From: Dictyostelium discoideum | Taxonomy: Eukaryota | NCBI GenBank assembly: GCA_000004695.1 | Contig: CM000151.3 | Coordinates: forward strand, 2,496,001 to 2,560,000 | Reading direction: 5' to 3' | DNA length: 64,000 bases | Part shown: positions 1 to 64,000 of the stretch, piece after piece | How the letters are laid out: every line of letters starts with the position of its first letter | Numbering within the stretch: position 1 is the first letter of the stretch | Made by a program: the position numbers and the translations under genes | The notes under the pieces: generated by a model | The model's input: only the letters and a program-made list of their open reading frames with translations | Database searches by the model: none | What the model was told of the DNA's origin: nothing

Positions 1-259
1 TCGTGTTTTTATTGTTTGTATATATTTACTACTGAGGTTGAATTGGAAACCTAGTTTCCTTTTATAGTCCTTAGATTTGAGCGAACTCAAATCTATTAAC
101 TACTCCAACCTCGGCCGATAGGGTTAGATCCAATTTAAACTACAATATTATATTATTTTAATTTAATTATTATTTTATATGGTGATTTTGTGTGTGGCAT
201 TTTTAATATCTGGTATCTAATATCTGTTATGAAAACTTTTGTGAAATTCAAATTAATTT

Positions 260-301
<42 letters not shown>

Positions 302-1330
302 AAAATTAAATTTAATTTTAAAATTAAATTACAACGGGAGAAAACCCCTTTAAACAAAACAATAAAATAAATTATTATTATTTTCTGAATTGTATGTGTC
401 ATAACAAAATGTTGAAACAAAACTATATTCTAAATTATTATTATTTATTTTTGAATTATTGTTTAGTTGTGTTTAGTGAGTTTATTATATAAAATGAAAC
501 AATTTATTAAAATGAATTAAGTTAGTAATAATTAATATTGAATTATCAATTCAATATTAATAGTTATTTTTTAAATGTTCTGTTTAGAACATTTCATAAA
601 ATTAAATAAATATTAGTATTAACAAGATATTTTTTTGAGATCTTGTTACAATTACTATTAATTTTATTAAAAACTTATTAATATTAACAATGTAATTTAA
701 TAATTAAATTTTGTTTATATTTTTTTTTTTATTAAACTTTGTTTATATTTTTTTTTTTTTTTTTACTTGGGCTGGTTGTTGATTCTAACAAGCAATGTCG
801 CCAAATGTAATAGCCTACTTTGGTTATAATCTACAGAGATGACCATTATATCAAAAGGGAATATTCGATCCTTTTTCTATAGAATGACCTTATCTAATTC
901 TGACTTTATCACATCTCCTAATTATGCCAATAGCTATTGAATACAAAATGTAAAGCTGCAGTGAATATAACTAATTTTAATTTATTTATTTATATGGTAT
1001 TTATTTAGTTTAATTTAATTTTTAGTTTTATTTATTTATTTATTTATTTATACAATTTTTAATTTATTTTAATAGAATTTTAAATAAAATTTAATTTTGT
1101 ACTGAAATTTTTGTAATATTATTTAGATATTAATTTTAGATTTTTATAATTATGTTAATCGGTTTTTGTAATATGTAAATTGATAATTGAGTTTTTATGA
1201 ATACAGAGTTTGAATAAATATCAAACTGTAAATTATTAATTTAGTGATTTTGAAAGAAGAGATTTGATTAATATTTGTAAATTGTTGAAATTTAATAATT
1301 ATTTCTTTTGAATATTAAATTAAATAATTA

Positions 1331-2115
1331 TTTTTTTTTTGAATTGGATAACGCAATTTTGAATGTATTATTACTTTTGATTAAAACATCTTTTTTGTCC
1401 AAATTTTTTTCTAAATCTTTTTTTATATTTTTTTTTTTTTTTTTTTTTTTTCATTTATAGAGAGTACTGAGTGAATTATTGTATTTTTTGAGATGTTTGG
1501 GAAGTGCTATTGCGTGAAGAGGTGAGTTCCATTGTCTGTTAAATTGTAATAACTTTAGAGATTAATGAGTCTAATTTATTTTGTTCTTCTGGCCATTGCT
1601 TTGATTTGATTCTTAATGTTTTGTTTATAACCGCTTGTGTCCTATCCCATGCAACTCTTTGTGTTTTAATTAGTTCACGTATGACTTGTTGTCTATGAAT
1701 TACTATTTCTATTTCATCGTGGATGAGTTTGTTTCTTTTGTGCCAAATTTTTTCGAATATAATAGCTATTAAATTGGATATTAGTGCAATTTGTAGATGG
1801 TTTAAAATCTTAACATTCCAGGTGTGTCCACACTTGGTTAATGTGTAGTTGAAGATTTCTTGTGTGTTTTTGATGTGGGCTTTGCAGTTGAAGAATATAT
1901 GTTCTGAAGTCTCATCTTCCCCATACTGTTGGCATGGCATGTTGTATATTTTTGGTAGTGCTTTCTGTGTGTATCTCCATAATAGGTCTCTACCTTCCAT
2001 GTTTATTATTTTTTTAATTTCTTTAAATGGAAGGTGTTTGCTATTCATTTTGATCATTATTTCTTTTTGGCCAGGAGTTAATTTTGGATGGTGTTCATAT
2101 AAATAAAATAATTAA
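1331..2115 (-). mobile_element. 5'-truncated TRE5-type (TRE5-A-like) non-LTR retrotransposon copy: ORF2 C-terminal fragment, internal oligo(A), C-module and terminal oligo(A). Truncated end lies ~35-50 bp upstream of the tRNA-Glu gene
   Basis: Minus-strand ORF 1539-2057 has a Cys/His-rich tail similar to the ORF fragments at 19855-20152 and 17586-17909. Oligo(T) at 1430-1452 and 1331-1340 on the + strand equals oligo(A) of the element. 1341-1358 gaattggataacgcaatt is the reverse complement of the C-module terminus seen at 11421-11438 and 20168-20185. Position and orientation (5' end facing the tRNA, ~48 bp upstream) match established TRE5 behaviour. Confidence 0.6.
1539..2057 (-). pseudogene. 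TRE5 ORF2 C-terminal fragment (172 aa ORF, not a host gene)
   Basis: FEKIWHKRNKLIHDE...AWDRTQ aligns with ESIWYRRNQIKFND...AEWDRTR of the 19855 fragment. The open frame runs on to ~2115 with no ATG. Confidence 0.55.
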
Positions 2116-2148
2116 ATTTTCTTGTTTAATCAAATATTTCCATATAAT

Positions 2149-2220
2149 TCCTCATTGGTGTAGTCGGTAACACTCTAGTCTTTCACACTGGTACCTCGGG
2201 TTCGATTCCCGAATGGGGAG
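2149..2220 (+). tRNA. tRNA-Glu (anticodon UUC)
   Basis: Cloverleaf read by hand: acceptor TCCTCAT/ATGGGGA (one G-U), D-stem GTGT/ACAC, anticodon stem CTAGT/ACTGG with loop CTTTCAC (TTC), T-arm TCGGG-TTCGATT-CCCGA, discriminator G. Followed directly by a T8 pol III terminator. Confidence 0.8.
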
Positions 2221-2248
2221 TTTTTTTTACTAAAATTGATATTTTTAC

Positions 2249-2350
2249 GAAGTTCGGTTAAAACCGAAATACACCGCTTTTAGGTAAAAAAAAAAAAACG
2301 GTTAAAACCGAAAATATACACCGCTTTTAGGTAAAAAAAAAAAGTTAAAA
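2249..2350 (+). repeat. ~45-bp tandem repeat, 2.5 copies (GGTTAAAACCGAAA(A)TA(TA)CACCGCTTTTAGGTAAAAAAAAAAA), 30-130 bp downstream of tRNA-Glu. The first unit begins AGTTCGGTT, a possible degenerate external B-box
   Basis: Direct repeat visible in the sequence. An ex-B box within ~100 bp downstream is an established feature of many Dictyostelium tRNA genes, but the match to GGTTCGANTCC here is weak. Confidence 0.45.
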
Positions 2351-2758
2351 CCGAAAATATAAAAATAAAAATAAACAGTTTTTCGTTTTTACAATTTTCA
2401 TAACAATAATAAACTCTTTATTTGTTGTAATTATTATCTCTTTCTTAACATATATTTTATTTATATATTTATATTGCATAACTTATAAATTCAACATTTT
2501 GTAAGGTTTTTCGCAAGTTACTAAACTTCAATTTGATTTATATATATTTATCTATAAATTTAACAATTTGATTTAATTTTAAAGATTAATAATTTAAATA
2601 TTCATTTTTCAACAAAACAAATTCAAATTGTGGAATTTTCATAAACCATTGTTTTGAAAAAAAAAAAAAAAAAAAAAAAATGGTTTGGGAGATATTATTA
2701 AAAAATGTTGCGATATGGCGATGAAAATGTTTTTATGACATTGAGAATAATAAGAATT

Positions 2759-2797
<39 letters not shown>

Positions 2798-2826
2798 AAA
2801 TTAACAATTTTTTAAATGACCACAAA

Positions 2827-3377
2827 ATGATAACCGACAATATTAACAATAATAGTAATAATAATAATAAAATTATAAAATTACCATTATATATTCAAAA
2901 ATATATAATTAAAATATTATGTAAACATATTGATAGAAATAATAAATTAATTGATTTCATTAAAATTGAAGATATTGATTATAGAGATAATGAAAAGTTA
3001 ATTAAAGAATTAATGATTTCATTGGCATTAGTGAATCATGATTGGTTTAAAACATTATCAAATAATTTAACAGTTTCAATTGATTTTAATTATAATTTAG
3101 ATTTTGAAAAAAATTTTAATAATAATAATAATAATAATAATACTACCACCGAAATAATGACAACAAAAATAAAAACATCAGAATCAAAAGATTTTATTGA
3201 AAGAATTGGAAAATTTTCAATTATAAAAAAAGAAAATGTAAAAACATTAAAATTACATTTTGATCATACAGATGAATTATTTTATTATAAAAATAAAAAA
3301 GATGGTATTAAAGTTTGTTTTGATTTTAATTTAGCAAATAAAGGTATTGAAAAATTAGTTAATTATCAACAACAACT

Positions 3378-3408
<31 letters not shown>

Positions 3409-3752
3409 AATAATAAAGAAAATATAATATTTAAAAAATTTATAGTTAGAAACATTAATTTAAAAAATAGTCAAATTTTAGATATTATAAATTCTCTTTA
3501 TCAAAGTAATAGTACAATGATTAATTTAAAATTATATAAAATTAATTTTAAAAGATTTCAAACCGTTGAATCAATTGAAGAATTTGGAAAAAGAGTTCAA
3601 AAAGTATTATCAATTTCTACTGAATATTGTCCATCAAAAGAAGTTTTATTTAAATCATTAGATATTTGGTCAAAAAATTTAGATTTTTTAGTTATTAATG
3701 GTGAGAGTGATATTGATGGTATACCAATAATTAAATTATTATCTTATTCAAT

Positions 3753-3795
<43 letters not shown>

Positions 3796-4566
3796 AAACA
3801 ACAACAACAACAAAAAGAAAAAGAAAAAGAAAAAGAAAAAGAAGAAGAAAAAAAAGAAGATAATTTAAAATATTATTTATCAAATTTATCACATTTTGAA
3901 AATTTATATTCAACATTTTCATTGGGTGATTTAAATTCATTATTTAAAACATTTAGAAATTTAAAATTATTTTCAATTAATTTTTGTTATGATAATTTAA
4001 TTTATTTATTATCAAATAATGTTGAAAGAAGAGAATTGGGTTTAGGATGTAGTTGTGATAGTTTTTTAGATGGTAGTGGTGGTAGTTTAGGTTTATTAGT
4101 AGAGAATAAAACTTTTTCAAATAACTGGCAAGTTTTTAAACAATTATTTAAAGAGAACAAAACAATGAAAAAAGTTACATTTAATCATTGGTGCCGAGTT
4201 AGAGGTGGAATTTTAAAATTCCCAAAAAATAAAAAAACTCCAACTTCATTTAATAAAGAGATTGGTTCATTAATTTCATCAAATAAATCAATTTCAACAT
4301 TTTTAATGTGGAGTTCAACAACTACTCAAGTGATTGAAGAAATACTCTTGAGTGGTAATAAAACGATTACACATTTTGAAACAGGTGCAATTAATAGTAC
4401 TTGTGATTTTGATAAATATTTATTGGATTTAAATCGTTTAATTAATGAATATCAACATATTAAAAGTTTTGATTTCATTAAAAATACTTATATTTTTTCA
4501 AAAAATTCTTATCAAAATGAAAAATTAAAAGTTTTTAAAAGAGAAATTAAATTAAATCAAAATTAA
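2827..4566 (+). CDS. Hypothetical Dictyostelium-specific protein (579 aa) with poly-N/poly-Q tracts. Upstream member of a tandem paralog pair. N-terminal LPLYIQKYIIKIL motif is F-box-like
   Basis: Intact ATG-to-stop ORF. N-terminal ~100 aa and C-terminal ~190 aa (KTMKKVTFNHWCRVRGGILKFPK...LMWSSTTTQVIEEIL...YLLDLNRLI) are strongly conserved with ORF 6953-9253. Confidence 0.7.
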
Positions 4567-5458
4567 ATAAATAATAATTAAAAAATAAATAAATAAAAAA
4601 AAAAGTAATAATAATAATAAAAATAATTAGTTTTCAAAATTTTAAAAATAATAAAAAATCCAATTCCCATAAAAGTATTATTTCTAATTGATAACGTTGT
4701 GAAATTTCAAAACAATTAAACTTTAAAAATTTAATTAAATTTTGGATTATTTATTTTGTTTTTGTTTTTTTTTTTTTTTTTGTTTTTTGTTTTTGGTTTT
4801 TTATTTTTTTGTTTTTTCTTTTTTCTTTTTTGTTTAATTATTTATTTTATTTTATTTTATTTTGTTTATGTTTTTGTTTATATTTGTTTTTATTTGTTTT
4901 TATTTGTTTTATTTGTTTTATTTTGATTTTGTTTGGGATTTTGTTTGGGATCATCCAACACAATCAGAAACACTGATTTCATAAAAATATAGTTCTTTAA
5001 ACTTTGATTTTTTAATTTTAGTTTTATACCAACCAACCCATAATATTAATTAATATTAGTAAAACTAATTATTTTTATTATTATTATAATTATTAGAATA
5101 AAAAGTATTTTAATTATTTACCTTGATTGAAAATTAAATAATTCCCATATTTTATTCTGTGTTTAATGATTTATAAAAAAGTTTTTTTTTTAAAAATTTA
5201 ATTAAGAAATATATTATTTAGTGAAACAGCTGTTTAATATACAATCTACCTTTCAACAATGCCCGAGAATGAAAAGATATATCTTAAAAAAGAATAAAAT
5301 CCTTTGATTCTCTGGCAATTGGATTAGTACCGATTCATACTAAATAAACTAATAACCAAACAAATATTTATTAAAAAAATAAAAAAATCCACATTTACAT
5401 AAAACAACCTATTTCTAAAAAAAGTTATTTAAAAAAATTAATTATTGTTTGTTTGGTT

Positions 5459-5510
<52 letters not shown>

Positions 5511-6081
5511 ATAATAATTACCTCTTTAATTTTGTCAAAGAATAAATTATATAAAAAATTATTTAAATAATTTTTTTTTTTTTTTAATAACAATTTTATT
5601 GTTTTTTTAAGTATATTTTTTTTTTTTTTTTTTTTTTTATATAATTATAAGTTATAAGTTATAACTTTGTCTTTTTTGAATGAAATAAAAAAAAAAAAAA
5701 ATTACTTTTTATACTAAAAATAAAATAGAATTTTTCTATTAAAAGACTACACCGATTTGGAGAAACCAAAAAAAGTAAAAAATTTCTGATCTGATTGCAT
5801 AAAAAAAAAAAAAAAAAAAAAATAATTTTAATTTTTTTTTCCCGATTAGACAAGTCCCCTAAAAAAAATCACTTTTAATTATTTCCAAAATAAAAATTAA
5901 TTTAAAAAATAGTGATAAAAATTATATTTTATTTTATTTTTATTTTTTTTTTTAATTTATTTTAATCTGATTGTATGAAAAAAAAAAAGTTATAAAATAA
6001 AAGAGAAATTAAAAAATAATTTCACCCTAAAAACAGCATGCTGAAAATAATATGGTAATTTTGTGACAAATATTTGATGAT

Positions 6082-6350
6082 ATCATTTTGTGTATTTTTT
6101 TTTTTTTTTGAGTACTCTATTTATCTATACTAAATTCATATTAAAAAATAGATAAAATTAAATCAGTTATTATTGATAAAAAAAATTTCAAAAAAAAAAA
6201 AAATAATTTTGAAAGTATTGAAAATGAATGATAATTTTTTAAAAAATAAAAAAAAAAAAATTCAAAAAACAGAATGATTACATTCATTTTTTTTTAATTT
6301 TATATCATTTTGTGTATTTTTGAGTGCTCTATTTATCTATACTTAATTTA
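6082..6350 (+). repeat. Two copies of a ~55-bp direct repeat (ATCATTTTGTGTATTTTT...GAGTRCTCTATTTATCTATACT) 215 bp apart, upstream of gene 6953
   Basis: Seen at 6082-6140 and 6298-6350. Confidence 0.5.
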
Positions 6351-6581
6351 TATAAATTATTAATAAATTTAAATTATTGTTTGAAAAAAAAAAAAAAAAT
6401 GAAAAATAAAATTTATTTAAATAAATTTTAATTAAAAATTTTTTTTTTTTTTTTTTTGGTGTCTGGTTTGAATGTTACCAATATTTTTTTTTTTTTTTTT
6501 TTTTTAGATTGTTTTTATTAATAATAACCGATTAAATTTTATTGTTATGGTTGGATTATTAATAATAATAAAAAAACCTTT

Positions 6582-6628
<47 letters not shown>

Positions 6629-6819
6629 AAAAAATAAATATCTTCTTTATCAAAAAAAAAAAAAGTAAATCTCATATCATGGAATATTTTTTTTTTTTTT
6701 GAAATTTTTAGCCTTTTTCAAAGATGGTTTTAACTGTTTTTTTATTAAAATTTTTTTTATTTTTTTTTTATTTTTTTTTTTTTTTTTTTTTTGAACCAAA
6801 TTAATTACTAGAATCCTTA

Positions 6820-6869
<50 letters not shown>

Positions 6870-6952
6870 TTTTATACCAAAAAAAAAAAAAAAAACCAAA
6901 AACTGGTATTATATATTTACACAACACAACACACTCACTCACAAATATTATA

Positions 6953-9253
<2,301 letters not shown>

Positions 9254-9290
9254 AATAAATAAAATTATACAATAAATGTAATAATTAATG

Positions 9291-9333
<43 letters not shown>

Positions 9334-10025
9334 AATTTGTTGTTTGGTTTTATATTTTTACTTAAAGTATAAATTTAAAATATATTATATATTAAATATT
9401 TAATTTAATTTTTATTATTAATATTTTCTTTTTTTTTTATATTTAATATGATATATTTATATATAAATTTATTTTTATTATTAATGTAAACTATATAATA
9501 TATATATTAACATTGGTTTAGAGGTAATCCATCTTCAATTGAGATTGATTATGGAAAAAGGTTAATTTACAAAATAAAATTGAACAATTTGATGATTTAA
9601 AAAGGTAATTTGTGTATCACGAATAAACTATTTGGGAGGGCTAAGCTAGGAAAGAAGTAATTTAAGGCAAAATGAATTTTATTGCTTGTAGTTATTATTT
9701 TTATTTTTTTTTTATTTAATATCGATATATTAAGATTTATTTGTTATGTTGGAGCGTCAGCACATTAAACTCAAAATAATAACTTTATAAAGAATATACA
9801 AAATAAACTAATTTACAAATGAAAAATGTAAATGAATAAATATAATAAATGAAAATGAATTTAATAATATAAATAATTATTGTAACAAAGAACTACTGCA
9901 TACCTTACAAATTGTAATGAATCTCGTATTCTAACTTTATGGAATACTTATATTATTTTGGATATATCAATAAACGATGTGTGACCCTTGAATAATTAAT
10001 AATAATTTATATAATCTATAGATAT

Positions 10026-10160
10026 CACATCTTAATGAAACGTGGTTATTCCAGGTTAATGAGTGGATAGCAATTGAACGAGCATCAATAGGGGTATCAA
10101 AGAAATGATTAACAACAGTGATACGATCAGTTACACCAGTAATAGCAGCACCATGACCTT
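10026..10160 (-). pseudogene. Discoidin I pseudogene fragment (~135 bp internal piece of the H-type lectin-domain coding region)
   Basis: ~90% identical at nucleotide level to 14292-14428 and 15777-15913 of the two intact discoidin I genes. Homology stops abruptly on both sides. Confidence 0.75.
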
Positions 10161-10169
10161 GTGAATATT

Positions 10170-10335
10170 GTTAATAATGACAGTTGACAATCCTCCCATG
10201 CCAATATTGTTAATAATGTCAGCTAAACTACCCCTTGCGAACAATGTTAATAATGTCAGCTGACCAACCTCCCTTGCGAACAATGTTAATAATGTCAGCT
10301 GACCAACCTCCCATGCAAATATCGCAAATTATGTC
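10170..10335 (+). repeat. ~40-bp tandem repeat array, ~4.5 copies (GAACAATGTTAATAATGTCAGCTGACCAACCTCCCWTGC), immediately after the discoidin pseudogene fragment
   Basis: Direct repeats visible in the sequence. Confidence 0.65.
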
Positions 10336-10872
10336 AGTTGACCCAACCACATTGATTACTATTCATTCAGTGTAAAGTGGATGCAAGGACATGCACAACT
10401 AATACTAACATACAGTAGTATCACACAATATAAAGTTTAACCAGATTCTTTAGATTAGCTACTCAAAAATGAGCACATATAATGTGTATGATTTTTATTA
10501 TTATTATTTATTTGATATTAATTAATTATTTACTTGATCTAGATGTAGATATTTTAGTAATAATAGGTGTTAATTCGGATTTTTTTTAAATTTGTATTTC
10601 TGCATGCAATATTATGTGTGAGTTTCAAAAAAAAAAAAAAAAATAAAAAAAAAAAAAAAATAAATAAAATTTTAAAAACCTTAATAATATAATGTTAATA
10701 TATAAAAAAATGAAATTATAGATCAAATAAATAAATGTTATTCGTAAATAGTAAAAACTCAAATAAATTCCTACCAATTTAATGTGGTTGACCTCATTCT
10801 TTTTTTAATTTTATTTAACCTTATTAGGTAAATTTCAGGGAAATCTAGATATTTAAATGGATAAAAAGAATG

Positions 10873-10951
10873 TGAGAGATGCGGGGTTCGAACCCGCGAC
10901 CCCGGAGGATAGAGCCTAAATCTATTGTCTTAACCACTCGACCAATCTCCC
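10873..10951 (-). tRNA. tRNA-Leu (anticodon UAG), long variable arm
   Basis: Reverse complement folds: acceptor GGGAGAT/ATCTCTC (one G-U), D-arm GTC-GAGTGGTTAA-GAC, anticodon arm ATAGA-TTTAGGC-TCTAT (TAG), 11-nt variable arm, T-arm GCGGG-TTCGAAC-CCCGC, discriminator A. T5 terminator just downstream on its own strand. Confidence 0.75.
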
Positions 10952-10997
10952 GTGCATATGTTTAAAATTTTTTCACCAAACTCCTGTGCATATGTTT

Positions 10998-11451
10998 AAA
11001 AAAAAAAAACCTGGAACCCAAGTTAATCAGAAAATTTCCAGATTTTTAACTTTTTAAAGAAAAATAAAAAAAATAGAAAGAAAATAAAATGAAAATCACA
11101 AACAACACCACAAATATTAAGCAACACAAATGCCTACAAAAAATAAGCGAAATTGTGGATAAAACTCAATTAAAAAAAAAACAATTCAAATACGTCATAA
11201 ACATCAATCACGAACCAGACGATAAAATAAAAAAAGATTTAGAAAAAAGTTTGGACAAAAAAGATGTTTTAATCAAAAGTAATAATACAATTCAAAATTC
11301 GAAACAAAAAAAAAAAAAAAAAAAAAAAGTAAACCAACCCCTCTTTTAGAGACCCTGTAAAAAAAAAAAAAAATAAAATAAAATGAGATCTAGCATCTCA
11401 AGGAGAAGCAAATAATAATTGCGTTATCCAATTCAAAAAAAAAAAAAAAAA
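10998..11451 (+). mobile_element. Severely 5'-truncated TRE5-A-like element (C-module region plus oligo(A) tails) inserted ~47 bp upstream of tRNA-Leu, 5' end facing the tRNA, flanked by a TSD CTGTGCATATGTTTAAAA
   Basis: TSD copies at 10982-10997 and 11456-11473, with a third copy of the same motif at 10952-10968. 11320-11450 is the reverse complement of 20168-20278. 11200-11290 matches the reverse complement of 1345-1430. ORF-track entry 11089-11349 lies inside this non-coding module. Confidence 0.65.
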
Positions 11452-12589
11452 AAACTGTGCATATGTTTAAAATTTATCATGTAATGTTTATAATTTATCA
11501 TGTGATGCTTATAATTTTTTTGCTTTTAAAATCAATTATTCAAAATATTTTCTATGACCTTGTATTATATTTGGTGTTAATGCTGAATTATCTAGTGATT
11601 GGTATAAATCAAGAATTTCATTCTTTAATAATAATGTGTACATATAATCACCAACTCCAAACTCTATAAACAGAAGAACAATACTACATGTACATGTTCA
11701 GGTATAAACACATTAGCCGTCTCAACTGATCCACCATGGCCTCAAATAACTTCGGTTTACATTTTTGATTCACTGTTTACTTTATTAAGTCATGAATTTC
11801 TTTATTTTTTACTTTTTTTTTCTAAAAAATATAGTCATTTATTAAGTTAATTTGAGCAGTATAGTGATAAATTGAAAAATAAACTCTGTAGTTTTTCTTA
11901 AGTGTCCAAAACATACATAAAATAGTTTTTATTGAAGTGGTTATTTAGGTGCTTCACTTGATGAAGGTAATCAAACTGCATAGAATGATTTGATGGTTAA
12001 ATGTTCAGATATGGCTTGTCGTGAAGCACTTAAAGAAGTTTCAAGAATGAAAATAATCATAATATTAAAAATTATAATATAAAATAAATTTCTCGTGTGT
12101 CGAGTATTTTCTTATGTTAATTTTATTTGCACAAAATTAATAAATAAAATAAAAGTAGTGTATATGAAAATAAGAAAAAAAAAAGTTTTAGAGCAAAAAA
12201 AGAAAAAGAAAAAAACAAATAATTCCAAAATTAGAGTACTTTTTAAAAATTATTTAATTATTTATTTATTTATTTATTTATTAATTAATTTATTTTTTAA
12301 TTTATTGATTTATTGATTTATTAATTTATTATGATTATTTACATTTTTGTAACTTTAATAGCTTAACGTCATGTCATTTCTAAATATTTAATCTTTTCTA
12401 ATTCTTTGCAGCTTGTTTACCTTTACCAGGTGAAGCTCCGAAATTACTAACAGAAGCATCGTAAAAAAAGCCACAGCTTTACCAATCCATTCTTTACTAA
12501 GTAATTGAGGGAATACACCAAAAAAAGAATGATTGACTTATACCACTATAAAGTAATGGTCACCAGTAATCGAATTGGTCTATCTTTAA

Positions 12590-12720
12590 ATATAAAACTT
12601 ACACTCTTTTTTTATTTGAACTATTGTCTGTATCTTTAGTTTTTCTTTTACCTGTTGTTGTTGTTGTTGTTGTATCATCTTGTTCCTATCTCCTGATGAT
12701 GGTTCATATTAATACTTAGT
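12590..12720 (-). pseudogene. Pseudo-copy of part of exon 1 of the BCNT-like gene (matches 57020-57130), embedded in a block of gene-fragment debris (11700-12900)
   Basis: TACACTCTTTTTTTATTTGAAC.ATT.TCTG.ATCTTTAGTTTTTCTTTTAC.TGTTGTTG...TCTCCTGATGATGGTTCATA shared between 12590-12720 and 57020-57130 with a few substitutions and indels. Confidence 0.55.
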
Positions 12721-13804
12721 TTGATTCTCTGCTATTTGTCCTTTACCATTAACTTTTGCTGGTTTACCCAATGTTGCAAATCCCAATATCGATAATGATC
12801 ACCTAAAAATAAAACTTCATTTGCTAAACCTGCTATATCAATTATTGCCGCTGTACCTAAATTACCAACAATGATACCCCTAAAAATATTAAAAACCAAA
12901 CTCCATTTGCTAAACCTGCTTTATAGATTAACTCAAAAAATTTATTTATTTTTTTATTTGTTTATTTATTTATTTATTTTTTTATTAACCAAAAAAAAAA
13001 GTAAAAAAAAAAAAGAAAAAAAAAAAAAAAGAAAAAAATAAATAAAAAAATGAAATTAAAAATTAGTAAGGGATGTAAAAATTTCAGTGGTGAAAAGTAA
13101 TTTTATGAGGTGCTGGTGTATGTTCGTTGCCTTTTTTTTTATTTTTTTTTACTTTTATTTTTTTATTTCATATAAAAATTAGTTTTGAAAAAAAAAAAGA
13201 AAAAAATAAATTAAAAAAATAATTATTTTATTTCTGTGTGATTATTTTTTTTTTTTTCTTTGTAGAGGGTACAATTTCAAAAATAAATATATTGTTTTTC
13301 TGAGTCCATAAATTTCCTATTACACTAATATTTTTATTTTTTTTTTATCATTATTGTTTTATTTTTTTTATTTTAAGAGTGACCCATTATATTGATTCCT
13401 TTTGAAAACATTTTAATTTATTTATTTATTTGAATTTAAAAAAAAAATTTAAAATATATAGATATTTGGTTAAGAGAATTAAAAAAAAAAAAATTGAAAA
13501 AATTAAAAAAAGTGTTTGGGAATTAAAAAAAAAAATAAAATGGAAAATGAAAAAAAATGAAAAAACGAAAATTAATTTTAATTATTTATTGCTGTAAATA
13601 AAAAATTTATGGAAAAAATAAATATTATAATTCACCTTAAAAAAAAAAAAAAAAAAATTTATGACATTAGTTTTTATGGGTGTATCATGTTTTTTTTTTT
13701 TATTTTTTTTGAATACTGTTAGAATAATTATATAATCTGGTCTATTGATCAAAAAATAAAATAAAAAAAGATAATTATTTTTGATTAATATAAATATGTT
13801 TAAC

Positions 13805-13861
<57 letters not shown>

Positions 13862-13979
13862 AAAGCTTTTTGTTTTATAATAAAAAAAAATAAAATTAAA
13901 TTTTATTTGTTTTTATTTTTTTTTAAAATTGATTAATAATTAAATTACAATTTTAATAATTTTTTAAAAAATTATTTGT

Positions 13980-14741
13980 TTATTCTAAAGCGGTGGCAAT
14001 GTAATCAGCTCTTAATGAATAGACTTTGTTTTCATTCCAAGTGTAGAAAACACAATCAAAACCTTTGGTGGTAATGTTTCTTGGTTGAACACCAATACGA
14101 GTTTGATTGGTAGCATCAGTACAATCGATTTGATCAAAGTTGAGGGCAACCTTTGGGAGAGTAGCAAATTCAAATTGGAATTTAACTGGGACAACAACTT
14201 CACGTTTACCTGAACCGGTATTTAAGGCACAGTTATCGCCAGTGTAAATATCTGCACCAACTTGAGTGACTGAGCTTTGTACTGGTTGAGTGTAGAATTC
14301 ACATCTTAATGAAATGTGGTTATTCCAGGTTAATGGGTGGATAGCAATTGAACGAGCTCTAATTGGAGTATCAAAGAAATGATTAACAACAGTGTTACGA
14401 TCAGTTACACCAGTAATAGCAGCACCATTACGATATTCAGACCAGGTAACATTATCTAATGAATAACGGATTTTGTATGATGTAACCCATTGATCATGAT
14501 CACCACGACCTTGGAGAGCAACACACATAAAAGTACGTGGAACTTCACAACCAGCAACAATGTATTGGTTAGTATCTACGATTGATGAACACCAAGCTTC
14601 TGAACCATCAATAGTATTGGTACCTTTGTTTTTATAGTTTAAAGCAGCATTAAATTGAGTGTGGACACCATTGTAATTGGTTGAGGTTCTTAAATGACAT
14701 TGAGCATTTCCGAGAAGTGTAACTAAACCTTGGGTAGACAT
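13980..14741 (-). CDS. Discoidin I (253 aa; N-terminal discoidin/F5-8 type C domain plus C-terminal H-type lectin domain), intact, intronless
   Basis: Protein [29 protein letters not shown]...[10 protein letters not shown] recognised as discoidin I from memory. Complete ATG..TAA. Confidence 0.9.
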
Positions 14742-15081
14742 TTTAATTGTGTGTTGAATTTAAAAAAAGATAATTTGTATAAATGAAATTTTAATTTTTC
14801 AGTTTAATGATTTTAAAATGAAAATCATATTTTCTTTTTATAGTTTTTTTTTTTTTTTTTTTCCAATTAAAATTAAAGATTTAATTTATTTTTTTTTTAA
14901 TTTTTTAATTTTGTAAAATGACCAACTATTTTTATTGAAAAAATTAATGGGTATAAATTTTTTAAAATTTAATAAAAATCACCCCACTTTTCAGATTTTT
15001 CCTAGCTGTCGCAATTGGTGTGAAAAAAAAAATAAAATTAAAATGATTGTAAATTTTTTTTGTAATGGTTTGATTATTAAA

Positions 15082-15119
<38 letters not shown>

Positions 15120-15464
15120 TAAATTTGTAAATTTGGAATTTTTATGATTGAAAATAATTATATCTTTTTTTTTTTTATGATTTTTTTTTTTTTATTGATT
15201 TTTTTTATTTTTTTTTTATTGTTTTTTCAATGAAAAAAAAAGTTTTTATTCCTTAAAGATTGACGATAATTAATTTAGATTGGATATTATAAAAATACAG
15301 TTTTTTTTTTTTTTTTTTTATCATTTTTTATTTCAAATTTAATAATAATAGTTTAGAAATGGAAAAAATATAATAAACAAAATCTTGAATTTGGATTTTT
15401 TTTTTTTTTTTTTATTAAATTTGATTAAAAATTAAATTACAATTTTAATAATAAGATTAAAAAT

Positions 15465-16226
15465 TTATTCTAAAGCAGTAGCAATGTAATCAGCTCTTAA
15501 TGAATAGACTTTGTTAGCATTCCAAGTGTAGAAAACACAATCGAAACCTTTGGTGGTAATGTTTCTTGGTTGAACACCAATACGAGTTTGATTGGTAGCA
15601 TCAGTACAATCGATTTGATCAAAGTTGAGGGCAACCTTTGGGAGAGTAGCAAATTCAAATTGGAATTTAACTGGGACAACAACTTCACGTTTACCTGAAC
15701 CGGTATTTAAGGCACAGTTATCGCCAGTGTAAATATCTGCACCAACTTGAGTGACTGAGCTTTGTACTGGTTGAGTGTAGAATTCACATCTTAATGAAAT
15801 GTGGTTATTCCAGGTTAATGGGTGGATAGCAATTGAACGAGCTCTAATTGGAGTATCAAAGAAATGATTAACAACAGTGTTACGATCAGTTACACCAGTA
15901 ATAGCAGCACCATTACGATATTCAGACCAGGTAACATTATCTAATGAATAACGGATTTTGTATGATGTAACCCATTGATCATGATCACCACGACCTTGGA
16001 GAGCAACACACATAAAAGTACGTGGAACTTCACAACCAGCAACAATGTATTGGTTGGTATCTACGATTGATGAACACCAAGCTTCTGAACCATCAATAGT
16101 ATTGGTACCTTTGTTTTTATAGTTTAAAACAGCATTAAATTGAGTGTGGACATCATTGTAATTGGTTGAGGTTCTTAAATGACATTGAGCATTTGAGATA
16201 AGTTGAACTAAACCTTGGGTAGACAT
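15465..16226 (-). CDS. Discoidin I, second tandem copy (253 aa, 7 amino-acid differences from the first copy), intact
   Basis: Near-identical ORF 1485 bp upstream of the first. The 5' and 3' flanks are also conserved, so the duplication unit is ~1.5 kb. Confidence 0.9.
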
Positions 16227-16459
16227 TTTATAAATTTTATTATTTAAAAAGATAATTTGTATGAAATTTTAATTTTTCAATTTAATGATTTTAATTAAAA
16301 ATTTTTTTTCTTTTTATACTTTTTCTTTTTTTAATTGGTTTTTTTTTTTTTTTTTTTTATTTTTTAAATTTAATTATTTTTAATTTTTTTTGTAAATTGA
16401 CAAAAAAGTAATCATTGTTTAAATTTATTTTTGCAAAGATTTGATTTTTTAAAAACTAA

Positions 16460-16491
<32 letters not shown>

Positions 16492-16589
16492 TATTGGGGG
16501 CAAGTGAAATTTCCCAATTTTAAAATAATCTCAAACTTTTAAAAGAAAACAAAAAAAAAAAAAAAATCTTTTTACTTTTTGGGGTTTAA

Positions 16590-16622
<33 letters not shown>

Positions 16623-16857
16623 AATCAATTTTTTTTTTTTTGTTTGGATTTTATTTTTATAATTTAATAATTATTTAATAAAATATTTTCTTTTTTATAA
16701 TTTAATTTTTATGTTTAGTCTTTTAATTTATATATTTCTTTTTTTATTTATCTTTTTAAAAGCTATAATTATTATTGAGGAATCTAACTAAAGAAAATTA
16801 TATTTTTTTAATTTTATATTAAAAAATTAAAAATATTTTAATACAGTTGATTAAAAT

Positions 16858-16896
<39 letters not shown>

Positions 16897-17136
16897 TGAT
16901 TAATTAGTTTATCTAAAATATCAATTTTTTTTTAATATTTTTGAATTTTAAAATTTAAATTTATTATTCTTTTTTCAATTTAAATAATCAAATTAAAAAT
17001 TTTAATTGTAAAATATTGTATTAATATTATTGGTTTTTTTTTTTTTTTTTTTTGATCAATGTTATTAAACCATGTTCATGAATAATAAAAATTAATTTCA
17101 ATAAATTCTTAAAACCGTTTGGATAATTATAAGTTC

Positions 17137-17190
17137 TCGCTAGTTCGATTCTGAATAAATGAAATAGGAATCGAACTAGCGACATATTCT
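17137..17190. promoter_or_regulatory. Perfect 15-bp inverted repeat (TCGCTAGTTCGATTC / GAATCGAACTAGCGA, 16-bp spacer). Each arm contains an external B-box-like AGTTCGATTC, located 20-70 bp downstream of tRNAi-Met copy A
   Basis: Only the tRNA-proximal arm is shared with copy B (20709-20725). The distal arm is an extra inverted copy. Confidence 0.5.
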
Positions 17191-17580
17191 ATATAATTTT
17201 AAAATTTAGCTTCTCTAGGTTTCGATCCTAGGACCTCGAGGTTATGGGCCTCGCACTCTACCCCTGAGTTAAGAAGCTGTCGATTCAAGCTAACGAATCT
17301 TATGATTTTGTTGTAATAAAGTTACTCTATAAAATTAATACATATTAAATATGCATATTACATTACTAATTTTAGTTGACACACATTTAAATAATATAAT
17401 AATAATAATAATAATAATACTGTCAACTCATTATAAATAATATAAATACTAAAGAATAATTTTATAAACAATATTGAATATTAAATATAAACTAATATTA
17501 AATAAAGATAACAAAGTATTATTCAATTATATAATTATTAATTATATATATTTATAAAGCTAACAAGCTTTATTACATTT
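17163..17580 (-). repeat. Arm A of an inverted segmental duplication (~420 bp): tRNAi-Met gene plus 302 bp upstream flank and ~45 bp downstream flank
   Basis: Reverse complement of 20315-20730 with only a few mismatches. Confidence 0.85.
17207..17278 (-). tRNA. Initiator tRNA-Met (anticodon CAU), copy A
   Basis: Identical to copy B, see 20614-20685. Confidence 0.85.
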
Positions 17581-17831
17581 GTGTAATGAACGTCGTATTC
17601 CAATTTCTATTAAATAACAGCAGCCTGGGAAAAACAAAAAACAACATATACAAACTAATCAGACAAGAAAAAAAAGCAACCAACAACGAACAAACAAAAA
17701 AATTCAAAAACATCATCTCCCTACAACTCGAAAGATTTAGCAAACACTGGAACTCACCACTACACACAGTAGCACTACCATCAAACCTCAACAAATATAT
17801 TACGTCACTAAACACACTCTACACCCCCCAA

Positions 17832-17884
<53 letters not shown>

Positions 17885-17992
17885 ATACAACCTTAAAAGG
17901 CACCTGTAATATCTAATAATAAAATTAATAAAATGAGTTATATCTCAAGAAGAAGCAACTAAAAATTGCGTTATTCCATTCAAAAAAAAAAA
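17581..17992 (+). mobile_element. 5'-truncated TRE5-type element (a divergent subfamily relative to the 19855 copy): ORF2 C-terminal fragment, oligo(A), C-module-like tail (AAAATGAGTTATATCTCAAGAAGAAGCAACTAAAAATTGCGTTATTCCATTC) and oligo(A). Truncated 5' end abuts the duplicated tRNA flank exactly at its breakpoint
   Basis: ORF 17586-17909 ends LERFSKHWNSPLHT, matching RLEKFSHNWKSKLMT of the 19855 fragment. The tail is ~75% identical to 11385-11440. Confidence 0.6.
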
Positions 17993-18009
17993 TTCCTATT
18001 AAATACTTT

Positions 18010-18600
18010 TAATAATTTGACCCTTGAACACACAGAAATAATTAATAATAAATAATAAAAAAAAAATAATATTATATCTCTTATATAAAAATTATAAGTT
18101 TAGTTTGTGCACAATTTGGAATAAAACAACAATGAATTTTTATTTTATTTACTATTTATACTAAAATAAATTTTACTAAAATTTCTGAGAATAAAGTAAG
18201 AATCTTGTATTTGTTAACGTCTTTTCAGCTACAGATCTATTTCTATATTTGTATTTTACCAGGGATAAAAACTTAAATATAAATTTATGTCGCTTAATTA
18301 TTCGCGATTATTACATTTTTCATCATTTGAATATATAATAATTTCCATTATTCAAGATTCACAAAAAAAGAAAAAAATTAATAAAAGTAAAAAACATTTT
18401 GAAACTTGTATAAAATACATAATATACGTGAACACACAGAAATAATAATAATAATAATTTATATATATAATATATTTATCTCTTTTACTACTAAAAATAA
18501 TGTTTATCTTTATTTTATTTAAACTATTTATACTAAAATTAATTTTATAAAGAAACGAATTTTTTAAATTTAGATCACCAAAATACCTTTTTTTTTTTTT
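18010..18600 (+). repeat. Two degenerate ~180-bp direct repeats (18010-18200 and 18420-18600) sharing GAACACACAGAAATAAT..., ...ATCTCTT..., ...ACTATTTATACTAAAAT.AATTTTA
   Basis: Visible as collinear blocks ~410 bp apart. Origin unknown; could be a solo-LTR-like or satellite remnant. Confidence 0.35.
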
Positions 18601-19283
18601 TTTAAAAAAAATCATAATTTTCTATTGCAATAACTCTTTTTTTTTTTTTTATATATTTTCAAAATTTTTTTTTTTTATTAATTATTATTTAAAAATAAAT
18701 ATAATATAAATTTTAAATATTATTTTAATATAAATATAATATATTTTATTAAATATTTACACATATTAATTTTTTTTTTTTTTATTTTTTTTTTTTATTT
18801 TTAGAAGTTTTAAAGATTTAATTAAATGTAAAGTATGTACTATAATGTGTTCACAATCAATATTTTATAATTGAGATCTTGGAGTTTGTATTTTTTGTAT
18901 TAAAGTAATGATAAAGGAAGAAGATGAACAATTAATTAAAAAAGAAGTTAAATCTATTTCAATTGAAGATGATCTTTATGATGAAGATAGTTATTGTTTG
19001 GATTGTGGGCAATTTAAAACACACTACTCCAGACATTGTAGTAGTATTCATCAACAAGTTAATGTTAATAAAGTTATAATGGATCACTGTAAACGTTATC
19101 CCAGAGAATCATTTAGAGGTAAAAAATCAAAAAAAAATGGAGATCAATTGAATATTCCATTTAAGTTATGGTTCAAGTCATTATAATTTTGGTAATACTG
19201 ATGACAAAACAAGTATCCAATGCTTCAATTGTATAGAATTTCATCCCATTCAATACCTTTAACTGATGCTGATGCTATAATTA

Positions 19284-19382
<99 letters not shown>

Positions 19383-19455
19383 TTCGTTTTTTCAATATTT
19401 CTTTTTTATTTCATTTTTAAAGGGAACAAAATATAATAGTTTGAGCAAAAAAAAA

Positions 19456-19494
<39 letters not shown>

Positions 19495-19854
19495 GCGCCA
19501 ACCCCAATAGAAGTTTACACCAATCAAAATTTTCAAAAAAAAAAAAATAAATTAAAATAAAATAAAAAGATGGCTTTTTTAAATAAGTGACTTTATTTAT
19601 TTGTTTTTAAGTCTTTTTATATGAAAAATGAAATAATCAAAAAGAAGTTGTTTTTGTTGGTTGTTTTTGTATATCTCTCTTAAGATTGTATATCCAAATG
19701 ATGAAAATGTAATAATCGCCAATGAATAAGCGACATATATTAACATATATAGTTTTCATCCCTGTTTGAGAAAGGATCTGTAACAACAAAAATGCACTAT
19801 TCATTCAGTGAATGTTCAGGATTTATCAAATTTTTTTCTCCAAATTAGAATATC

Positions 19855-20152
19855 TTGGAAAAAAAGACAGCCATTATGGAATCGATATGGTACAGAAGAA
19901 ACCAAATAAAATTCAACGATAACACTACAATAATAACAGAGAACCAAATAATTCATAAAATCAAAAAAGCGAGAGATGCCGAATGGGATAGAACAAGAAA
20001 GATAGTAGAAAAGCAACTACGTCAAGAACTAAGATGCACTGATAACCGAGAGTCAATCAATAGGACCGCATCAATAAAAAGAAGACTCGAAAAATTCAGT
20101 CACAACTGGAAATCGAAACTCATGACCATAAACATCCCGGAACACTTCAGAC
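19855..20152 (+). mobile_element. TRE5-A-like ORF2 3'-terminal fragment. The upstream boundary is uncertain and may extend to ~19700. Interrupted at 20152 by a nested insertion
   Basis: Translation ESIWYRRNQIKFND...AEWDRTRKIVEKQL...RLEKFSHNWKS is TRE5 ORF2-like. The track start is a TTG, not a real start codon. Confidence 0.55.
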
Positions 20153-20280
20153 TTTTTTTTTTTTTTTGAATTGGATAACGCAATTATTTGCTTCTCCTTG
20201 AGATGCTAGATCTCATTTTATTTTATTTTTTTTTTACAGGGTCCCTAAAAGAGGGGTTGGTTTACCTTTTTTTTTTTTTA
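20153..20280 (-). mobile_element. Nested, minus-oriented insertion of a minimal TRE5-A 3' end (oligo(A), ~105-bp C-module, oligo(A)) flanked by a 13-bp TSD GAACACTTCAGAC
   Basis: TSD copies at 20140-20152 and 20281-20293. Inserted segment is the reverse complement of 11318-11451. Confidence 0.65.
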
Positions 20281-20613
20281 GAACACTTCAGACAACATTT
20301 AGTTATTTGATATGAAATGTAATAAAGCTTGTTAGCTTTATAAATATATAATTAATAATTATATAATTGAATAATACTTTGTTATCTTTATTTAATATTA
20401 GTTTATATTTATAATATTCAATATTGTTTATAAAATTATTCTTTAGTATTTATATTATTTATAATGAGTTGACAGTATTATTATTATTATTATTATATTA
20501 TTTAAATGTGTGTCAACTATAATTAGTAATGTAATATGCATATTTAATATCTATTAATTTTATAGAGTAACTTTATTACAGAAAAATCATAAGATTCGTT
20601 AGCTTGAATCGAC

Positions 20614-20685
20614 AGCTTCTTAACTCAGGGGTAGAGTGCGAGGCCCATAACCTCGAGGTCCTAGGATCGAAACCTAGAGAAGCTA
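20614..20685 (+). tRNA. Initiator tRNA-Met (anticodon CAU), copy B
   Basis: AGCTTCTTAACTCAGGGGTAGAGTGCGAGGCCCATAACCTCGAGGTCCTAGGATCGAAACCTAGAGAAGCTA. Perfect 7-bp acceptor stem. Anticodon loop CCCATAA has C33. T-loop GATCGAAAC has A54 and A60. These are eukaryotic initiator-specific features. Similar to human tRNAi-Met (GGCCCATAACC, AGGTC, GGATCGAAACC blocks). Confidence 0.85.
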
Positions 20686-20714
20686 AATTTTAAAATTATA
20701 CAGAATATGTCGCT

Positions 20715-20725
20715 AGTTCGATTCC
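20715..20725 (+). promoter_or_regulatory. External B-box (AGTTCGATTCC) 30-40 bp downstream of tRNAi-Met copy B
   Basis: Matches the B-box consensus GGTTCGANTCC at the position established for Dictyostelium ex-B boxes. Confidence 0.55.
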
Positions 20726-21023
20726 TATTTTAAAGAATTAAATTCCATATTGATTTAATTTTAAAAAAATTAAAAGCCTACAGTTGATCAAACGGATACT
20801 AGATACAGAAAAACATATCCATCAATCTAACATCAACTACATTCAATCTATCTACTCTACACACTAATTCCTTCAATCCTTGGATTGGGAATAAGAATAG
20901 ATCTGAATAAACGATAAAGAAAAAAAAAAATAAAAATAAAAATCAAAAATATTTTTATATAAACACATAATTAAAAAAAAAAAATAATAAAAATAATCTA
21001 AAAAAAAAAAAAAAAAAAAAAAA

Positions 21024-21800
21024 ATGAATTTTTTCGATAAACTTAAAGGTGAACTCAACTTAGGCGAAGAAGAGTTAAATAAAAAAACTATTCAAATAAG
21101 GTTATTCTACCCACATACCTTGGAATTAAATAGTAATTCAACAAAATTAATAGATAATTTCATAGTTAATGGTACTCTTAACATTGTCAGAAGACAAAAA
21201 GGTATAACAGTATTTGGTAGAATACTAAAAGAAAAATTCACATTATTACACGAGTGTTACAGCACTTTCAAGTATGAAGATTTCCCACTGCAAAAATTCA
21301 TACTTTACACCCCAGGATATCACTATGTCCACTTTTACACATTTACAAAAAACATAATAAAAAAAATAAACAATCAAATGGTAAAAGAAAACTGGGGATT
21401 GGAGCCATTACTAATAGATGAATGCAACATAGTAATGCTACCAGATGTGATTAGATATTCATGCATTCTATTATTTAACAAAGAAGATGATATCTCAATC
21501 ATTAAAACAAACATTGATGCTATAAAAGGTAGTAAGCATCCAATAAGAGCCTTCATCTCTGAATATAACAATAAAGAAATAAGAGATGTTAGAAAAAAAA
21601 AAAACACAAGTAATAAAAATCAACAACCAACAACTACAAATACAACTAAACCAATACCATCAACTCCACCAACAACTAATGCATCAACAACCACACCAAT
21701 AACAACCACACCAATAACAACCACACAAACAACAACCACACCAACAACAATCACACATCAATTACCAACAAGCAATACAACAATCAACAACCTAAACAAA

Positions 21801-21835
<35 letters not shown>

Positions 21836-21905
21836 AAAACCTATCAATAAAATTACTACAAGCAATGGTACCAAGTTTCCAATTGCCAGTAGTATTAGAA
21901 AATAA
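21024..21905 (+). CDS. TRE3 ORF1 (293 aa, Thr-rich C-terminus)
   Basis: First ORF of the element. Confidence 0.7.
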
Positions 21906-24640
21906 TGGAACAATTAAAATTATTACTATGGAACTGCAGAGGTAATCAATCAACCAACGCTAAGAATAAAACAGAAGAAACGATAAAAAGAATTGGCACT
22001 CAATTAACACTCCTAACTGAAACTAATTTCAATGGATTCAACCACCACAAAACAATGTTCAACTTTGAAAGAATAGATCATGGTTCAGGTAAAGGAACTG
22101 GCATAGCAATAGAAAATAGAGATACAAGAAAAGGCCACATATCAATAAACTTCAAAGACGATGATGGTAGAATACTATCAATTAAATACAATTCCTTTAA
22201 TTCTATCAACATATTATTGATCAATGCTCCAGCGACTATATCTGAAAGAAACACCTTCATAATCAACTCAAAATCACTGTTTAAAAAATATAATTCAATC
22301 AACCATCAAATAATAGCAGGCGACTTCAATAACAACCACGATTGCAACAGCTTCTTCGGTACTGAATTACGTAAAATAATAGACCAAGACATGCTACTAG
22401 ATACTGGTATTGAAGAAAACACTCCAACATTTCCAAGATCAATGAAGAGACTAGATAGAATCTACTGTCATCCAACACTACTAAACCAAAATTCAAAACT
22501 GGTAGTCCACAACACAGTATTCAACAAATCAGATCACTTTCCCATCACAATCACAATACAAACCAACAGAGAAACAACAACAACAACAACAACAACCAAA
22601 CTAGAAAGACTCCCTTGGACATTATGTAAAGAAATTCTCAACAACAAACATATACATGATGGGTTATCAGAATTAATCAGTAAGAACAAAGATAAGATCA
22701 AATCAGTGGAGGAATGGACGAAATTTAAAAATAATGTCATCAGAGATTATTTAAAAAAAGAACAAAACAAAATAAAGAAAGAAAAGAACAAAAGAAAATA
22801 CGTAATCCACAAATTACTTGGAAATAGTGATATCATTCCAAAGATGAGAAAAGAACTCAATGAAGAAATAAGTAGAATATTAGAAGAAGAAAGAAAGGTA
22901 AAAGCATGGGATATAAAATTAAAACTCCACCTGCATCAAGAAACACCAAGCAAATACCTCACAAGTATCCTTAAATCCAGAGCCAAAGATAAATCAATAT
23001 TCCAAATAAAAGATAAAGATAATAAGACCATATCAGATAAAGAGAACATAGCAAAAAGATTTGTTGAATTCTATCAAGATCAATATGAAGAGAAAGAAGA
23101 TAACGAAGAAACCCACAAGAAGTTATTAGAAAAATGGGAAGTAGACGTTGATTTAATCAAGAAACTCGAGATAGACAGACCGATAAGAATACATGAAGTG
23201 ACCAAAGCAATCAAAACTTCAAGTATCCACAAATCTCCAGGTTTAGACGGTATCAATGCACTATTCTACAAGTACCACATCAACTCAATAGCAAGAATAT
23301 TGACTATAGCTTTCAACGACCTCCTCACAAATAAGAAAGAAATCCCCACAAAATTCAAAGAAGGAGTAATAACAACAATATTCAAAAAAGGAGATGAACT
23401 AAACATTTCAAATAGAAGACCAATCACCCTTCTCAATACAGATTACAAAATTTTAAGCAAAATTCTCAACAGTAGATTATTAGATATCACCAGTAAAATT
23501 ATCAACAAATTTCAAAACGGCTTTGTTCCAAACAGGTTCATCCAAGACAATATTCAGATCATGAAGGAAGTAATAGAAATAAGTAACAAAAGAAAGAACA
23601 ATACACTCATTACCTTTTACGATTTTAACAAAGCATTCGATTCAATCAGCCACAAGAGTATCACAAGAACATTAGAGCATATTGGTATCCCCCCAAAATT
23701 CACAGCGATCCTACTAAACCTACTCAAAGATACTAAAAACAAAATAAAGATCAACGACTTTTTAGTCAATGGAATAACAATCAGAACAGGAACAAAACAA
23801 GGAGACCCAATATCACCAACAATCTTTGCTCTAGTTTTAGAACCACTTCTAATAGATATCATCAATGATAATACAATCAAAGGCTTCACTCTACCAAATT
23901 CCAAATCATTAAAACTCACTGCATTTGCTGACGACATAGCAACCTTTACAAACTCCACAGAAGAACTAATGAAAATTAATACTAAAATCCAAAAGTACTG
24001 CTCAGCAACGTCATCATCGTTAAACAAAGAGAAAACAGTAATGATAGCAATAGGAGATAAACCACACGATCTACCATTCCAAGAGAGTACAGTCCCAGAA
24101 AGATATCTTGGCCTCAATTTCACCAAAACAGGTTTAAATTCAAAATACAACACTTTAATCCAAGAAATGAAAAACAATCTAATCAAATGGAAATCACAAG
24201 CAATAACGATGAAGGCAAAGATGACAATTCTCAAAACATACGTTCTATCCAAATTAACATACCATCAATACATGGATAATCTAAATGAAGAACAAATTGA
24301 GGAAATCAATAACATGACCAGATGGTTCTTATTCTCCTCAGTTAAGAATACATATACAGAAGAGAGAAAATACAAAACTATGATGAAAATAGACAGAGCA
24401 TATGCAGATTGGAAAGAAGGAGGCATAAAATTATGGGATATAGAACTAAGACATATAGCATTCAAAATCTGGTACATGAACAGGCTACTCCATAACAACT
24501 ACAACAACAACAACAATACCTTACAAGAATGGTACATGGAGCAATTAAGTAGAAAAAAGCCCACACTTCAACCCTCAACGATATGTGCAGACACTGGGGT
24601 GTATTCAGAGTCAAATTTTACCAAAACCATCCAAAGATAA
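21905..24640 (+). CDS. TRE3 ORF2: apurinic/apyrimidinic-type endonuclease plus reverse transcriptase (911 aa to the first stop)
   Basis: EEP/APE-like N-terminus, RT motifs 1-7 including FADD at the YXDD position. Confidence 0.8.
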   Translation: MEQLKLLLWNCRGNQSTNAKNKTEETIKRIGTQLTLLTETNFNGFNHHKTMFNFERIDHGSGKGTGIAIENRDTRKGHISINFKDDDGRILSIKYNSFNSINILLINAPATISERNTFIINSKSLFKKYNSINHQIIAGDFNNNHDCNSFFGTELRKIIDQDMLLDTGIEENTPTFPRSMKRLDRIYCHPTLLNQNSKLVVHNTVFNKSDHFPITITIQTNRETTTTTTTTKLERLPWTLCKEILNNKHIHDGLSELISKNKDKIKSVEEWTKFKNNVIRDYLKKEQNKIKKEKNKRKYVIHKLLGNSDIIPKMRKELNEEISRILEEERKVKAWDIKLKLHLHQETPSKYLTSILKSRAKDKSIFQIKDKDNKTISDKENIAKRFVEFYQDQYEEKEDNEETHKKLLEKWEVDVDLIKKLEIDRPIRIHEVTKAIKTSSIHKSPGLDGINALFYKYHINSIARILTIAFNDLLTNKKEIPTKFKEGVITTIFKKGDELNISNRRPITLLNTDYKILSKILNSRLLDITSKIINKFQNGFVPNRFIQDNIQIMKEVIEISNKRKNNTLITFYDFNKAFDSISHKSITRTLEHIGIPPKFTAILLNLLKDTKNKIKINDFLVNGITIRTGTKQGDPISPTIFALVLEPLLIDIINDNTIKGFTLPNSKSLKLTAFADDIATFTNSTEELMKINTKIQKYCSATSSSLNKEKTVMIAIGDKPHDLPFQESTVPERYLGLNFTKTGLNSKYNTLIQEMKNNLIKWKSQAITMKAKMTILKTYVLSKLTYHQYMDNLNEEQIEEINNMTRWFLFSSVKNTYTEERKYKTMMKIDRAYADWKEGGIKLWDIELRHIAFKIWYMNRLLHNNYNNNNNTLQEWYMEQLSRKKPTLQPSTICADTGVYSESNFTKTIQR

Positions 24641-25350
24641 ATGAACTTCCAGACTGTATAAGAAACGACAATGATGAACCACTAAAACTGAAAGAAATTT
24701 ACGAACTCATGATCAAAGACAGACACCCAACACCAAGAAGAACAGAATGGCAGAAGTTATGGGCGGTGAGATACAACACAGCAATACCCAAAGTATTCAT
24801 AAACATCAACAGCATTTCTCACCAAAAAGGTAGAAACACCCTCTTCAGATTCTTCTCAAGATCACTTCCAGGTATCAACCACGAAAGAGACACCAGATGC
24901 AAGATCTGTGGCCACCTATTCAGAGACCCTTATTCTCACCTCTTCACTCTATGCCAAGATATCCTAGATATTGAAAAAACCATCATATCAACAGTTAACA
25001 AATTATCATTCATCAAAATCCAAAGATGGTCAATGGATACCTTAGACATATCAAAATACAACAGAACTGAGAGAATCTTCCCCAATCTCATAGGAATAAT
25101 AGCACACCAATTATGGAAGATAATCTGTCACAAATTGTTCAACACTGATGAAAGCAAACCAGAGCCAAAATTCGAGCAAAAGGTCATAGAAACAGAATTA
25201 CTAAATCTCATCGAAACTGAAAAATTCATCACACTAAAGAAAATCAAACACGACGAAGCAATACTAAAAAACACCAATCAAGATCTTCACAAATACAAAT
25301 TCAACAAAGCCTGGCAAACCCCAGCAGCTCCGAACCCTCTTCCAATTTAA
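24583..25350 (+). CDS. TRE3 ORF2 C-terminal Cys/His (zinc-finger-like) domain in a different frame from 21905-24640. Apparent frameshift within 24583-24640, so this copy may be defective or the shift is programmed or a sequencing error
   Basis: CKICGH...H...C motif typical of non-LTR ORF2 tails. Overlaps the end of the RT frame. Confidence 0.5.
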   Translation: MCRHWGVFRVKFYQNHPKINELPDCIRNDNDEPLKLKEIYELMIKDRHPTPRRTEWQKLWAVRYNTAIPKVFININSISHQKGRNTLFRFFSRSLPGINHERDTRCKICGHLFRDPYSHLFTLCQDILDIEKTIISTVNKLSFIKIQRWSMDTLDISKYNRTERIFPNLIGIIAHQLWKIICHKLFNTDESKPEPKFEQKVIETELLNLIETEKFITLKKIKHDEAILKNTNQDLHKYKFNKAWQTPAAPNPLPI

Positions 25351-25355
25351 GTAGT

Positions 25356-25430
<75 letters not shown>

Positions 25431-26302
25431 GTTTAAAAAATTTAATACAATTGAATAATAAAAATAAAACCGTTTAACAAACACCGCCGAAAAGACACAA
25501 GGACATTCCTTGAAGGTCTGATCACAGGTAAAAAAAAAAAAAAAAAAATATTGATTTAATTTTAAAACTGAAAAAAAAAATAACAATAAAAATAATAGTA
25601 TCTTTTTTTCAAAATGAATTTGAGGGATGTATCCTTAGCTCTTATTGTCTCTTCTCTTCTTTTGGATTTATTGATTGCCTAGATTCTTGGTCTTTGAATT
25701 CTATGTCTAATAGAGCTACAGAATTTGAGAAATTCGGTATGTGTAGGATTATAATCCTATAAATTACTGAATATTTGATTTAATAGTTAAAAAGTGATTA
25801 ATCAATATTAAAAAAAAAAAAATTATAATAAATGAAACATTTGAACATGTTACAATTGTTCCACCTTTTTTTCAAACTATTTAACAAAATTTACTTTTTT
25901 AATTTAATAAAATTGGTTTTGTTTATATTAAAAATAATTTTCCATCGATTTTTATTAAAAAAAAAAAAAAAAAAGAAAATCAAATTTTAAAACTAAAAAA
26001 AAAATATTATTTTTTAATTAAAATTTATTTTTAATATTGGTAAAGTCACCAGGGACTTGTTTTAAAATAATTAAAAATTTAGGATAATTTAAATAATAAT
26101 ATTTTAAAATTTTAATTTTAATATATTAATTTTTTTTTTTTAAAATTTTCTCTAGATATTTTTTTTTTTTTTTTTTTTTTTGATATTTTGTGATATTTTT
26201 AGATATTTTAGAATTTTTTTTTTGAAAAAAAAAAAAAAAAAAAAAACTATTTAAATCACACCCAAATTTTAATTATTTTTATTTTTATACATATTTTAAA
26301 AA

Positions 26303-27214
26303 ATGAATAAAATGAATAATATTTTTTTAATAATATCAAGTATTATTTTATCTATTGTTATTTTCGTCAGTGGTGAATGTGCCATTGATTTCTCATCAGA
26401 GATTTCAGTTGGAATTTCAGATTCTCAATGGTCATGTTTAGCTAGTAATAATCAAAGAGTTATAATTCAAGTGTGGTCAGGAGGTGGTCAATATAATTCA
26501 AATATTTCATCTGTTGTATCGGCAGCAGAACAAGCTGGTTTCGATAATATTGATCTTTATGCATTTTTATGTAGTGAATGTGATGGTAATTATCCAGCAT
26601 CAAGTGCAATTCAAAGTTTAGTTTCTAGTTTAAAATCCGATGGTATCAATTTCAATATGTTATGGATTGATGTTGAACAATGTGATGGTTGTTGGGGAGC
26701 AGAGAGTGATAATGCCGATTATGTTCAAGAAGCTGTTGAAACTGCACAAGGTCTTGGTGTTCTAGTAGGTGTATACAGTAGTGAAGGAGAATGGCCACAA
26801 ACTGTTGGTAATTTATCAACTCTAAGTCAATATCCACTTTGGTATGCTCATTATGATGATAATCCATCTTTTTCCGATACCGCTTTTTATGAATTTGGTG
26901 GTTGGACTTCACCAGCAATGAAACAATATATTGGCAATACAAATCAATGTGGTGTTAGTGTTGATTTAGATTTTTATGGATCTGGTAGTGGTTGTTCAAC
27001 ATCCTCTGGTAGTGCATCTGGTAGTGCTTCTGGTAGTGCATCTGGTAGTGCATCTGGTAGTAATAGTGGAAGCAGTAATAGTGGAAGTAGTAATAGTGGA
27101 AGTAGTAATAGTGGAAGTAATAGTGGAAGTAGTAATAGTGGAAGTGGTAATAGTGGAAGTAGTAATAGTGGAAGTGCAAGTGGAAGTGGTACAGGAAGTG
27201 GATCATCCATTTAA
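26303..27214 (+). CDS. Secreted GH25-family (Chalaropsis-type) lysozyme/muramidase-like protein with Ser/Gly-rich C-terminal tail (303 aa)
   Basis: Signal peptide. Collinear blocks with GH25 enzymes: ISDSQWSC / IDVSHWQG, LWIDVEQC / LDIEHN, VGVYSSEGEW / VVIYTTASWW, LWYAHYD / FWVAHWG, VSVDLDFYGS / VSGDVDRNKFNG. Confidence 0.65.
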   Translation: MNKMNNIFLIISSIILSIVIFVSGECAIDFSSEISVGISDSQWSCLASNNQRVIIQVWSGGGQYNSNISSVVSAAEQAGFDNIDLYAFLCSECDGNYPASSAIQSLVSSLKSDGINFNMLWIDVEQCDGCWGAESDNADYVQEAVETAQGLGVLVGVYSSEGEWPQTVGNLSTLSQYPLWYAHYDDNPSFSDTAFYEFGGWTSPAMKQYIGNTNQCGVSVDLDFYGSGSGCSTSSGSASGSASGSASGSASGSNSGSSNSGSSNSGSSNSGSNSGSSNSGSGNSGSSNSGSASGSGTGSGSSI

Positions 27215-27858
27215 AAAAATAAATAATTTTATTTCTTTTAAATAAAAATAAATAAATTTTTTAAATTTTAACATGTGATATACACGAATTACAAATTATA
27301 AAATACCTAAATTAACATATAATATTTGAGATTTTTTGAGTTTGTTTGAAAAAAACACCCAATCATTGATTTCACCAAGCCAAATATATTCTATTGATGA
27401 GTATATATTTGCTTGTAATGGGAATAATGATTCTATTCTATATTTACTTTCAACAAATTGGCTCAAATGTATAGCCATTCTCATAAATCATATAAATGGT
27501 GGGTTTTCAATATTGAAGAATGTTTATATTGAATATAGTTATTTAATACATAAAAAAAAAATAACCCCATAGACTATCTTGAGTACCTATCAGAACTTCT
27601 AAAACAATTCTTTGAGAAAAGATACATGTGGTGACCATTTTACATATCACCCCATTTAATACCTCTAAAAAATTCCAATGTCGTCCAAATTGCAAAATTC
27701 AAACAAGATTTGAATGCCAACATGGCAAACCTATGAATCCTAGTTGTTTTGAAGTTTATCATAAAGTACCCTAAAAAAAAATAAAAAAATATATATAAAA
27801 AAAAAAAAAAAAAAAATTTGAAATTTAATTTTATTTTTTATTTTTATTATTTTTTTTT

Positions 27859-29657
<1,799 letters not shown>

Positions 29658-29765
29658 CTATATAAATTAAATTAAATTAAATTAAATTAAATTAAATAAT
29701 AATAATAATTTTTTAAAAAAATAAGTAAATAAATTAATTTTTGAAAATTGATTATTATTAATTTA

Positions 29766-29804
<39 letters not shown>

Positions 29805-29812
29805 AAACTTAC

Positions 29813-30131
29813 TTGTTGAATTTGTAAAAGGTGAATGTAAAATTGTAGCAGATGATGGTAAATCAAAATCAATTAATTGTGGTGTTATTATAGGAGTAGT
29901 TTTATTATTATTATCTATTGTTGTTGGTGGTGGTGGTGGTGATGGTAATGGTGATATTAATTCAACATCAATTATGGGAATAGGAGTTGGAGTTGGTATA
30001 TCTGTACAATCTTCATTATTACCCTCTGTTTCTCTTATTTTAATAATATTATTATCTCCACTACTAATATTATCCTTTGGTTCATTATTAATTTCATTTA
30101 TAATTTTTTGTTTCTCCTTATTGATAGACAT
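29813..30131 (-). CDS. TraB-family protein, exon 1 of 2 (ends ...FTNST + 1 nt; donor GTAAGT at 29812-29807)
   Basis: ATG at 30131. Phase-1 exon that splices in frame to 29657. Intron 29658-29812 is AT-rich. Confidence 0.6.
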
Positions 30132-30699
30132 TTGATCATCATCTAAAGATTCTTCTGTTTGAATTAATGAATTTATTATTATATGATTAATTTTATATAT
30201 ATATAATTGAACTAAATAATTTATTTAGCTGTTTTTAAGAATAAAGAAAAAAAACAATAACAACAAAAAAAAAAAATAAAAAAATAAAAAAATAATAATA
30301 AAAAAAAAAAAAAAAAAAATTAAAAAAATAAAAAAATAAAAAAAAAAAAAAAGAAGGTGGATTTAATTTTTAATTTAAAAAAAAAGAAAAAAAAAAAAAA
30401 AAATAAAATAAAAAAAATGGATTTATCTGTAAAAAAAAAAAAAAGAATAAATAAAAAAAAATATAAATATTAAAATTTATTATTATTATTATTATTATTT
30501 ATTATATTATTTTATAGTAATTTTATAATATCAAGATATAGTAATAATAAAATTAAAAAAATAACATTTATCTATCCTCTTTTTTGTTTTGTGTGTGTTT
30601 AAAAAGTTAAATTTATTTTATTTTAAAAAAAAAAAAAAAAAAAAAAATATTAATTATCATTTTTATTATTACTTTTTTTAATTAATTATTTTTAATTTT

Positions 30700-30805
30700 T
30701 TATTGTTGTTGTTTAAACCAATCCAAATCATAAACTAAATCCATTGGACTCCACCATTCACCTAATTGATTTTCTGGAATATCAGATATTTTTTGTTGAA
30801 ATTTT
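30700..30805 (-). CDS. RhaM-like protein, exon 3 of 3 (..KFQQKISDIPENQLGEWWSPMDLVYDLDWFKQQQ*)
   Basis: Acceptor AG at 30807/30806. Stop at 30700-30702. Confidence 0.45.
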
Positions 30806-30923
30806 CTTTTTTTTAAAAATAAAAAATATAAATTTTATACAACATTAATAAAAAAAATAATATTTAATAAATATTATAGGAATAAAAAAAAAAAAAAAAA
30901 AAAAAAAAAAGATCTAAATTTAC

Positions 30924-31048
30924 CTCATTAAGTTATCCCATTCATTTGCTTTTGGTGTTAATTCTGTATATTTTTGGAAATCAATTTTTGGATCAAAATC
31001 AGCTCTTGCTTCATAATACATAAAAAGATGGGTTCCAAGTAAAAAAAT
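30924..31048 (-). CDS. RhaM-like protein, exon 2 of 3 (IFLLGTHLFMYYEARADFDPKIDFQKYTELTPKANEWDNLM)
   Basis: Acceptor AG at 31050/31049, donor GTAAAT at 30923. Frame continuous with exons 1 and 3. Confidence 0.5.
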
Positions 31049-31170
31049 CTAAATTTAGAAAAAAAAAAAAAAAAAAAAAAATTAGAAAATAAATTTTTAT
31101 GGATAATTAAATTAAAAATAATAAATAATAAATAATAAATGAAATCAATTATTATAATTGTAAAATTTAC

Positions 31171-31317
31171 CTTCATTTTTTTAATTCCTATTGAGCATAA
31201 TGCTTCATTTACTTCTTTCCAAACATTTTTATGATATTTCTTATATTCTTCAATTAATTCTTTATCATTAACTAAATCTAATGCCTGTGCATATGATTTA
31301 TAATCACAACTATCCAT
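31171..31317 (-). CDS. L-rhamnose mutarotase-like (RhaM/DUF718) protein, exon 1 of 3
   Basis: YKKYHKNVWKEVNEALCSIGIKKMK resembles RhaM [21 protein letters not shown]. Donor GTAAAT at 31170. Confidence 0.5.
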
Positions 31318-32419
31318 TTTAAATTTTATTTTAAATAATTGATTAAAAAAAAAAAAAAGTACAAAGTATTATTTAATTATTAAAAAAAAAAATTCAAAAA
31401 AAAAAAAAAAAAAAAAGTGAAAAAAATAAAAAAAAAAAAATAAAAAATAAAAAAAAAAAAAATAAAAATAACAAAAGTATAATTCATTAATTAAAAAAAA
31501 GATGTTTCTGATAGAATCAACTCTTTTTTAATTCTTTCAATAAAAAAAAAAAAAAAAAAATATAAAAATAAAAAAAAAATTTGTTCTTATTATTCTAATT
31601 TGGAAATTAATTAAATAACAATGAAAAAAAAAATTTTTACTTTTTTTTTAGTTTTTTAGTTTTAATTTTTTAAATGAAATCATCTTCTCAAAATGCCATA
31701 GTGTATAGATAAATCTATCCTTTCTCTTACATTTGATTGGTGTTGGTTCATTTTATTATTTTGAAAATAATATTTATATGATCTTTATGATATAGTGCAT
31801 AGATAAATCTTTCCTTTCTCTATCATTTGATTAGTATTGATTCATATAATATTATTATCAAGATTATAATTGTTATAATGAAAAACATTTTTTCTTTTTT
31901 TTTTTTTTCAATAAAATAAAAAAAAAAATTTTAAGTTAGATTAATAGTTACTTTACCTTTTTCTTTTTTAATTTAAATAATCAATCAACTTTTATCTAAA
32001 CCTTTTTAAAAAGAGTCAGGTTTACTTTTTTTTTCTATTTGCTATTTTTTATTTTTTTTACATTTGTTTGAGTGATTATTTTTTTTTTTATTTTCAAAAA
32101 AGTTTATTCTTTTTATACTCGATCATTTTTCAATTTTAAAAATTATTTGAAATTTTAAAAAGGAATTTTTACTATTTTAAGTAAAATCCAATAGCCAAAA
32201 AGAAAATTCCCTAATCTGAAAATATTCAAAATAGGAAAATCGTAAAAGGGGTATTATTTTAATATAATCTTAGTTTTTTCCTTATTTTAACAATTGTTAT
32301 TTTAATCTTTTTTTTTATTCTCTTTATTTATTTTTTTTTATTTACAAACAATTTTAAAATAATGGTTAATTTAGTTTTTTTTTTATTTTTTTTTTTTTTT
32401 TTTTGTTAAAAAATTAAAA

Positions 32420-32698
32420 TTAATTAAATTCTACTTCTTGAATGAATGGAACTTCATTTGGTTTATAAAAATTTGATGGTATATTGAAAGGAATATTTCT
32501 CACCCAATCAGGTAAAGTGAAATCATTTAATGATGGATTTGGATTCAATAATAAAACACCAATTTCAAAATTTGAAATTGATACTTGACTTTCATTCTTT
32601 TGGAAAGCACCCCAAGCTGATAAAGAAAAATTATGACTACCAGTATATACCCAATCATATTTTATTCTATCATCATTATTATTATAATTATTATTATT

Positions 32699-32738
<40 letters not shown>

Positions 32739-33216
32739 AAGGTAGTTGTACCAACCATAATTTTACTATGATGAACTAAATCTTTACGATAAAAATATTT
32801 TGAAGAAAAATGACTAAAAGATGAATTATCATTATCATAGTTTTTAACTGATAAAAATAAACAACCTGAAGTCATAGCTCTAATTGGATTACCTCTTATC
32901 CAATTTTTAGTTGGAAAAATAATATGTAATGGCTTGTCACTCAATACACTTTTATTTCTTTTTTGATTATTTGAATTTTGATTTTGATTATTGCATAGTA
33001 CGTAATTTGTAAAAACATTTCTAAAATCACTTCTATCACCACCTAAAGATGATGTTTGACAATATAAATCCTTTACATATTTATATGGAGGTGATTGATT
33101 TTCATTTACTACTGTATTATTTTCTTGATCCTTGTAATATTGATTTAAATATTTTTGTAATGTATAAATACCACTACCAAAACTTGAACTTGTTTTATCA
33201 ACATTTTCATCATTAC

Positions 33217-33279
<63 letters not shown>

Positions 33280-33509
33280 TTGATTTTTCTAATTTATAAA
33301 TTCCTGGGATTGATGTTATTAATTTAACTGCACAATTTGAATAATCAAAATCATCCAAAAAAGCAAACTCTTCAACACCAGAACTTTTTAAAAAGTGTTT
33401 TAAACCATTTAAAAATTCAATACCCAATTCATTATTTGAATTTGAATTTGAATTATTTGTTGCAGTTGCAGTTGTAGTAGTAGTAGTAGTTGTTGTTGTG
33501 GTTGTTGTT

Positions 33510-33586
<77 letters not shown>

Positions 33587-34075
33587 GTTTGGTTGTTTTT
33601 TTAAAAAATCTTGAAACCAAATTGTTTGACCCCAACCTGAATAATCAAATTTTGTTGGATTTGAAGATGGTATTACAACTCTAACTAAATCAACAAACGT
33701 GAAAATCATTAATTTTGAATGATATAGTTGATAATTAAATAATGGTGGATTAATAACTGTAATGAAATCATTAATAGCATGGCGACCTTTTGTTTCAGGT
33801 TTACTATAATTCTTTACAAATGTAAATTTAACTTTGTTACCATGTTCTTTTCGTATCTCTTTTATTACCCATTCTGGATCAAGTGCAAATCCACTTACCA
33901 ATGCTCCAACCATTCCCGGTTTCTTTATTAAATCTTTAAATGATAATGTATTAATTGTACAAATTCTAGGTTGTTCATTTGTTGAATTTAAATAAAATGA
34001 ATTTGGTTTAAATTTATAATTCTCATTTTTATCAATTAAAACTCCACCAATAATTGTACCACTCTCTTTTTTATC

Positions 34076-34110
<35 letters not shown>

Positions 34111-34115
34111 TATTA

Positions 34116-34197
<82 letters not shown>

Positions 34198-34624
34198 AAT
34201 TATTGTTAAAATTATTATATGATGATGATGATTTTTTATTTGAATAAAATTGATTTCTATCAATTGAATTTTCAAGTAAAGGTGGTGAAGAATTATTTTT
34301 ATTTCTAATCATTGATAATATATGTGAACGATTATTATTATTATTATTTCCGATAGTAGTTGTACCTAAAGAAAATGCTATTGCTTTTTGAAGATCTTCA
34401 TCTTCTGTATCATCATCATCACTAATTTCAATAACTTCTTTTCTATTATTAATATTAAATTTACTTGCTTTTGATTTAAATCTTTTACATGATTCAAATC
34501 TACTATTATGTCTGAATTTTCCTTTATTCCTCTCTGAATCTGAATCAGATTCTGATTCCGTTTCTGAATCAGTATCAGATATTATTTCTTGAATATCATT
34601 TTCTTCTTGGTTATGATTTAACAT
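32420..34624 (-). CDS. tdp1: Tyrosyl-DNA phosphodiesterase 1 (TDP1) homolog, 734 aa, with N-terminal ubiquitin-interacting-motif-like EDEDLQKAIAFSL and long poly-N/poly-T inserts
   Basis: Two HKN motifs of the PLD superfamily in TDP1 context: YHSKLMIFTFVDLVRVVIPSSNP and YTGSHNFSLSAWG. Confidence 0.75.
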
Positions 34625-35334
34625 TTGATGAATTTTTGAAAATTTTGAAATTATTAATAATACTGTTAATGTGCCAAATTTTTTTTTTTTTTGGGTGAAT
34701 GTGAAAAAATAAAAAATAAATAATAAAAAAATAAGAGTGTGAGTGTGAAAAAATAAAAAATAAATAATAAAAAAATAATAAAAAAAATAATGAATAACAA
34801 AATAAAAAATAAAAATAAAAATAAAAATAAAAATAAATTAAAAAAATTAAAAAAAAAAAAAAAAAAATAAAAAATAAAAAAAAAAAAAAAATGAATAAAA
34901 ATGAAAGTGATAAAATAAATAAAAAAAAAAAAAATGAATAAAAAAAGAATTTCAAAGTGATAAAAATAAAAAAAACAATTAAATTCATTCAAAAGTATCA
35001 TTTTATTATAAAACAAACTTAAAATGGATTATTTAAGAAATTAAAATATTGTTTTATTAAAAATGACTGGAATTGGAAAAATTTTTAAATAAAAAATATT
35101 TAAAATAATAAATTAATAATTTATATTAATAAAGTAATTATAAAATAAATTATAAAATAAATAGAAAATTTATTAATTTAAGAAAATATGTCAACTTATC
35201 TTTTTTAAATATAAATTGATAAAAAAAATAAAAAAAAATTAAAAAAATAATTTTATTAATAATAATTATAATATTAAAATATAATTACAAATAAATAAAT
35301 ACAAATAAATTAAATATAAATATAAACAAATAAA

Positions 35335-36417
35335 ATGATTAAAAAATATTTTTTTATTTTAATAATTTTAATAATAATTTTAATTATTAATTGCCAAGAA
35401 TTATGTGATTGTAATTTAGATTGTGATGATTGTGATCAATGTACAACAGATTTATGTATTCAAGGATGTTGCACCCATATTGAAATAAATTGTGATGATG
35501 GTAATCATTGTACTACTGATGGTTGTTCAATTGAAACTGGATGTACACATATCAATATTGAATGTAATGATGGTGATGCTTGTACCATTGATGGTTGTTC
35601 AAAATCTAGTGGTTGTTTTTATTCCCCAATTTCATGTGATGATGGTAATGCTTGTACCAATGATGGTTGTTTAAAAGAAACTGGTTGTTGTACCCATACA
35701 AATGTAGAATGTTGTGATGGTAATGCTTGTACTGTTGATTCTTGTTTACCTTCAACTGGTGAATGTTGTTATTCTCCAATTTCTTGTGATGATATTAATC
35801 AATGTACCACTGATACTTGTTCAAATTCAACTGGTGCTTGTTGTAATTTACCAATTTCATGTGATGATAATAATCAATGTACCACTGATTCATGTTTAGA
35901 GTCTACTGGTTGTTGTCATAATGAAATAACTTGTGATGATGGTAATCAATGTACTTTTGATTCTTGTTCGCCTTCAACTGGCTGTTGTCATAATCAAATA
36001 ACCTGTGATGATGGTAATCAATGTACTACCGATTCTTGTTCAATTGAAACTGGTTGTTGTAATTCTCCAATTTCTTGTGACGATGGTAATCAATGTACTA
36101 CCGATTCTTGTTCCCCTTCAACTGGTTGTTGTCATAATCAAATTAGTTGTGATGATGGTAATCAATGTACTGCAGATTCTTGTTCAATGGAAACTGGTTG
36201 TTGTCATTCACCAATTTCATGTGATGATGGTAATGCTTGCACTATAGATTCTTGTTCTCCAACAACTGGTTGTTGTCATTCTCCAATTTCTTGTGATGAT
36301 GGTAATGATTGTACAATTGATTCTTGCTCTCCAAAAACTGGTTGTTGTCACACCCCTTTGGAATTAACAGAACCAATTCAATTACATTATGTATATCAAG
36401 ATATCAATGATTATTAA
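35335..36417 (+). CDS. Secreted cysteine-rich protein made of ~13 tandem 24-aa Dicty_CTDC repeats (C.DGNQCTTDSCS..TGCC), the repeat type found in extracellular matrix (prestalk) proteins
   Basis: Signal peptide. 72-bp periodicity at DNA level. Repeat consensus matches the Dictyostelium CTDC repeat. Confidence 0.75.
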   Translation: MIKKYFFILIILIIILIINCQELCDCNLDCDDCDQCTTDLCIQGCCTHIEINCDDGNHCTTDGCSIETGCTHINIECNDGDACTIDGCSKSSGCFYSPISCDDGNACTNDGCLKETGCCTHTNVECCDGNACTVDSCLPSTGECCYSPISCDDINQCTTDTCSNSTGACCNLPISCDDNNQCTTDSCLESTGCCHNEITCDDGNQCTFDSCSPSTGCCHNQITCDDGNQCTTDSCSIETGCCNSPISCDDGNQCTTDSCSPSTGCCHNQISCDDGNQCTADSCSMETGCCHSPISCDDGNACTIDSCSPTTGCCHSPISCDDGNDCTIDSCSPKTGCCHTPLELTEPIQLHYVYQDINDY

Positions 36418-36741
36418 AAATCTATAAATATATTTTATAAAAAAAAAAAAAACAATGGAAATTTTAAATTTGAAAAAAAAATAAAAAAAAAAAAAAGATA
36501 TTTTCCTATTTTTAGAATAGTCAGTTGGTTTAATTTTTTTTAATTTTTAATTTTTTTTGATTTTTAATTTTTTTTTTTTTTGATTTTTTTTTTTTTTTTT
36601 TTATAATTTTTTTTTTGGCATGCAAATATTTTTTTTTTTTTATAAAAAAACTTTTTTCTCCTTTATTTTTTTTTTTTTGTTTTATTTTTTTTTTTTATTT
36701 TTTTTCTCCAATTTTAATTCATTAAAACCTTATTTTTAAAT

Positions 36742-36778
36742 ATGGTTAGATTATTTAGAAGTGGATCAAACCCAAAAG
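36742..36778 (+). CDS. Ste20-family (GCK/MST/PAK-like) Ser/Thr protein kinase, exon 1 of 2 (MVRLFRSGSNPK + 1 nt)
   Basis: ATG then donor GTAAAT at 36779. Phase-1 junction gives ..K-E-IDIS.. in frame with exon 2. Confidence 0.55.
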
Positions 36779-36894
36779 GTAAATTATAATCTAAAATTTT
36801 TTTTTAATTTTTTTTTCAATTTTTTTTTTTTTTTTTTTTTTTATTATTAACTTTTTTTTTTTTTTTAATTTTTTATTTTTTTAATTATTTAAAG

Positions 36895-38357
36895 AAATTG
36901 ATATATCACAACCAAATTCATTAGTACATAAAGTTCATGTTGATTTAGATTTAAATTGGAGTTCAGGAGGTGAAACATCATTTGAAATTCAAGAGAAATT
37001 AGGAGAAGGATCATTTGGATCAGTTTATAGAGCAATTCATAAATCATCAAATACATCGATTGCAATTAAAGAATTTGAAATTTTCGAAGCAAATGATGTT
37101 GAACCAATTAGTAAAGAGATTCAAATTCTAAAGAAATGTAATAATCCATATGTTGTTAGTTATTTTGGATCGATAATGTTAAAGAATAAATATTGGATCT
37201 TGATGGATTATTGTTCACTTTCCTCTTTTAATGATATTATGCAATCGATTGGTAAAACTTTTAAAGAGAAAGAGATCTCATTGATTCTTCAACAATCATT
37301 ATTGGGTTTGGTTTATTTACATTCTAAACAAATCATACATCGTGATATTAAATCGGCAAATATTCTATTGGATGAAACTGGTCAAGTGAAAATCGCAGAT
37401 TTTGGCGTCTCTCAACAAATCCAATCCACTTTTTCCAAAGGTTCAATCGCAGGTACGCCCTATTGGATGGCACCTGAAATTCTAAATCAAACCGATTACA
37501 ATAATAAAATCGATGTTTGGTCATTAGGTATAGTTGCCATTGAATTGGCCGATGGTGAACCACCACTTTCCGAGGTTAATCCAATGAGAGCCATGTATAT
37601 GATTGGTAGAAGACCTCCACCAACTTTTAAAGATCCAAAGAAATGGTCACCAGAGTTTGTATCATTCGTTGATAAATGTTTAACTAAAGATATCAATGAA
37701 AGATGGTCACCTTCTCAATTATTAGATCATCCTTTTATTAAAAGTGCAAAACCAGATGCATTAAAAGAATTAACTCAAATGGCTATAAAATTAAAATCAA
37801 AAAAAAGAAAATCAATTGGTCCTTCAGTTTCACCAAAACAACAACCAAATGATAATAATAATAATAATAATAATAATAAACCACAATTTTTAAGTAAATT
37901 ATTAAATAATAACTCAAATAGTAGTAATGATATTGGTGAAACTACTTCTGGTTCTGTAATTTATAAACCAAATGTTTTCAGTGGTTCAATTGATACTGGT
38001 TCAGTCGTAATTCATAATACAATCACTAGTAATAACAATGACTCTGGTTCAGTAGTTTTAAATTCAAATACTGTAATTAATAGATCAAAACCATTACCAC
38101 CACCACCTTCTTATGAATCTGTAATTTTAAATGATAAATTAAAACAACAACAACAACAACAACAACAAAGCAATCAACAAACAACAACAACTACTACTAA
38201 ACAAAATACTATTAAAAATAAATTCAATACAATTAGCAATACTATTAAATGTAATACTATTTTAGTTCAAGATAAAACTTTAGAAATTATTCAAAAGACG
38301 CCAATGAAAAATTTAGATGAAAGAAATCAAAAGTATGTTTTATTAAACTATATATAA
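36895..38357 (+). CDS. Ste20-family protein kinase, exon 2 of 2: kinase domain and S/N/T-rich C-terminal tail (total 499 aa)
   Basis: LGEGSFGSVYRA, AIK, HRDIKSANILL, DFGVS, GTPYWMAPE, DVWSLGI motifs. Open frame extends upstream of the track ORF start (37176) to the acceptor at 36893-36894. Confidence 0.75.
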
Positions 38358-39389
38358 AAAAAAAAAAAAAAAAAAAAAAACTAATTCCTTTATGTATTCT
38401 TTTTTAATTTTTTTATTATTTAGAATCGTTTTATATTCAACACTTGGTTTAATTTTAGTCTTATCAGTCTTTTTTAAATTCTTTAAATAGATAGTTTAAA
38501 ATTAAGAAATTAGACTTTTTCAAATCTTTTATAAAAACAAACAAAAAACAAAAATAATAAAATATAAACTACTGTAAAAAAAAAAAAAAAAAAAAATAAT
38601 CCCACTCTTTTTTTTTTTTTTTTTTTTTTAATTTATTTTTATCCTTTTTTTTATTTATTTTTATCTTTTTTTTTTATTTTTTTCCTTTTTTTTTTTGATG
38701 CTTTTTTGGGATCCAAAATTATAAAAAACAATAATAAAAAAAAAAAATTTATTATTTAAGAAATAGAAATCTTAATTTATTGAATTCTTAATGAAAATTA
38801 AAATATTTTTTTTTTTCTTAATTATGTAAATTAGATTCATCAATTAATTGTTTCTATTTCTCGAAATTATAATTCAAGTTCGCAATATTTCAATAATAGT
38901 ATTATTAATTATAAAAATAATAAAAATAATAGTAATAATATTAATAATAATAAAAATAAAAAACCAAGCTTTTCAATTCAATAAAAGTGCTATGTTGTAG
39001 TGAAATAGATCAAGAATTCCCAAACGAAGAAACATGAACAATGTGAAGATATTAATCCTTTCCTTTAAATATTTCTAATAGAAATAAATTTAAATTTATT
39101 TTTAACAATAAAAAAAAAAAATTATAAAAAAATTTATTTATTTAATAAAATATAAAAAGGAAAAGAATAAATAAAACAAAAGATTTATTCTTATTTTTTA
39201 TTTTTTTATTTTTTTGATTATTGGAATTTCTTTTTTTATTTTTATTTATTTATTTATTAATTTATTTATTTATTTTTATATAATATTTTCCAACCAATTT
39301 TTTAATATCTTCTTTAAAATTTATTTTTTAACAAGATACTTTCATTTCCTCAATCTGACATATCTTGTTTTAATTAAAAAAAATAATTG

Positions 39390-39425
<36 letters not shown>

Positions 39426-39483
39426 TTTTAAAAGATTTTGAAGCTCAAATTTGAAATTGTTTTATTTTCAAAGAAACTGGTTT

Positions 39484-39520
<37 letters not shown>

Positions 39521-39889
39521 GGGAGGAGACAGGGGGTTTAAAAATTGAAAATAATAATTCTTTTTTTTATATTTTTATTATTTGTTTATACCAAAAAAAA
39601 AAAAAAAAAAAAAAAAAGTTTCACAATTAGAATTACTTTTAATTTTTTTTTTTTTTTTTTATTATTATTATTAATTATTATGGCAATTGAATTCATTTAT
39701 TATTTTTGAGAAAAAAAAAAAAAAAACCAAACTTTTATATTTACTTCTTTTTGAATCTTTCCTATACTACTCTTTTTTCTTTTATTTTTTTTTTTTTACT
39801 TTTAACTTTTTTTTTTCATTTTAATTTTTTATTTTTTTTTTTTATTTTTTATTTTTTTATTTTTTTAATGTTTTATTCTTTTGTTAAAT

Positions 39890-39973
39890 TTATTTGGTTT
39901 CTGGTTGTTTAACTTCTTTTGCATCAGTTTGTTGACCCTTTGCCCAATCTGCAGAGTCAAAATATTTTTTATC
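39890..39973 (-). CDS. ENSA-like protein, exon 3 of 3 (DKKYFDSADWAKGQQTDAKEVKQPETK*). Total 58 aa, with the FDSxDW/Y Greatwall-site motif
   Basis: Acceptor ATTTTAG. KYFDSADW matches the conserved KYFDSGDY core of endosulfines. Confidence 0.4.
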   Translation of the reverse strand, partial: DKKYFDSADWAKGQQTDAKEVKQPETK

Positions 39974-40081
39974 CTAAAATAAATAAAAAAAAAAAAAAGT
40001 GAAAGAATACCTGTATTAATATCCAACATATTTAAATAAAAGTAAAAGGGGAGGGATAAAGATTAAAACTGTAATACAAAC

Positions 40082-40159
40082 TCTTTTTGATAAAAGTGTT
40101 GATGGAGTTGGTAATCTTCCATATTTATCAAAAAATTTCTTTTCTTCTTCGGTCATTGG
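40082..40159 (-). CDS. ENSA-like protein, exon 2 of 3 (PMTEEEKKFFDKYGRLPTPSTLLSKR)
   Basis: Acceptor TTTTATAG. Donor GTTTGT at 40081. Confidence 0.4.
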
Positions 40160-40317
40160 CTATAAAATAATATAAAATAGTTTATTATTAATATAAAATA
40201 ATTTCTATTTCCCTTTATTAAATTTAAATAGGGGAAAGGGGGTGTAAGTTCACAAAAAAAACAATGCACTTATAAAAATAGATTTTTAAAAAAAAAAAAA
40301 AAAAAAAAAATACTTAC

Positions 40318-40332
40318 TTTAGTTTCAGACAT
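40318..40332 (-). CDS. Endosulfine/ARPP-19 (ENSA)-like small protein, exon 1 of 3 (MSETK)
   Basis: ATG at 40332. Donor GTAAGT at 40317-40312. Confidence 0.4.
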
Positions 40333-40494
40333 TTTCTAAATTTATATATATATGTGTATTTGTTTAATATTAAATTTCAATAATTATTGATTTATAGGGT
40401 AGGTATAAGGTTGTTGATATTTTTTTTTTTTTTTAAAACTAATTTTGTGGTGTAATACAAATAAAATTTTCAAAAAAAAAAAAAAAAAAATTTT

Positions 40495-40537
<43 letters not shown>

Positions 40538-41015
40538 AATAAAAATAAAAATAAAAATAAAATTAAAAAAATTTAAAATTGTTATTTGAAATCCAAAGGA
40601 TTAGATTAAATTTATAAAAAAAAAAAAAAAAAAAAAAAAAACTTAGTTAATCCTATTAATAGAATTAGTTTTTTTAATATTTTATTTCCCTTATTTCTTT
40701 TTTTTTTTTTTATTAATTTAAATTATCTTTTTTTATTTTATTTTTTTTTATTTTTTTTTTTAAAAAATAGTTTTTTTTTTTTTTCATTTTTTTTTTTTTA
40801 ATTTAATTAATTTTTTTTTTTTTTTTTTTTTCTAACCCCATGAACAATTAACAAAAATAATTAAAAAATAAAAAATAATTAAAAAAAAAAAAAAAAAAGA
40901 AAGCACACATAATTTTTTTTATTTCATTTTTCTTTTTTAAATTTTTTTTTTTTATTTTTTATAAAAACAATATAAAATAAAACTCAATATTTCAATTTAA
41001 AAAAAAAAAAAAAAA

Positions 41016-41721
41016 ATGGATACAATAGTTTCATCCTCAACAACTAATCCACCAACAACAACAGAGTCAACAATAAATAGTATAATAACAACAACAGATT
41101 CTAATAGTAATAACACAAATGATAACACTACAACTAATACCACTACTACAACTACAACAACAACAACAACTAATATTATAAATGACTCTGATTTAAAAAC
41201 AAAAACAACCACAACAACAACAACAATAATAAATGAAGAAAATTCAAAAATTACAATAAAAACCAAATGGAATGGTAAAGAATATAAAGTATTGATTTCA
41301 AAGAGTTCAACAGTTTTTGATTTAAAGAGACAATTGGAAACAATGACAAATGTATTATCAAAGAGACAAAAAATTTTAGGATTATCAAAAGGTAAACAAC
41401 CAACTGATGAAATGATAATAGAATCATTATCAATTCAAGATAATCATAGTATCATTATGATGGGTACACCAGAGTCAAATATTATTGCTGACGTTCCAAA
41501 AACAAGTGGTGATACCGATGAGGTATTCAATGATTTCGAATTTGATTATATCCCAGATTCTGATGAAATCTCTCATATTGAAAAAAATAAAAATCAATTA
41601 CTTGCAATGATTGAACGTTCAAATGATATCTCTTTAATTAATGACCCAAGACCAAATAAAAAATTATTAGTTTTAGATTTAGATCATACAATTTTAGATT
41701 TTAAAGATCAAGATGTTGAAA
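41016..41721 (+). CDS. UBLCP1-like ubiquitin-like-domain-containing CTD phosphatase, exon 1 of 2 (T/N-rich leader, ubiquitin-like domain, start of FCP1-homology domain with DLDHT catalytic motif)
   Basis: ITIKTKWNGKEYKVLISKSSTVFDLKRQLE is a ubiquitin fold. LLVLDLDHTILD is the HAD/FCP1 DxDxT motif. Donor GTAAAT at 41722. Confidence 0.7.
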
Positions 41722-41818
41722 GTAAATAAAAATAAAATAAAATAAAATAAATAAAATAAAATAATATAATAAAATAAAATAAATAATTAATTTTTTTTTT
41801 TTTTTTAAATAAATATAG

Positions 41819-42306
41819 ATATGAAAAGACCACATTTAGAAGAATTTTTAGTACAATCCTATCAACATTATGATATTGGAATTTGGTCTCAAACTAGTTG
41901 GAAATGGATTGAAATTAAATTAACAGAGTTGGGATTATTAACTAATCCACGTTTTAAAATTTGTTTTGTAATGGATCAAACATTAATGTTTAAGGTAACA
42001 ACCTATAGAACCATCAATGGTAAAGAGAGAACTAAAATTAAACATAATGTAAAAGCATTGGAAGTAATTTGGAAACATCAACATTTAGGTAAATTCTTTA
42101 GTATGAAAAATACTTTACATGTTGATGATCTCTCCAAAAACTTTGCAATGAATCCAAAGAATGGTGTACATGTTCCACCTTTTAAAATTAAAGATGCTAA
42201 AAAGTATGGTGATAATGTCTTATTCCATCTAACAAAATATTTAAAATCAATTTCAAATGAAGAAGATATAACTCTTATTGATCATAAGGAATGGATTAGA
42301 AAAATT

Positions 42307-42312
<6 letters not shown>
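41819..42312 (+). CDS. UBLCP1-like phosphatase, exon 2 of 2 (KRPHLEEFL...IGIWSQTSWKWIE...). Total 399 aa
   Basis: Acceptor AG at 41817-41818. Phase-1 junction keeps frame. FCP1/SCP-type phosphatase domain continues. Confidence 0.7.
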
Positions 42313-42341
<29 letters not shown>

Positions 42342-42855
42342 TAAATAAATAAAAAAAGTTGTAATTTTTTTAAAAACAAAAAAAAAAGAAATAACTATAT
42401 ATTATGTTGTAGTAAATATATATATATATTTTTTTTTTATTAAATCTGAAAAGTAAAAAAACTAGGTGTTTTGGTCAAAAAAAAAAAATAAATTAAAACA
42501 AAAACAGGCAAAAAAAAAATAATTAAATTCTAAAATTAATTTTTTTTTTTTTTGGGAAATTATACCACCAAGATTTTTTAAACAAATCAATAATAATTTT
42601 GTTTGAAATTTCAATTGAAAAAATTATTCTTTTCATTTTAATATCAGCAAATATCCATATTTTTAACATTTTTTGTTTTGTTTTTTTTTTTAAATAATTT
42701 TTTATTTTATTTTTTAATTTTTTTTTTTTAAAACTCGAAAACAAACTTTAAAAAAAAAACGAACGACAAATTCTGAAAAATTTATTTATATATAATAATT
42801 TTATATATAGTTTAAACATTGATATTTAAAAAAAATAAAAAAAAATAAAAAAACA

Positions 42856-43512
42856 ATGACAATTTATAATTATAAAAATTATAATAATAAAATTAATGAA
42901 TCTACAGTTGAATTTTATATTGATGATAAAGTTGATGAATCAGAAAAAAAAGGATTAAATGTTAAAATTATTACAGATAGATTATTAATTAGAAATATAA
43001 CTAATGATATTAAAGATAGAGAAACTTTTTATCAATTATTATGTGATCCAGTGAATACAGTTAAATATGGCTATGGAGTTCAAACAAAGGAGCAAGTTGA
43101 CCAAGATGTTGATCAATGGATAGAAGGTTGGAAAAATCAAGATGTTTGTAATGGTTTAATGGTATTTAATAAATTAAATAATGATTTCATTGGTCATGTA
43201 ATGTTTATGTATGGTAAAGTTGATGGTGAAGCTGAATTGGCAATTATAATAGATAAAAATCATTGGGGTAAAGGTTATGGTTCAGAAATGTTAGAAGTAT
43301 TAGTACATTGTATGTCTGATGCAATTAAAAAAGAAAATCATTTAATTTCAACCGGTCCAGGTTTAATTGGAAAACCATTATATACAATTTATGCAACTGC
43401 CAGAATTGATAATTTTGGTTCTTTATCAATTATTCAAAAAGCTGGTCTTAAATATTATCATCAAGAAATGTTATATGGTTTTGAAAGAAAATTTTTTAGA
43501 ATTGATTTATAA
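42856..43512 (+). CDS. GNAT-family N-acetyltransferase (RimJ/RimL-like), 218 aa
   Basis: LLIRNIT..D.....L, HVMFMY...GEAELAIIIDKNHWGKGYGSE acetyl-CoA-binding region typical of Acetyltransf_3. Confidence 0.6.
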   Translation: MTIYNYKNYNNKINESTVEFYIDDKVDESEKKGLNVKIITDRLLIRNITNDIKDRETFYQLLCDPVNTVKYGYGVQTKEQVDQDVDQWIEGWKNQDVCNGLMVFNKLNNDFIGHVMFMYGKVDGEAELAIIIDKNHWGKGYGSEMLEVLVHCMSDAIKKENHLISTGPGLIGKPLYTIYATARIDNFGSLSIIQKAGLKYYHQEMLYGFERKFFRIDL

Positions 43513-43801
43513 AAAAAAAATAAAAAAAAATATATATAGCAATAAAAAATAATAATAATAAAAATAATAAAAATATAATAAAATATAAATAGTAATTGTT
43601 TGAATAATGAATTTGTATATATAAAGTTTGAAAAAGAGTTATTAAAAAATAAAAACAAAATGTTACCCTAAAAAAAAAAAAATCTACACTTTTTTATTTA
43701 TTTATTCACTTTTTATTTATTTATTTATTCACTTTTTTTTTTTTTTTTTGATTTATTAATTCTTGATTAGAATTTATTTATTTATTTATTATTTTTTTTT
43801 T

Positions 43802-45126
43802 TTAATTATAAAAATTAAATAAATAATCAATAGTTAAAGAATATTGTTTTAATTGTTGATAAATATGATGAATTAAATTTGGAATTTTTGATTCAAAATA
43901 TAATAAGATAGAATCTTGACTTGATAAATACTCTAAAACTTCTAAATTTGGACGTGATTGTTGATTTTGAAATTGTTGAATGATTGCTCTTTTAATTTCT
44001 TTATGATGAGCAATTGTATTTCTAATGAATCTAATTAAATCTCTAACTTTATCATATTGATATGAAATGGTTATTTTTGAACCTTTTGTTGGTGTTAAAA
44101 GATTGGTTACATCAATTAAATGATTCCAAGAATCATTTAAAAATGGTTCATCATTATCATCACAATGATTTAATTGTTTTGTTAACTTTGAATTGTAACT
44201 TGAGTTTGAAGGTTCTTTAATTAAATTTAAAGCTGCATCAATGAATTGTATTTTCTTTTCTAAATTCCAAAACAATGGATGATTTAAAACATTTTGGATG
44301 GTTGGTCTAATTGATTCATCTTTTGAAATCATTGATTTAATTAAAGTACAAGCCAATTGATTTGAATTCAATGGAGTTAGATTCATTTTATTTGAAATTA
44401 TATTAACTATACGAAATAATTTATCATTACCAAATGGATGTTGACCATTTGTTAAAAGATAAAATAAAATACAACCCAATGAAAATATATCGACAGATTT
44501 TGTCATTCTTTTACTTTGTAATACTTCAAATGGATGATAACCACCTTGACCTGTTGGTATATTACTTGTAAATGAATATGATGATTCAACTTCCATTTTA
44601 CTTAATCCAAGATCTGATATAATGAATGAGTTATTTGAACTATTATTATTATTACTAGTTTTACCAATTAATGTTAAAATATTACGTGGATTTAAATCAT
44701 TATGAACAATATCATGAGAATGAAGGAATTGAATACCAAAGAGAATATCTTTTGCAAGTTCAATAATTGATTTGTTTGATGAAATAACAAAATCATTTAA
44801 TTTACCACTTTCAACTAAATTCTGTAATGATCCATCACATAATGTTAAACCTAAATATACATGAAGTTTATCTTCCTCTTTATCAATATATCTAATCATA
44901 TTTGAACAATTTTTACTTGTTAATGAAATTAATGCTTCAACTTCTTTATTGATAAGTGGATTGAATGCTTTTTGCATTTGTTTAATTGCAACTGGTATTT
45001 TATCACTCCATAAACCTTTAAATACTAATGTACCATTTGAACCTCTACCTAATATATTTGATTCATTTCTATTAAATTTAAATTTACCAATTGATACAAA
45101 ATCTTCATCTTGAATTATATTATTTA

Positions 45127-45198
<72 letters not shown>

Positions 45199-47927
45199 CA
45201 TTGATTAAATTTTGTTTTTTATTATTTTCAATTATTAATTTTTTAGTTTGTTCATTTTTGAATTGTGATGTAATTACTTTTGCTGGTGTTGTTGTTGTTG
45301 GTGTTGTTGATGTTGTTATTGTTGATTTTGATTTTTTATTATCCTTTTTAACAGAAATCCAAGATGGTTCACCAATTCCACCCCATTTCATATTACTATT
45401 AATTTGTTTTTTATTAATATTAATCTCTTCATATTCATCAATTGTTTCCATTTCTTTTTTCTTTTGATTTTCTTCTTCTAATTGAATTTCAATAATTGAT
45501 TGAATTTTCTTTACAGAATCAATTGGAGTTTCAATTGATGATTTTAATAAAACTACATTATCATTTTTTGGTTCTAAAATTGGTGTTATTGATTCTAATT
45601 GAATAGTTAATGATGATGATGGTTGTTGTTGCTGTTGTTTTAATAATTGAAGTGGTGGTGGTTGTTGTTGTTGTTGATTTAATAATGGTAATTGAAAATT
45701 TTGAATTTCTTTAATTTCTAATTTTTTATTAATTTCATCAATTTTTAATTGATTTTGTTGAATATTTTTATTAATTTCATCAATTTCTTGAATACTTTTT
45801 TGTTTAATTTCATCAATTTCTTTTTGTTTTAATAATTCAAATTCTTTTTCTTTTTGTTTTGATAATTCTTTTTCTTTTTCTTTTTGTTTTTGTTTTTCAA
45901 TTAATTTTTGTTTTTCATCATCTTGAAGTTTTTTATATAATCTTTTTCTTTCCAATTTTTGTAGTTTCTTTTCTCTTTTTTTCATTTGTTCTTCAAGTTG
46001 TTTTTCTTTTTGTTTTTCAAGTTTAATTAAGAGTAAGTCTTGTTTTTCTTTTAATCTTTTCTCTCTTTTTAATCTTTTTTTAATTTTTTCTTGTTGTTTT
46101 TGTTTCTTTCTTTTTTCTTCAAGTTCCAACTCTTCCAATAGTTCAGATTCAGCGATTCTAGATTGATTTTCTCTCTTTGAAAAAGTTAATAGCTTTCTTG
46201 CCATTTGTTTTAATTGTTGATCATTGAAAACATTTGAATTTTCAAAACAAGTTTCTAAAGCCGACAAATAATCTTGATCAGAATTTGAAAAGTTTGAAGT
46301 GAAACCAAAGAAATTAACACTACTTGAATCATCATCTTCAAAATTAATTAAATCATCTTCAAAATTATTTCTAATTATATCTGAACAACTTAAAAAAGTT
46401 TTAAAAATTAATGGTACTGGTATGATTGATAATAATAATCTTGGATTTAAATCAAAGAATTTATAAAACATTGGACGTTCTTTTAAATTTAAAATATCAC
46501 TACCAATATAAGCAAAGAAAACCAATGGAATACTTTGTTTACTCCATCTATTTGGTGTTGAAACCATTGATTCGCAAAGCATAAAAGTTTTAAAACTATC
46601 ATTTTGAACTAATAATGATTCTATCATTTGAATTTCTTCAATTAATGTTGAAAGTATTAAAATTCTTTGAGAAACACCCATATGATTACAAACTAAATTT
46701 GATAATAAAGCAATAATAGTTGTTGACGGTGCATTATATTTTAATAATCTTGAAATCATTGAATCAACTTTATAATTTGAAAATTCTATTAAACTTTCTT
46801 CTTTAATACTATTTTCATCTTCATTATGATCACCATCATTATTATTATTATTATTATTGTTACAACCAGAATGATGATCATCATCATCATCATAATCATC
46901 ATAATCATCATCATCATGATTATTATTATTAATTGATCTAATTGATATATGATATCGTTCTTTTAAAATTAAATCTTCAATTTCATTAATTTCAGTATTA
47001 AAATGAATTAAATTTTTTGTAAATAAATTAATATAATCTTTTTGTTTATCAATTGGAATTTGATGATTATTAAAATCAAAAGAACAATTTAAAATTCTAA
47101 AATGATTTTCAATTGGATTTAGCGAAGATCTTGATTCAATACCCCATAAACTATTTCTTGATGGTATTGAAGTTATAAATGTTGGGAATTTTGAAATTAA
47201 AAGTTTTGCAACATTGATACTAAAGTTTGTAGTTGTAAACTCTAATAATCTAACGAGATCAATCGATAAATTTGAATTGGTTGATGTTTTAGTTCTTTTA
47301 TAATTTTCATTTGCATCTGATGATGGATGAATTGAAAAATTTAATTTATTATTAACCTTATCCAATTTGAAAAATTCAATTAAAAATTTGGAAGCAATTG
47401 AAAATGAATCAAAATTACAAATTAATCTCCAAACATTCTCCAATTGTTCATAACTATTTGAATCGATTAATAATGTTGAAATGAATAAATCTGAGCAATC
47501 ACTTTCAATTATACCAACCAATGATAACTGGTCACTTTTATAACGATAAATGTAATCTAATTTCTCCGATTTCCAAACGCCATTACAAACGATTCTTTTA
47601 TAAACTTCATTATTTAAATGCAATGCTTTCTTGAATTGTTGATATCTTTGTTGATAGGTTTTTTGTTTCCATTGCTCGATTGGTTTAATAAGATTACAAT
47701 AACTACGTACTTGAAATGAAATACCTCTAACAATAAATTCAATAATATCCATTGATAAATAATCTTTAAAACAATTTAAAAAATTAAAAACAATTGATGA
47801 ATTTTGATTCTTTTCTTCGCTACCATTATTATCTTTTTCAAAATAATCACAAATTACATGTTTATTAATTTCTTTTGAATTTTTTAAAATTTCTAAATAT
47901 TCTTTTAAATTTTTATTTAAAAATTTA
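43802..47927 (-). CDS. IRE1-like protein: C-terminal Ser/Thr kinase domain followed by a KEN (kinase-extension nuclease) RNase domain. Preceded by a long Lys/Glu coiled-coil and an unrelated N-terminal region. No signal peptide or lumenal sensor domain. Exon 2 of 2, or a single exon starting at ATG 47752
   Basis: [49 protein letters not shown] kinase motifs. KEN-like tail PLFW...[19 protein letters not shown]. Dictyostelium has an IRE1-like (irl) gene family (established). Confidence 0.8.
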
Positions 47928-48006
47928 CTTTTTTTTTTTTAATTTGTTTAATTATATTATATTATTAAATTAAAAAAGTTATAAAAAAATTATATATTTT
48001 TATTAC

Positions 48007-48227
48007 CTTTCATTATAAAAAATTATTTTAAATTGATCTAATGAATTTAAATTTTCATTTTCGTCATATTTTAATTTACTACATAAATTAATTAAACATT
48101 CAAGTACAGTTGAATGATAATGTTGTTTTTTAAATGGGAAAATAAAAATATTTTTTTGAATATGATGATGAACTTTAATTAAGTCATATTCATAATCAAT
48201 TATTAAATTATTTAATAATGAATTCAT
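48007..48227 (-). CDS. Probable exon 1 of the IRE1-like gene (MNSLLNNLIIDYEYDLIKVHHH...FYNE + 2 nt)
   Basis: Donor GTAATA at 48006. 79-bp AT-rich intron. Acceptor AAG at 47929-47928. In-frame continuation through non-repetitive coding-looking sequence upstream of ATG 47752. Confidence 0.4.
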
Positions 48228-48303
48228 TCTCTTCTTTTTTTTTATTATTATTTTTTATTATTATTTTTCTTTTTTTTTTTTTTTCAAAGGTTTATTATTA
48301 TTA

Positions 48304-48335
<32 letters not shown>

Positions 48336-48711
48336 TTATTATTATCTCTATTACTATTTTGGTGATTGTATTTATGAGGTTAATAAAAATGAAAAAAAAA
48401 AAAAAAATTTTAAAAAAAAACCAATAAAAAAAAAAACAAAAAAATAGTGTATCCAGAATTTGGTGTTTTTTTTTTTTGAATTCTTGGAAATTTGAAAAAA
48501 ATGTCTATTTTTATTTTTATATTTTTTGATTACATCTAATATTTATAATTTAAAAAAAAAAATTTATATTAGAAAGGTAGTAAAAAAAAAATAAAAAAAT
48601 AATAAAAAAAAATAAAAAAATAAAAATAAATTCTTAAAAAAAAGAAAATTGTTTATTTGTTTATTTTTTTTTTTTATTATTTCAAAAACATCTTACTTTT
48701 TTTTTTTTTTT

Positions 48712-49626
48712 TTATAAATTAATTTTATTAAAATCAATTGATAATAATTTACAAGTTTTATTCCATAAATTAATAGTATTATTTGGATTTGAAGCAAATT
48801 TTGAAGGTTCAGTAATTTTTGTTAAAGTAAAGTATTTACCTTTTTCATTTAATTTATTTAAAGTTAAATTTGCTAAAGCACTACCCATATCATCTAATTT
48901 ATTACCTTTGAAATAAACCAACACTGGTAAAACTAAATTATTTGCAAACCAACCATGCTTTTCGAATAAATGAGTTACAGCGAAACCAGGATGTAGTGAA
49001 TTCACTTTAATATCACTACCCTTTTCAATTAATTTATTTTGTAACTCTTTAGAGAATAAAATATTATATAATTTAGATTTGGAATATTCATAATTACTAC
49101 TTGAGAAATCAGTATTGTTTTTATCTTCTTTGCCTAAAGTTTGCTCAAAATCCAATTGTGTCACTCTGTCATGCATTTTCGATGCGACGAATACTATATT
49201 ACCACCATGCTTTGATTGATTTAATTTTGGTAATAATAAAAGTGTTAATAATGATGGACCCAAATGATTTACACCCATTGTCGATTCGTAACCGTCTGAT
49301 GTGGTTTTAAATTCCGTATTGATTAAACCTGCATTGTTAACTAATATATCCAATGGTTCATTCAATTCATTAAATTCTTTAACAAATTCTTTAATTGATT
49401 CAAATGATGATAAATCCATTTTCATTAATTTTATATCAACATTTGCTTTAATTTCTTTTAATTCTTTTACAACTTTTTCACCTTTTTCAATATTTCTAAC
49501 TGGTAATATAAATTTTAAATTATCTTCTAAAATTAAATAATTTAATGAATTACGACCAATACCATCTGTACCACCTGAAAATATTATAACTTTTTTATCT
49601 AATAATGATGATGATGATGATTCCAT
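48712..49626 (-). CDS. Short-chain dehydrogenase/reductase (SDR) family oxidoreductase, 304 aa
   Basis: TGGTDGIG cofactor motif, NNAG, YEYSKSK catalytic Tyr/Lys. Confidence 0.8.
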   Translation of the reverse strand: MESSSSSLLDKKVIIFSGGTDGIGRNSLNYLILEDNLKFILPVRNIEKGEKVVKELKEIKANVDIKLMKMDLSSFESIKEFVKEFNELNEPLDILVNNAGLINTEFKTTSDGYESTMGVNHLGPSLLTLLLLPKLNQSKHGGNIVFVASKMHDRVTQLDFEQTLGKEDKNNTDFSSSNYEYSKSKLYNILFSKELQNKLIEKGSDIKVNSLHPGFAVTHLFEKHGWFANNLVLPVLVYFKGNKLDDMGSALANLTLNKLNEKGKYFTLTKITEPSKFASNPNNTINLWNKTCKLLSIDFNKINL

Positions 49627-49890
49627 ACTATTTTAAATATACAATTTTTATGAAATACAAATAAAAAATAAAATTATAAGCGGGGTTCTGTACACACAAT
49701 CTATGAAAAAAAAATAAAAAATAAAAAAAATAAAAAAAATAAAAAAAAAAATTTTGGAAATTAAAAAAAAAATTAAAAAAAAAAGATTTATTTATTTTTA
49801 TTTTATATAACATGAATATTAAATAAAAAATAAAATTAAAATAAATTAAATTAAAAAAAAATTCAGAGAATATTCGTTTATAAACACACC

Positions 49891-49920
49891 CCTGTACCCC
49901 TGTACCCCTCCCCCTTTTTT
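49891..49920 (+). promoter_or_regulatory. C-rich element CCCCTGTACCCCTGTACCCCTCCCCC in the divergent intergenic region between the SDR gene and gene 49999
   Basis: Conspicuous GC-rich block inside >85% AT promoter DNA. Function inferred only. Confidence 0.3.
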
Positions 49921-49998
49921 GTTTTTATTTATAGTTATTATTTCACTTTAAAATAAAAAAATAAAAAAAAAAATAAAAACAAAAAAGAAATAAAAATA

Positions 49999-50529
49999 AT
50001 GTCAAACGCTATTTCGCAGTGGTTAAATAGATCATATCTAGCATCAATACCAAAGAAATATTTAGTATATATAAAAGAAAGAGATATTACAATTAAATAT
50101 GGGAACCCACCAGACACATTAGTGACAGGTAAATCAGGTTGGGTAAGTTTATTAACAGATAATATTCAAACTGTAAGATATGCAATGAGAGATTTCAATG
50201 ATGCTGCTGTAAAAAATTCAACAATTATTAAAATCTCTTCAAAATTACAAATGAACCCTAAACAATTCATGAAAGCAATGCCTAAAGAACTCTCTCAAAA
50301 GTTAGTCAAATTAAAAGATGACAGCCCAGAATCAATATCATTCACATTCGTTGACCTTGATGATAATTGGGAACCAGATGAATCACTCCTCTGTAAAGAC
50401 TTTATTATCTCCAACCTGTCAAAACTCCAAAAAGAAAAATTCAAAGAACAAGAAGATATACAATTACTAGAACTACAACCACAACCACCACCAGAACTAC
50501 AACAAGAAGAAAAACAAAAACAAAAATAA
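49999..50529 (+). CDS. Hypothetical protein, 176 aa, acidic coiled-coil C-terminus
   Basis: Intact ORF with non-repetitive composition. No family recognised. Confidence 0.55.
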   Translation: MSNAISQWLNRSYLASIPKKYLVYIKERDITIKYGNPPDTLVTGKSGWVSLLTDNIQTVRYAMRDFNDAAVKNSTIIKISSKLQMNPKQFMKAMPKELSQKLVKLKDDSPESISFTFVDLDDNWEPDESLLCKDFIISNLSKLQKEKFKEQEDIQLLELQPQPPPELQQEEKQKQK

Positions 50530-50636
50530 TAATAAAAAAAAAAAAAAAAAAAAAAAAGTTAATGTGTAAAATGAAAAAGAAAATATTTGATTAAAAAAAA
50601 AAAAAAAATTATTTTTTATTAAATTTATAATTTTAT

Positions 50637-51389
50637 TTAATAACTACAATAATTATTAAATGTATATAATGTATCACCTGAACTCATATCAGAGGCAGTA
50701 GTATTAAAGAATGGAGAAACGGCTTCACAAATCGTAGTTTGGTCTTGTGGATTAGTACAATTACTTCCATTATTTTCACAGGTCATTGCCATTGGGGTAT
50801 TATTTAAACAGTAAAATTCACTAACTGTACCAAAGATTGGGATAAAAACTTGAGTTTGATTTGAAAAGGTTTCATAATATATAATATCACTATCGCCATC
50901 AGTACAATCACCATAGTTATGTGATACAACAGTTGAACTTGGTGCAATGAATGGTTGATCCTTGGTAATTTGAATGAGATAATAAATTTCTGGTGTTGAT
51001 GATGAGGATGATGAGGAGGATGATGAATCATAATTTACTGATTGATAAAATGAGTTGAATACTAAATCTTTACCAGAGACACATTCACCAATTAAAGCAG
51101 TACGAGTTTTCATTGATTTAATTTCACAAAGTTCTGTTACACCTCCTTTGTTATAGTATTGAGTAAAACTTATTGAATTTTCTTGTTCTAAATATTTAAA
51201 TAACCAATTTCTAGAATTATCAAAAGTGAAACAAGTATTAATTAAACCGCCATAACCAATACCTGATGGATTTCCACTACATTGTACACTTTCAAATGGA
51301 ATGAAATTTACATATAATTTTTGATATGCATTTGAAAAACTAATTAATAATAATACTATTAAAAGTAATGGTGAAATTATTTGTTTCAT
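50637..51389 (-). CDS. Hypothetical secreted cysteine-containing protein, 250 aa (signal peptide, poly-Ser hinge)
   Basis: N-terminal hydrophobic signal MKQIISPLLLIVLLLISFSNA. No family recognised. Confidence 0.6.
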   Translation of the reverse strand: MKQIISPLLLIVLLLISFSNAYQKLYVNFIPFESVQCSGNPSGIGYGGLINTCFTFDNSRNWLFKYLEQENSISFTQYYNKGGVTELCEIKSMKTRTALIGECVSGKDLVFNSFYQSVNYDSSSSSSSSSSTPEIYYLIQITKDQPFIAPSSTVVSHNYGDCTDGDSDIIYYETFSNQTQVFIPIFGTVSEFYCLNNTPMAMTCENNGSNCTNPQDQTTICEAVSPFFNTTASDMSSGDTLYTFNNYCSY

Positions 51390-52177
51390 TTTTTATTTTT
51401 TATTTTATTTTTATATATATATTGCGTGTGTATGTGTTTCTATTTGTTTTGTTTAGTTATTATAATATTTTTTTTTTTTTTTTTTTTTTTTATAAACTTA
51501 AATAGTTTTTTTTTTTAAAAAAAGAAATAACTGTTTATTTTTTTATTTTTTAAAAGAAAATGAGTTTTTGATTTTATTTTTAAAAGGCACGACCAAAGTG
51601 GTAATAAAGCTTCAAGAATTTCAGACCTGTGATGAAAAATTTCTTTTTATTTTTCATTTTTTCAAAATATCTTGATATTTTTTGTTTTTTTTTAACGAAA
51701 GAATGAAAAAAAAAAAAAAAAAATTAATTAAATTATTATTTTAGTTTTTTTAGGTCGCAAAGGGGAAGACAGAGAATATAAAGAGAAACCTTTTGAAAAG
51801 ACACATTTCATTTTAGGTTATAATTAACTTTTTTTTTTCATTCAAAAAAAAAAAATAAAAATAAAAAAACAGACAGAAGCGTAGATATATTTTTTTTTTT
51901 TTTTATAAATACATTCAAGTTTAAAACAAATATTTATTTTTTAAAAAAATAAGATAATTAATTTATTAAAAATAAATAAAATTAAAAAAAAAAAAAAAAA
52001 AAAAGATAAATGTATCATTTTAGACAATTTTTTGATGATTAATTAAATAATAAAAAAAATAATGAAAAAAATTTGAAGATTAATTAAATAATAAAAAAAA
52101 AAAAAATTATTTTAAAAATTTTTGGGGAAAAATGATAATAACAAATAATATTATTAATAAATTTTATTACAAGTTTA

Positions 52178-52387
52178 TTAATTATTTTTATAATTGCATT
52201 CATCTTTACAATTTTTTAAAACTGCTCTACATTTTGGATTTAATAATGCTCCTTTTGGACAATCTTTATAAAAATTTGGTTCTTTATTAATACAATCTAC
52301 GAAACAGGTAATATCTTTCCCATTTACTGCATTTAAATTTGAAAGTAATGAGAAAATCACTAAAATAGCTATTAAAAATTTTAACAT
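52178..52387 (-). CDS. Small secreted 8-cysteine peptide (69 aa precursor), paralog A
   Basis: Signal peptide MLKFLIAILVIFSLLSNLNA. Mature part ..C..DC......Y.DC......C......C...C similar to paralog B. Confidence 0.6.
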   Translation of the reverse strand: MLKFLIAILVIFSLLSNLNAVNGKDITCFVDCINKEPNFYKDCPKGALLNPKCRAVLKNCKDECNYKNN

Positions 52388-53128
52388 GATTATTTTTTAT
52401 TTTTTATCTTTTTTTATAAAAAACCATAAAAATATATATATATTAATATATATAAATAAAATTTTTTTTTAAAGTTTTTTTTGATATATTTATTTATTTT
52501 TTACCTTTTTTAAATTATATTCCGATTTTTTAATAATAAAAAAAATAGTATCCAATTTATATACAAAAAAAAAAAACGATAAAATAATAAAATATAATAA
52601 AAAAAAAAAAAAACAATTAAAATTGTAAAATAAACCAATATCGGATAAAAGATAGGGCAATGTATGAATGTGTTGGTGTATGAAACCCGACATTAAAATT
52701 AAAAATAGGTCTGTTTTTTATTCAACTCCCACAAACACCACACATGATTTTAAGTTTTTTTATATTTTTTTATTTTTTATTTTTAATTATAACTTAATTT
52801 TATTTTCCCTATATAAACCATTTGTTTTTTGGATTTGGTTGGCAAAAACTAAATATAAAAAATTATCACATGTGGTATGGGTATGGGTTTTGATTACAAA
52901 TCTAATTTATTTTAAATTTTTATTTCCATTTTTAAATATTTACAAAAATGTAAATTAAATCTTAAAATTTAAAATATCTTTGATAAGATTATTTTATTTG
53001 CAATTAAAAATTAAAATACTTAGAATAGAAATAATAAAAATAATAAAAAAAATAATAATAATAATAATATAAATAATAATACTACCAATAATAATAATAA
53101 TAATACTACTAATAATTATACTACTAAT

Positions 53129-53188
<60 letters not shown>

Positions 53189-53397
53189 AATAATAGTAAT
53201 AATAAAAATAAAAATAATGATAATAAAAATAATAATAATGATAATAATAATAATTATTATAATTAATATTGAAAAAGGTTTTCTTATTTTTTTTTTTATT
53301 AAAATTAAATAATTAAATTAAATTAAAATAATTAAAGTAATAAAAATTTTTATTATTTTTAATTTTTATAATTTTAAAATTTAAATTTTTAAAATTA

Positions 53398-53601
53398 TTA
53401 ATGTTTTGCGCAACTAGCTTTGCATCTTCTAATAATATTTTTACAAGCAGTTCCTTTATAAACGTCTGTACAATCAATTGTATAATTTGGGTCATGATCA
53501 AGACAATCAAGAACACATTGCACTTCATATTTATTTTCTGATACTACCCACGAAATATTTAATGACAATAATAATACTAAAATTAATAAAAATAATTTTT
53601 T
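53398..53601 (-). CDS. Small secreted 8-cysteine peptide, paralog B, exon 2 (KKLFLLILVLLLSLNISWVVSENKYEVQCVLDCLDHDPNYTIDCTDVYKGTACKNIIRRCKASCAKH*)
   Basis: Correct frame differs from track ORF 53313-53528. Cys spacing matches paralog A. No in-frame ATG, so an upstream ATG exon is required. Confidence 0.55.
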   Translation of the reverse strand, partial: KKLFLLILVLLLSLNISWVVSENKYEVQCVLDCLDHDPNYTIDCTDVYKGTACKNIIRRCKASCAKH

Positions 53602-53689
53602 CTATTATTTTATTATTTATTTTTTTTATTTGGAATTATTAATATATATTTTTATATTTAAATATGAAATTCTAAAATATCAAAGTTAC

Positions 53690-53692
53690 CAT
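53690..53692 (-). CDS. Paralog B exon 1 (ATG only), donor GTAACT at 53689-53684, 82-bp intron, acceptor TAG at 53602-53604
   Basis: AAAAAATG|GTAACT... gives M + KKLFLLILVLLLSL, a canonical signal peptide. Confidence 0.45.
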
Positions 53693-54407
53693 TTTTTAAA
53701 ATTTTGTTTTTTTTTTAATAATATTTGATTAAAAATGGAAAAATAAAATAAAAACTTTTTATTCTTTTATTCTTTTTTTTATATTTTTTTATATAAAAAA
53801 AATTAAATTAATTAAAAGTAAAAAAAAAAAAATTAATAAATAATTATCATAAATAAAAAAAAAGAAATTAAATAAATGGATGGTTTTAGTAGTGGATGTA
53901 TGAATGTATTATTTTGTAAAAATTTATTTCATTTTCAAGTAATATTTTATATTTCTTTTTTTTTTTTTTTTTTTATTTTTTTCTATCATGAGTTAAAATA
54001 GAAACACAGATTTTAAAACTAGATTAAAACTATATGTTAGATAAAAATGTTATTATATTTATATTTTTAAAAAACTTTATTTGTTTTTAATTGGATATTC
54101 ATATTTATTTTAAATTTTATTTTGGAAAATGTAAACTTTTTTTTTTTTTTTTTTTTTTTATCAAAAAAAAAACAAGGATTTAAAATTAGATTTAAAAAAT
54201 AACTTCAAAAGGAAAGTTTTATTTATATTATTAAACTTTAATTGGGTATTTTTTATTTTAATTTTTAATTTTTTTTATTTTTTTTTAATTAAAATTAAAG
54301 TATTTTATTTTATTTTATTTTATTTTAAATTTTTTTTTTTTTTTAATTTTTTTAATTTTTTTTTTTTTATATTATTTGTTTTTTTTTATTATTATTATTA
54401 TTTTAAT

Positions 54408-54986
54408 TTAATTAAATTGGTTTGAAATTTTTCTATCTTCATATTCTTTCATTTTACCAATATTTTCATAATAAGAAGATGAAGCAAATGGACCATAACT
54501 TTGATATTTTGTATTTATCATTGATTTGTAGTCAATTTTTCTATTTTTCATATTTTGATATTCTTGACCACGTCCTTTATTTGCCCAGTAGGAACCAGAT
54601 GTTTTTGGACCCAATTTTTCATATTCAGCCAAATCAAAGGGTGGTTTTCCAACTCCATCGATTTTCATAATTTCAGTTGTTGGTCTTTCCATTAAATCGG
54701 TTGTTGAATGTTTACGATAACCTGGGATACTTATAGCATTATCATTGATCCACTCTATAACTTTGTTACCATGTAAATGATTGAATGCTGATAATACCAT
54801 TAAAGAGAGTAATACTGCAAATACTGCTGGAAATAATGCTCTAAAAGTTTCATTAAATGTTAAACTTCTTTGTTGTCTTGATACATTTCTTGCTGGATAT
54901 GGTCCAGTTCTTGATTTATTATAAATATATTTGGTCTCTGAAAATGATCCTCTACGACCACCTGAAAATGTTGATGGAGAATTCAT
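54408..54986 (-). CDS. Hypothetical single-pass membrane protein, 192 aa
   Basis: One hydrophobic segment ALFPAVFAVLLSLMVLSAF. No family recognised. Confidence 0.55.
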   Translation of the reverse strand: MNSPSTFSGGRRGSFSETKYIYNKSRTGPYPARNVSRQQRSLTFNETFRALFPAVFAVLLSLMVLSAFNHLHGNKVIEWINDNAISIPGYRKHSTTDLMERPTTEIMKIDGVGKPPFDLAEYEKLGPKTSGSYWANKGRGQEYQNMKNRKIDYKSMINTKYQSYGPFASSSYYENIGKMKEYEDRKISNQFN

Positions 54987-55006
54987 TTTTAATAAATTAA
55001 TTATTA

Positions 55007-55038
<32 letters not shown>

Positions 55039-55095
55039 TTTAATACATTAAAATATAATTATAATTATTTAAATATGATAATGAAATTATTATTA

Positions 55096-55127
<32 letters not shown>

Positions 55128-55148
55128 TTATTTTTAAATTTTTTAGAA

Positions 55149-55179
<31 letters not shown>

Positions 55180-55770
55180 ATATTAGTTTATAGAAAAAAA
55201 AAAAAAGAAAATAGAAAATTAAAAACACTCTTTTATTGAGAAATTAAAAAAAAAAAATAAATAATAAATAAATTAATTATAAATCTTTTTTTTTCCTTTT
55301 TTAAAATAACTATGGTTTTGACCCCGAAAAAAAAAAATAAAAAAAAAATAAAAAAAAAATAAAAAAAAAAAATAAAAATAGTTTTTATGACTTTTTTTAG
55401 TAATTTTTTTACAGTTTTTTCAAAACAAAACTAAAAGTGGTTAGAAAAACTTTTTCGTTTCTGTCATCATATGAAACATTACTAATGGTATTACAAAAGG
55501 AAAAAAATAAATTATTGCACTATAACTATCCTTACATAAAAAAGGAATGTCCCTTTTTTAATTCTAAAAATATATTATTATGATATTTTAATTAATAAAA
55601 AAATAAAAAAAAATAAAAAATAAAAAAAAGATTCAGATTTTAATTAATTTAATTTTTTCTATTTGTTTATTTTTTTTTTTTTTTAATTAAAATCTTTTTA
55701 TTTTATTTTATTTATTTTTTATTTTTATTTTGAAATATACAATTCAGTTGAGTTTAATATTATATTATTA

Positions 55771-55852
<82 letters not shown>

Positions 55853-56016
55853 TCTATTCATTACCTTTTTTTTAATAAAATTTAGGAAAAAACAATTCTT
55901 AAAAAAAGTAATTATTTTTCCATACTTTTCTAAAAGAATAATTGGGTGGTGTGAAAAACAAAGGTATATACCATGTGTTATTTTTTTTTTTTTTTTTTTT
56001 TCTAATTATTTTAATT

Positions 56017-56048
<32 letters not shown>

Positions 56049-56050
<2 letters not shown>

Positions 56051-56241
56051 ATAAAGTTCCATTATTTACTTTATCTAAAAAGTTCTTTCTTTCTAAATAA
56101 CCATCTTTTTTTTGTTGTTCTATTATATGTTTTTCATTTTCATCTTGATCTTTAAATTTATCCCAATCTAATTTCGATTTTTCCAATGTATTAATTTTCT
56201 TTGGTTTTGATAAATTTGATAATAAATTATTTAATCCTCCT
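56049..56241 (-). CDS. BCNT-like protein, exon 3 of 3: BCNT-C domain (GGLNNLLSNLSKPKKINTLEKSKLDWDKFKDQDENEKHIIEQQKKDGYLERKNFLDKVNNGTL*). Total 320 aa
   Basis: Acceptor TTAATAG|AGG. KSKLDW...F......GYLER..FL is the conserved BCNT-C signature. Confidence 0.55.
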
Positions 56242-56250
56242 CTATTAATT

Positions 56251-56330
56251 AAAAAAATAAAATAAAATAAAATAAAATAAAATAAAATAAAATAAAATAA
56301 AATAAAATAAAATAAAATAAAATAAAATAA
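56251..56330 (+). repeat. (AAAAT)16 microsatellite forming most of the last intron of the BCNT-like gene
   Basis: Perfect pentanucleotide array. Confidence 0.9.
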
Positions 56331-56386
56331 TTAGTATACAACCATAATATTATTAAATATATAATTATATAATTTGATGAAATTAC

Positions 56387-56947
<561 letters not shown>

Positions 56948-57016
56948 CTATTATATTATATTATGTTATAAAATTAATATAAATTTAATTTTATTTAATA
57001 AAATATAAAAACTTAC

Positions 57017-57225
57017 ACTCTTTTTTTATTTGAACCATTATCTGAATCTTTAGTTTTTCTTTTACGTGTTGTTGTGTCATCTTGTTCTTCATCTTCGCTA
57101 TCTCCTGATGATGGTTCATAATCTTCATCCTCACTGTCTTCAATATCCTCTTCAACAAATTCTGGTATTACCACAGTTCTACTTCTGGTTTGAACTACCA
57201 ATTTATTCTTTTCACTTTTTGACAT
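57017..57225 (-). CDS. BCNT/CFDP1/Swc5-like protein, exon 1 of 3 (MSKSEKNKLVVQTRSR...acidic Ser/Asp/Glu stretch...KKR)
   Basis: First ATG at 57225 (track start 57252 is a TTG). Donor GTAAGT at 57016-57011. Confidence 0.55.
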
Positions 57226-57424
57226 GTCTTCGAAATCGTTTTGAAAATACAATATTAAAAATAAAAATAAAAATAAAAAAAAAATTAAAAATTAAAAATA
57301 ATTTTAATAAAAAAAAAAAAAAAAAATTAAAAAAATTAAAATAAAACAACTCAATTTGAATATTATTATTTTAAGGAATATGGATTTATTTATCCAAAAT
57401 TAAATATATTTAATTGTTTTTTGG

Positions 57425-57459
<35 letters not shown>

Positions 57460-57854
57460 CAGTAATGTTTAAATTTTTACATATTTTGAATCAAAATTTT
57501 AATTAATTTTAATTAAAAATATTGTTTCAGTTTATAATTGGAAATATGTAAAATAAAAAAAAAATAAAAAAAAAACCAAAATTTTTAGTTCAAATAGTTA
57601 AATTTTAATTCAGATAAAGCCATGATATTAAAAAAATAAATAAAATAAAAAAAAAGTGTATATGTCGGATCAAAAAAAAAAAAATAAAAAAAAAAAAAAT
57701 AAAAAATTAAAAAAAAACAAATTATTATTTGAAAATTTTTAATTGGGTTAAAAAAAAAAAATGTTCGGACAACTTTTTTTTTTTTACAGAGTTGTAATAC
57801 TTTTCATAAGTGAATGTTTTATTTGTTTTCTGAAAATAAACCAATCCATATTAA

Positions 57855-57894
<40 letters not shown>

Positions 57895-58298
57895 ATTTTT
57901 TTTTTTTTTTTAATTTTTTCAGCCTGAACATTTGTTGTTTTTATCTGTTGGGTCAATAAATATCTATATTAAAAGCCATTTTTTTTTTTTTTTTTCATTT
58001 TTTTTTTTTCATTTTTTTAATTTTTTTTTTTTTTTTTTTTTTTTATTATTGTTGTGTTGTACATAATCTATATTTAGAGGTTTTAATATTTATCTATTTT
58101 TTTTTTATTTAATAATTTTTTTTAATTTTTTTATTAATTCAATTATTTTTGTACATAAAAGAAAAAAAAATAAAAAAAAAAAAAAAAAAAAAAACCCTTC
58201 ACAAAAAAAAAAAAAAAAAAAAAAAAAATTCACCAATTAAGAAATAAGAATTAAGAAATAAGAAATAAGAAATAAAAATAACCTTTATTGTACATTAT

Positions 58299-58330
<32 letters not shown>

Positions 58331-58462
58331 TGGAAAAATCTTTTGGTAAGTTTAACTTTGAAATAGTCAAAAAAAATAAAAAAATAAAAAAAAAAATAAA
58401 AATAAAAAAAAAATAAAAAATTCTTACCAAATTGTAAAATAAATATCTAAACAGCACAACAA

Positions 58463-58555
58463 ATGTTAGAACAACTTTCAGAGAATGTTAGTCAACTTAT
58501 TTTAACAGTTTTAGAATTAAAAGATAAAAATGCAAATTTACCAGTTGTAGAAGTT
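58463..58555 (+). CDS. Very large alpha-helical protein (cytoskeletal linker-like; N-terminus resembles the vinculin/alpha-catenin head), exon 1 (MLEQLSENVSQLILTVLELKDKNANLPVVEV)
   Basis: ATG, then donor GTATGT at 58556. Alignment to vinculin N-terminus ([36 protein letters not shown]) is suggestive only. Confidence 0.5.
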
Positions 58556-58641
58556 GTATGTATAAATACATTATTATTTATTAATATTATTTTTATATAT
58601 TGAATAGTGGATACTAAATGTTTTTTTTTTAATAATACCAG

Positions 58642-58913
58642 ACAGCAATTGCAAATGCAGCATCATCAATATCAGATATTGCAATTAAATTAGCAGATGC
58701 AGAATATTCAAATTATCCAAGTATCTATAATGAAATTATTAATACAACAACAAATATGTCAACAATTAAAAAAACCACAATTGATTGTATTGCAAACTTT
58801 CAAACAACAACTAATAAACAATTATCTTGGTCAAACTTAATTCAATCTTGTAAAAATATTGCAAATGAAACTTATAAAATTTTAAAAGTAATTTATGATG
58901 CAGATATTAAAAG
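58642..58913 (+). CDS. Large alpha-helical protein, exon 2
   Basis: Acceptor CCAG at 58638-58641. Donor GTAAAT at 58914. Confidence 0.5.
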
Positions 58914-58989
58914 GTAAATAAAAAAAATAAAAAAAATAAACAATAAATTTATTAATAATTTATAATTACTAATATTATTTTTCTAAACA

Positions 58990-59028
<39 letters not shown>

Positions 59029-59029
<1 letters not shown>

Positions 59030-62000
59030 TTAAAACATTTAATTGAAACTTGTAAAAATCAATTTAAAAATAATGAAAATTCATTTGGTATGATTGATAG
59101 AGAAGAGTTTAATGGATTTGGAGAATTAGTAAATCAAACTATTTCAAATTTAATTGAATATTCATCATGTTTAGAAGTTAAAGCAAAGGAGAATCAATTA
59201 TCATCTCCATTACAAAATCAATTTATAGATGACGATGACGATGATATTATTAAATTATCACAACAATTGGTAGAGGATGCCAATCGTTTAATTGATATTG
59301 TTAATGATATCTTTTCAGATTTAGACGATCCATCACAAAAACAAAAATTTATAAATCATCAAAATTCATTATTAAATCAATTAAATCATACTTTTAATTT
59401 AATCCAAACAAATTCACCAACTTTATCATTACCAGAATTTACAAATGTAAATAATTATATTCAATCACCAATTCCATCACAATATTCAACTTCAAATATT
59501 AAAACAATTTATAATGATAATAATAATAGTAATAATAATAATAATAATAATAGTATTGAAATTAATAATGAAATTAATAATAATAATAATATTGATAAGA
59601 ATGAAAATAATAATTTACTAAATGATTTAATAAGAGGTATTTCTAAAAGTTGTATTGAAGAATTAAGAGCAGCATGTAGAGGTGATCCAATGGCAACTGA
59701 AACAATTTCAAATTCAATTCAACAATTAATACCAATTTTAAATGATACTTTAAATCAACATATAAAGAATAATAATAATATTAATAAAAATGAAAAAGAG
59801 ATTTTAGAAAAATCAATAAATAAATTAAAGAATGATTTAATTCAAAAATATATTCAATCAGCAACATTAGTAACAAGATCATCAGGTAATCAAAATGTAA
59901 AGAATGATGAAATTAATAAAATGATTGAAGGTTTAGAATCAATTCAAGATTGTTTAAATTCAATCGATGGTATAGTTTCAACAAAAGAAGATCAATTTTT
60001 AAATGCAATTAAAGCAAAAGAAGATGTTTTAACCATTTTATCAGATCATTCAATTGCAAATAATACTCAAGCAATAGTTGGTACATTAAAACACTTAGCA
60101 AAGAATCAACATCAAATTGAAGCATTAATAACAAGTACATCAACAACACCAGATGATGATAATAATAATAATAATAATAGTTCAATTAATCCAGAAATTA
60201 ATGAAGCAGTTTCAAAATTATCAGAATTATTACCATTACAAATTCAAGCTGCAAAACTTTACTTAAAAGATTCAACAAATCTTGAAAATAGAAAACAATT
60301 TACTGATATTTCAAATTCAATGAAATTACCATTATCAAAGATTCAATCATTAATGGAACCATCAACAATTTCAGATTCAAATGAATTATTATCAAAACAA
60401 GAAAATTCTTCAAATCAAGTTTTATTAAATAATATCAACAACAATAGTAACAATAATAATAATAATAATATTGAAGAAAATTCAAAACTAATTGATAAAT
60501 TATTAAAAGATTTAGAAAATGATAATGCAAATTTAGTTGGATTAATTGAATCTGAATTAGTATTATCAAATGATACATTATTAAAAGAATTTGTAAAGAA
60601 AACAATTGATCAACTTTTAAAAGAAGTTCAAAATAGAAGAGATATTGGTATGAATAAATTTTCAAAATCACCATTTGATAAGGATGTAAAACAAGAGTTT
60701 TTAAAATCAAATCAATTGATATCAGATTTATCAAAATCATTAATTGATTGTTTGAAATCATTTGAAGTTGTACCATTATTAAAATTACAATTATTAAATT
60801 GCCATCCACAATCGGTTACACCAAATTCACCAAAATTACAATCAACTCAAAAAGATATAAATAATAGAATTAATTCTATAATTTATAATTACAAAGATCA
60901 AATGCTTGATCAACCATTAATTGAAAATCAAATTAAACAATTAGAATCTTATCAAAATCAATTAAATCAAGAATTATCAAAAGATTTAAATGGTTCAAAA
61001 GATAATTTATCATATATTTTAGATAATATAATTAATAATATATCAAATTTATCAAATTTACCATCTTCCTCCACTAATGATGGTGATGGTGGTGGTCGTC
61101 AAGTAATTATACCAATTGAAAATTTAAATGATGAAATTATTGATGGAATTAATGAAGAGATTAATAAAGAGATTATTAAAGAAAATAAAGAAAATGAAAT
61201 TAAAAGAGATAATGAAAGATTAGAAGAATTGAAACAATTGGAAAATCTATCAAATGACCAAAAACTTTTAAAATTATTTAATGATTTAATTCAATATTTA
61301 AAGAATAATGAAGCAAATAAATCAGTTGTTACATTGAAACAATTAATTGGTGAGCAAGATAAACTAATTCAATTGGGTAATGAAATTAAACAAAATTCAA
61401 ATAGTCAAGATTTTAAAGATCAAATTGATTCTTCAATAAATCTATTTAAAAATTCAATATCCTCTTCAATCGCATTGGCTGGTAAAACTGCAAAAATTAA
61501 TGATGATCCACAATTAACAAAAGCTTGTAAAACTGTTAAAAAATCAATAATTGAATTAACAAGATTATTAAAATTAAATCCATTAATTGAAGAATTATCA
61601 TCATATCAACAAGCTTTATTATTAAAACCACACCCAATTAATGAGAATATAATTAAAGGTTTTAAAGAACATCAAATTAATTCAAGATATTATATTGAAA
61701 CTGCTTATCAAGTTGGTAAAGATGATTTAATATCTCAATCAATTGAAAAAATAGTTTATCAACAAAGTGAACTATTGAAATTGGCTTCAAATCATTTGAC
61801 TTCAAAAGAAGTTTCTGAAACCTTGGATCCAAATATTCAATTACTTTTAGCAAATTCCTTGGAAACTGTAAAGAAATCTATCGTTGATCAAGTTGAAGCT
61901 GCTTTATCATTCTTGGAGAGTGAAAAAAGTGATGATCAAATTGAAAAACTTTTAACAATCCTAGATACAGTTTCAGAGAGTGTTGATAATTGTTCAAAAT

Positions 62001-64000
62001 CAATTTTCTTTGCAACTGGTAAAGGTAAACAACAACAAGATTTATCACCAACTACAATCTCTCAAAATACAATTAAACAATCAATAAATTCAATTATACC
62101 AACATTAACATTACAAGCAACACAATTACAATCAAATCCAAATGATAAAGAATTAGAGAAAAAACATCAACAATTATTAGATCAAATTATTCAACCATTA
62201 GAACAATTAATTTTAAATCCAAATATTAATCAAATAATTGATAAAGAAAATATTGAAAATAATAATAATAATAATAACAATGATAATAATAATAATAATG
62301 ATGATGATGATGATGAAGAAGAAGATAAAAAGATTAAAAAATTAATTAATGATGAAAAGAAAGAATTAGATAAATTAGAATCAAATGCATTAGATTCAGA
62401 TTCAAAAGGTGTTGTTGAATCATCAAGATCATTAGTTAAATTACATCAAGAAATATTATCATTAGCAGATTCATTAACAAGTTCAACGGCAGTATTAATT
62501 GATGCTAATCAAAATAATGCAGATTTTGAAAGAAATTTAATAATTAAAGAATGTTCAAAAGAATTATCAACATTAATACCATTACAATTACAAACTATTA
62601 AATCAATGTTACAATCAAAAGATATACCAACCGAAGCATCCTATCAAAAGAAAGTTGGTTTCATTAATAATCAAATTAAAAGAAACTTAAATGAAATTGA
62701 AAAACAATCTTCAAATAATAATTCAAATTATAAATTAATTTCTAAAACACCTTATTACTCTGACCAATTTAAAAAACTTTCAAATAAAATCGATAATAAT
62801 GGTATGTTAATTAAAGATGAAAATCAATTTAAAGTAAATTTAAAACGTTTAGAGAAATTGGCTGGAAAATGTATAGATTCTTCAAATTTCGATTTATCAA
62901 GACAACAATCTTATTTAGATAAAGAAAGACAACAAAGAATTAGAGATGCAATTAATAAATTAGAAAATAAATTAAATGGTAAAAATAATGATTCCACCGA
63001 TGATTTATCAAATAAAATTAATCAATATTTAAAACAACCCCTAAATCCAATTTCAAGAGAACAATTTGAAAAAGTTAGATCACAATTCCAACAAACTTTA
63101 GATAATTTAATTAATGAACAATTATCAACACCATTACAATTATTATTAAATCATTCAAATTTAATTCAAAAATTATCAAGACAATCAACTCAACAACCAA
63201 TTAATAATAATAATAATGCTAATAATAATGTAAAAATTCAAGAAACTACAAAAAAAATTTTAGAAAATTATTCAAAATTAAAACAACAATTAATTAATAA
63301 TGATATAAAATTAAATGAAAGTAAAAAATTAATAATTGGTAAATCATTAAAAGAAATTGAAACTTTAACACCTCAATTAATTGTTGCATCAAATAATTGT
63401 TTAAATGATAATAATAATGATCAAAAGAAGAGAGAATTATTAGAGAATTTACAAACTAAAATTGAATCACCAATTTATGAAATTTTAAATCAATTAGATT
63501 CAATTGATCCTATATTCCAATTTAAAAATGCAATTAAACAATATCAAGCAACTTTAATTAAATTAAATGATTCAATTGATGTTTCAACAGTGACCAATGA
63601 TAATTCAAAACAAATTGATGAATATATTTCAAAACTATCAAATTTACAATCAAATCATTTAATACCATTATTGAAACAACAAGGTTTAAATGAAAAAGAA
63701 TTAAAAGAATTTGAATCACAATTGAAATCTAAATTATCTGATGTTAACTCAATTTCAAAAGATTATTTAAAGAATTTGAAACAGTCTAAATTGACAGACA
63801 CAATTAAAGCTGAGAAGGATATGTCAATCTCTTCACTTTGTAATTTAATAAATTCAATTCAAAGTATTAATCAACCAAAGATTGAAGATAATCGTATCAA
63901 ACTATCACAATCCTCTCAATCAAAATCAAAAGATATTAAACAATTGGTTGATTCAATTAAGTCAAATAATCTATTGCCAATTGTTGAATCACCAAATAAA
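59029..64000 (+). CDS. Large alpha-helical protein, exon 3, partial (open frame continues past the window end, more than 1650 codons in this exon)
   Basis: Acceptor AAG at 59026-59028. Frame checked in the first ~150 bp of the exon (from 59029) and at 60419-60540; its continuity over the full 5 kb was not verified. No + strand stop-terminated ORF appears in the track for this interval. Composition is helical-bundle-like (L/I/K/E/Q/N/S rich). Confidence 0.55.

Follow-up and report, generated by a model that had tools for sequence, protein, structure and literature searches.

Discoidin I genes, a probable ectopic gene fragment and tRNA-targeted retroelements at the dscC-dscD locus of Dictyostelium discoideum

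The stretch of DNA that we analysed (64,000 nucleotides; hereafter the window) contains the long-known chromosome 2 dscC-dscD locus of Dictyostelium discoideum. The locus is best explained, with a probability of about 80%, as a discoidin I gene pair whose core would be homogenized by gene conversion, accompanied by a relic probably laid down as ectopic filler, a truncated TRE5-A and other tRNA-targeted elements. Discoidin I was early among the developmentally regulated gene families cloned in Dictyostelium, and tRNA-targeted retroelements were in part discovered around this locus. The locus is textbook material, real and tidy but ordinary, and the importance of the results beyond housekeeping annotation is small; they provide a clean regional annotation that places element boundaries and TSDs exactly and shows how far the duplication truly extends, and a small worked case of concerted evolution limited to a gene core. 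Classical papers from the Firtel and Williams laboratories (1980-84) reportedly described ‘three complete’ genes, two of them linked, a wording which suggests that an incomplete discoidin I gene had already been noticed then. Compared with that classical picture, the concerted evolution of the core, the origin of the fragment and an inversion come from newer assemblies, which make the fragment look like a young scar of one lineage and show at least one natural isolate with the discoidin pair inverted.

The discoidin I gene pair and its core

A first-pass annotation of this DNA had proposed two intact tandem discoidin I genes, and both were found as 253-aa ORFs, arranged head to tail with a 723-bp spacer. 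The genes and the duplicated tracts around them are as follows.

13980-14741, minus strand: dscC (discoidin I, C/B chain), an intact, intronless 253-aa ORF
15465-16226, minus strand: dscD (discoidin I, D chain), an intact 253-aa ORF, the upstream partner in the tandem pair
13876-14912, minus strand: duplicated unit, copy 1 (dscC CDS with alignable 3′ and 5′ flanks; self-blastn)
15369-16371, minus strand: duplicated unit, copy 2 (dscD CDS with alignable flanks; self-blastn)
14059-14570, minus strand: 512-bp identical tract of dscC (CDS 172-683), 100% identical to dscD 15544-16055

In an exact-sequence look-up, the translation of 13980-14741 matched the AX4 protein DIS1B_DICDI (‘discoidin I, C chain and B chain’; EAL70633.1 and EAL70750.1) and that of 15465-16226 matched the AX4 protein DIS1D_DICDI (‘discoidin I, D chain’; EAL70634.1 and EAL70751.1), so that the window's proteins agree exactly with named members of the discoidin I multigene family (dscA, dscC, dscD) and the genes show no difference from them. 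Both ORFs contain the Pfam domains F5_F8_type_C (PF00754, 8e-27) and H_lectin (PF09458, 4e-20), and PDB 2w94 (discoidin-1 A) matches across residues 1-253 with 566 bits. By these features, dscC and dscD look like functional tandem discoidin I genes; their dictyBase names are dscC-1/-2 and dscD-1/-2. The dscA gene lies outside the window, as would be expected if it is unlinked at this scale. The two proteins are identical at 247 of 253 residues, giving six differences and not the seven counted previously, and the two CDSs differ at 13 of 762 nucleotides.

The genes had also been assigned a shared unit of ~1.5 kb. The shared 5′ and 3′ flanks are real, but the homology extends over only ~1.0 kb (the CDS, ~105 bp of 3′ flank and ~145-170 bp of 5′ flank), and the dscC-to-dscD period of 1485 bp is merely the gene spacing. 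Self-blastn aligns the two copies at 91.5% identity over 1040 columns; the flanks retain 76-86% identity across their first 50-200 bp and reach background (~60%) farther out. None of the 13 CDS differences falls within CDS 172-683. Within this core, paralogues are 0-5 sites apart within each genome, compared with 15-28 between lineages; for the genes overall, the corresponding values are 13-20 and 32-48. At the N-terminus, each gene position keeps its own signature, VQLLS in the upstream gene and VTLLG in the downstream gene, across all four D. discoideum-complex genomes under comparison (the window and the fetched loci L002, L004 and L005). The central 512 bp are kept near-identical while the gene ends and flanks diverge, retaining orthologous signatures across lineages. 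This pattern, seen in three related genomes, points to concerted evolution of the discoidin pair restricted to the gene core, and from the pattern of identity we infer that gene conversion between dscC and dscD is the probable source of the identical central tract.

The first-pass annotation had asked whether the locus falls within the chromosome 2 inverted duplication described for AX3/AX4 (PMC2643946). Every AX4 protein examined has two accessions and just one in the non-AX4 assembly GCA_054883475.1, where the locus occupies a single place; a pair of AX4 accessions or locus tags, such as DDB_G0273113 and DDB_G0273851, exists for dscA, for dscC, for dscD and for each of three genes at 48.7-55 kb. 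This indirectly supports membership in the duplication, with AX4 probably holding two copies of the locus. Anyone designing a discoidin I knock-out or RNAi construct should beware of this second copy in AX3/AX4, of the 512-bp identical core and of the 92%-identical decoy fragment described below.

The discoidin fragment and its surrounding island

Downstream of dscC, a piece of discoidin sequence lies in a patch of DNA near a tRNA gene.

10019-10157, minus strand: pseudogene fragment of discoidin I, spanning codons ~104-150 in the C-terminal third of the discoidin domain
10157-10347: 39-bp tandem array, ~4.7 copies in register, adjoining the discoidin fragment
9844-10430: lineage-specific, GC-richer island (28-37% GC) that holds the fragment and the array
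10872-10951, minus strand: tRNA-Leu(UAG) (ARAGORN; Rfam tRNA, 58 bits), conserved in L002 and L004

The fragment was already known from the first-pass annotation as 135 bp at 10026-10160, ~4 kb from the genes and with abrupt breakpoints. Self-blastn places it at 10019-10157 (139 bp, ungapped, 92.1% identical to both genes, E = 5e-53), in the orientation of dscC and dscD and 3.8 kb from the dscC 3′ end; its ends are indeed abrupt, with identity falling to noise within a few bases on either side. It covers residues 104-150 only, from a discoidin domain that spans 37-149. The reading frame is open over 46 codons without an internal stop, but from stop to stop it amounts to 66 codons without an ATG, the flanking stops lying 5 codons before the fragment and 20 codons after it. 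Around the fragment there are no convincing splice sites (no GTAAGT-type donor and no AT-rich intron context), and in the annotated assembly L001, which is 99.5% identical to the window, there is no gene model between dscC and the 766-aa gene. Since the fragment is not part of any longer ORF, these observations support the view that it is a pseudogene remnant.

The substitutions in the fragment carry information about its history. Seven of its 10 private changes fall at codon positions 1 or 2, compared with one of 10 variable sites among the intact genes (Fisher p = 0.02, on small numbers), and R128D and P136S are among its substitutions. It differs at 11 sites from the window's genes, at 14-16 from the genes of other lineages and at 31 from D. 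citrinum; it carries the window-lineage states at CDS 324 and 447 and retains the ancestral C at 375. The fragment is absent from the orthologous position in L002 and L004, but a deletion or replacement of its own sets each of these two lineages apart from the window here, so absence does not strictly polarise the event, and it is the lineage-specific states, at two sites only, that do. These patterns argue that 10019-10157 is a non-coding relic, that the window's own lineage acquired it as a copy of a dscC/dscD-type gene, and that it has probably decayed since then without codon constraint; we read it as a recent, non-functional, lineage-specific ectopic copy. For a copy that postdates the split of the lineages, its 8% divergence is high and would require either an origin near the split or error-prone copying. 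A processed (retro-)pseudogene was also considered and is ruled out, as only an internal piece of the CDS is present and its ends have neither poly(A) nor flanking direct repeats.

The array beside the fragment, previously described as 4.5 copies of a 40-bp repeat, is present with somewhat different dimensions: TRF gives a period of 39 and 4.7 copies, with 79% matches, at 10163-10342. That it is unrelated to discoidin holds, since its similarity to the discoidin locus is no higher than that of shuffled controls, and it was not found in the rest of the window or in the fetched loci apart from the near-identical L001. Homology between L004 and the window ends at ~9843 and restarts at 10776, and L002 homology covers ~10430-10951 and restarts at 9333; the interval downstream of tRNA-Leu is found in three different states among the isolates compared. 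At the island borders there is neither a poly(A) tail nor a TSD nor a terminal inverted repeat, and comparison of the island with TRE5-A and with the window's TRE3 gave no similarity.

Most likely, this foreign-looking island of ~590 bp is the product of a single rearrangement or repair event downstream of tRNA-Leu, in which the discoidin piece would have been copied in as templated filler, with the genes 4 kb away as donor, and the 39-bp array would have arisen or grown in place by slippage. Like the templated filler DNA and gene-fragment pseudogenes of double-strand-break repair junctions, the fragment comes from the interior of a nearby gene, ends abruptly, has no poly(A) or TSD, sits in a patch of unrelated sequence by a short tandem array and appears to decay neutrally. 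Unlike such junctions, those of the island show no clear microhomology. Because no source was identified for the other ~450 bp of the island (the array and both flanks), the filler origin is read from anatomy, and with neither clear microhomology nor donors for the other pieces, the repair mechanism is one that we infer rather than demonstrate. The bolder proposal, that the island is a natural, datable, multi-piece templated insertion at a repaired chromosome break, made recently in the NC4/AX4 lineage within a fragile tRNA-gene zone, is highly doubtful; its variant, in which discoidin-like RNA would feed the RNAi machinery and modulate dscA, dscC and dscD expression, is less likely again.

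Other origins considered for the fragment

The fragment could instead be all that remains of a third discoidin I gene that stood in tandem downstream of dscC and was eroded by flanking deletions, but we consider this unlikely. The gene-like orientation, the position 3.8 kb downstream and a family that grows by tandem duplication would all fit; however, there is no discoidin coding or flank homology on either side of the fragment, and a tRNA-Leu conserved in all lineages sits between it and the genes. Furthermore, the fetched loci of L002, L004 and L005, with exactly two discoidin genes each, and of L003 (D. citrinum), with one, hold no third copy or relic, and the window-lineage-specific states in the fragment make it younger than the tandem duplication, which is common to all lineages. 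Delivery of both island and discoidin piece by a mobile element, whether through TRE3-type transduction or template switching downstream of tRNA-Leu or through capture by a DNA transposon, is quite improbable. This idea draws on the start of the non-homologous interval ~96 bp past the tRNA-Leu 3′ end, within the 40-150 bp zone of TRE3 (PMC5911963), on a different, ORF-bearing insert at that place in L004, and on the element-like GC content of the island. Yet 10430-10776 is common to L002 and the window, so the island proper begins ~440 bp from the tRNA; its borders lack the hallmarks of such elements (poly(A), TSD, terminal inverted repeat), and it resembles neither TRE5-A nor the window's TRE3. 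In addition, the specificity of TRE5-A proteins for their own RNA is reported to leave D. discoideum without processed pseudogenes (PMC3159450).

Least probable of all is that the fragment serves as an exon of a real, unannotated and possibly chimeric lectin gene, or as the source of a regulatory RNA acting on the discoidin genes. [quoted passage not shown] Transcription from the C module, however, would yield the fragment's sense strand and not the antisense, and an exon is at odds with the closely spaced stops and missing ATG, the lack of a GTAAGT-type donor or AT-rich intron context, substitutions at codon positions 1 and 2 such as R128D and P136S, and the annotated assembly without a gene model.

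Retroelements and rearrangement around the tRNA genes

The lineage-specific filler copy that we favour lies in a neighbourhood that the first-pass annotation had called rearrangement-prone and element-rich, and this description is upheld by a TRE3 that is present or absent by lineage, by an inverted isolate and by the three states of the fragment interval. The annotated tRNA-Leu with a TRE5 insertion was likewise recovered.

10984-11001: left TSD copy (CTGTGCATATGTTTAAAA), an exact 18-bp repeat
11002-11454, plus strand: apparent 5′-truncated TRE5-A, 453 bp, with B module (ORF1 ATG at 11089), C module and A20 tail
11455-11472: right TSD copy, an exact 18-bp repeat of 10984-11001

The element (plus strand) and tRNA-Leu (minus strand) are head to head, with 50 bp between the tRNA 5′ end (10951) and element base 11002; this agrees with the published rule that TRE5-A integrates ~44-54 bp upstream of tRNA genes in the opposite orientation (PMC5911963). 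Positions 10998-11445 are 97.4% identical to the 3′ B+C region (6909-7358) of a full AB-ORF1-ORF2-BC element in L006, which has a 444-aa ORF1 and a 1047-aa RT ORF2, and 10998-11300 are 99% identical to the 5′ B module of the same element. TRE5-A ends 3′ in a duplicated B module (the ORF1 start), a ~134-137-bp C module and oligo(A), and TRE5-B and TRE5-C are without the 3′ B module (PMC3159450). L004 represents the empty site, with the TSD sequence once and no element. Architecture and position together assign the insertion as a probable 5′-truncated TRE5-A, which would have integrated by target-primed reverse transcription. It shares with TRE5-A (DRE) the 50-bp upstream placement in opposite orientation, the TSD, the oligo(A) and a 3′ end in which a ~135-145-bp C module comes after a B module that contains the ORF1 start; unlike the full element, it consists of the 3′ UTR only, and with no ORF1/ORF2 body or A-module promoter it is immobile.

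The rest of the neighbourhood is populated by other tRNA-targeted retroelements, on the far side of the genes.

17207-17278, minus strand: tRNA-Met(CAU), in the left arm (17162-17580) of a 420-bp inverted repeat
17619-17995, plus strand: diverged TRE5-like 3′ end with ORF2 tail, internal A-run, C-module-like sequence and poly(A)
20153-20280, minus strand: C-module-only TRE5 insertion, nested in another non-LTR remnant
20614-20685, plus strand: tRNA-Met(CAU), in the right arm (20315-20730) of the 420-bp inverted repeat
20767-25547, plus strand: full-length TRE3-type non-LTR retrotransposon with ORF1, APE+RT ORF2 and poly(A)

The remnant at 17619-17995 has 43% identity to the TRE5-A ORF2 C-terminus (tblastn) and a C-module that is 75% identical, and the C-module-only insertion is bounded by a 13-bp TSD, GAACACTTCAGAC, at 20140 and 20281. 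The TRE3-type element, with Pfam RVT_1 and Exo_endo_phos domains and a 20-bp TSD at 20747 and 25548, lies 81 bp downstream of the plus-strand tRNA-Met in the same orientation, immediately after an external-B-box-like GTTCGATTCC; TRE3 integrates 40-150 bp downstream of tRNA genes in that orientation (PMC5911963). Its same-strand downstream position, two ORFs, APE and RT, poly(A) and TSD are those of TRE3 (Tdd-3-type), in contrast to which its ORF2 is split by a frame change at ~24.6 kb that may be a normal frameshift or damage. The element is absent in L002, L004 and L005.

The full TRE3-type element, the TRE5 remnants and the inversion in another isolate support the reading of an unstable neighbourhood. 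Ectopic recombination among dispersed repeats and duplicated tRNA genes would account for the structural differences between isolates, one of which involves the genes themselves: in L004, 11531-17285, containing the discoidin segment, is inverted.

The dscC–dscD gene pair

The window carries two tandem discoidin I lectin genes:

13980–14741, minus strand: dscC ORF, complete, 253 codons, the downstream gene
15465–16226, minus strand: dscD ORF, complete, 253 codons, the upstream gene

Both ORFs align end to end with the discoidin-1 subunit A crystal-structure sequence (2w94; 566 bits). By exact-sequence look-up, 13980–14741 is DIS1B_DICDI (‘discoidin I, C chain and B chain’) and 15465–16226 is DIS1D_DICDI (‘discoidin I, D chain’), both of D. 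discoideum AX4; because both match exactly, the window is the dscC–dscD locus, and the two genes proposed in the first-pass annotation are indeed intact. The discoidin I family comprises three genes, DscA, DscC and DscD (bioRxiv 10.64898/2026.06.18.733164). A third-party D. discoideum assembly (GCA_054883475.1; locus L001) has the same layout, with 99.5% identity to window 3917–24757.

The coding sequences differ at 13 of 762 nucleotides and the proteins at six residues, one fewer than the seven first reported. A duplication unit of ~1.5 kb had also been proposed, but homology is detectable only between 13876–14912 and 15369–16371 (91.5% over 1040 columns), a stretch made up of the coding sequence, ~105 bp of 3′ flank and ~145–170 bp of 5′ flank. 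The genes are separated by a 723-bp spacer, and their flanks are 76–86% identical over the first 50–200 bp and at background farther out; the 1485 bp is therefore the gene period, not the extent of homology.

We compared this pair with orthologous loci from three further D. discoideum-complex assemblies (L002, L004 and L005) and from D. citrinum (L003). Between dscC and dscD, positions 172–683 of the coding sequence are identical; all 13 differences lie outside this core, within the outer 171 (5′) or 79 (3′) nucleotides. Paralogues inside one genome differ at 13–20 sites overall and 0–5 in the core, whereas discoidin genes of different lineages differ at 32–48 sites overall and 15–28 in the core. 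Each gene position keeps its own N-terminal signature across lineages (upstream gene, ...VQLLS...; downstream gene, ...VTLLG...), which argues that the gene duplication predates the compared lineages. Taken together, the sequences indicate repeated homogenisation of the core, which we attribute to gene conversion and which the ends escape. D. citrinum has one discoidin gene at the orthologous locus.

In AX3 and AX4, ~750 kb of chromosome 2 (at ~2.25–3 Mb) is present as an inverted duplication (PMC2643946), and it had been asked whether the locus lies within it. In AX4, dscA, dscC and dscD each have two GenBank accessions, and three genes at 48.7–55 kb are also doubled (for example, DDB_G0273113/DDB_G0273851 and DDB_G0273273/DDB_G0273843); in contrast, the non-AX4 assembly GCA_054883475.1 holds each protein once. 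This difference therefore places the locus, by indirect evidence, inside the duplication.

The discoidin fragment and its island

Left of the gene pair, a scrap of discoidin sequence adjoins a tandem array within a small island:

~9844–10430: island, comprising a 175-bp left flank, the fragment, the array and a right flank of ~88 bp
10019–10157: discoidin fragment, 139 bp
10163–10342: tandem array, 39-bp period, 4.7 copies, 79% matches (TRF)

The fragment is 92.1% identical to both genes without gaps (E = 5e-53), and discoidin identity collapses on either side of it. Its presence and abrupt breakpoints had been recognised correctly, but at slightly different limits (10026–10160, 135 bp). Similarly, the array was described as 4.5 copies of a 40-bp repeat; period and copy number are corrected here, and its lack of relation to discoidin stands. 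In register, the copies span 10157–10347, the first beginning exactly at the end of discoidin homology. Neither the array nor the island flanks show signs of derivation from discoidin, as local alignment scores are no better than those of shuffles, and inverted matches between array and fragment (72–79%, 19–25 nt) are at the level of chance in AT-rich DNA.

In the discoidin frame the fragment covers codons ~104–150, the C-terminal third of the discoidin domain, with no internal stops. An exon of a real lectin gene would extend into a longer ORF with splice sites. Stop codons close the frame 5 codons before the fragment and 20 codons after it, giving 66 codons without an ATG, and 9850–10500 contains no longer one; upstream lies the array, whose 33–37% GC is unlike an AT-rich Dictyostelium intron; downstream there is no GTAAGT-type donor; and the annotated near-identical assembly has no gene call at this position. 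The fragment is therefore very unlikely to be such an exon, in line with its first description as a pseudogene.

The substitutions suggest the same. Ten of the 11 differences from the genes are private to the fragment and seven of these ten are at codon positions 1 or 2 (N105H, N116I, R128D by three adjacent changes, P136S, I143V and F149I), whereas in the same stretch of the intact genes nine of ten variable sites are third positions (Fisher p = 0.02; counted in four D. discoideum-complex genomes, with D. citrinum excluded). The fragment is thus a decaying, unconstrained copy. A word-index search of 5.8 billion proteins with its ORF gave no hit, discoidin I included, and so carries no weight here.

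Several comparisons bear on the age of the fragment. Against the window genes it shows 11 differences, against the L002, L004 and L005 genes 14–16, and against the D. citrinum gene 31. At CDS positions 324 and 447 it has window-lineage states; at 375 both window genes have T, and the fragment retains the ancestral C. These states and counts argue that it was copied from a dscC/dscD-type gene of the window lineage, after the split but before the change at 375 had reached both genes. Synteny agrees with this lineage-specific age: homology of L004 to the window ends at ~9843 and restarts at 10776, and L002 shares ~10430–10951 and then jumps to 9333. Neither L002 nor L004 has discoidin-like sequence outside the two genes. 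In L004 the place of fragment and array is taken by a different sequence of ~645 bp.

The island as a whole is private to the window and L001, and its GC content (28–37%) stands out from that of the surrounding DNA (6–17%). We infer that it is the scar of a single rearrangement or repair event, into which a piece of the nearby discoidin genes would have been copied as filler. The fragment might instead be the decayed remnant of a third tandem discoidin copy, but we disfavour this because its ends are abrupt, a conserved tRNA gene intervenes and it appears to have originated after the split. Delivery of the island by a mobile element is an alternative, but structural hallmarks are missing: the borders have no poly(A), target-site duplication (TSD) or terminal inverted repeat, only low-complexity A/T runs. 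Within the window and the fetched loci, the non-discoidin parts of the island match only L001.

The features of the dscC–dscD locus all belong to well-described categories (the discoidin I family, TRE5-A, TRE3 and the AX3/4 duplication). Papers from the Firtel laboratory in 1980–84 reportedly described ‘three complete’ discoidin I genes and, around the linked pair, Tdd-2/Tdd-3 elements and rearrangements specific to individual strains; given the wording ‘three complete’, the incomplete copy was probably noticed at that time. A full-text literature search on Tdd-2 and on discoidin pseudogenes yielded no relevant paper. The present analysis contributes a more precise annotation and dates the fragment by comparison between lineages.

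tRNA genes and retroelements

An Rfam scan of the window found four tRNAs and nothing else, and debris of non-LTR retrotransposons (TRE5-A and TRE3, which target tRNA genes) is present at all four:

[quoted passage not shown]
2148–2221, plus strand: tRNA-Glu(UUC)
10872–10951, minus strand: tRNA-Leu(UAG)
11002–11454, plus strand: TRE5-A copy, B and C modules, A20 tail
17162–17580 and 20315–20730: 420-bp inverted repeat, 97% identical, with a tRNA-Met(CAU) in each arm
17619–17995, plus strand: diverged TRE5-like 3′ end, upstream of tRNA-Met(-)
20153–20280, minus strand: C-module-only TRE5 insertion, 13-bp TSD GAACACTTCAGAC, within 20140–20293
20767–25547, plus strand: full-length 4.8-kb TRE3-type element, APE and RT domains, poly(A), 20-bp TSD ATATTGATTTAATTTTAAAA

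The insertion next to tRNA-Leu contains an 86-codon ORF (11089–11349) with near-identical copies dispersed over several D. discoideum chromosomes, where they are annotated as short hypothetical proteins. At L006, a locus with a full element, the copy forms the 3′ end, following a 444-aa ORF1 and a 1047-aa ORF2 with an RT domain; this order is the published TRE5-A layout, AB-ORF1-ORF2-BC (PMC3159450). In TRE5-A the 290-bp B module holds the ORF1 start and recurs in the 3′ UTR ahead of a C module of 134–137 bp, and the 3′ B module is missing from TRE5-B and TRE5-C (PMC3159450). Window 10998–11300 is 99% identical to the region around the ORF1 start of the L006 element, and 10998–11445 is 97.4% identical to the region 3′ of its ORF2. 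Matches to both regions identify this copy as a 5′-truncated TRE5-A reduced to B and C. The ORF is not a gene but the ORF1 start within the B module, its residues 1–67 being the N-terminus of the 444-aa ORF1.

An exact 18-bp TSD (CTGTGCATATGTTTAAAA, at 10984 and 11455) flanks this copy, which starts 50 bp from the tRNA-Leu 5′ end and is oriented away from it, fitting the published integration window of 44–54 bp in opposite orientation to the tRNA gene (PMC5911963). Both the tRNA-Leu near the array and its TRE5 insertion, as first annotated, are thereby borne out. GTGCATATGTTTAAAA occurs a third time at 10952, not as another TSD but as part of a 34-bp tandem duplication (10940–11007) of the tRNA-Leu 5′ end and upstream flank; this duplication is also present in L004 without TRE5-A and so is older than the insertion.

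Elsewhere, a 172-aa ORF at 1539–2057 is the ORF2 tail of the remnant at 1331–2099, and the C-module-only insertion is nested in the ORF2 tail of a diverged non-LTR remnant (19873–20157, plus strand). The TRE3-type element follows tRNA-Met(+) at a distance of 81 bp, oriented like the tRNA gene and just beyond an external-B-box-like GTTCGATTCC; the element's ORF2 is split at ~24.6 kb. Retroelement debris (~2.7 kb) lies between the inverted-repeat arms, along with a small candidate ORF (~18.9–19.26 kb) and an (ATT)33 microsatellite (19284–19382). This pairing of inverted tRNA-Met genes is old, as L002 and L005 share it.

Differences between isolates and neighbouring genes

Direct comparison of isolates supports the earlier description of this neighbourhood as rearrangement-prone and element-rich, given the debris at all four tRNAs and the following differences. 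The TRE3-type element is absent, its site empty, in L002, L004 and L005. In L004 (D. discoideum GCA_054859385.1), 7372–15170 is inverted relative to window ~11531–17285, with conserved flanks on both sides; the inverted block carries dscC, dscD and one tRNA-Met, and both breakpoints fall in tRNA/TRE-rich intervals. Recombination between two TRE5 copies is not supported as the cause, since the L004 junctions hold a single TRE5 C module. Gene content differs as well: L004 (12175–13169) and L005 (14044–15478) have a predicted gene downstream of dscC, where window 11473–13979 has none. This interval keeps short conserved patches (for example, 12608–12986, 90% identical to L004) and has no ORF above ~105 codons, the longest being low-complexity and A/T-rich.

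The ~645-bp L004 sequence in place of the fragment and array contains a called 138-aa ORF at 3011–3427 (MSSYADIVKEDSAQ...), whose first 98 residues have no window counterpart; it is not a TRE3 ORF1, having no similarity to the window TRE3 ORF1 or to other window sequence. At 2827–4566 and 6953–9253 lie diverged tandem paralogues of 579 and 766 aa, Asn/Gln-rich and without a Pfam domain, whose DNA is 75–88% identical in parts. To the right of the TRE3 element, 26303–36417 holds ordinary genes:

26303–27214: GH25 lysozyme-like protein
27859–29280: TraB-family protein
32420–34624: tyrosyl-DNA phosphodiesterase
35335–36417: Dicty_CTDC-repeat protein

Follow-up and report, generated by a model that had tools for sequence, protein, structure and literature searches.

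How did a patch of about 1.4 kb beside a tRNA-Leu(UAG) gene of Dictyostelium discoideum, in a gene-poor flank, come to hold coding-like pieces that read through as no protein? We addressed this within a 64,000-nt stretch of chromosome 2, the discoidin I region (the window). A first-pass annotation, made from the sequence alone, had described the patch as a dump of captured gene-fragment debris, perhaps brought in by retroelement activity next door. A spliced gene specific to this lineage, the cargo of a DNA transposon and a single rearrangement had to be considered as well.

A fragment field around a tRNA-Leu gene

In GCA_054883475.1, an independent D. discoideum assembly, the sequence corresponding to 9400-13999 was identical except for the length of one poly-A run (17 A at 13808-13824). 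An assembly artefact is therefore excluded. The first-pass annotation had remarked on segments of coding-like composition that carry no continuous open reading frame, and our counts agree: the longest open reading frame in 11650-12950 encodes 55 aa, and the GC content of the flagged segments is 0.24-0.33 vs 0.12-0.15 in the intergenic DNA around them. The surroundings of the patch include the following features.

10872-10951, minus strand: gene for tRNA-Leu(UAG), at which the TRE5-type insertion was targeted and around which the fragment field is centred
11002-11454, plus strand: short remnant of a TRE5-type non-LTR retroelement, with an A20 tail at 11435-11454
11650-11935, no strand assigned: segment without a named donor, GC up to 0.30, stops in all frames
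10019-10154, minus strand: coding fragment from the interior of discoidin I, with about 93% identity to each of 14293-14428 and 15778-15913
10163-10342: 39-nt tandem array, after the discoidin I fragment
13980-14741 and 15465-16226: two tandem discoidin I genes of 253 aa each

The two discoidin I genes are annotated with F5/8-type-C and H-lectin domains and matched only one near-identical assembly among those searched. With an internal piece of such a gene present at 10019-10154, the fragment field extends across the tRNA gene. Segment 11650-11935 had no match in any sequence searched. Concerning RNA genes, only tRNAs exceeded the Rfam gathering threshold in the window, and nothing fell under E = 3 in 11000-13600. 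Searches of Pfam, PDB and Rfam with single fragments gave no matches until the frame at 11936-12060 was recognized as proteasome-like. A protein search with the X-spaced, concatenated translations of the fragments also gave no match; this negative is unreliable, as the database includes a protein (the 48-aa gene model discussed below) that covers part of the query exactly.

The retroelement remnant starts 50 bp upstream of the tRNA-Leu gene's 5' end (10951, with the insertion at 11001/11002). Its 5' end faces the tRNA gene and its poly(A) is distal. An exact 18-nt target-site duplication brackets it directly (10984-11001 = 11455-11472), and the 135-nt module at its 3' end (11315-11449) is found again upstream of tRNA genes at two further sites of the window, with identities of 92.6% and 78%. 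We assigned the element to the TRE5 type by this geometry, the target-site duplication and the module length rather than by alignment to a reference TRE5-A. TRE5-A inserts about 50 bp upstream of tRNA genes with its 5' end towards the tRNA gene, and carries a C-module of 134-137 bp at its 3' end (PMC3159450). The position and orientation of the remnant fit this published behaviour (PMC3159450). The gene fragments begin about 200 bp past its A20 tail and target-site duplication. As the duplication abuts the remnant, everything from 11473 on is older than the insertion or independent of it, and so is not its 3' transduction. The TRE5-type element is a separate, self-contained insertion.

Pieces of a BCNT gene and a PSMA3-like gene

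Inside the patch, the first-pass annotation had recognized 12590-12720 as a diverged copy of 57020-57130, exon 1 of a BCNT-like gene, lacking the remainder of that gene. A blastn comparison of 11400-13100 with the window bore this out and refined the boundaries (12588-12708 vs 57001-57120, same orientation, 87.8% identity over 123 columns, E 2e-35). The features concerned are these.

12588-12708, minus strand: BCNT pseudo-copy, in which 104 nt from the 3' end of exon 1 are followed by the GTAAGT donor and by 16 nt of intron 1
57001-57120, minus strand: the donor within the intact BCNT gene, 44.4 kb away and in the same orientation
12580-12715, minus strand: 136-nt segment made up of GTATTAA, the 121-nt BCNT copy and AAAGATAG, beginning with GT and ending with AG

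The gene at the donor position was identified as BCNT through Pfam PF07572 (E 9.8e-11), matched by its C-terminal exon at 56049-56186. By our reading its exon 1 spans 57225-57017, with the donor GT at 57016, and the copy thus represents only the 3' half of this exon, followed by 16 nt of intron (GTAAGT plus 10 further bases) and nothing else of the gene. Copy and donor differ at 10 mismatched and 5 gapped positions. They agree throughout the first 23 nt, and 3 mismatches and 1 gap fall in the final 64 columns or so; most of the differences are indels in a slippage-prone GAA/CAA low-complexity core, outside of which identity is about 95%. TATGAACC opens the copy on the minus strand, and the edges of homology are sharp on both sides. 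The copy is frameshifted: YEPSSGD does not share a frame with EQDDTTT..KRKTKD..NKKR.

The first-pass annotation had also proposed looking for target-site duplications or poly(A) around the fragments. No A-tract is present at either end of 12588-12708, whose flanks are GTATTAA and AAAGATAG; no direct repeats flanking the copy were found, and no microhomology is visible at its junctions. Retained intron sequence and the missing poly(A) show that the piece is no processed retrocopy. Because it crosses the boundary between exon 1 and intron 1, its template was DNA, or unspliced RNA at most, and not mRNA.

Beyond the BCNT copy, at lower coordinates, the patch contains sequence resembling PSMA3, the proteasome alpha7 subunit, and a second, inverted stretch of the same origin lies beyond it.

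12322-12553, minus strand: PSMA3-like (proteasome alpha7) pseudogene fragment, containing the GVFPQLLSKEWIGKAVAFF and GASPGKGKQAAK frames
12299-12447, minus strand: right arm of an inverted repeat
12091-12298: AT-rich spacer of 208 nt between the arms, GC about 0.12, with a TTAT-type microsatellite
11940-12090, plus strand: left arm of the inverted repeat and second PSMA3-like fragment, residues ~160-201, reading GYLGASLDEGNQTA*NDLMVKCSDMACREALKEVSRMKIIII

The minus-strand sequence 12478-12322 matched PSMA3 in a search of PDB (E 5.4e-7), and 21 of the 27 matches listed, including every one under E 0.3, were PSMA3/alpha7 chains. The match is secure for residues ~158-201 (12454-12322), a stretch which contains one frameshift and three stops; after a change of frame, the reading that ends in GASPGKGKQAAK goes on as ELEKIKYLEMT*R*AIKVTKM*IIII. 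A HMMER profile search lengthened the alignment back to 'LYSG' at 12553, giving residues ~125-201. The sequence did not reach the Pfam proteasome profile PF00227. In the left arm, the plus-strand frame 11936-12060 gave a weak PDB match to residues 158-200 of PSMA3 (E 0.036) and an E of 0.013 against a PSMA3 sequence entered by hand. Some of the PSMA3 comparison sequences were entered in this manner, and the PDB searches served as the independent test. A search of the window with the hand-entered PSMA3 sequence revealed no intact proteasome gene. Judged from its sequence, the PSMA3-like stretch is a fragment and not a member gene.

The two arms form a palindrome (11940-12090 on the plus strand vs 12447-12299 on the minus strand, arms of about 150 nt) with 74% identity over 154 columns. 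The local alignment score was 136 vs 46±6.6 in 300 block shuffles, among which the maximum was 75. No significant alignment extended the homology past the arms. A hairpin with a 14-bp stem at 11944-12034, where UGAUGA follows the stem, was considered as a C/D-box snoRNA; it has no D box and no Rfam match, and because the hairpin falls inside the PSMA3-derived arm, the snoRNA reading was dropped.

We also considered the possibility that the whole unit from 12935 to 12322 is a single PSMA3 pseudogene. This found no support: phmmer, Pfam and shuffled Smith-Waterman comparisons gave none upstream of residue ~125, whether for the stretch before 'LYSG' or for the family module. As a separate observation, the spacing of AGLA, LLY and FGAS in this unit is colinear with PSMA3.

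A dispersed module, its chromosome 5 relative and the AX4 gene model

A further part of the patch belongs to a small dispersed family.

12716-12935, minus strand: dispersed-family member with the motif GNLG.AA.ID.AGLANEVLF, followed by 'SLSILGFATLGKPAKVNGKGQIAENQTK'
12936-13050, minus strand: AT-rich 5' flank, with homology to the corresponding flank of the family member in the sequence L002

Repeat motifs in this region had been placed at 12815-12845 and 12895-12925 by the first-pass annotation. They are real, with coordinates that were off by at most about 10 nt: a 41-nt direct repeat (12804-12844 and 12890-12930, 85% identity) with a spacing of 86 nt represents a partial tandem duplication. 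The second copy of the family motif in the window, at 12871-12931, is the upstream member of this 86-nt duplication.

In a profile search, two further D. discoideum hypothetical proteins were found in other assemblies, encoded at L002 and at a second sequence, L003. Positions 12774-13050 of the window aligned with 10711-10427 of L002 at 71% identity over 298 columns, and the other family match between the window and L002/L003 had 82.5% identity over 103 columns. L002 and L003 share about 100-280 nt with 12774-13050, including the AT-rich 5' flank, and the sequences beyond are unrelated. Taking into account that this flank is common to family copies, the family spread at the DNA level. In metagenomes and prokaryote genomes, the GNLG..AGLANEVLF motif had 0 matches.

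When the translation of 12930-12712, corrected for frame, was used as query in an exhaustive HMMER search, two relevant proteins only were returned. One, of 48 aa, is the AX4 gene model at the locus itself. The other, DDB_G0290045, has 95 aa and is encoded on chromosome 5. By tblastn the chromosome 5 protein aligned to the window in three pieces lying in three frames, with residues 4-27 at 12875-12804, residues 33-62 at 12798-12715 and residues 60-91 at 12587-12480. In the protein, the sequence runs continuously from ...ENQTK to PIRL..., over the position of the BCNT copy; in the window, the 136-nt segment divides '...ENQTK' from 'PIRL...'. As the protein matches both flanks of the BCNT copy, the flanking sequences are one unit that is also present elsewhere. 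On the other hand, since the 136-nt segment is bounded by GT and AG, the ab initio gene model on chromosome 5 may simply splice it out.

The AX4 entry at the locus (DDB_G0273269 / DDB_G0273889, a hypothetical protein of 48 aa) is placed on a chromosome of 8.48 Mb. Its core exon corresponds exactly to 12879-12747. The 'ME' of the model demands an intron of 22 nt (12901-12880). In the 3.7 kb downstream, the sole exon that is preceded by AG and reads GGN-Leu-stop is 11354-11346, which falls within the TRE5 remnant at a distance of 1.39 kb; the last exon of the model is apparently located there, hence an intron of 1.39 kb. Moreover, the reading frames differ between this locus and the chromosome 5 paralogue. 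We found no literature on the DDB gene identifiers at the locus, nor on Tdd-2/Tdd-3 together with discoidin. We do not regard DDB_G0273269 as a credible gene. Pseudogene mosaics that were mis-annotated are the best reading of DDB_G0273269/DDB_G0273889, and probably also of DDB_G0290045.

Origin of the patch and comparison with known systems

Within 1.1 kb, sequences of at least three unrelated origins are found: the BCNT gene, a PSMA3-like subunit (twice, inverted) and the dispersed 'GNLG..AGLANEVLF' module. A fourth, the discoidin I fragment, lies across the tRNA gene. All of the fragments are truncated and broken in frame; one includes intron sequence and one a genomic flank. Identities differ from part to part, with 74% between the palindrome arms, 82-85% for the family and the tandem repeat, and about 93-95% for the discoidin fragment and for the BCNT copy outside its core. 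The patch is ordinary genome decay; it is neither a gene nor the cargo of the neighbouring retroelement. Our favoured account, which we consider probable, is that the region is a non-functional mosaic of gene-fragment pseudogenes that was built stepwise, at the DNA level, beside the tRNA gene.

Under this account the backbone, from about 13050 to 12322 in the minus sense, would be a decayed copy of the composite unit also found on chromosome 5 as DDB_G0290045, in which the 5' flank and the 'GNLG..AGLANEVLF' module precede a truncated PSMA3-like fragment. The backbone would then have gained its partial tandem duplication with the 86-nt period. A fold-back, or inverted, duplication of its PSMA3-like 3' end could have generated the palindrome with its arms of about 150 nt, and the 121-nt piece may have been acquired from the BCNT gene 44 kb off on the same strand, as a short ectopic templated insertion in cis. 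Error-prone break repair or template switching, in other words ectopic templated synthesis, is the presumed route of these events. With identities ranging from 74% to about 95%, the events were probably separate in time. The patch may have persisted because the flanks of tRNA genes are neutral space in a compact genome.

Capture by a retroelement, in which the fragments were transduced, or reverse-transcribed or template-switched in, during the TRE5 insertion, had the attraction that the TRE5-type remnant lies only about 200 bp from the fragments and that TRE elements cluster at all four tRNA genes of the window. This part of the first-pass reading is already largely refuted and scarcely tenable: the fragments lie outside the insertion, which the 18-nt target-site duplication closes at the A20 tail, leaving 11473 onward beyond it; the BCNT piece extends through a splice donor into 16 nt of intron and lacks poly(A); the family module brings its own AT-rich genomic flank; and the composite is present on chromosome 5 too. 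The mosaic of debris itself, the other part of that reading, stands. It also survived comparison with a spliced, conserved gene, as the fragments do not assemble into one and the frames of the paralogue differ. A real, lineage-specific spliced gene, whether DDB_G0273269 itself or a longer chimera using the BCNT-derived splice donor, could be argued from the 48-aa protein annotated in AX4 with its exactly placed core exon, from the GT and AG that bound the segment around the BCNT piece, and from the retention of GNLG.AA.ID.AGLANEVLF in four to five copies, with one indel that preserves the frame and few substitutions, about half of them synonymous. We regard it as very unlikely. Such a gene needs the 22-nt intron and a GL-stop exon available only in the TRE5 remnant, 1.39 kb off, and the chromosome 5 paralogue reads the same nucleotides in different frames. 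Besides D. discoideum hypothetical models, no Pfam, PDB or other homologue was found. The annotation of GCA_054883475.1 has no gene at the locus, and the PSMA3-like part contains stops and frameshifts.

Carriage by a DNA transposon that collects gene fragments, of the Pack-type or Helitron-like kind, would explain a composite on both chromosome 2 and chromosome 5, and is in line with unrelated fragments joined at two loci or more and with the family module and its flank at three further places. We nevertheless hold it to be highly improbable, as no terminal inverted or direct repeats rose above shuffled sequence around 11450-13400 (best scores of 24 and 26 vs shuffle means of 27 and 28), L002 and L003 share only about 100-280 nt and not the whole unit, and identities of 74-95% among the parts argue for separate events. 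A related idea is that the composite is more than passive debris: the family module and the PSMA3 piece, perhaps together with the BCNT piece inside its segment bounded by GT and AG, would form a unit that shuffles exon fragments and copies itself from chromosome to chromosome, either a new fragment carrier of Dictyostelium or a young chimeric gene that is exonising or intronising the BCNT piece along with the splice donor this piece brings; we see only a very small chance of this. A one-off episode of serial template switching, of the MMBIR/FoSTeS type, might have produced the BCNT insertion along with the palindrome and the tandem duplication. These three rearrangements, of which the first is a short templated insertion in cis (44 kb, same orientation), do all occur within 1 kb, and tRNA genes are replication-fork barriers in yeast, which also counts for such an episode. 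However, divergence is unequal (74% identity between the palindrome arms, 85% in the tandem repeat and about 88-95% for BCNT) and no microhomology is visible at the junctions, and a single episode is unlikely. We retain the stepwise mosaic. It suggests that the flanks of tRNA genes in a compact genome collect DNA-level gene fragments in addition to TRE retroelements. A new question would arise only if comparison with chromosome 5 revealed the unit as mobile.

Among the closest known systems are non-processed gene-fragment pseudogenes and short templated insertions at repaired double-strand breaks. The patch shares with them a truncated gene part that includes an exon/intron boundary, in the BCNT copy, as well as frameshifts, stops, a lack of promoter logic, a donor in cis and the shortness of the piece (121 nt). 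As expected of duplicated gene-fragment pseudogenes, the BCNT match (E 2e-35) is accompanied by a frameshift and the PSMA3 match (E 5.4e-7) by disablements, and the discoidin I fragment is 93% identical to both discoidin I genes. Unlike those pseudogenes and insertions, the patch packs several unrelated fragments together, partly re-duplicated as a palindrome and a tandem repeat. It resembles processed pseudogenes and the LINE-type 3' transductions of Dictyostelium TRE5/TRE3 in adjoining an element of the TRE5 type that sits 50 bp upstream of a tRNA gene, but differs in retaining intron sequence, in lacking poly(A) and in lying outside the target-site duplication of the element. With the Pack-MULE and Helitron mosaics of plants it has in common the fragments of unrelated genes, the presence at more than one locus and the mis-annotation as hypothetical genes, whereas terminal repeats, target-site duplications and transposon hallmarks were absent where searched, around 11450-13400. 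No fragment carrier of the Pack-MULE/Helitron type is known from Dictyostelium.

The neighbourhood itself has a history. Poole and Firtel reportedly described, in Mol Cell Biol in 1984, genomic instability at the discoidin I genes with large rearrangements and mobile elements; they are not known to have described the patch of BCNT and PSMA3 fragments. The patch lies in the same neighbourhood, where the discoidin I genes form a tandem pair (13980-16226) and where a discoidin fragment, inverted duplications and Tdd/TRE elements are found as well. The palindrome, the tandem duplication and the 121-nt insertion in cis add small-scale detail to a region long reported to be unstable.

Family copies in other assemblies

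Copies of the dispersed family represented at 12774-13050 were examined in two other D. discoideum assemblies. Both loci, L002 (GCA_054859355.1) and L003 (GCA_054859385.1), are dense nests of repeats in direct as well as inverted orientation that measure several kb and are 70-90% identical, and the latter locus lies at a contig start, adjoining TgrO1-like Ig genes. The proteins predicted at the two loci (133-156 aa) are Ser/Thr-rich low-complexity models. Concerning the homologous-protein search, X-joined fragment queries gave no matches even though the exactly matching P0001, the 48-aa AX4 model DDB_G0273269 at the patch locus, was present in the database, and we thus consider such negatives untrustworthy.

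A hairpin in the PSMA3-derived left arm

Inside the PSMA3-derived left arm (11940-12090, +), a perfect 14-bp stem is formed by 11944-11957 and 12021-12034, with 63 nt enclosed. UGAUGA directly follows the 5' arm on its 3' side, and RNA folding gave z = -2.8. As neither a D box nor an Rfam match was found for 11944-12034, the hairpin is probably fortuitous.

Repeats and retroelements around the tRNA genes

The following features accompany the tRNA genes of the window.

Repeat and retroelement features near tRNA genes
10019-10154: discoidin I internal coding fragment, ~93% identical to both discoidin genes
10163-10342: 39-nt tandem array, 4.7 copies, directly after the discoidin I fragment
11463-11517: 21-nt tandem repeat, 2.6 copies, 91%, immediately 3' of the TSD of the TRE5-type remnant
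17162-17580 and 20315-20730: two tRNA-Met(CAU) genes with flanks, an inverted pair, 97% identical
21905-24640: APE+RT ORF of a full non-LTR element, downstream of the second tRNA-Met(CAU) in a TRE3-type position

The discoidin I fragment and its array (10019-10342) lie on the tRNA-downstream side of the tRNA-Leu gene (10872-10951, -). The 19-mer GTGCATATGTTTAAAATTT occurs three times, at 10952-10970, 10984-11001 and 11455-11475, and the second and third copies constitute the TSD of the TRE5-type remnant (11002-11454, +). Because the first copy abuts the tRNA-Leu 5' end, a direct repeat was present at the site before TRE5 insertion; it may have been left behind by an earlier insertion that has since been lost.

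In the remnant itself, the other copies in the window match only the last 135 nt, and the first ~290 nt (11010-11300) match nothing else there. An ATG ORF in this 5' part (11089-11349) runs into an internal A27. The remnant may be a 5'-truncated 'BC' element, since the size of the unmatched ~290 nt fits the 290-bp B-module of the published description.

Follow-up and report, generated by a model that had tools for sequence, protein, structure and literature searches.

How did two identical initiator tRNA genes come to lie in inverted orientation on chromosome 2 of Dictyostelium discoideum, between the discoidin I genes (dscD, dscC) on one side and a GH25 gene on the other, and in what order did the mobile elements around them arrive? 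The first-pass annotation of the window (the whole 64,000-nt stretch of DNA analysed here) had proposed a single inverted segmental duplication of ~420 bp, used later as a landing pad by TRE retrotransposons. The presence or absence of each piece was read directly in four other assemblies: the relatives D. citrinum (L003), D. cf. discoideum (L007) and a divergent D. discoideum strain (L008), together with an independent D. discoideum assembly (L004). Two non-orthologous loci, at tRNA-Phe (L002) and tRNA-Trp (L006), were reached via relatives of the TRE3 ORF2 and served as element references only. The DNA is 20% G+C, and conclusions were drawn from masked or default BLAST searches; permissive, unmasked searches (word size 7, no dust) gave only low-complexity noise. 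The features of the locus are listed in Table 1.

Table 1. Features of the tRNA-Met locus, in window coordinates; TRE subfamily and LTR names are putative.
Feature	Position	Strand	Remarks
Hairpin, outer edge of arm A	17137-17182		ex-B box and inverted 16-nt copy of the ex-B box
Ancestral duplicated unit, copy A (-31 to +45)	17162-17309	-	includes ex-B box at 17168-17181 (minus strand); 147/148 identical to unit B
tRNA-iMet copy A	17207-17278	-	ARAGORN and Rfam RF00005; derived position
266-bp TG...CA element, candidate DGLT-A solo LTR	17312-17577	-	ACAAA flanks on both sides (arm orientation)
E2, second TG...CA element	17582-18315	+	~345 bp, interrupted by the TRE5-C fragment
TRE5-C-like 3' fragment	17617-17992	+	ORF2 C-terminus, A48, C-module, A11; TSD ATT(T/C)CTATTAAATA at 17603-17616 and 17992-18005
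Small ORF DDB_G0273271	18908-19186	+	orphan with Cys/His motif; centre of spacer; 93% identical to AX4 protein
TRE5-A A-module fragment	19522-19680	-	5' end toward copy B
X_B, inverted ~85% copy of E2 distal end plus 24 nt beyond	19685-19800	-	self-BLAST 18260-18339 vs 19764-19685; TGTAATAATC at 19708
TRE5-B ORF2 C-terminal fragment	19869-20150	+	truncated at both ends
Minimal TRE5-A 3' end	20153-20280	-	A13, C-module, A15; TSD at 20140-20152 and 20281-20293
263-bp TG...CA element, candidate DGLT-A solo LTR	20318-20580	+	flanks GAAA and GAAAA
Ancestral duplicated unit, copy B (-31 to +45)	20583-20730	+	includes ex-B box at 20711-20724 (plus strand)
tRNA-iMet copy B	20614-20685	+	ARAGORN and Rfam RF00005; ancestral position, adjoins GH25
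TRE3 (TRE3-C by length)	20767-25547	+	4781 bp; TSD at 20747-20766 and 25548-25567

The two tRNA-Met(CAT) genes are identical in sequence and point away from each other. ARAGORN and Rfam place them exactly where they had been annotated, each copy scoring 57.7 bits over its full length, with a canonical cloverleaf and a CAU anticodon. Eukaryotic cytoplasmic initiator tRNA-Met is marked by an A1:U72 pair and by a T loop with A at positions 54 and 60 (AUCGAAA in place of TΨCRA): A54 and A60. All three are present in the Rfam alignment, in the ends (5' AGCUUCU...AGAAGCU A 3') and in the T arm (CUAGG-AUCGAAA-CCUAG), and the initiator type claimed before is thereby borne out. The anticodon stem, CGAGG/CCUCG, has two of the three G:C pairs expected at 29-31:39-41 (A29:U41, G30:C40, G31:C39), and position 33 carries a C, which some non-metazoan initiators are reported to have as well. 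Downstream of the gene come a T4 terminator at +3 to +6 and, at +23 to +39 (GTCGCTAGTTCGATTCC), a B-box-like sequence within the 20-40 nt expected of an ex-B box; an ex-B-like box (CGCTAGTTCGATTC) thus lies inside each arm, as previously annotated. The ex-B box is kept in D. citrinum, D. cf. discoideum and L008, and the tRNA stems have undergone two independent compensatory changes between species. With box, T-run terminator and conservation together, both copies are predicted to be functional pol III tRNA genes with an ex-B box. The hairpin at the outer edge of arm A (16-bp stem, 14-nt loop, -15.5 kcal/mol, z = -6.1) was found neither at copy B nor in the other species compared.

Around these genes, the inverted arms (17162-17580 and 20315-20730) match at 409 of 421 positions (97%), the differences being 5 substitutions and 3 short repeat-length indels. 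Each arm consists of 302 nt upstream, the 72-nt tRNA and 45 nt downstream. The inverted, head-to-head duplication is therefore real, at an identity above the 90% threshold that the first-pass annotation had set. L004 is collinear with window 5402-26272 at 99.5% and differs from it, within 16900-25392, by only one A-run length and six substitutions. The same structure in a second D. discoideum assembly means that it is not an assembly artefact.

The relatives tell a different story about what was duplicated. In D. citrinum, where synteny is conserved on both sides, there is a single tRNA-Met gene, at the copy-B position upstream of GH25 (L003 9265-9336), and none was found at the copy-A position. 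The orthologous locus of D. cf. discoideum (L007) already has a head-to-head pair, the homology of which covers only -31 to +44 (147 bp, 98.6%). Over the 148-nt unit, the two D. discoideum copies agree at 147 positions and the two D. cf. discoideum copies at 145, while an ungapped comparison between species gives 105/148; paralogues are thus 98-99% identical within each species, against ~71% between species. The 31 nt upstream of the tRNA behave likewise: 11 to 12 positions differ between D. discoideum and D. cf. discoideum, whereas paralogues agree at 31/31 in the former and 29/31 in the latter. Such likeness within species, and unlikeness between them, argues for an old duplication of ~148 bp followed by concerted evolution. 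The duplication thus appears to be older than the separation of D. discoideum from D. cf. discoideum, and gene conversion would have kept the paired units near-identical in each species. A single ~420-bp duplication does not survive this comparison: the unit that was duplicated appears to be only ~148 bp long, and the rest of the arm homology corresponds to a separate TG...CA element. The ex-B hairpin and an ATTACA/TGTAAT junction palindrome had pointed to replication template-switching (fold-back) as the source of a 420-bp copy A, an idea dropped for the arms in view of the old 148-bp unit.

This element, 266 bp long at copy A and 263 bp at copy B, has termini TGTAATAAAG/CTTTATTACA with a 10-nt terminal inverted repeat, and its two copies differ by 2 substitutions in 263 nt (~99% identity). 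In both it ends at an identical position, 33 nt before the tRNA. The orthologues in L003, L007 and L008 were found to lack it. Neither the window nor L001-L008 yielded a further copy, and none turned up across ~150 kb of Dictyostelium sequence from other loci. In L008 the site at the copy-B position is empty (...AATTTGAAAACTCATAAG...): it reads ...TTTGAAAACTCATAAG... where the window has GAAA, the element, and then GAAAAATCATAAG. With an empty site and TSDs, the element behaves as an insertion. The arms differ at one dinucleotide only: at -33/-32, immediately beyond the edge of the ancestral unit, they read AC and GA, each in agreement with the distal flank of its own copy. Past the element the homology continues for 3 nt (AAA), which correspond to positions -31 to -29, inside the unit. 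This pattern is what two integrations, each with its own TSD, predict, and we infer that the element integrated twice rather than once with subsequent copying. The TSDs are unequal (5/5 nt for copy A, 4 nt for copy B), so that two independent integrations require the loss of 1 nt in the A-run on the B side. The first-pass annotation had noted that both copies lose homology at exactly the same nucleotide; this is true, and it also holds for the end of any pairwise alignment. The shared boundary appears to be the outer end of the element plus 3 nt of TSD, neither a duplication breakpoint nor a TRE5 hot spot at -302.

By size, termini, position and insertion polymorphism, the element is most likely a DGLT-A solo LTR. 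The published DGLT-A LTR is 265 bp long and lies 13-33 bp upstream of tRNA genes (mean 15), and many DGLT-A copies are solo LTRs, formerly called H3R. Probes for the DGLT-A primer-binding site and RNH/IN/GPY-F peptides had no match in the window or the other loci, as expected for solo copies. With only ~20 DGLT-A copies among 418 tRNA genes, two insertions on one pair are a priori rare.

Beyond the candidate LTR on the copy A side lies a second TG...CA element, E2 (TGTAATGAACG...GATTATTACA), the proximal end of which, prior to the insertion of the 266-bp element, was 32 nt away from tRNA copy A. E2 is collinear with positions 8675-9073 of L001, a D. cf. discoideum locus where the copy lies 10 nt upstream of a tRNA-Ser gene, and a partial copy is found at window 9913-10030; none was found in L007 or L008. 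In D. cf. discoideum both E2 and the small ORF are linked to tRNA-Ser, and the equivalent of the TRE5-C site is 46 nt from that gene. A translocated tRNA-Ser flank is a conceivable but improbable source of E2. ORFs with the motif of the spacer ORF are found close to tRNA-Ser in L001 and to tRNA-Trp in L006. We do not claim that the spacer ORF is a DGLT-A gag remnant: its motif is CX2CX5HX4C where the published one is CX2CX4HX4C, and the homologues it has are all small orphan ORFs.

Published TRE5 copies have their 5' end facing the tRNA gene and lie 37-95 bp upstream of it; the C-module ends TRE5-A and TRE5-C, not TRE5-B, and only TRE5-A has a 3' B-module. The fragment that interrupts E2 matches TRE5 ORF2 C-termini in tblastn searches and has no B-module. 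Its C-module is 80-82% identical to TRE5-A C-modules, the published identity between TRE5-A and TRE5-C C-modules being 78%, and L001 carries its target sequence once. Once the later element is removed, this TRE5-C fragment lies 68 nt from copy A, in canonical orientation and with a 14-nt TSD. On the copy B side, the nested minimal TRE5 that had been annotated is indeed there: on the plus strand it reads T15, C-module and T13 between perfect 13-nt direct repeats (GAACACTTCAGAC). The C-module of this minimal TRE5-A is 92.6% identical to that of the TRE5-A at tRNA-Leu; with the later element removed, the insertion is ~67 nt from copy B, and its orientation is canonical. Two controls in the window are canonical: a TRE5-A with an 18-nt TSD lies 51 nt upstream of tRNA-Leu, and a TRE5-A fragment stops 64 nt short of tRNA-Glu, on its upstream side. 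The pre-insertion distances of 67-68 nt are inside the published genomic range, yet off its ~48-nt mode.

The other two TRE5 pieces are less regular. The A-module fragment, missed in the first-pass annotation, is 80-91% identical to A-module arrays ending 52 nt upstream of tRNA-Phe (L002, L005). The putative TRE5-B fragment is 98% identical to the TRE5 of L002, which ends ...CTACTCAT(A)n without a C-module; its homology stops ~37 nt before the natural 3' end, its orientation is wrong for copy B, and it does not behave as a targeted TRE5. The names TRE5-A, -B and -C fit the module content of the pieces and would follow from modules, lengths and reference loci. Two details of the earlier description need correction. 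The TRE5 fragments had been placed in different orientations, and both of those that bear ORF2 sequence are on the plus strand; they had been placed directly at the end of the arm homology, and 4 nt plus 35 nt of E2 come first on the A side, 21 nt on the B side.

Downstream of copy B, the nearly complete TRE3 previously annotated was recovered, with ORF1 (21024-21905) and an ORF2 (21905-25350) carrying a 1-nt deletion near 24562 (frameshift). The ORF1 stop overlaps the ORF2 ATG at 21905, and ORF2, with Pfam domains Exo_endo_phos (PF03372) and RVT_1 (PF00078), is 98% identical to an intact ORF2 of 1147 aa. The element has an internal A63, a 3' module of ~108 nt, also present at the independent loci L002 and L006, and an A19 tail, and is flanked by 20-nt direct repeats (ATATTGATTTAATTTTAAAA). 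Its length points to TRE3-C (4781 bp against a consensus of 4734, the consensus lengths of TRE3-A and TRE3-B being 5229 and 5279). Published TRE3 copies share the orientation of the tRNA gene and occupy a zone 40-150 bp downstream of it that is set by the B or ex-B box; here 81 nt separate the end of copy B from TRE3, which begins ~42 nt past the ex-B box, both being on the plus strand. TRE3 was found in neither L007 nor L008. L004 has the structure, and the divergent L008 is without the 263-bp element, E2 and TRE3. With five TRE-derived pieces, all lineage-specific, the idea of a landing pad for repeated pol III-gene-targeted integration holds.

Could the arms nevertheless have arisen as one ~420-bp inverted segmental duplication, with TRE5s inserted afterwards at the shared boundary, -302, of each copy? 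Their 97% identity and the similar divergence of the element part (2/263) and the unit part (1/148) would suit such an event. We find it barely credible: the D. cf. discoideum pair already consists of the 147-bp unit without the 263-bp element, L008 has an empty site, each element copy is flanked by its own repeat with the AC/GA difference falling exactly there, and TRE5s neither target -302 nor abut the boundary. A closer competitor accepts the old 148-bp duplication and supposes a single integration of the 263-bp element, copied to the other gene by one-ended, homology-initiated repair, with strand invasion inside the tRNA unit, synthesis across the element and end-joining to finish. Gene conversion has clearly been active between the units, the element copies are ~99% identical, homology ends only 3 nt beyond them, the TSD lengths are unequal (5 vs 4 nt), and DGLT-A is rare, with 20 copies. 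However, synthesis starting from within the unit would have carried the donor dinucleotide at -33/-32, and each copy keeps its own, matching its own distal flank; ordinary two-sided conversion cannot move an element that lies 2 nt outside the homologous unit. On balance we consider copying unlikely.

The link of E2 to tRNA-Ser raises another possibility, that a tRNA-Ser gene once stood in the place of copy A and was replaced by it. E2, the small ORF and what lies between them would then be a piece of that tRNA-Ser locus, and TRE5-C would have been aimed at the tRNA-Ser. Window 17582-17616 indeed shares 94% identity with the stretch from 11 to 45 nt upstream of tRNA-Ser(GCT) in L001, and TRE5-C, canonically oriented, sits at the equivalent of 46 nt upstream of this gene. 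Yet the orthologous L007 has the tRNA-Met pair, with no tRNA-Ser and no E2, and L001 is not syntenic with the window. Defined TG...CA termini bound the homology with L001, a sign that E2 is mobile, and a partial E2 copy is also found at 9913-10030. With the later element removed, TRE5-C lies 68 nt from copy A, in the published range. We therefore hold a tRNA-Ser origin to be highly improbable.

The best overall explanation, and probably the right one, is an old 148-bp duplication, kept homogeneous by conversion and followed by targeted insertions. The locus would have started with one initiator tRNA-Met gene upstream of GH25, the state found in D. citrinum. A unit of ~148 bp (-31 to +45, just past the ex-B box) would then have been duplicated, inverted, ~2 kb upstream, before D. 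discoideum and D. cf. discoideum separated, and gene conversion would have kept the copies near-identical in each species while the species diverged. Only in the lineage of the window would both copies have been targeted by pol III-aimed elements. E2 would have inserted 32 nt from copy A, on its upstream side. A TRE5-C at copy A and, at copy B, a TRE5-A truncated at its 5' end would have inserted ~67-68 nt upstream in canonical orientation; the 263/266-bp element, most likely a DGLT-A solo LTR, would then have integrated twice independently, each time 33 nt before the gene. Downstream of copy B, a TRE3 of full-length size would have inserted at 82 nt. It would be the two copies of the 263/266-bp element that extend the inverted homology to ~420 bp.

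The comparison contributes a dated sequence of events at a single locus, and a caution: a small old duplication, with later same-site insertions around tRNA genes, may mimic one larger recent duplication. Tentatively, the pair might also be treated as a natural replicate, both genes being struck at -33 by the same LTR-type element and at -67/-68 by different TRE5s, with converted tract limits (-31 to +45) that are the same in two species. On this reading the locus would resolve the footprint of the Dictyostelium pol III complex to the single nucleotide, -31 being the likely TFIIIB edge, and the ex-B box would be part of the selected or converted unit of an initiator tRNA in which A54 and A60 weaken the internal B box. 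From the same-site insertions and the sharply bounded conversion tract one could estimate how far the pol III complex reaches. The strain differences (presence or absence of TRE3 and of the LTR, an inverted discoidin block in one strain) are usable as D. discoideum population markers.

That TRE5, TRE3 and DGLT-A target tRNA genes in D. discoideum is established, as are ex-B boxes and paired tRNA genes in this species, and the locus is an ordinary example of this known biology in a catalogued reference genome. Its TRE5 and TRE3 pieces resemble those of the species in their APE-RT ORF2, poly(A) ends, TSDs of 13-20 nt and canonical placement, and the TRE5-A pieces in modular A/B/C structure. Unlike canonical TRE5s, the pieces are now 300-340 nt from the tRNA genes, because the later element pushed them out, and one TRE5-B fragment is inverted and truncated. 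The candidate LTRs are like DGLT-A solo LTRs in length (263/266 vs 265 bp), TG...CA ends, upstream position, short TSD and strain polymorphism, a likeness by description rather than by sequence; they differ from typical copies in lying at 33 nt, the far edge of the published range, and in occupying the same nucleotide at both members of a pair. Many D. discoideum tRNA genes are said, in the 2005 genome paper, to occur as close identical pairs. Like paired tRNA genes elsewhere, the two genes described here are identical, a few kb apart, and share species-specific changes, compensatory stem changes included. What sets them apart is that in two species the presumably converted unit can be given limits exact to the nucleotide (-31 to +45), and that the ex-B box falls within it.

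The two identical tRNA-Met(CAT) genes of the first-pass annotation, hereafter copy A and copy B, were called by both ARAGORN and Rfam. An A1:U72 pair and residues A54 and A60 in the T loop are hallmarks of initiator tRNAs. The Rfam alignment shows A1:U72 and the T loop AUCGAAA (A54, A60) in these genes, and their anticodon stem has 2 of the 3 G:C pairs usual for initiators. Two independent compensatory stem changes were found across D. discoideum, D. cf. discoideum and D. citrinum, meaning that the tRNA is under selection. The inverted arms around the genes (17162-17580 and 20315-20730) are identical at 409 of 421 positions, and each gene is followed, 26-39 nt downstream, by an ex-B-like box, CGCTAGTTCGATTC. 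The outer edge of arm A (17137-17182) can fold into a 16-bp hairpin (-15.5 kcal/mol, z = -6.1), in which the copy A box pairs with an inverted second 16-nt copy of itself. This inverted copy, absent at copy B and in the other species compared, may originate from fold-back repair or be the remnant of a third copy.

Coordinates of the features around the tRNA-Met pair
Feature	Position	Orientation	Ends or flanking repeats
tRNA-Met, copy A	17207-17278	minus	
266-bp element, copy A	17312-17577		starts TGTAATAAAG, ends CTTTATTACA
E2, ~345 bp	17582-18315		TGTAATGAACG...GATTATTACA
TRE5 ORF2 C-terminus + A48 + C-module + A11	17617-17992	plus	14-nt TSD with one mismatch
TRE5-A A-module	19522-19680	minus	
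TRE5-B fragment, both ends truncated	19869-20150	plus	
A13 + C-module + A15 (severely 5'-truncated TRE5-A)	20153-20280	minus	perfect 13-nt repeats
263-bp element, copy B	20318-20580		starts TGTAATAAAG, ends CTTTATTACA
tRNA-Met, copy B	20614-20685	plus	
TRE3, 4781 bp	20767-25547	same as tRNA	perfect 20-nt direct repeats
GH25 gene	26303-27214		

The G+C content of the window is about 20%. As the 253-aa products of two ORFs (13980-14741 and 15465-16226) are exact matches to discoidin I D and C/B on chromosome 2 of D. discoideum AX4, the tRNA-Met region sits between the discoidin I genes and the GH25 gene. A second D. discoideum assembly is collinear across 5402-26272 (99.5%) and over 16900-25392 differs in the length of one A-run and at six substituted positions; it has the same structure, which rules out an assembly artefact. 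The discoidin genes lie in a tandem duplication (13876-14856 and 15369-16332, 94% identical), and a 136-bp repeat at 10019-10154 recurs inside both units (14293-14428 and 15778-15913). One discoidin copy is present at this locus in D. citrinum, two in D. cf. discoideum, and two in L008, a divergent strain labelled D. discoideum and ∼90-92% identical to the window. An inversion in L008 spans the entire discoidin block (∼12048-17285) and has one of its breakpoints ∼7 nt upstream of copy A, and both tRNA-Met copies of this strain are on one strand, flanking the discoidin genes. Rearrangements in D. discoideum have already been linked to complex repeats at tRNA genes in published work.

The arms had been described as a 420-bp inverted segmental duplication. 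This does not hold, since the orthologous D. cf. discoideum locus (L007), which has a head-to-head tRNA-Met pair 2.0 kb apart, is homologous between paralogues solely from -31 to +44 (147 bp, 98.6%), and since each 263/266-bp element of the window has its own flanking repeats. The L007 spacer holds its own TRE5-A pieces; the 263-bp element, E2, the spacer ORF and TRE3 are all missing there. Across the 148-nt unit (-31 to +45), paralogues are identical at 147 positions in D. discoideum and 145 in D. cf. discoideum, and orthologues at 105. Among its 31 upstream positions, 11-12 differ between species, and paralogues agree at 31 and 29 respectively. Given that the unit boundaries are alike in both species, the simplest reading of these alignments is a single duplication that preceded the species split, the two copies then evolving in concert through gene conversion. 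Synteny with D. citrinum (L003) extends to both sides (tRNA-Leu, a single discoidin gene, GH25 and beyond), and that locus has one tRNA-Met, at the copy B position, a conserved ex-B box and a TRE5 insertion of its own, 46 nt upstream; the 263-bp element is absent from it. Short duplicated tRNA 5' fragments adjoin TRE5 insertions in D. cf. discoideum: 17 nt of tRNA-Ser within ∼42-bp tandem repeats (L001, a tRNA-Ser locus, 9075-9113 and 9658-9790), and a 35-nt 5' half of tRNA-Met at ∼5948-5984 of L007, 90 nt upstream of tRNA-Met 5787-5858. None were seen in the D. discoideum window.

What had been taken as a 302-bp upstream flank is made up of 33 nt adjoining the tRNA, the 263/266-bp element and 3 nt (AAA). 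DGLT-A has a published LTR of 265 bp, found 13-33 bp upstream of tRNA genes, many copies being solo LTRs formerly named H3R; from size, termini and position, the element is a candidate DGLT-A solo LTR. At L008, where TRE3 is absent, an empty site ...TTTGAAAACTCATAAG... is found at the place where the window reads GAAA, element, GAAAAATCATAAG. The element may have reached both copies by two integrations, by homology-primed copying from one tRNA-Met copy to the other, or within a late 420-bp duplication of the whole arm. Just one dinucleotide, at -33/-32, differs between the arms (AC for A, GA for B); it is immediately outside the ancestral unit. The 4-5 nt that adjoin each element towards its tRNA repeat that copy's own distal flank (ACAAA/ACAAA for A, GAAA/GAAA(A) for B), and arm homology continues past the element for 3 nt, which correspond to -31 to -29 within the unit. 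Two position-specific integrations predict precisely such an arrangement; neither copying nor a late duplication does. On these sequence grounds we favour two integrations, one per tRNA-Met copy, over copying; this reading is weakened by repeats of unequal length and by DGLT-A being rare. The 420-bp claim should give way to an old duplication of 148 bp, kept homogeneous through gene conversion, together with insertion of the same LTR-like element upstream of each copy.

The last base of E2 is part of the distal ACAAA on the A side. E2 also lies 10 nt upstream of tRNA-Ser at L001, a non-syntenic D. cf. discoideum locus; replacement of a tRNA-Ser by copy A, first suggested by this, is unlikely given the orthologous L007. 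An inverted copy of the E2 end (85% identical) occupies 19685-19800. A partial third copy of its proximal end (9913-10030, 75-88% identical to the L001 copy) runs into the 136-bp repeat, with no adjoining tRNA gene. In D. citrinum, a perfect 80-bp palindrome, TGTAATAATCGCG...CGCGATTATTACA (L003 8718-8797), ∼470 bp upstream of tRNA-Met, has arms matching the E2 distal end (18274-18320), meaning that TGTAAT-ended sequences have long resided in this intergenic region. The orphan gene DDB_G0273271 (the spacer ORF, 18908-19186) encodes a 28-aa Cys/His motif, C-x2-C-G-x-F-x2-H-Y-x2-H-C...VNKVIM, shared with small ORFs of D. cf. discoideum within ∼1.5 kb of tRNA-Ser (L001 10001-10427) and tRNA-Trp (L006 7203-7532); it may be a mobile-element relic, not a host gene. 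Directly after it comes a (TTA)n microsatellite of ∼33 units (19285-19383), then runs of A12 and A31 and a 35-mer rich in G+C, TTGGCGCCAACCCCAATAGAAG..., which was assigned to no element.

The TRE3 starts 81 nt past copy B. Its ORF1 is 293 aa long; ORF2, with endonuclease and RT domains, shares 98% identity with an intact 1147-aa protein and is broken by a 1-nt deletion near 24562, also present in the second assembly. An internal A63 run and a ∼108-nt 3' module belong to TRE3 itself, being found in independent copies at tRNA-Phe (L002) and tRNA-Trp (L006) loci. By length the element fits TRE3-C, whose consensus is 4734 bp, and not TRE3-A or TRE3-B (∼5.2-5.3 kb). Within ORF2, 5 of the 6 inter-assembly substitutions of 8.5 kb fall in 283 bp (23728-24010), a cluster that points to short-range gene conversion by a different TRE3 copy or to a difference in polishing at this place.

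Among the TRE5 pieces, 17617-17992 is without B-module and has a C-module ∼80% identical to those of TRE5-A, which fits a putative TRE5-C. The 19869-20150 fragment is TRE5-B on the strength of 98% identity to an L002 element lacking a terminal C-module; it is in the "wrong" orientation. Two TRE5-A fragments elsewhere in the window served as controls and are canonical: one with B/C-modules and an 18-nt TSD, located 51 nt upstream of tRNA-Leu, and an ORF2 fragment ending 64 nt upstream of tRNA-Glu. The former (∼11002-11454, TSD CTGTGCATATGTTTAAAA) lies in 10952-11472, upstream of tRNA-Leu 10872-10951. A third copy of GTGCATATGTTTAAAA at 10952, immediately beside this tRNA, may be what a previous insertion or deletion at this target left behind.

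The initial observation is borne out, and the reading of the region as a retrotransposon landing pad is sound. Every component is of a known kind, in a well studied reference genome, and in protein similarity searches the retroelement proteins matched Dictyostelium only. At copy A, E2 had inserted 32 nt upstream of the tRNA, earlier than the 266-bp element; as the TRE5-C fragment is 35 nt within E2, its 5' end was 68 nt from copy A before the 266-bp element. Before the 263-bp element, the minimal TRE5-A (20153-20280) was ∼67 nt from copy B. Both distances are in the range published for genomic TRE5 (37-95 nt) and both orientations are canonical, as are the position and orientation of the TRE3 by the published rule.

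Follow-up and report, generated by a model that had tools for sequence, protein, structure and literature searches.

A private inverted copy of an external B box beside an initiator tRNA gene of Dictyostelium discoideum AX4, probably a short templated insertion

We examined a short palindrome that lies downstream of one of two initiator tRNA genes in Dictyostelium discoideum, and conclude that its tRNA-distal arm is probably a short, templated inverted insertion that arose in the AX4 lineage later than the duplication of the tRNA gene and that is itself probably neutral. According to this reading, 15 nt of the external B box (ex-B) of the tRNA gene would have been re-synthesised as their reverse complement 16 nt further downstream, in place of about 55 nt of AT-rich flank that other strains carry. 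The event would have followed both the duplication of the tRNA gene from position B to position A and a G-to-A change that marks the AX4 ex-B, and its outcome would be a 46-bp, hairpin-capable palindrome with a second, oppositely oriented B-box consensus.

The palindrome and the external B box

The window (the whole stretch of DNA analysed, 64 kb) is extremely AT-rich, with 10-36% GC per kb. It holds two adjacent discoidin I genes, whose products mark it as D. discoideum of AX4 type, and two identical tRNA-Met(CAT) genes, copies A and B, arranged head to head (ARAGORN, Rfam). The features referred to below are as follows, in window coordinates.

13980-14741: dscD, product identical to AX4 DscD
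15465-16226: dscC, product identical to AX4 DscC
16780-16788, minus strand: 9-nt indel GTTAGATTC, AX4 type only, one mismatch from the B-box core
17137-17151, plus strand: distal arm, an inverted 15-nt ex-B copy, AX4-type lineage only
17152-17167, no strand: spacer, 16 nt, AT-rich and itself non-palindromic
17162-17580, minus strand: homology tract of copy A, about 420 bp, 97-98% identical to 20315-20730
17168-17182, minus strand: proximal arm, the ex-B of tRNAi-Met copy A, reading TCGCTAGTTCGATTC in tRNA sense
17201-17204, minus strand: run of four T directly after tRNA A, by sequence the presumed Pol III terminator
17207-17278, minus strand: tRNAi-Met copy A (ARAGORN; Rfam tRNA, 57.7 bits), the derived duplicate
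20315-20730, plus strand: homology tract of copy B, holding tRNAi-Met B (20614-20685) and its ex-B (20710-20724)
20614-20685, plus strand: tRNAi-Met copy B (ARAGORN, Rfam), ancestral
20748-20766 and 25549-25567: 19-bp target-site duplication TATTGATTTAATTTTAAAA of the TRE3 element
20767-25548, plus strand: full-length TRE3-type non-LTR retrotransposon with APE, RT and poly(A) tail
21024-21905: TRE3 ORF1
21905-24640: TRE3 ORF2, APE and RT (Pfam RVT_1, 2.3e-36; Exo_endo_phos, 2.5e-9)
24583-25350: further ORF of TRE3

A first-pass annotation had described a perfect 15-bp palindrome with a 16-bp spacer, and the window sequence agrees: the distal arm reads TCGCTAGTTCGATTC on the plus strand (17137-17151), the spacer TGAATAAATGAAATAG, and the proximal arm GAATCGAACTAGCGA (17168-17182), the last being the exact reverse complement of the first at 15 of 15 positions. 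The end of the structure had been placed at 17190, which is 8 bp too far; the full extent is 17137-17182, or 46 bp centred on 17159.5. Both arms stop sharply, with C at 17136 and again at 17183, so that neither can be extended. The tRNA-proximal 6 nt of the spacer (17162-17167, CTATTT in tRNA sense) are the last bases common to copy B.

The palindrome is the sole inverted repeat of its class in the window, the class searched being perfect repeats whose arms are 11 bp or longer, with 5 or more G/C, and whose spacer does not exceed 50 nt. First-order Markov simulations yielded no such repeat (0/60), and at window base composition the probability of this 15-mer falling within 100 nt is about 9e-9. 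The same palindrome, together with all three copies of the 15-mer, is present in a second, independent assembly (L001, GCA_054883475.1) that is 99.5% identical, with 20 mismatches and 10 gap openings relative to the window over 20 kb; therefore, it is not an assembly artefact. A chance match or an artefact, to which the AT-rich, repeat-rich surroundings lend their only support, is already refuted by these figures and retains practically no probability. As single-stranded DNA the palindrome folds into a hairpin with a dG of -15.5 kcal/mol (z = -6.5 against shuffles), and hairpin formation in single-stranded DNA is favourable. As to the cruciform potential raised in the first-pass annotation, arms of 15 bp around a loop of 16 nt should extrude only inefficiently from duplex DNA.

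Both tRNA copies read AGCTTC...GGATCGAAACC...GAAGCTA, with a CAT anticodon, A1:U72 and the T-loop ATCGAAA (A54, A60). We take A1:U72, A54 and A60 to be hallmarks of initiator tRNA, and copies A and B hence to be tRNAi-Met. Their internal B box, GATCGAAAC, departs at two positions from the consensus GTTCRAnYC, a sub-consensus form proper to the initiator. The run of four T at 17201-17204 presumably serves as terminator, as general knowledge of Pol III would have it, and since it comes ahead of the ex-B and the palindrome, both would lie outside the primary transcript.

External B boxes were reportedly described by Hofmann et al. in 1991 and by Siol et al. in 2006. In D. discoideum, 66% of the tRNA genes have one about 41 bp downstream, and the Dictyostelium B-box consensus is GTTCRAnYC (PMC3159450). 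The proximal arm occupies +25 to +39 from the 3' end of tRNA A, its core GTTCGATTC lies at +31 to +39, and adding the G that precedes the arm completes the match to the full consensus GTCnnnnGTTCRAnYC. The same core, which conforms to GTTCRAnYC, is present in both arms and in the copy B 15-mer, and the palindrome does create two B-box sites in opposite orientation, as had been proposed, TFIIIC binding at them being putative. The further proposal that copy B has only the proximal arm was confirmed: its sense 15-mer stands alone at 20710-20724 with the core at +31, and the inverted arm is absent.

The orthologous locus was taken from six further assemblies by means of discoidin-cluster proteins and the neighbouring GH25-like gene, which gave 12 tRNAi-Met copies for comparison (window, L001, L004, L005, L006, L010 and L011). 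The core GTTCGATTC is invariant at +30 to +33 in 12/12 copies from these 7 assemblies. The flanks around it differ by 6-14% between lineages while the core is unchanged, which argues that the ex-B is functional at the tRNAi-Met gene; such strict conservation beside a sub-consensus internal B box supports a real role for the ex-B. The proximal arm is an ordinary conserved ex-B of a Dictyostelium tRNA gene and a presumed TFIIIC site. Elsewhere in the window, a tRNA-Glu gene (2148-2221) and a tRNA-Leu gene (10872-10951), as well as the orthologous tRNA-Leu genes, show none over the 160 nt considered, which agrees with published work, where only about two thirds of genes carry an ex-B.

Distribution of the distal arm and age of the duplication

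The distal arm lies at +56 to +70 from the 3' end of tRNA A with its core pointing away from the tRNA gene, and it lacks the leading G of the GTC signature (CTC). Comparison with the orthologous region, which the first-pass annotation had suggested as a check, placed the arm in the window and L001 only among the 7 assemblies with the tRNAi-Met locus. It is absent from the copy A flanks of L004, L005 and L006 and also from D. citrinum. The A flanks of L004 and L006 align to AX4 on both sides of the arm, that of L005 on the proximal side only. The blocks shared by L004, L006 and AX4 are CTATTTyATTTwTT ... ACTTAwAATT ... ATCyAAAC ... TTTTAAkAATTwATTGAAA, and in place of the arm L004 and L006 carry 55-90 nt of unrelated AT-rich sequence between those blocks. 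A search for vestiges of an inverted arm, by composition-weighted local alignment against shuffles, gave P = 0.63 for L004 copy A, 0.17 for L005 copy A and 0.69 for L006 copy A; the sole nominal match was L006 copy B (P = 0.02), which fails correction for 9 tests. Where AX4 reads GAATCGAACTAGCGAGAAC, L005 reads GATTTATGCGATAAC at an equal offset, a resemblance that is not significant and could represent a decayed arm or a proto-arm.

Two features of the sequence bear on how the arms are related. All three AX4 15-mers contain TCGCTAG, whereas L004, L005 and L006 have TCGCTGG in both of their copies; since the G-to-A variant is in all three, the present sequence of the arm would have been templated after an AX4-specific substitution. 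The inverted 15/15 identity also extends over 6 nt (TCGCTA) that the B-box core does not include. These are specific to the locus, for a tRNA-Val gene in L003 has other nucleotides flanking its ex-B. That the arms share them argues that they are related by copying and not by convergence on a consensus. A copy from elsewhere was considered and rejected, as the junction sequences are unique among all fetched sequences.

The first-pass annotation had named a conserved ex-B architecture as the finding that would speak against a rearrangement scar. No inverted ex-B was found at the other 10 tRNAi-Met copies or at other tRNA genes in the fetched loci, and among the loci compared the palindrome is not such an architecture; the two inverted matches in L007 come from a convergent pair of tRNA-Leu genes and are their internal B boxes. 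Searches for further examples were negative within their scope. An exact-pattern scan with the 3' half of tRNAi-Met had 0 matches in JGI metagenomes and 0 in GTDB genomes; TRE3 ORF1, used as a route to other tRNA genes, led to no record; the discoidin loci of D. dimigraforme, D. firmibasis and one per D. citrinum assembly (L002, L003, L007-L009) are non-orthologous and have no tRNAi-Met nearby; and homolog searches with the GH25-like gene, made for more strains, returned only D. citrinum and more distant species.

The homology between A and B extends as far as 17162 and 20730, stopping 6 nt after the ex-B and about 2 bp from the centre of the palindrome. Both tRNAi-Met copies are also found in L004, L005 and L006 (two D. 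discoideum assemblies and one D. cf. discoideum), and in all lineages bearing the pair A equals B through the ex-B and CTATTT, then diverges at the same nucleotide into a B-type flank (TAAAG...) or an A-type flank (yAwTT...). Because the arm-less lineages have this boundary in common, the duplication and its boundary are older than the palindrome. In D. citrinum (L010, L011), where the rhaM / GH25-like / discoidin synteny is preserved, there is one tRNAi-Met only, in the position and orientation of copy B and with a related downstream flank (...ATTAAAG / ...TATAAAAG). Therefore, copy B is ancestral and copy A a duplicate derived from it.

The pair has been homogenised since. In AX4 the tract over which A matches B spans -310 to +45 and is 98% identical, against about -50 to +45 in L006 and about -35 to +45 in L005 (in total about 420 bp in AX4 and about 150-170 bp in L005 and L006), and the longer AX4 tract implies that AX4 had its own, later homogenisation. 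The 3' trailers are the same in A and B within a strain and different between strains, and L005 has a compensatory T-stem change in both tRNA copies. The head-to-head pair is under concerted evolution, and the strains document it together with a variable length of conversion tract at an initiator-tRNA pair. The AX4-specific upstream tract is of low complexity and has no recognisable ortholog in the other strains. We also considered whether A/B homology resumes after an indel of about 47 bp in A, and found no support for it: the apparent similarity is low-complexity, and the strains keep an A-type and a B-type flank apart, each conserved in its own right, with D. citrinum having the B type too.

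The AX4, L004 plus L006 and L005 lineages form nearly a trichotomy, with 6-8.5% pairwise divergence, and D. citrinum, having no copy A, is no true outgroup for the A flank. Polarity of the arm therefore rests on parsimony and on the shared derived variant; the alternative polarity, loss of the arm in two lineages, is less likely.

Several other differences among the strains were noted at this locus. L004 (GCA_054859385.1) carries tRNAi-Met A, dscC and dscD on a block of about 10 kb whose orientation is opposite to that in AX4, L006 and D. citrinum. The block is edged by 640-bp inverted repeats, 97.7% identical, at 6281-6917 and 16984-17627, and the inversion places the tRNAi-Met genes in direct orientation 8.7 kb apart. 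In D. citrinum the ex-B lies between short inverted repeats TAATGAGA...TCTCATTA in L010 (8259-8284) and within an imperfect inverted repeat ATAAAGA...TCTTTTAT in L011 (5350-5385), the stem sequence of which is unlike that of L010. Over the region of window 13980-16226, assemblies labelled D. discoideum are 6-7% from AX4 in alignable sequence, and DscC differs at 12/253 residues between them and AX4; the divergence of the 'cf. discoideum' assembly, at 8.5%, is barely above this. Either cryptic lineages or an unusual divergence of this locus may account for it.

The surroundings of the pair are also rich in retroelements. The TRE3-type element is inserted 81 nt downstream of tRNAi-Met B, and TRE3 is known to prefer integration about 100 bp downstream of tRNA genes (PMC5006619). 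Its insertion was considered as the cause of the arm-less copy B and rejected: excision at the 19-bp target-site duplication leaves a flank that is still without the arm, and the element went in 18 nt past the end of homology. Retrotransposon debris lies between the tRNA genes (17586-17990 and 19855-20300), in which the C-terminal fragment of an ORF leads into poly(A) and a tail resembling the C-module; it includes a nested 128-nt retro-fragment (20153-20280) with a 13-nt target-site duplication GAACACTTCAGAC at 20140-20152 and 20281-20293. Related pieces of debris occur in L004, L005 and D. citrinum.

Origin of the distal arm

The most likely route to the distal arm would be a short-range template switch, in which either the nascent strand snaps back on itself during replication or a break is repaired by end joining with a templated insertion. 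Sharp ends and an accompanying deletion are the expected signature of such events in the quasipalindrome and template-switch literature, and snap-back templated insertions at repaired breaks, of the polymerase-theta type, are a known class. Here the arm ends are sharp with no similarity beyond them, the junctions are unique and a deletion accompanies the insert, all of which fit the template-switch class of mutation. A further observation counts against a recent insertion, namely that the limits of the arm coincide nearly exactly with the 16-nt span of the B-box consensus, which would fit selection for a second TFIIIC site too.

The first-pass annotation had read the extra arm as marking the distal breakpoint of the duplication, and as the likely footprint left by the hairpin or fold-back event that created the inverted tRNAi-Met pair. 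The arm is at copy A only, and the outer end of A/B homology does lie about 2 bp from the palindrome centre, so that breakpoint and centre coincide in this respect. However, L004, L005 and L006 share the pair and its outer boundary without having the arm, which already contradicts such an origin, and the arm bears the AX4-specific substitution. Moreover, the symmetry centre of the A/B pair is near 18946, 1.8 kb from the palindrome centre at 17159.5, whereas the centre of a fold-back would be expected between the copies. The closeness of boundary and centre is a matter of geometry: the duplicated unit has the ex-B as its final element, and this was copied across a short spacer. We therefore hold it very improbable that the arm was left by the duplication. 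What stands of the earlier interpretation is a mutational scar of the fold-back or template-switch kind, adjacent to an older boundary and unrelated to the origin of the duplication, and this corrects the inference that a palindrome at the edge of a duplication is the scar of that duplication.

Alternatively, the arm could be a by-product of the later, AX4-specific re-copying of about 420 bp between A and B, in which synthesis would overrun the homology past the ex-B, snap back for 15 nt and join the A flank with a deletion. The AX4 tract, longer than those of L005 and L006, attests a copying event of its own; the arm lies immediately past the end of that tract, with a deletion relative to L004 and L006; and the AX4 variant is common to all three 15-mers. 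The extra homology in AX4 is nevertheless upstream, where the junction would then be expected, while the boundary on the ex-B side is old and shared. The upstream tract, being of low complexity and without an ortholog, gives no direction of copying, and A and B differ by about 1-2%, while 15-nt arms are too short to date. Such a by-product seems unlikely, albeit the least unlikely of the alternatives to an independent insertion. Less likely again is an ancient dyad, with opposed TFIIIC sites present from the origin of copy A, retained in AX4 through selection or conversion within the palindrome, and lost elsewhere. The match between the arm limits and the functional B-box span TCnnnnGTTCRAnYC would agree with it, as would the GA.T...GCGA of L005 at the same offset, and perfect retention by chance is estimated at about 0.35 (for 15-nt arms and about 3-4% divergence per lineage). 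It would require at least two independent losses as well as co-conversion of the G-to-A change into both arms and copy B, and it finds no significant vestige in the other lineages, no inverted ex-B at the other 10 tRNAi-Met copies or other fetched tRNA genes, and no arm in D. citrinum; we consider it improbable.

Possible function and relation to known systems

The inserted distal arm is probably selectively neutral, its lack of conservation arguing for neutrality. Isolated B boxes are poor but real targets of TRE5-A, used at less than 1% of the tRNA-gene frequency (PMC5391098), and by analogy weak TFIIIC binding at the distal arm is conceivable as a prediction.

A second B-box-like insertion lies in the same flank. 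The 9-nt indel GTTAGATTC, found in L001 at 9442-9452, is in the orientation of tRNA A about 385 nt beyond the ex-B (about +413), and when its flanks are counted in (TCTTTAGTTAGATTCCT), 14/17 positions agree with the ex-B. L004 and L006 lack exactly those 9 nt with their flanks perfect (ATTTTCTTTA|CTCAATAATAATTATAGC). By composition, the probability of a random 9-nt indel matching the B-box core so well is about 1e-4; the pre-existing flanks (TCTTTA|CT) already resembled those of the ex-B. That one flank holds two AX4-private B-box copies suggests that templated copying in the neighbourhood of the ex-B may be a recurrent event. It is an improbable further step, which we offer as speculation, that the ex-B or the presumed TFIIIC complex on it is a local template-switch hotspot that pastes B boxes nearby. 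If it were true, the new opposed site could also bind TFIIIC, and if it were general as well, it would provide a mechanism for unexplained solo B boxes (22 on the Dictyostelium rDNA palindrome, and ETC-like sites). A recurrent process behind the two AX4-only copies would in any case hint at the origin of solitary B boxes.

Compared with other Dictyostelium ex-B, the proximal arm and the copy B 15-mer are alike in matching the consensus in tRNA sense about 30 nt downstream, past the T-run, and in being conserved across strains and in D. citrinum. The distal arm differs in being inverted, at +56 and in one lineage only. The proximal ex-B carries the GTC signature, which according to the literature is typical of internal and not of external B boxes (PMC3159450). 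The literature on Dictyostelium ex-B that we consulted does not describe a second ex-B in opposed orientation. Solo B boxes are known from the yeast ETC sites and the Dictyostelium rDNA palindrome (PMC3159450, PMC5391098). The distal arm resembles them as an isolated consensus without its own A box or tRNA context, but it has a bona fide ex-B only 16 nt away and is not conserved, and its occupancy is putative.

With fold-back inverted duplications and palindromic amplification, the palindrome shares an inverted repeat and a short asymmetric spacer in miniature (15-bp arms), but here the large A/B pair is older and is not centred on the palindrome. The closest likeness is to template-switch or quasipalindrome mutations, which are said to have been described by Ripley in 1982, by Dutra and Lovett in 2006 and by Loytynoja and Goldman in 2017. 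As in those, the distal arm is an exact reverse complement a few nucleotides away, has sharp ends, replaces sequence and is absent in sister lineages. It differs in that the switch itself is deduced, that the ancestral state of the replaced segment is known from 6-7% diverged lineages only, and that no pre-existing quasi-palindrome is demonstrable. The distal arm is best placed among these as a private structural variant with no function implied, in which a mutation of a known class has added a reversed copy of a known promoter-like element, the ex-B.

Follow-up and report, generated by a model that had tools for sequence, protein, structure and literature searches.

A putative C-module-only TRE5-A copy beside an initiator tRNA-Met gene of Dictyostelium discoideum, probably tRNA-directed and later displaced by an LTR

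Positions 20153-20280 of a 64,000-nucleotide stretch of Dictyostelium discoideum DNA, referred to here as the window, are, as judged from their sequence, an extremely 5′-truncated 3′ end of the retrotransposon TRE5-A that was retrotransposed with a 13-bp target-site duplication (TSD). We estimate a probability of roughly 0.75 that this copy arose by TPRT, was directed to its site by a nearby initiator tRNA-Met gene (tRNAi-Met), fell on the edge of an older ORF2 fragment and was later distanced from the tRNA gene by a DGLT-A LTR. The insert is an ordinary 5′-truncated TRE5-A copy of a well-described kind and not a new type of element; with neither a promoter nor an ORF in it, it is a dead-end copy. 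The features on which this reading is built are as follows (window coordinates, strand, description and basis).

19869-20139, plus strand: host, an isolated fragment of the 3′ part of TRE5-A ORF2, 284 bp when the 13-mer is included (19869-20152); alignments and protein matches P0001-P0006
20140-20152, plus strand: left (distal) TSD copy, GAACACTTCAGAC; repeat search and shuffles, with a poly(T) run from 20153
20153-20167, minus strand: 3′ oligo(A)15 tail of the insert, T15 on the plus strand, abutting the duplication; read from the sequence
20168-20266, minus strand: predicted C-module core, GGTAAACCAACCCC...GCGTTATCCAATTC, 99 nt; nhmmer, E = 5.3e-27 against a six-copy C-module profile that has the insert itself among its six copies
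20267-20280, minus strand: 5′ end of the insert, one extra T and then A13; comparison with canonical copies
20281-20293, plus strand: right (tRNA-proximal) TSD copy; repeat search and shuffles
20294-20317, no strand assigned: 24 bp between the TSD and the LTR, not a continuation of ORF2, with the last 4 nt (GAAA) being the LTR duplication; alignment at null level

Read on the minus strand, the 128 bp of the insert consist of a T, A13, a 99-nt core that begins GGTAAACC and ends CCAATTC, and A15. Identity to the 3′ end of a TRE5-A copy at a tRNA-Leu gene elsewhere in the window (11315-11449) is 92.6% including gaps, and identity to two C-module copies of locus L007 is 89.8% and 94.6%. In the alignment with the tRNA-Leu copy, the core differs by one substitution and three length differences, two of which are in A/ATA runs. 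All of the 3′-terminal nucleotides of the C-module are present, and the predicted 3′ stem-loops are kept (two hairpins, −11.7 kcal/mol, z = −3.1), with a fold like that of the tRNA-Leu copy. Experiments on the element have shown that TRE5-A retrotransposition depends on a stem-loop within the last ~54 nt and is abolished by mutations of the stem, and that the 3′-terminal 87 bp are sufficient in mobile TRE5-A.2 (PMC3159450). In canonical TRE5-A copies, the B- and C-modules are separated by an oligo(A) run, so that the C-module follows a long A-tract (...TTCGAAAC-A23-GTAAACC at window 11290-11335; ...A31-GTAAACT in L007). The A13 of the insert is therefore native sequence, and the 5′ truncation lies inside that run.

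The 13-bp sequence GAACACTTCAGAC occurs at 20140-20152 and 20281-20293, and no third match was found in the 64 kb on either strand with up to one mismatch. A chance origin is ruled out by dinucleotide-preserving shuffles, in which the mean was 0.02 matches and none of the 100 shuffles reached two. Other TRE copies within the window have duplications of 13-20 bp. The insert thus displays the hallmarks of TPRT, namely a perfect 13-bp direct repeat, an abutting A15 tail, 5′ truncation and an extra nucleotide at the 5′ junction. An initial annotation had described oligo(A), C-module and oligo(A) in the orientation opposite to that of the flanking ORF2, with the 13-bp TSD bracketing 128 bp. Its coordinates and sequence were reproduced, the module order is borne out by alignment and by the C-module profile, and the comparison of 20153-20280 with a TRE5-A 3′ end that it proposed is the one that gives 92.6% for the tRNA-Leu copy.

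The same annotation counted the insert among the shortest plausible products of TPRT. We compared the window with five other loci (~76 kb; ~140 kb with the window) and found a C-module-only copy of ~136 bp, with a 12-bp duplication TTATTTATATAT, at L004 7573-7708 in a related genome; the size of the insert is thus not exceptional. The C-module profile detects nine copies in the ~140 kb, two of which are C-module-only copies. Similar stumps, and nested or tandem TRE5 copies, are readily met in these few loci, among them L007 4301-4710, which has a 16-bp duplication. Deletion of the 5′ end is typical of TRE5-A copies (PMC3159450), and just 5 of the 102 copies in the genome are full length (PMC5006619).

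A question that bears on the origin of the segment is whether an inverted C-module next to ORF2 could be an intrinsic feature of TRE5-A. The host fragment is 97.2% identical over 282 bp to part of a D. discoideum TRE5-A copy (L007 5036-5317), 100% identical to L001 8369-8465 and 78-83% identical to three more distant TRE5 copies; the proteins that it matches (P0001-P0006) are annotated fragments of reverse-transcriptase ORFs. In L007, the sequence is uninterrupted and reads ...AACACTTCATACC...TAA-(A)n-spacer-B-C, the order being ...ATCCCGTAACACTTCATACCATACTGCTCATATATCACCAACTACTCATAA, A-rich spacer, B-module, A-run, C-module and tail. None of this 3′ end is left in the host, which lacks the final 39 nt of ORF2 as well as the spacer, the B- and C-modules and the poly(A) tail. 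The initial annotation had itself raised the case in which canonical TRE5-A contains the inverted C-module. The arrangement is absent from all five of the other TRE5 ORF2 3′ ends (L001, L002, L003, L004 and L007), which rules out an intrinsic structure and establishes that the segment is an insertion.

The insertion had also been described as nested inside ORF2. This holds for the left flank, which is TRE5-A ORF2 (97% to L007), whereas the insert lies at the 3′ breakpoint of the fragment and ORF2 is not continuous across it. Three independent alignments of the host all begin at 19869 and stop at 20147-20149; ORF2 homology stops no more than 3 nt from the edge of the 13-bp duplication, at or inside the repeat. 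Between the left TSD copy and canonical ORF2 (GAACACTTCATAC) there is one mismatch in 13 positions. Canonical ORF2 then continues ...AACACTTCATACCATACTGCTCATAT..., whereas the window has ...GAACACTTCAGAC and, right of the second repeat, AACATTTAGTTATTTGATATGAAA, a stretch for which the alignment to canonical sequence is no better than that of shuffles. A host ORF2 that was continuous across the insert is ruled out by this shuffle-level alignment. Both repeat copies carry a G where all other TRE5 copies have a T (CAGAC versus CATAC), and because the G is common to both, the ORF2 fragment was already joined to foreign DNA before the insertion, which duplicated that junction. The coincidence between the end of ORF2 and the edge of the TSD is explained only loosely, by supposing that the same tRNA-directed cleavage position set both junctions. 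The empty-site allele, which would read ...CCGGAACACTTCAGACAACATTTAG..., was not found in the one other assembly that was compared (L005/L006); this version of the locus is identical except for 9 nt in an A-run.

The surroundings of the insert are organized around two tRNA genes in inverted orientation, with the following features.

20614-20685, plus strand: initiator-type tRNA-Met gene, tRNAi-Met(+), with A1:U72 and T-loop GATCGAAAC; ARAGORN, Rfam tRNA (57.7 bits), initiator features from the sequence
17207-17278, minus strand: inverted twin, tRNAi-Met(−), identical; ARAGORN and Rfam
20318-20580, no strand assigned: 263-bp putative solo LTR (TGTAATAAAG...CTTTATTACA) of DGLT-A/‘H3R’ type, flanked by GAAA/GAAA, 33 bp upstream of tRNAi-Met(+); comparison, termini and duplications
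17312-17577, no strand assigned: twin 266-bp putative solo LTR with a perfect 5-bp duplication (TTTGT), 33 bp upstream of tRNAi-Met(−); comparison, termini and duplications
17617-17992, plus strand: TRE5-C-like 5′-truncated copy comprising the end of ORF2, a long A-run, a diverged C-module and an A-run; alignment and C-module profile

The tRNAi-Met pair is arranged head to head in a 421-bp inverted repeat (17162-17580 and 20315-20730) with 97% identity. ARAGORN and Rfam were also used to look in 16500-21500 for a tRNA gene or another Pol III gene closer to the insert, and returned only these two tRNA-Met genes. The region 20315-20613 was at one point taken for the native tRNA flank of the inverted duplication. 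This view was replaced when the same sequence (~250 bp) at an unrelated tRNA-Ile locus (L001), ~15 bp from the tRNA-Ile gene, revealed an LTR; the sequence also occurs twice in L004, at 80-91% identity. Both units in the window end in TG...CA, and the duplication of the right-hand one is only 4 bp long (GAAA). The DGLT-A LTR is 265 bp long and is found 13-33 bp upstream of tRNA genes (PMC5006619), with 18 of 20 DGLT-A elements at 13-18 bp (PMC6101501). We therefore assign the 263- and 266-bp units to putative DGLT-A-type solo LTRs, the class being set by length (~265 bp), TG...CA termini, short duplications and a position within 13-33 bp upstream of tRNA genes; in these properties they match the published description. 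They differ in that both lie at 33 bp, the extreme of the published range. The DGLT-A primer-binding site TGGCGACATCGTCTTTC was not found with up to three mismatches in the window or in any of the other loci examined, as expected for solo LTRs.

On the far side of the left LTR is a further LTR-like sequence, unit X (TGTAATGAACGTCG...GCGATTATTACA, ~347 bp), which L004 also has at both of its tRNA-Met genes. The left-arm unit is interrupted 34 bp from its end by the TRE5-C-like copy, which has its own 13-bp duplication, TT(T/C)CTATTAAATA, at 17604-17616 and 17993-18005; this copy is independent of the nested insert and is its counterpart in the other arm. The right arm retains no more of X than its inner ~160 bp (19707-19868); in place of the outer ~200 bp it has the ORF2 fragment, the nested copy and the 24 bp. 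The ORF2 fragment that takes the place of part of X has the wrong orientation for tRNAi-Met(+) and no tail. Twin priming or 5′ inversion as the origin of this fragment is unsupported, given that no antisense TRE5-A is found left of 19869; the fragment lies outside the 13-bp repeat pair, on the poly(A) side, a layout unlike that of twin-primed LINEs, in which a single pair of duplications encloses both the inverted segment, on the 5′ side, and the direct 3′ segment. An apparent DNA transposon with terminal inverted repeats at 18260-19764 was withdrawn, the repeats being the inner ends of the two inverted X copies, and an apparent ORF2 match at 19771-19783 is spurious, as this stretch aligns with X.

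The nested insert is on the minus strand, with its 5′ end (20280) turned towards the plus-strand tRNAi-Met gene's 5′ end (20614), which fits the orientation rule for TRE5 elements relative to tRNA genes (PMC5391098). At present, 333 bp separate the two, of which 267 bp are the 263-bp solo LTR and its duplication; without the LTR and one copy of its duplication, the distance is 66 bp. The TRE5-C-like copy is likewise correctly oriented and is 338 bp from tRNAi-Met(−) at present and 67 bp from it once the LTR and duplication are subtracted. The preferred distance of TRE5-A is 47 ± 3 bp (80% of de novo and 59% of genomic insertions), with ranges of 23-181 bp for de novo and 37-211 bp for genomic insertions (PMC5391098); another survey gives a genomic range of 37-90 bp (PMC5006619). 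The corrected values of 66 and 67 bp are inside the published genomic ranges, whereas 333 bp is beyond all ranges. We acknowledge that 66 bp lies outside the main 47 ± 3 bp window, which counts against a tRNA-directed reading. Controls within the window include a TRE5 copy 48 bp from a tRNA-Glu gene and the TRE5-A copy at tRNA-Leu. The latter (11002-11454, plus strand), which served as an internal standard for a textbook TRE5-A insertion, is short and bounded by an 18-bp duplication (CTGTGCATATGTTTAAAA), and its 5′ end faces the tRNA gene from a position exactly 50 bp upstream.

How the 333 bp are to be read depends on the order in which the TRE5 copies and the LTRs arrived. We infer that TRE5 came first and the LTR second, because each LTR has its own duplication and the DNA that flanks it was formerly contiguous, because TRE5 elements of independent origin have the same corrected distance at two copies of one tRNA gene, and because at L001, where the LTR (~15 bp from tRNA-Ile) was already in place, a TRE5-A copy sits within that LTR at a distance of 44 bp from the tRNA. 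The insertion is then most likely an ordinary tRNA-directed event. The initial annotation had preferred a retroelement over a tRNA-adjacent site as the target; this is not sustained, as orientation and the corrected 66 bp fit tRNA-directed integration and 267 of the 333 bp belong to a later-looking LTR. Its caveat that the target might have been chosen relative to tRNAi-Met is, on the strength of the LTR subtraction and the orientation, the better reading. Were the LTR the older element, the same retrotransposition would have occurred without direction by the tRNA gene, at a site that was random, chosen by sequence or cued by the outer end of the LTR. We consider this rather unlikely, although several observations point towards it: the present distance exceeds both the 23-181 and the 37-211 bp ranges (PMC5391098); the LTR is at exactly 33 bp in both arms, which are 97% identical over 421 bp, and LTR and tRNA gene could have been duplicated together before the TRE5 elements arrived; and the C-module-only copy of L004 lies inside an LTR, more than 2 kb from any detectable tRNA gene. 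This order would require that two independent TRE5 elements integrated 20 and 21 bp outside the LTRs, in the orientation that is correct for the tRNA genes, without a known cue, and the copying of a segment that already contained an LTR would not give a separate duplication at each LTR. At L001, the one place where the LTR is demonstrably older, TRE5-A entered the LTR itself, and the papers on TRE5-A targeting that were examined report no TRE5-A integration distant from Pol III genes.

A different possibility is that the C-module with its A-run is a SINE-like unit, whose short RNA is a full-length template mobilized in trans, so that such copies are complete. The insert starts almost exactly at a module boundary, the C-module-only copy of L004, from a related genome, is also flanked by a duplication (12 bp), and the C-module holds the RNA structure used for recognition, with TRE5-A.2 known to be mobilized in trans (PMC3159450). 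If this were true, TRE5-A proteins would repeatedly copy short C-module RNAs, and 20153-20280 and L004 7573-7708 would both be complete products. The 5′ ends of the two copies differ, however, with the insert starting inside the A-run and the L004 copy starting 13 nt upstream of it. These extra 13 nt also precede the A-run in L001, which is of the same subfamily, as would be expected for random 5′ truncation, and the A-run is itself native TRE5-A sequence. Only two of the nine C-modules in ~140 kb are of this kind, and no promoter is known for a sense C-module transcript, the promoter in the C-module being antisense (PMC3159450). We judge a SINE-like unit to be improbable. Still less credible is an origin by DNA rearrangement, in which the 3′ end of the host itself would have been inverted, or captured during break repair, beside ORF2. 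Such an event would account for the missing 3′ end of the host (the last 39 nt of ORF2, spacer, B- and C-modules and tail), and the region is visibly reshuffled, with an inverted tRNA pair and ~200 bp of outer X missing from the right arm. Inversion yields inverted repeats, whereas here there is a perfect 13-bp direct repeat and a clean A15; moreover, the B-module and spacer that would be expected between ORF2 and the C-module are absent.

For the favoured reading, a tRNA-directed TRE5-A insertion that preceded the LTR, the following course of events can be proposed. The target, at that time 66 bp upstream of the initiator tRNA-Met gene at 20614, would have been set by the Pol III complex on that gene, and the TRE5-A endonuclease would have nicked the plus strand after ...GAACACTTCAGAC (20152). 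The nicked 3′ end would have primed reverse transcription on the poly(A) tail of the TRE5-A RNA, and synthesis would have run through the C-module, whose 3′ stem-loops the element proteins recognize, before it stopped or was cut off in the upstream oligo(A) run, once ~113 nt and the tail had been copied. The 13-bp duplication would have arisen from a second nick, 13 bp nearer the tRNA gene, and subsequent fill-in, and the 5′ junction would have gained one extra nucleotide. The cut position would have been occupied by the 3′ edge of the older, broken 284-bp ORF2 fragment, which is why the copy looks nested. DGLT-A would later have integrated 33 bp upstream of the tRNA gene, between it and the insert, and would have collapsed to the 263-bp solo LTR, leaving the insert displaced to 333 bp.

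The insert resembles other 5′-truncated TRE5-A copies (the element was formerly called DRE) in its C-module, stem-loops, oligo(A), variable TSD, extra 5′ nucleotide and 5′ end facing a tRNA gene; it differs from them in its unusually deep truncation, to the C-module alone, and in its distance of 333 bp (66 bp without the LTR) compared with 47 ± 3 bp. With the non-autonomous elements TRE5-A.2 and synthetic TRE5-A(bsr), both of which are mobilized by the ORF2 protein in trans (PMC3159450), it shares the 3′-terminal C-module as a cis signal. Those elements, unlike the insert, have retained ORF1, the B-module and a promoter or A-module and are capable of further transposition. As a natural illustration of the known experiments, the insert shows the 3′ C-module as the part of the RNA that the machinery needs. 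5′-truncated L1 and other LINE insertions in animals arise by the same mechanism and have a poly(A) tail, a duplication of ~7-20 bp and a short 3′ stump. L1 mainly recognizes poly(A) and inserts at loosely defined AT-rich sites, whereas TRE5-A needs its own 3′ structure and targets Pol III genes.

More generally, layered insertions, here TRE5 followed by DGLT-A, can disguise a canonical tRNA-directed integration as a distant and nested one, and distances between TRE5 elements and tRNA genes should be measured after later elements have been masked. The fragments also bear on gene annotation: the window encodes parts of the AX4 gene model DDB_G0273271, and this model joins these fragments by splicing and is probably spurious. 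The window additionally carries two discoidin I genes.

The initiator tRNA-Met genes of the window provide a mild lead of a different kind, in that LTR and TRE5 copies are displaced by ~18-20 bp at both of them. The corrected TRE5 distances of 66 and 67 bp are ~19 bp over the usual value, and the LTR distance of 33 bp is ~18 bp over the usual 13-18 bp. The Pol III complex on an initiator tRNA gene may sit further upstream. If this is true, initiator tRNA-Met genes would shift both the DGLT-A (33 versus ~15 bp) and the TRE5 (66/67 versus ~47 bp) windows by ~18-20 bp and, as a weaker side reading, the shifted windows would report an unusually placed TFIIIB complex.

Both arms of the inverted pair of initiator tRNA-Met genes carry a DGLT-A-type ('H3R') solo LTR 33 bp upstream of the respective gene. 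Each is 263-266 bp long with TG...CA termini and is flanked by its own 4-5-bp duplication. A third copy lies outside the window at L001, a tRNA-Ile locus. The LTRs and the elements placed relative to them are:

17312-17577, DGLT-A-type solo LTR
20318-20580, DGLT-A-type solo LTR
L001 7722-7750 and 8784-9033, third DGLT-A-type LTR
L001 7751-8783, TRE5-A copy within that LTR, 44 bp from tRNA-Ile
17617-17992 (+), 5'-truncated TRE5-C-like copy: ORF2 end, A-run of ~50, diverged C-module
17581-17616 and 18006-18316, left copy of the LTR-like unit X
19707-19868, right copy of unit X, truncated and inverted relative to the left

The published distance of DGLT-A upstream of tRNA genes is 13-33 bp (PMC5006619), a range of which 33 bp is the extreme, and the TRE5 copies behind the two window LTRs lie 66/67 bp from tRNAi-Met once the LTRs are subtracted. 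Both element types are therefore displaced by ~18-20 bp at tRNAi-Met.

The TRE5-C-like copy, with duplications at 17604-17616 and 17993-18005, interrupts unit X on the upstream side of tRNAi-Met(-); its A-run is 9 nt shorter in the strain assembly GCA_054883475.1. Another TRE5-C-like copy, at the comparison locus L007 (4301-4710), lies between two TRE5-A copies and has a 16-bp duplication, TTGATCGTTATATTCA. Unit X reads TGTAATGAACGTCG...GCGATTATTACA over about 347-400 bp and adjoins tRNA-Met genes in two genomes: at L004, from the related genome, it occurs at 4662-~5010 and ~9650-10050, with one copy 12 bp upstream of a tRNA-Met gene and beside a gag/protease ORF. At first glance, the inverted inner ends of the two window copies could be taken for DNA-transposon terminal repeats.

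Other TRE5 copies at tRNA genes in the window, and TRE5-related features of the comparison loci, are:

1341-2099 (-), TRE5-B-like ORF2 (3' portion), 48 bp upstream of tRNA-Glu(+)
10952-11472, short TRE5-A copy: partial 5' region and B-module, A-run, C-module
L002 ~495-1066, small element, bounded by terminal inverted repeats (GGACCTATCAGTGAATAATTG...), within a TRE5-A B/C junction
L004 7573-7708 (D. cf. discoideum), C-module-only TRE5 copy: 13 nt, A8, C-module, short A tail

At tRNA-Glu, where the duplication is TAAAT(T/A)AAATAATTA, the 3' end consists of a TRE5-A B-module tail fused without a spacer to the final ~20 nt of the C-module, and a large part of the C-module has therefore been deleted internally. 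The short TRE5-A copy lies 50 bp upstream of tRNA-Leu(-) and has GTGCATATGTTTAAAA three times around it (10952, 10986 and 11457), the first abutting tRNA-Leu, with 18 bp to the second; the repeats may have arisen by tandem duplication, or may be what is left of an earlier event. The TRE5-A copy at L001 ends in ...GAGTGATGTTATT(A)12. It lacks the B and C modules and carries an internal inverted duplication. The C-module-only copy sits within an LTR, with a 12-bp duplication (TTATTTATATAT), more than 2 kb from the nearest detectable tRNA gene.

Between and downstream of the initiator genes, we found:

17136-17183 and 20715-20725, external B-box-like motif AGTTCGATTCC, downstream of each tRNAi-Met gene
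18908-20740, AX4 gene model DDB_G0273271 (protein match P0004)
20767-25547 (+), near full-length TRE3, 81 bp downstream of tRNAi-Met(+)
21024-21905, TRE3 ORF1
21905-24640, TRE3 ORF2 with endonuclease and reverse-transcriptase domains

The left-arm motif is part of a palindrome with 16-nt arms (GTCGCTAGTTCGATTC...GAATCGAACTAGCGAG), positioned at the exact end of the 97% inverted repeat. DDB_G0273271 splices together a 92-aa ORF between the two X copies, the ORF2 fragment of TRE5-A, and the region of the B-box downstream of the tRNA gene; the model is probably an annotation artefact. TRE3 has a 20-bp duplication, ATATTGATTTAATTTTAAAA; the C-terminal part of its ORF2 lies in a different frame (24583-25350), which suggests a frameshift.

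Follow-up and report, generated by a model that had tools for sequence, protein, structure and literature searches.

The TRE3-type element that occupies nucleotides 20767 to 25547 of the analyzed window, a 64-kb stretch of Dictyostelium discoideum DNA, is best read as a recently inserted copy of an already known retrotransposon, now dead or crippled, in which ORF2 has lost an A; we put the probability of this reading at roughly 0.9. According to our sequence comparisons, the break in the ORF2 reading frame is a private one-base deletion in an A run, and neither a family trait nor a programmed frameshift.

The insertion target is a tRNA-Met(CAT) gene at 20614..20685 (+), predicted by ARAGORN and matched by the Rfam tRNA model at 57.7 bits, with an internal B box (GGATCGAAACC, 20664-20674, +) recognized by the B-box pattern. 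The same pattern identified a B-box-like motif, AGTTCGATTCC, at 20715..20725 (+), corresponding to the external B box (ex-B). It lies 30 bp past the 3′ end of tRNA-Met and 41 bp ahead of the insertion point, and it is kept at the orthologous tRNA-Met of both D. citrinum and a divergent D. discoideum strain (ACTFIR). [quoted passage not shown] Here, the insertion point (20766/20767) is located 81 bp beyond the 3′ end of tRNA-Met, within the TRE3 range, and both the tRNA gene and the element are carried on the plus strand; the first-pass annotation had given this distance, together with one of about 40 bp from the ex-B box, and both figures hold. The locus belongs to the discoidin I region of D. 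discoideum chromosome 2, where it adjoins one of two inverted tRNA-Met genes. The element is flanked by an exact 20-bp target-site duplication (TSD), ATATTGATTTAATTTTAAAA, whose 5′ copy spans 20747..20766 (+) and whose 3′ copy, directly after the terminal poly(A), spans 25548..25567 (+). As had been claimed from the sequence at first reading, the repeat is perfect and borders both element ends, and these are its only two exact occurrences in the 64-kb window, as expected for a TRE3 insertion. Dinucleotide-shuffled controls yielded a mean of 0.35 matches even when up to two mismatches were allowed, and the exact pair around the element is thus far beyond chance. The duplication is indeed longer than those of the two other measurable D. 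discoideum copies, the only ones available for comparison (n = 2), whose TSDs are 13 bp long and whose distances are 82 bp from tRNA-Pro and 85 bp from tRNA-Leu, both downstream.

The whole copy measures 4,781 bp (20767..25547, +) and was recognized by its nucleotide identity to other copies and by its domains. Its identity is 99.3% to one other copy (L001) and 98-99% to three more (L002, L006, and L007). Its 5′ UTR of 257 bp (20767..21023, +) reaches further in the 5′ direction than that of any other locus among the five examined, the starts of other copies corresponding to window positions 20807, 20908, and 21012. It is followed by an intact ORF1 of 293 aa (21024..21905, +), which is Thr/Pro-rich in its C-terminal part and returned no match in a Pfam search. 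The TAA stop codon of ORF1 overlaps the ATG that starts ORF2 (TAATG, 21903-21907), ORF2 being read in frame -1 with respect to ORF1, and this junction is unchanged in the four other copies; according to a review, ORF2 of TRE3-A needs a -1 frameshift (PMC5911963). The ORF2 part upstream of the lesion (21905..24558, +) contains an APE-type endonuclease (aa 8-211, ~21926-22537, +; Exo_endo_phos, E = 2.5e-9) and a reverse transcriptase (aa 494-738, ~23384-24118, +; RVT_1, E = 2.3e-36), so that the Pfam search recovered both domains on which the original element call depended. A search of the PDB with the endonuclease domain as a single sequence returned no match; a profile built from eight such domains was needed, and it matched human L1 endonuclease structures at E ~1e-13. 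The downstream part of ORF2, in the -1 frame (24559..25350, +; called mechanically as an open reading frame at 24583-25350), carries the Cys/His motif CKICGHLFRDPYSHLFTLC at 24898-24954 (+). The APE endonuclease, RT, and Cys/His tail of TRE3 are therefore all present, with the zinc finger placed out of frame in this copy by the private deletion.

Within the 3′ UTR, 63 nt of internal poly(A) (25359..25421, +) form a tract that all copies share at varying length; it is 34 nt long at L004, our designation for the corresponding locus of a second assembly, GCA_054883475.1. Between it and the terminal poly(A) lies a 108-nt 3′ module (25422..25529, +) that is 97-100% identical in L004, L006, and L007, while L002 is without 16 nt of it. 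The terminal poly(A) counts 18-19 A residues (25530..25547, or to 25548, +), the last A also serving as the opening base of the 3′ TSD. Two ORFs, UTRs on both sides, and a poly(A) end thus complete the TRE3 layout, and together with the APE-RT-zinc finger order, the TSD, the same-orientation insertion about 80 bp after a tRNA gene, and the 98-99% identical copies, they bear out the TRE3-type assignment proposed at first reading. Some candidate features were set aside: at 18.4 bits, where the cut-off is 27, a Pfam Forkhead match to the C-terminal ORF (E = 0.0024) was taken to be noise, and an antisense ORF at 23617-24252 (211 aa, TTG start) was a mechanical call without support. For ORF1, the GH25 gene beside the element (at 26303), and the 911-aa ORF2, exact-product look-ups returned no match, nor were the AX4 gene models P0024 and P0028 on record.

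The subfamily is most likely TRE3-A (formerly Tdd-3), a letter derived indirectly, from cluster abundance and the published consensus length. The related copies form clusters of 55, 14, and 13 members, with the window element in the largest, in parallel with published TRE3 copy numbers of 67, 43, and 29 (PMC5006619); the letter was inferred from this parallel. DDB_G0291686, which one paper names as a TRE3-B ORF2, did not appear in the cluster listings, and the DDB_G identifiers of the window's cluster were not found in the literature searched. With TRE3-A the element shares its two ORFs, the APE-RT-zinc finger ORF2, the -1 placement of ORF2 relative to ORF1, the poly(A) and TSD, the position 81 bp after a tRNA gene near an ex-B box in the same orientation, and a sequence 98-99% identical to those of the TRE3 cluster that is most abundant in D. 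discoideum genomes. A TRE3-B-like sister subfamily (P0005 cluster, DDB_G0269266) has the same domain order and an ORF2 of 1,147-1,149 aa (Logan members) that is continuous at the site of the break, but its protein identity to the window ORF2 is only 61%, which places the window copy outside it. The resemblance extends to human LINE-1, which has an APE-type endonuclease with YAP, GDFN, and SDH motifs, an RT, C-terminal Cys/His residues, a poly(A), and TSDs, typically of 7-20 bp. In contrast to LINE-1, TRE3 is directed to the region just downstream of tRNA genes, has an ORF1 without relationship to that of L1, and combines an internal poly(A) with the conserved 108-nt module in its 3′ UTR.

The first-pass annotation had located an ORF2 break within 24583-24640 and had described the RT and the Cys/His tail as lying in different frames. 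The frame difference stands, but the position does not: 24583-24640 is merely the overlap of two mechanically called ORFs (21905-24640 and 24583-25350), and the lesion itself is an A6 run at 24553..24558 (+), some 25-30 nt upstream. In the window, the codons read AGT AGA AAA AAG CCC, whereas intact copies carry A7 and read AGT AGA AAA AAA GCC. Because one A of the A7 run has been lost, the zinc-finger tail is out of frame, and the ORF2 frame as written extends to a stop codon at 24638-24640 with a 26-aa nonsense tail. When the two ORF2 parts are joined at the lesion, the resulting protein has 1,148 aa and shares 99.1-99.6% identity with intact ORF2 proteins. All four other DNA copies (L001, L002, L006, and L007) have A7, and the frame change is therefore absent from each of them; A6 is confined to the window and to its counterpart in the second assembly, L004. 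In D. discoideum and D. citrinum, no fewer than 12 gene models run uninterrupted through SRKKAHTSTLNDMCRHWG, and homologs at 87%, 74%, 62%, and 61% identity keep RT and zinc finger in one frame. The homologs of D. cf. discoideum and D. dimigraforme, as well as the 61% sister subfamily, are continuous across the site, and the length of the D. citrinum homolog (62%, 1,096 aa) agrees with that of continuous homologs. On the basis of these A7 copies, uninterrupted models, and relatives in other species and in the sister subfamily, we take the family state to be a single continuous ORF2 of about 1,147 aa comprising endonuclease, RT, and a Cys/His zinc-finger tail. The suggestion that the two-frame organization could be typical of the family or reflect programmed frameshifting thus fails on the comparison that the first-pass annotation itself had set as the criterion, while the option of a dead copy gains support from the private ORF2 frameshift.

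Since homopolymer runs are error-prone, the genome could in principle be A7 with an intact ORF2, the missing A being a homopolymer miscall or the product of a chimeric repeat assembly, and a sequencing error had been among the options raised at the outset. Starting from the discoidin I D-chain gene, we located the orthologous insertion in GCA_054883475.1, an independent D. discoideum assembly; it is A6 there as well, while differing elsewhere, which makes a one-off sequencing error unlikely. A homopolymer bias might be systematic and common to both assemblies, but L002, L006, and L007 are all A7 at the motif in GCA_054883475.1, arguing against a systematic undercall of A in that assembly. In favor of an artefact, six positions within the element differ between the two assemblies; five fall into 23728-24010, and at three of these five the window carries the L007 variant. 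This shows mosaicism of the repeat, either in one or both of the assemblies or at the locus itself. Yet both assemblies share about ten other variants private to the locus, Y107N and two in-frame insertions among them, and the sequence is thus locus-specific and not borrowed from other copies. Taken with the shared A6, this renders an assembly artefact highly improbable, and we retain the lost A as a genuine feature of the locus. The homolog search with the flanking GH25 gene returned solely the D. citrinum orthologue, at 85% identity.

The deletion leaves the heptamer A_AAA_AAG at 24553-24559 (the A6 run plus G24559), in X_XXY_YYZ register with ORF2, and a -1 ribosomal slip or polymerase stutter at this point would restore the wild-type ORF2 protein, so that some full-length product would be made. 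In its in-register heptamer and in the full-length product regained by a -1 shift (the same 1,148-aa protein described above), the site resembles programmed -1 frameshift sites such as dnaX A_AAA_AAG and retroviral gag-pol, and a move to the -1 frame at the transition from ORF1 to ORF2 has already been ascribed to the family (PMC5911963). It differs from such sites in its missing stimulator, its lack of conservation, and its origin by deletion in one copy. Folding of 24553-24680 revealed no stimulatory RNA structure (MFE -13.8 kcal/mol, z = +0.86; 167 of 200 shuffles folded at least as well), and the two-frame layout is not conserved, ORF2 being continuous in all four other DNA copies and in the at least 12 protein models. 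In eukaryotes, A_AAA_AAG is a weak shift site, which further disfavors efficient recoding. Moreover, any 1-nt deletion in an A run leaves a slippery run by construction, and the heptamer is therefore no evidence of design. A rescued protein would, in addition, still carry Y107N in its endonuclease. With neither a downstream RNA structure nor conservation behind the heptamer, programmed frameshifting is not supported, and we regard recoding of this copy as extremely unlikely. A related idea, that slippage or stuttering at the heptamer could regenerate wild-type ORF2 protein or A7 progeny and would make A-run lesions reversible, or ‘phase-variable’, is likewise very improbable. Homopolymer indels do recur in the family, L007 being one A short in an A12 run of ORF1, and recurrent A-run indels of this kind would fit a reversible-lesion reading.

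Apart from the lost A, codon 107 of ORF2 (22223..22225, +), within the I-Y-A-P endonuclease motif, is AAT (Asn) in the window and TAT (Tyr) in all other copies and homologs. Tyr107 is invariant in 14 homologs, down to 22% identity, and Asn was seen in the window copy only. The copy had been described as near full-length; both ORFs are present, but its 4,781 bp compare with a published TRE3-A consensus length of 5,229 bp (PMC5006619 Table 1), and judged by that length, about 450 bp of the 5′ UTR are probably missing. The window element thus departs from a retrotransposition-competent, full-length TRE3-A by the A6 frameshift that splits RT from zinc finger, by Y107N, and by this shorter length. 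Loss of function is inferred from sequence for both the Tyr-to-Asn change and the separation of the zinc-finger tail, and the frameshift, Tyr107Asn, and the probable 5′ UTR loss together point to a non-autonomous, decaying copy.

These lesions might alternatively have been inherited from a defective master element mobilized in trans, in which case A6 and Y107N would mark a non-autonomous sub-lineage. The perfect TSD and the ~99% identity to intact copies imply that little time has passed since insertion, and the locus has nevertheless gathered about ten private substitutions and three indels, some of which could pre-date the insertion. Against such a lineage, A6, Y107N, and the other private variants are missing from all four further DNA copies as well as from the 14 cluster-member proteins retrieved, and non-LTR elements generally show cis preference. 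We consider descent from a defective master quite unlikely and favor lesions private to this copy.

Neither D. citrinum (L003) nor the divergent D. discoideum strain ACTFIR (L005) carries the insertion at its orthologous tRNA-Met, and this absence, along with the perfect TSD, fits a relatively recent insertion. A search for the empty site in L003 and L005 found no single-copy 20-mer, the flank past the ex-B box being too diverged. We propose that target-primed reverse transcription would have placed the element about 80 bp beyond tRNA-Met in the same orientation, some 40 bp past the ex-B box, an event that would have produced the 20-bp TSD and the poly(A) tail. The A may have been lost through a reverse-transcription error at insertion or through later replication slippage.

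The importance of the locus beyond annotation is small, as it represents a defective TRE3 copy of an element already known. Gene models in which this ORF2 is divided between two proteins, one of 911 aa (or 1,180 aa) and another of 213-255 aa, are artefacts of a pseudogenized transposon. Being present in two D. discoideum assemblies and absent from the divergent strain and from D. citrinum, the insertion could serve as a presence/absence marker.

Annotation of the element at 20767-25547 (4,781 bp) revealed an anatomy that agrees throughout with published descriptions of TRE3. The 5′ UTR (257 bp, 20767-21023) is followed by ORF1 (21024-21905), which encodes 293 aa without a Pfam match, and by ORF2, which starts at 21905 in the −1 frame relative to ORF1 and encodes an endonuclease (Exo_endo_phos, aa 8-211) and a reverse transcriptase (RVT_1, aa 494-738). 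The 3′ end consists of an internal poly(A) (25359-25421), a conserved 3′ module of 108 nt (25422-25529), and a terminal poly(A) of 18-19 A (25530-25547). All testable defining features of TRE3 are present, and the TRE3-type assignment of the first-pass annotation was therefore correct, as was its expectation of endonuclease and reverse transcriptase homology; we infer the subfamily letter, A, from abundance. In profile comparisons, the endonuclease region matched solved human L1 endonuclease structures (E ~1e-13), with the YAP, GDFN, and SDH motifs aligned. ORF1 stop and ORF2 ATG share a TAATG overlap (21903-21907) that does not vary among the copies compared, and upstream of the ATG the ORF2 frame extends for just two open codons. 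A −1 frameshift has been invoked for TRE3-A ORF2 in the review literature (PMC5911963); the junction layout fits termination-reinitiation equally well. The internal poly(A) and 3′ module were also found in three further D. discoideum copies taken from assembly GCA_054883475.1 (L002, L006, and L007) and are therefore a family feature. The internal poly(A) varies in length among copies and measures 63 nt in the window versus 34 nt at the same locus of that assembly (L004), being either a hypervariable homopolymer or one poorly resolved by assemblers. Within the module, a 16-nt stretch, AGGACATTCCTTGAAG (window-equivalent 25500-25515), is common to the window, L004, L006, and L007, and is absent from L002 (L002 7425-7435).

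The element lies downstream of a + strand tRNA-Met(CAT) gene (20614-20685), on which ARAGORN and Rfam agree, with an internal B box, GGATCGAAACC (20664-20674), and a second B-box-like motif, the ex-B box AGTTCGATTCC, at 20715-20725. The 20-mer target-site duplication (TSD) ATATTGATTTAATTTTAAAA occurs exactly twice in the 64-kb window, at 20747-20766 and, directly after the 19-nt terminal A-run, at 25548-25567. This placement sets the insertion point 81 bp past the tRNA and 41 bp past the ex-B box, confirming both the perfect 20-bp TSD and the distances (81 and ~40 bp) proposed earlier. L002 lies 85 bp after a tRNA-Leu gene and L006 82 bp after a tRNA-Pro gene, each with a 13-bp TSD, and L007 is nested among other elements with no clear TSD. 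The target tRNA-Met gene sits in an inverted duplication of ~420 bp (arms 17162-17580 and 20315-20730, 96-98% identical), whose left arm contains a − strand tRNA-Met(CAT) gene (17207-17278) with the same ex-B box (17167-17177); TRE3 is inserted at the right-hand gene only, with 16 bp between the arm end and the TSD. Upstream of this gene, a ~130-bp segment (20153-20279) is repeated in inverted orientation with ~93% identity at 11315-11449, near a tRNA-Leu(TAG) gene (10872-10951), and may be what is left of another tRNA-associated repeat; the adjacent 104-aa ORF (19855-20169) has no Pfam match.

The window (~20% G+C) contains two tandem − strand discoidin I genes, C/B chain and D chain (13980-14741 and 15465-16226), whose proteins are identical to D. 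discoideum AX4 entries, thus placing it in the chromosome 2 discoidin I region. Each AX4 discoidin I protein has two accessions, which fits a locus within the duplicated part of AX4 chromosome 2. A single-exon GH25 ORF (26303-27214, 303 aa), with a lysozyme-type domain and a Gly/Ser-rich repeat tail, starts 736 bp 3′ of the downstream TSD copy. Its exact protein was not found in the protein collection, where the neighbouring discoidin proteins are present; the best match was the D. citrinum orthologue (85% identity), and a conspecific match may have been crowded out by the low-complexity tail, or the annotated gene model may be different. The insertion is missing at the orthologous tRNA-Met of D. 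citrinum (L003), which is separated from the GH25 gene by 665 bp, and is likewise missing in the divergent D. discoideum strain ACTFIR (L005, GCA_054859385.1). Both loci retain the tRNA and ex-B box, and the sequence past them has diverged, leaving no exact empty site to display. This absence, together with the perfect TSD and ~99% identity to intact copies, fits a fairly recent insertion.

The mechanical ORF2 ends at 24640; the Cys/His motif CKICGHLFRDPYSHLFTLC lies in the −1 frame, within an ORF of 255 aa (24583-25350). The frame break reported in the first-pass annotation is real, but the interval assigned to it, 24583-24640, is where these two ORFs overlap (58 nt) and lies ~25-30 nt too far downstream. 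The best protein homologue of the window ORF2 (P0001; 1,147 aa, 98% identical, representing a 55-member cluster) is uninterrupted across the break site (...EQLSRKKAHTSTLNDMCRHWG...), and tblastn located the frame switch at ~24553. Nucleotide alignment with the short Logan contig encoding P0001 (L001, 99.3% identity) revealed one relevant indel, AGTAG-AAAAAAGCCC in the window versus AGTAGAAAAAAAGCCC in L001. The lesion thus consists of a single lost A, which has turned an A7 run into A6 (24553-24558).

Comparison of the frame state in other TRE3 copies revealed A7 in L001, L002, L006, and L007. At least 12 gene models among the retrieved cluster members (from AX4, a second D. discoideum strain, and D. 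citrinum) are continuous through the junction, as is ORF2 in homologues from D. cf. discoideum (87% identity), D. dimigraforme (74%), and a sister subfamily (61%); a D. citrinum homologue (62% identity, 1,096 aa), compared by length alone, agrees. The family therefore has a single continuous ORF2, which, under the criterion set in the first-pass annotation, rules out a two-frame organization as a family trait. A one-off sequencing error is unlikely, since L004, which was reached via the adjacent discoidin I D-chain gene in an independent assembly, has the same insertion with the same A6, while six substitutions and both poly(A) lengths differ. These substitutions fall at 20998 and, for the other five, inside 283 bp (23728-24010). 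At 23787, 23944, and 24010 the window has the L007 variant and L004 that of L001, L002, and L006; the bases at 23728 and 23989 are private to L004. The difference at 23787 replaces Arg with Thr shortly before the RT motif GTKQGDP. This pattern suggests either that one assembly is chimeric in this repeat or that TRE3 copies have undergone gene conversion.

After the deletion, ORF2 reads A_AAA_AAG in X_XXY_YYZ register, and a −1 slip there would give a 1,148-aa product 99.1-99.6% identical to intact ORF2. However, any 1-nt loss in an A-run yields such a slippery run, the two-frame layout is not conserved in related copies, and the predicted fold of the 128 nt downstream is no more stable than those of shuffled sequences (z = +0.86). 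Programmed frameshifting thus lacks support, and among the three explanations originally offered for the break, a dead copy is the supported one.

In a column-by-column comparison of six sequences, about ten substitutions and three indels occurred at the window locus alone. One of these substitutions, T-to-A at 22223, makes residue 107, within the I-Y-A-P motif, Asn instead of Tyr. Tyr is invariant at this position (14/14 homologues examined, as distant as plant LINEs at 22% identity) and corresponds in the alignment to the Tyr in 'IYAPN' of the L1 endonuclease; in APE-family nucleases, this residue belongs to the active site. Background slippage at A_AAA_AAG may occur, and a protein rescued in this way would still carry Y107N. 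The Dd_TRE3-A consensus is 5,229 bp, with 67 copies, 13 of them full-length and intact (Spaller et al. 2016, PMC5006619); if TRE3-A, the window copy would be ~450 bp short, with the whole shortfall at the 5′ UTR. Truncation at the 5′ end is common in the set, other copies starting at window-equivalent 20807, 20908, and 21012. The window element is of a known kind, and this copy is an ordinary pseudogenised TRE3 member. In L007, the A12 run of ORF1 (window-equivalent 21593-21604) is one A short, and the gene model of this copy (P0025) bypasses the region by a predicted intron. Inactivation by homopolymer-A indels is thus recurrent among TRE3 copies, and such indels look like a routine mode of their decay.
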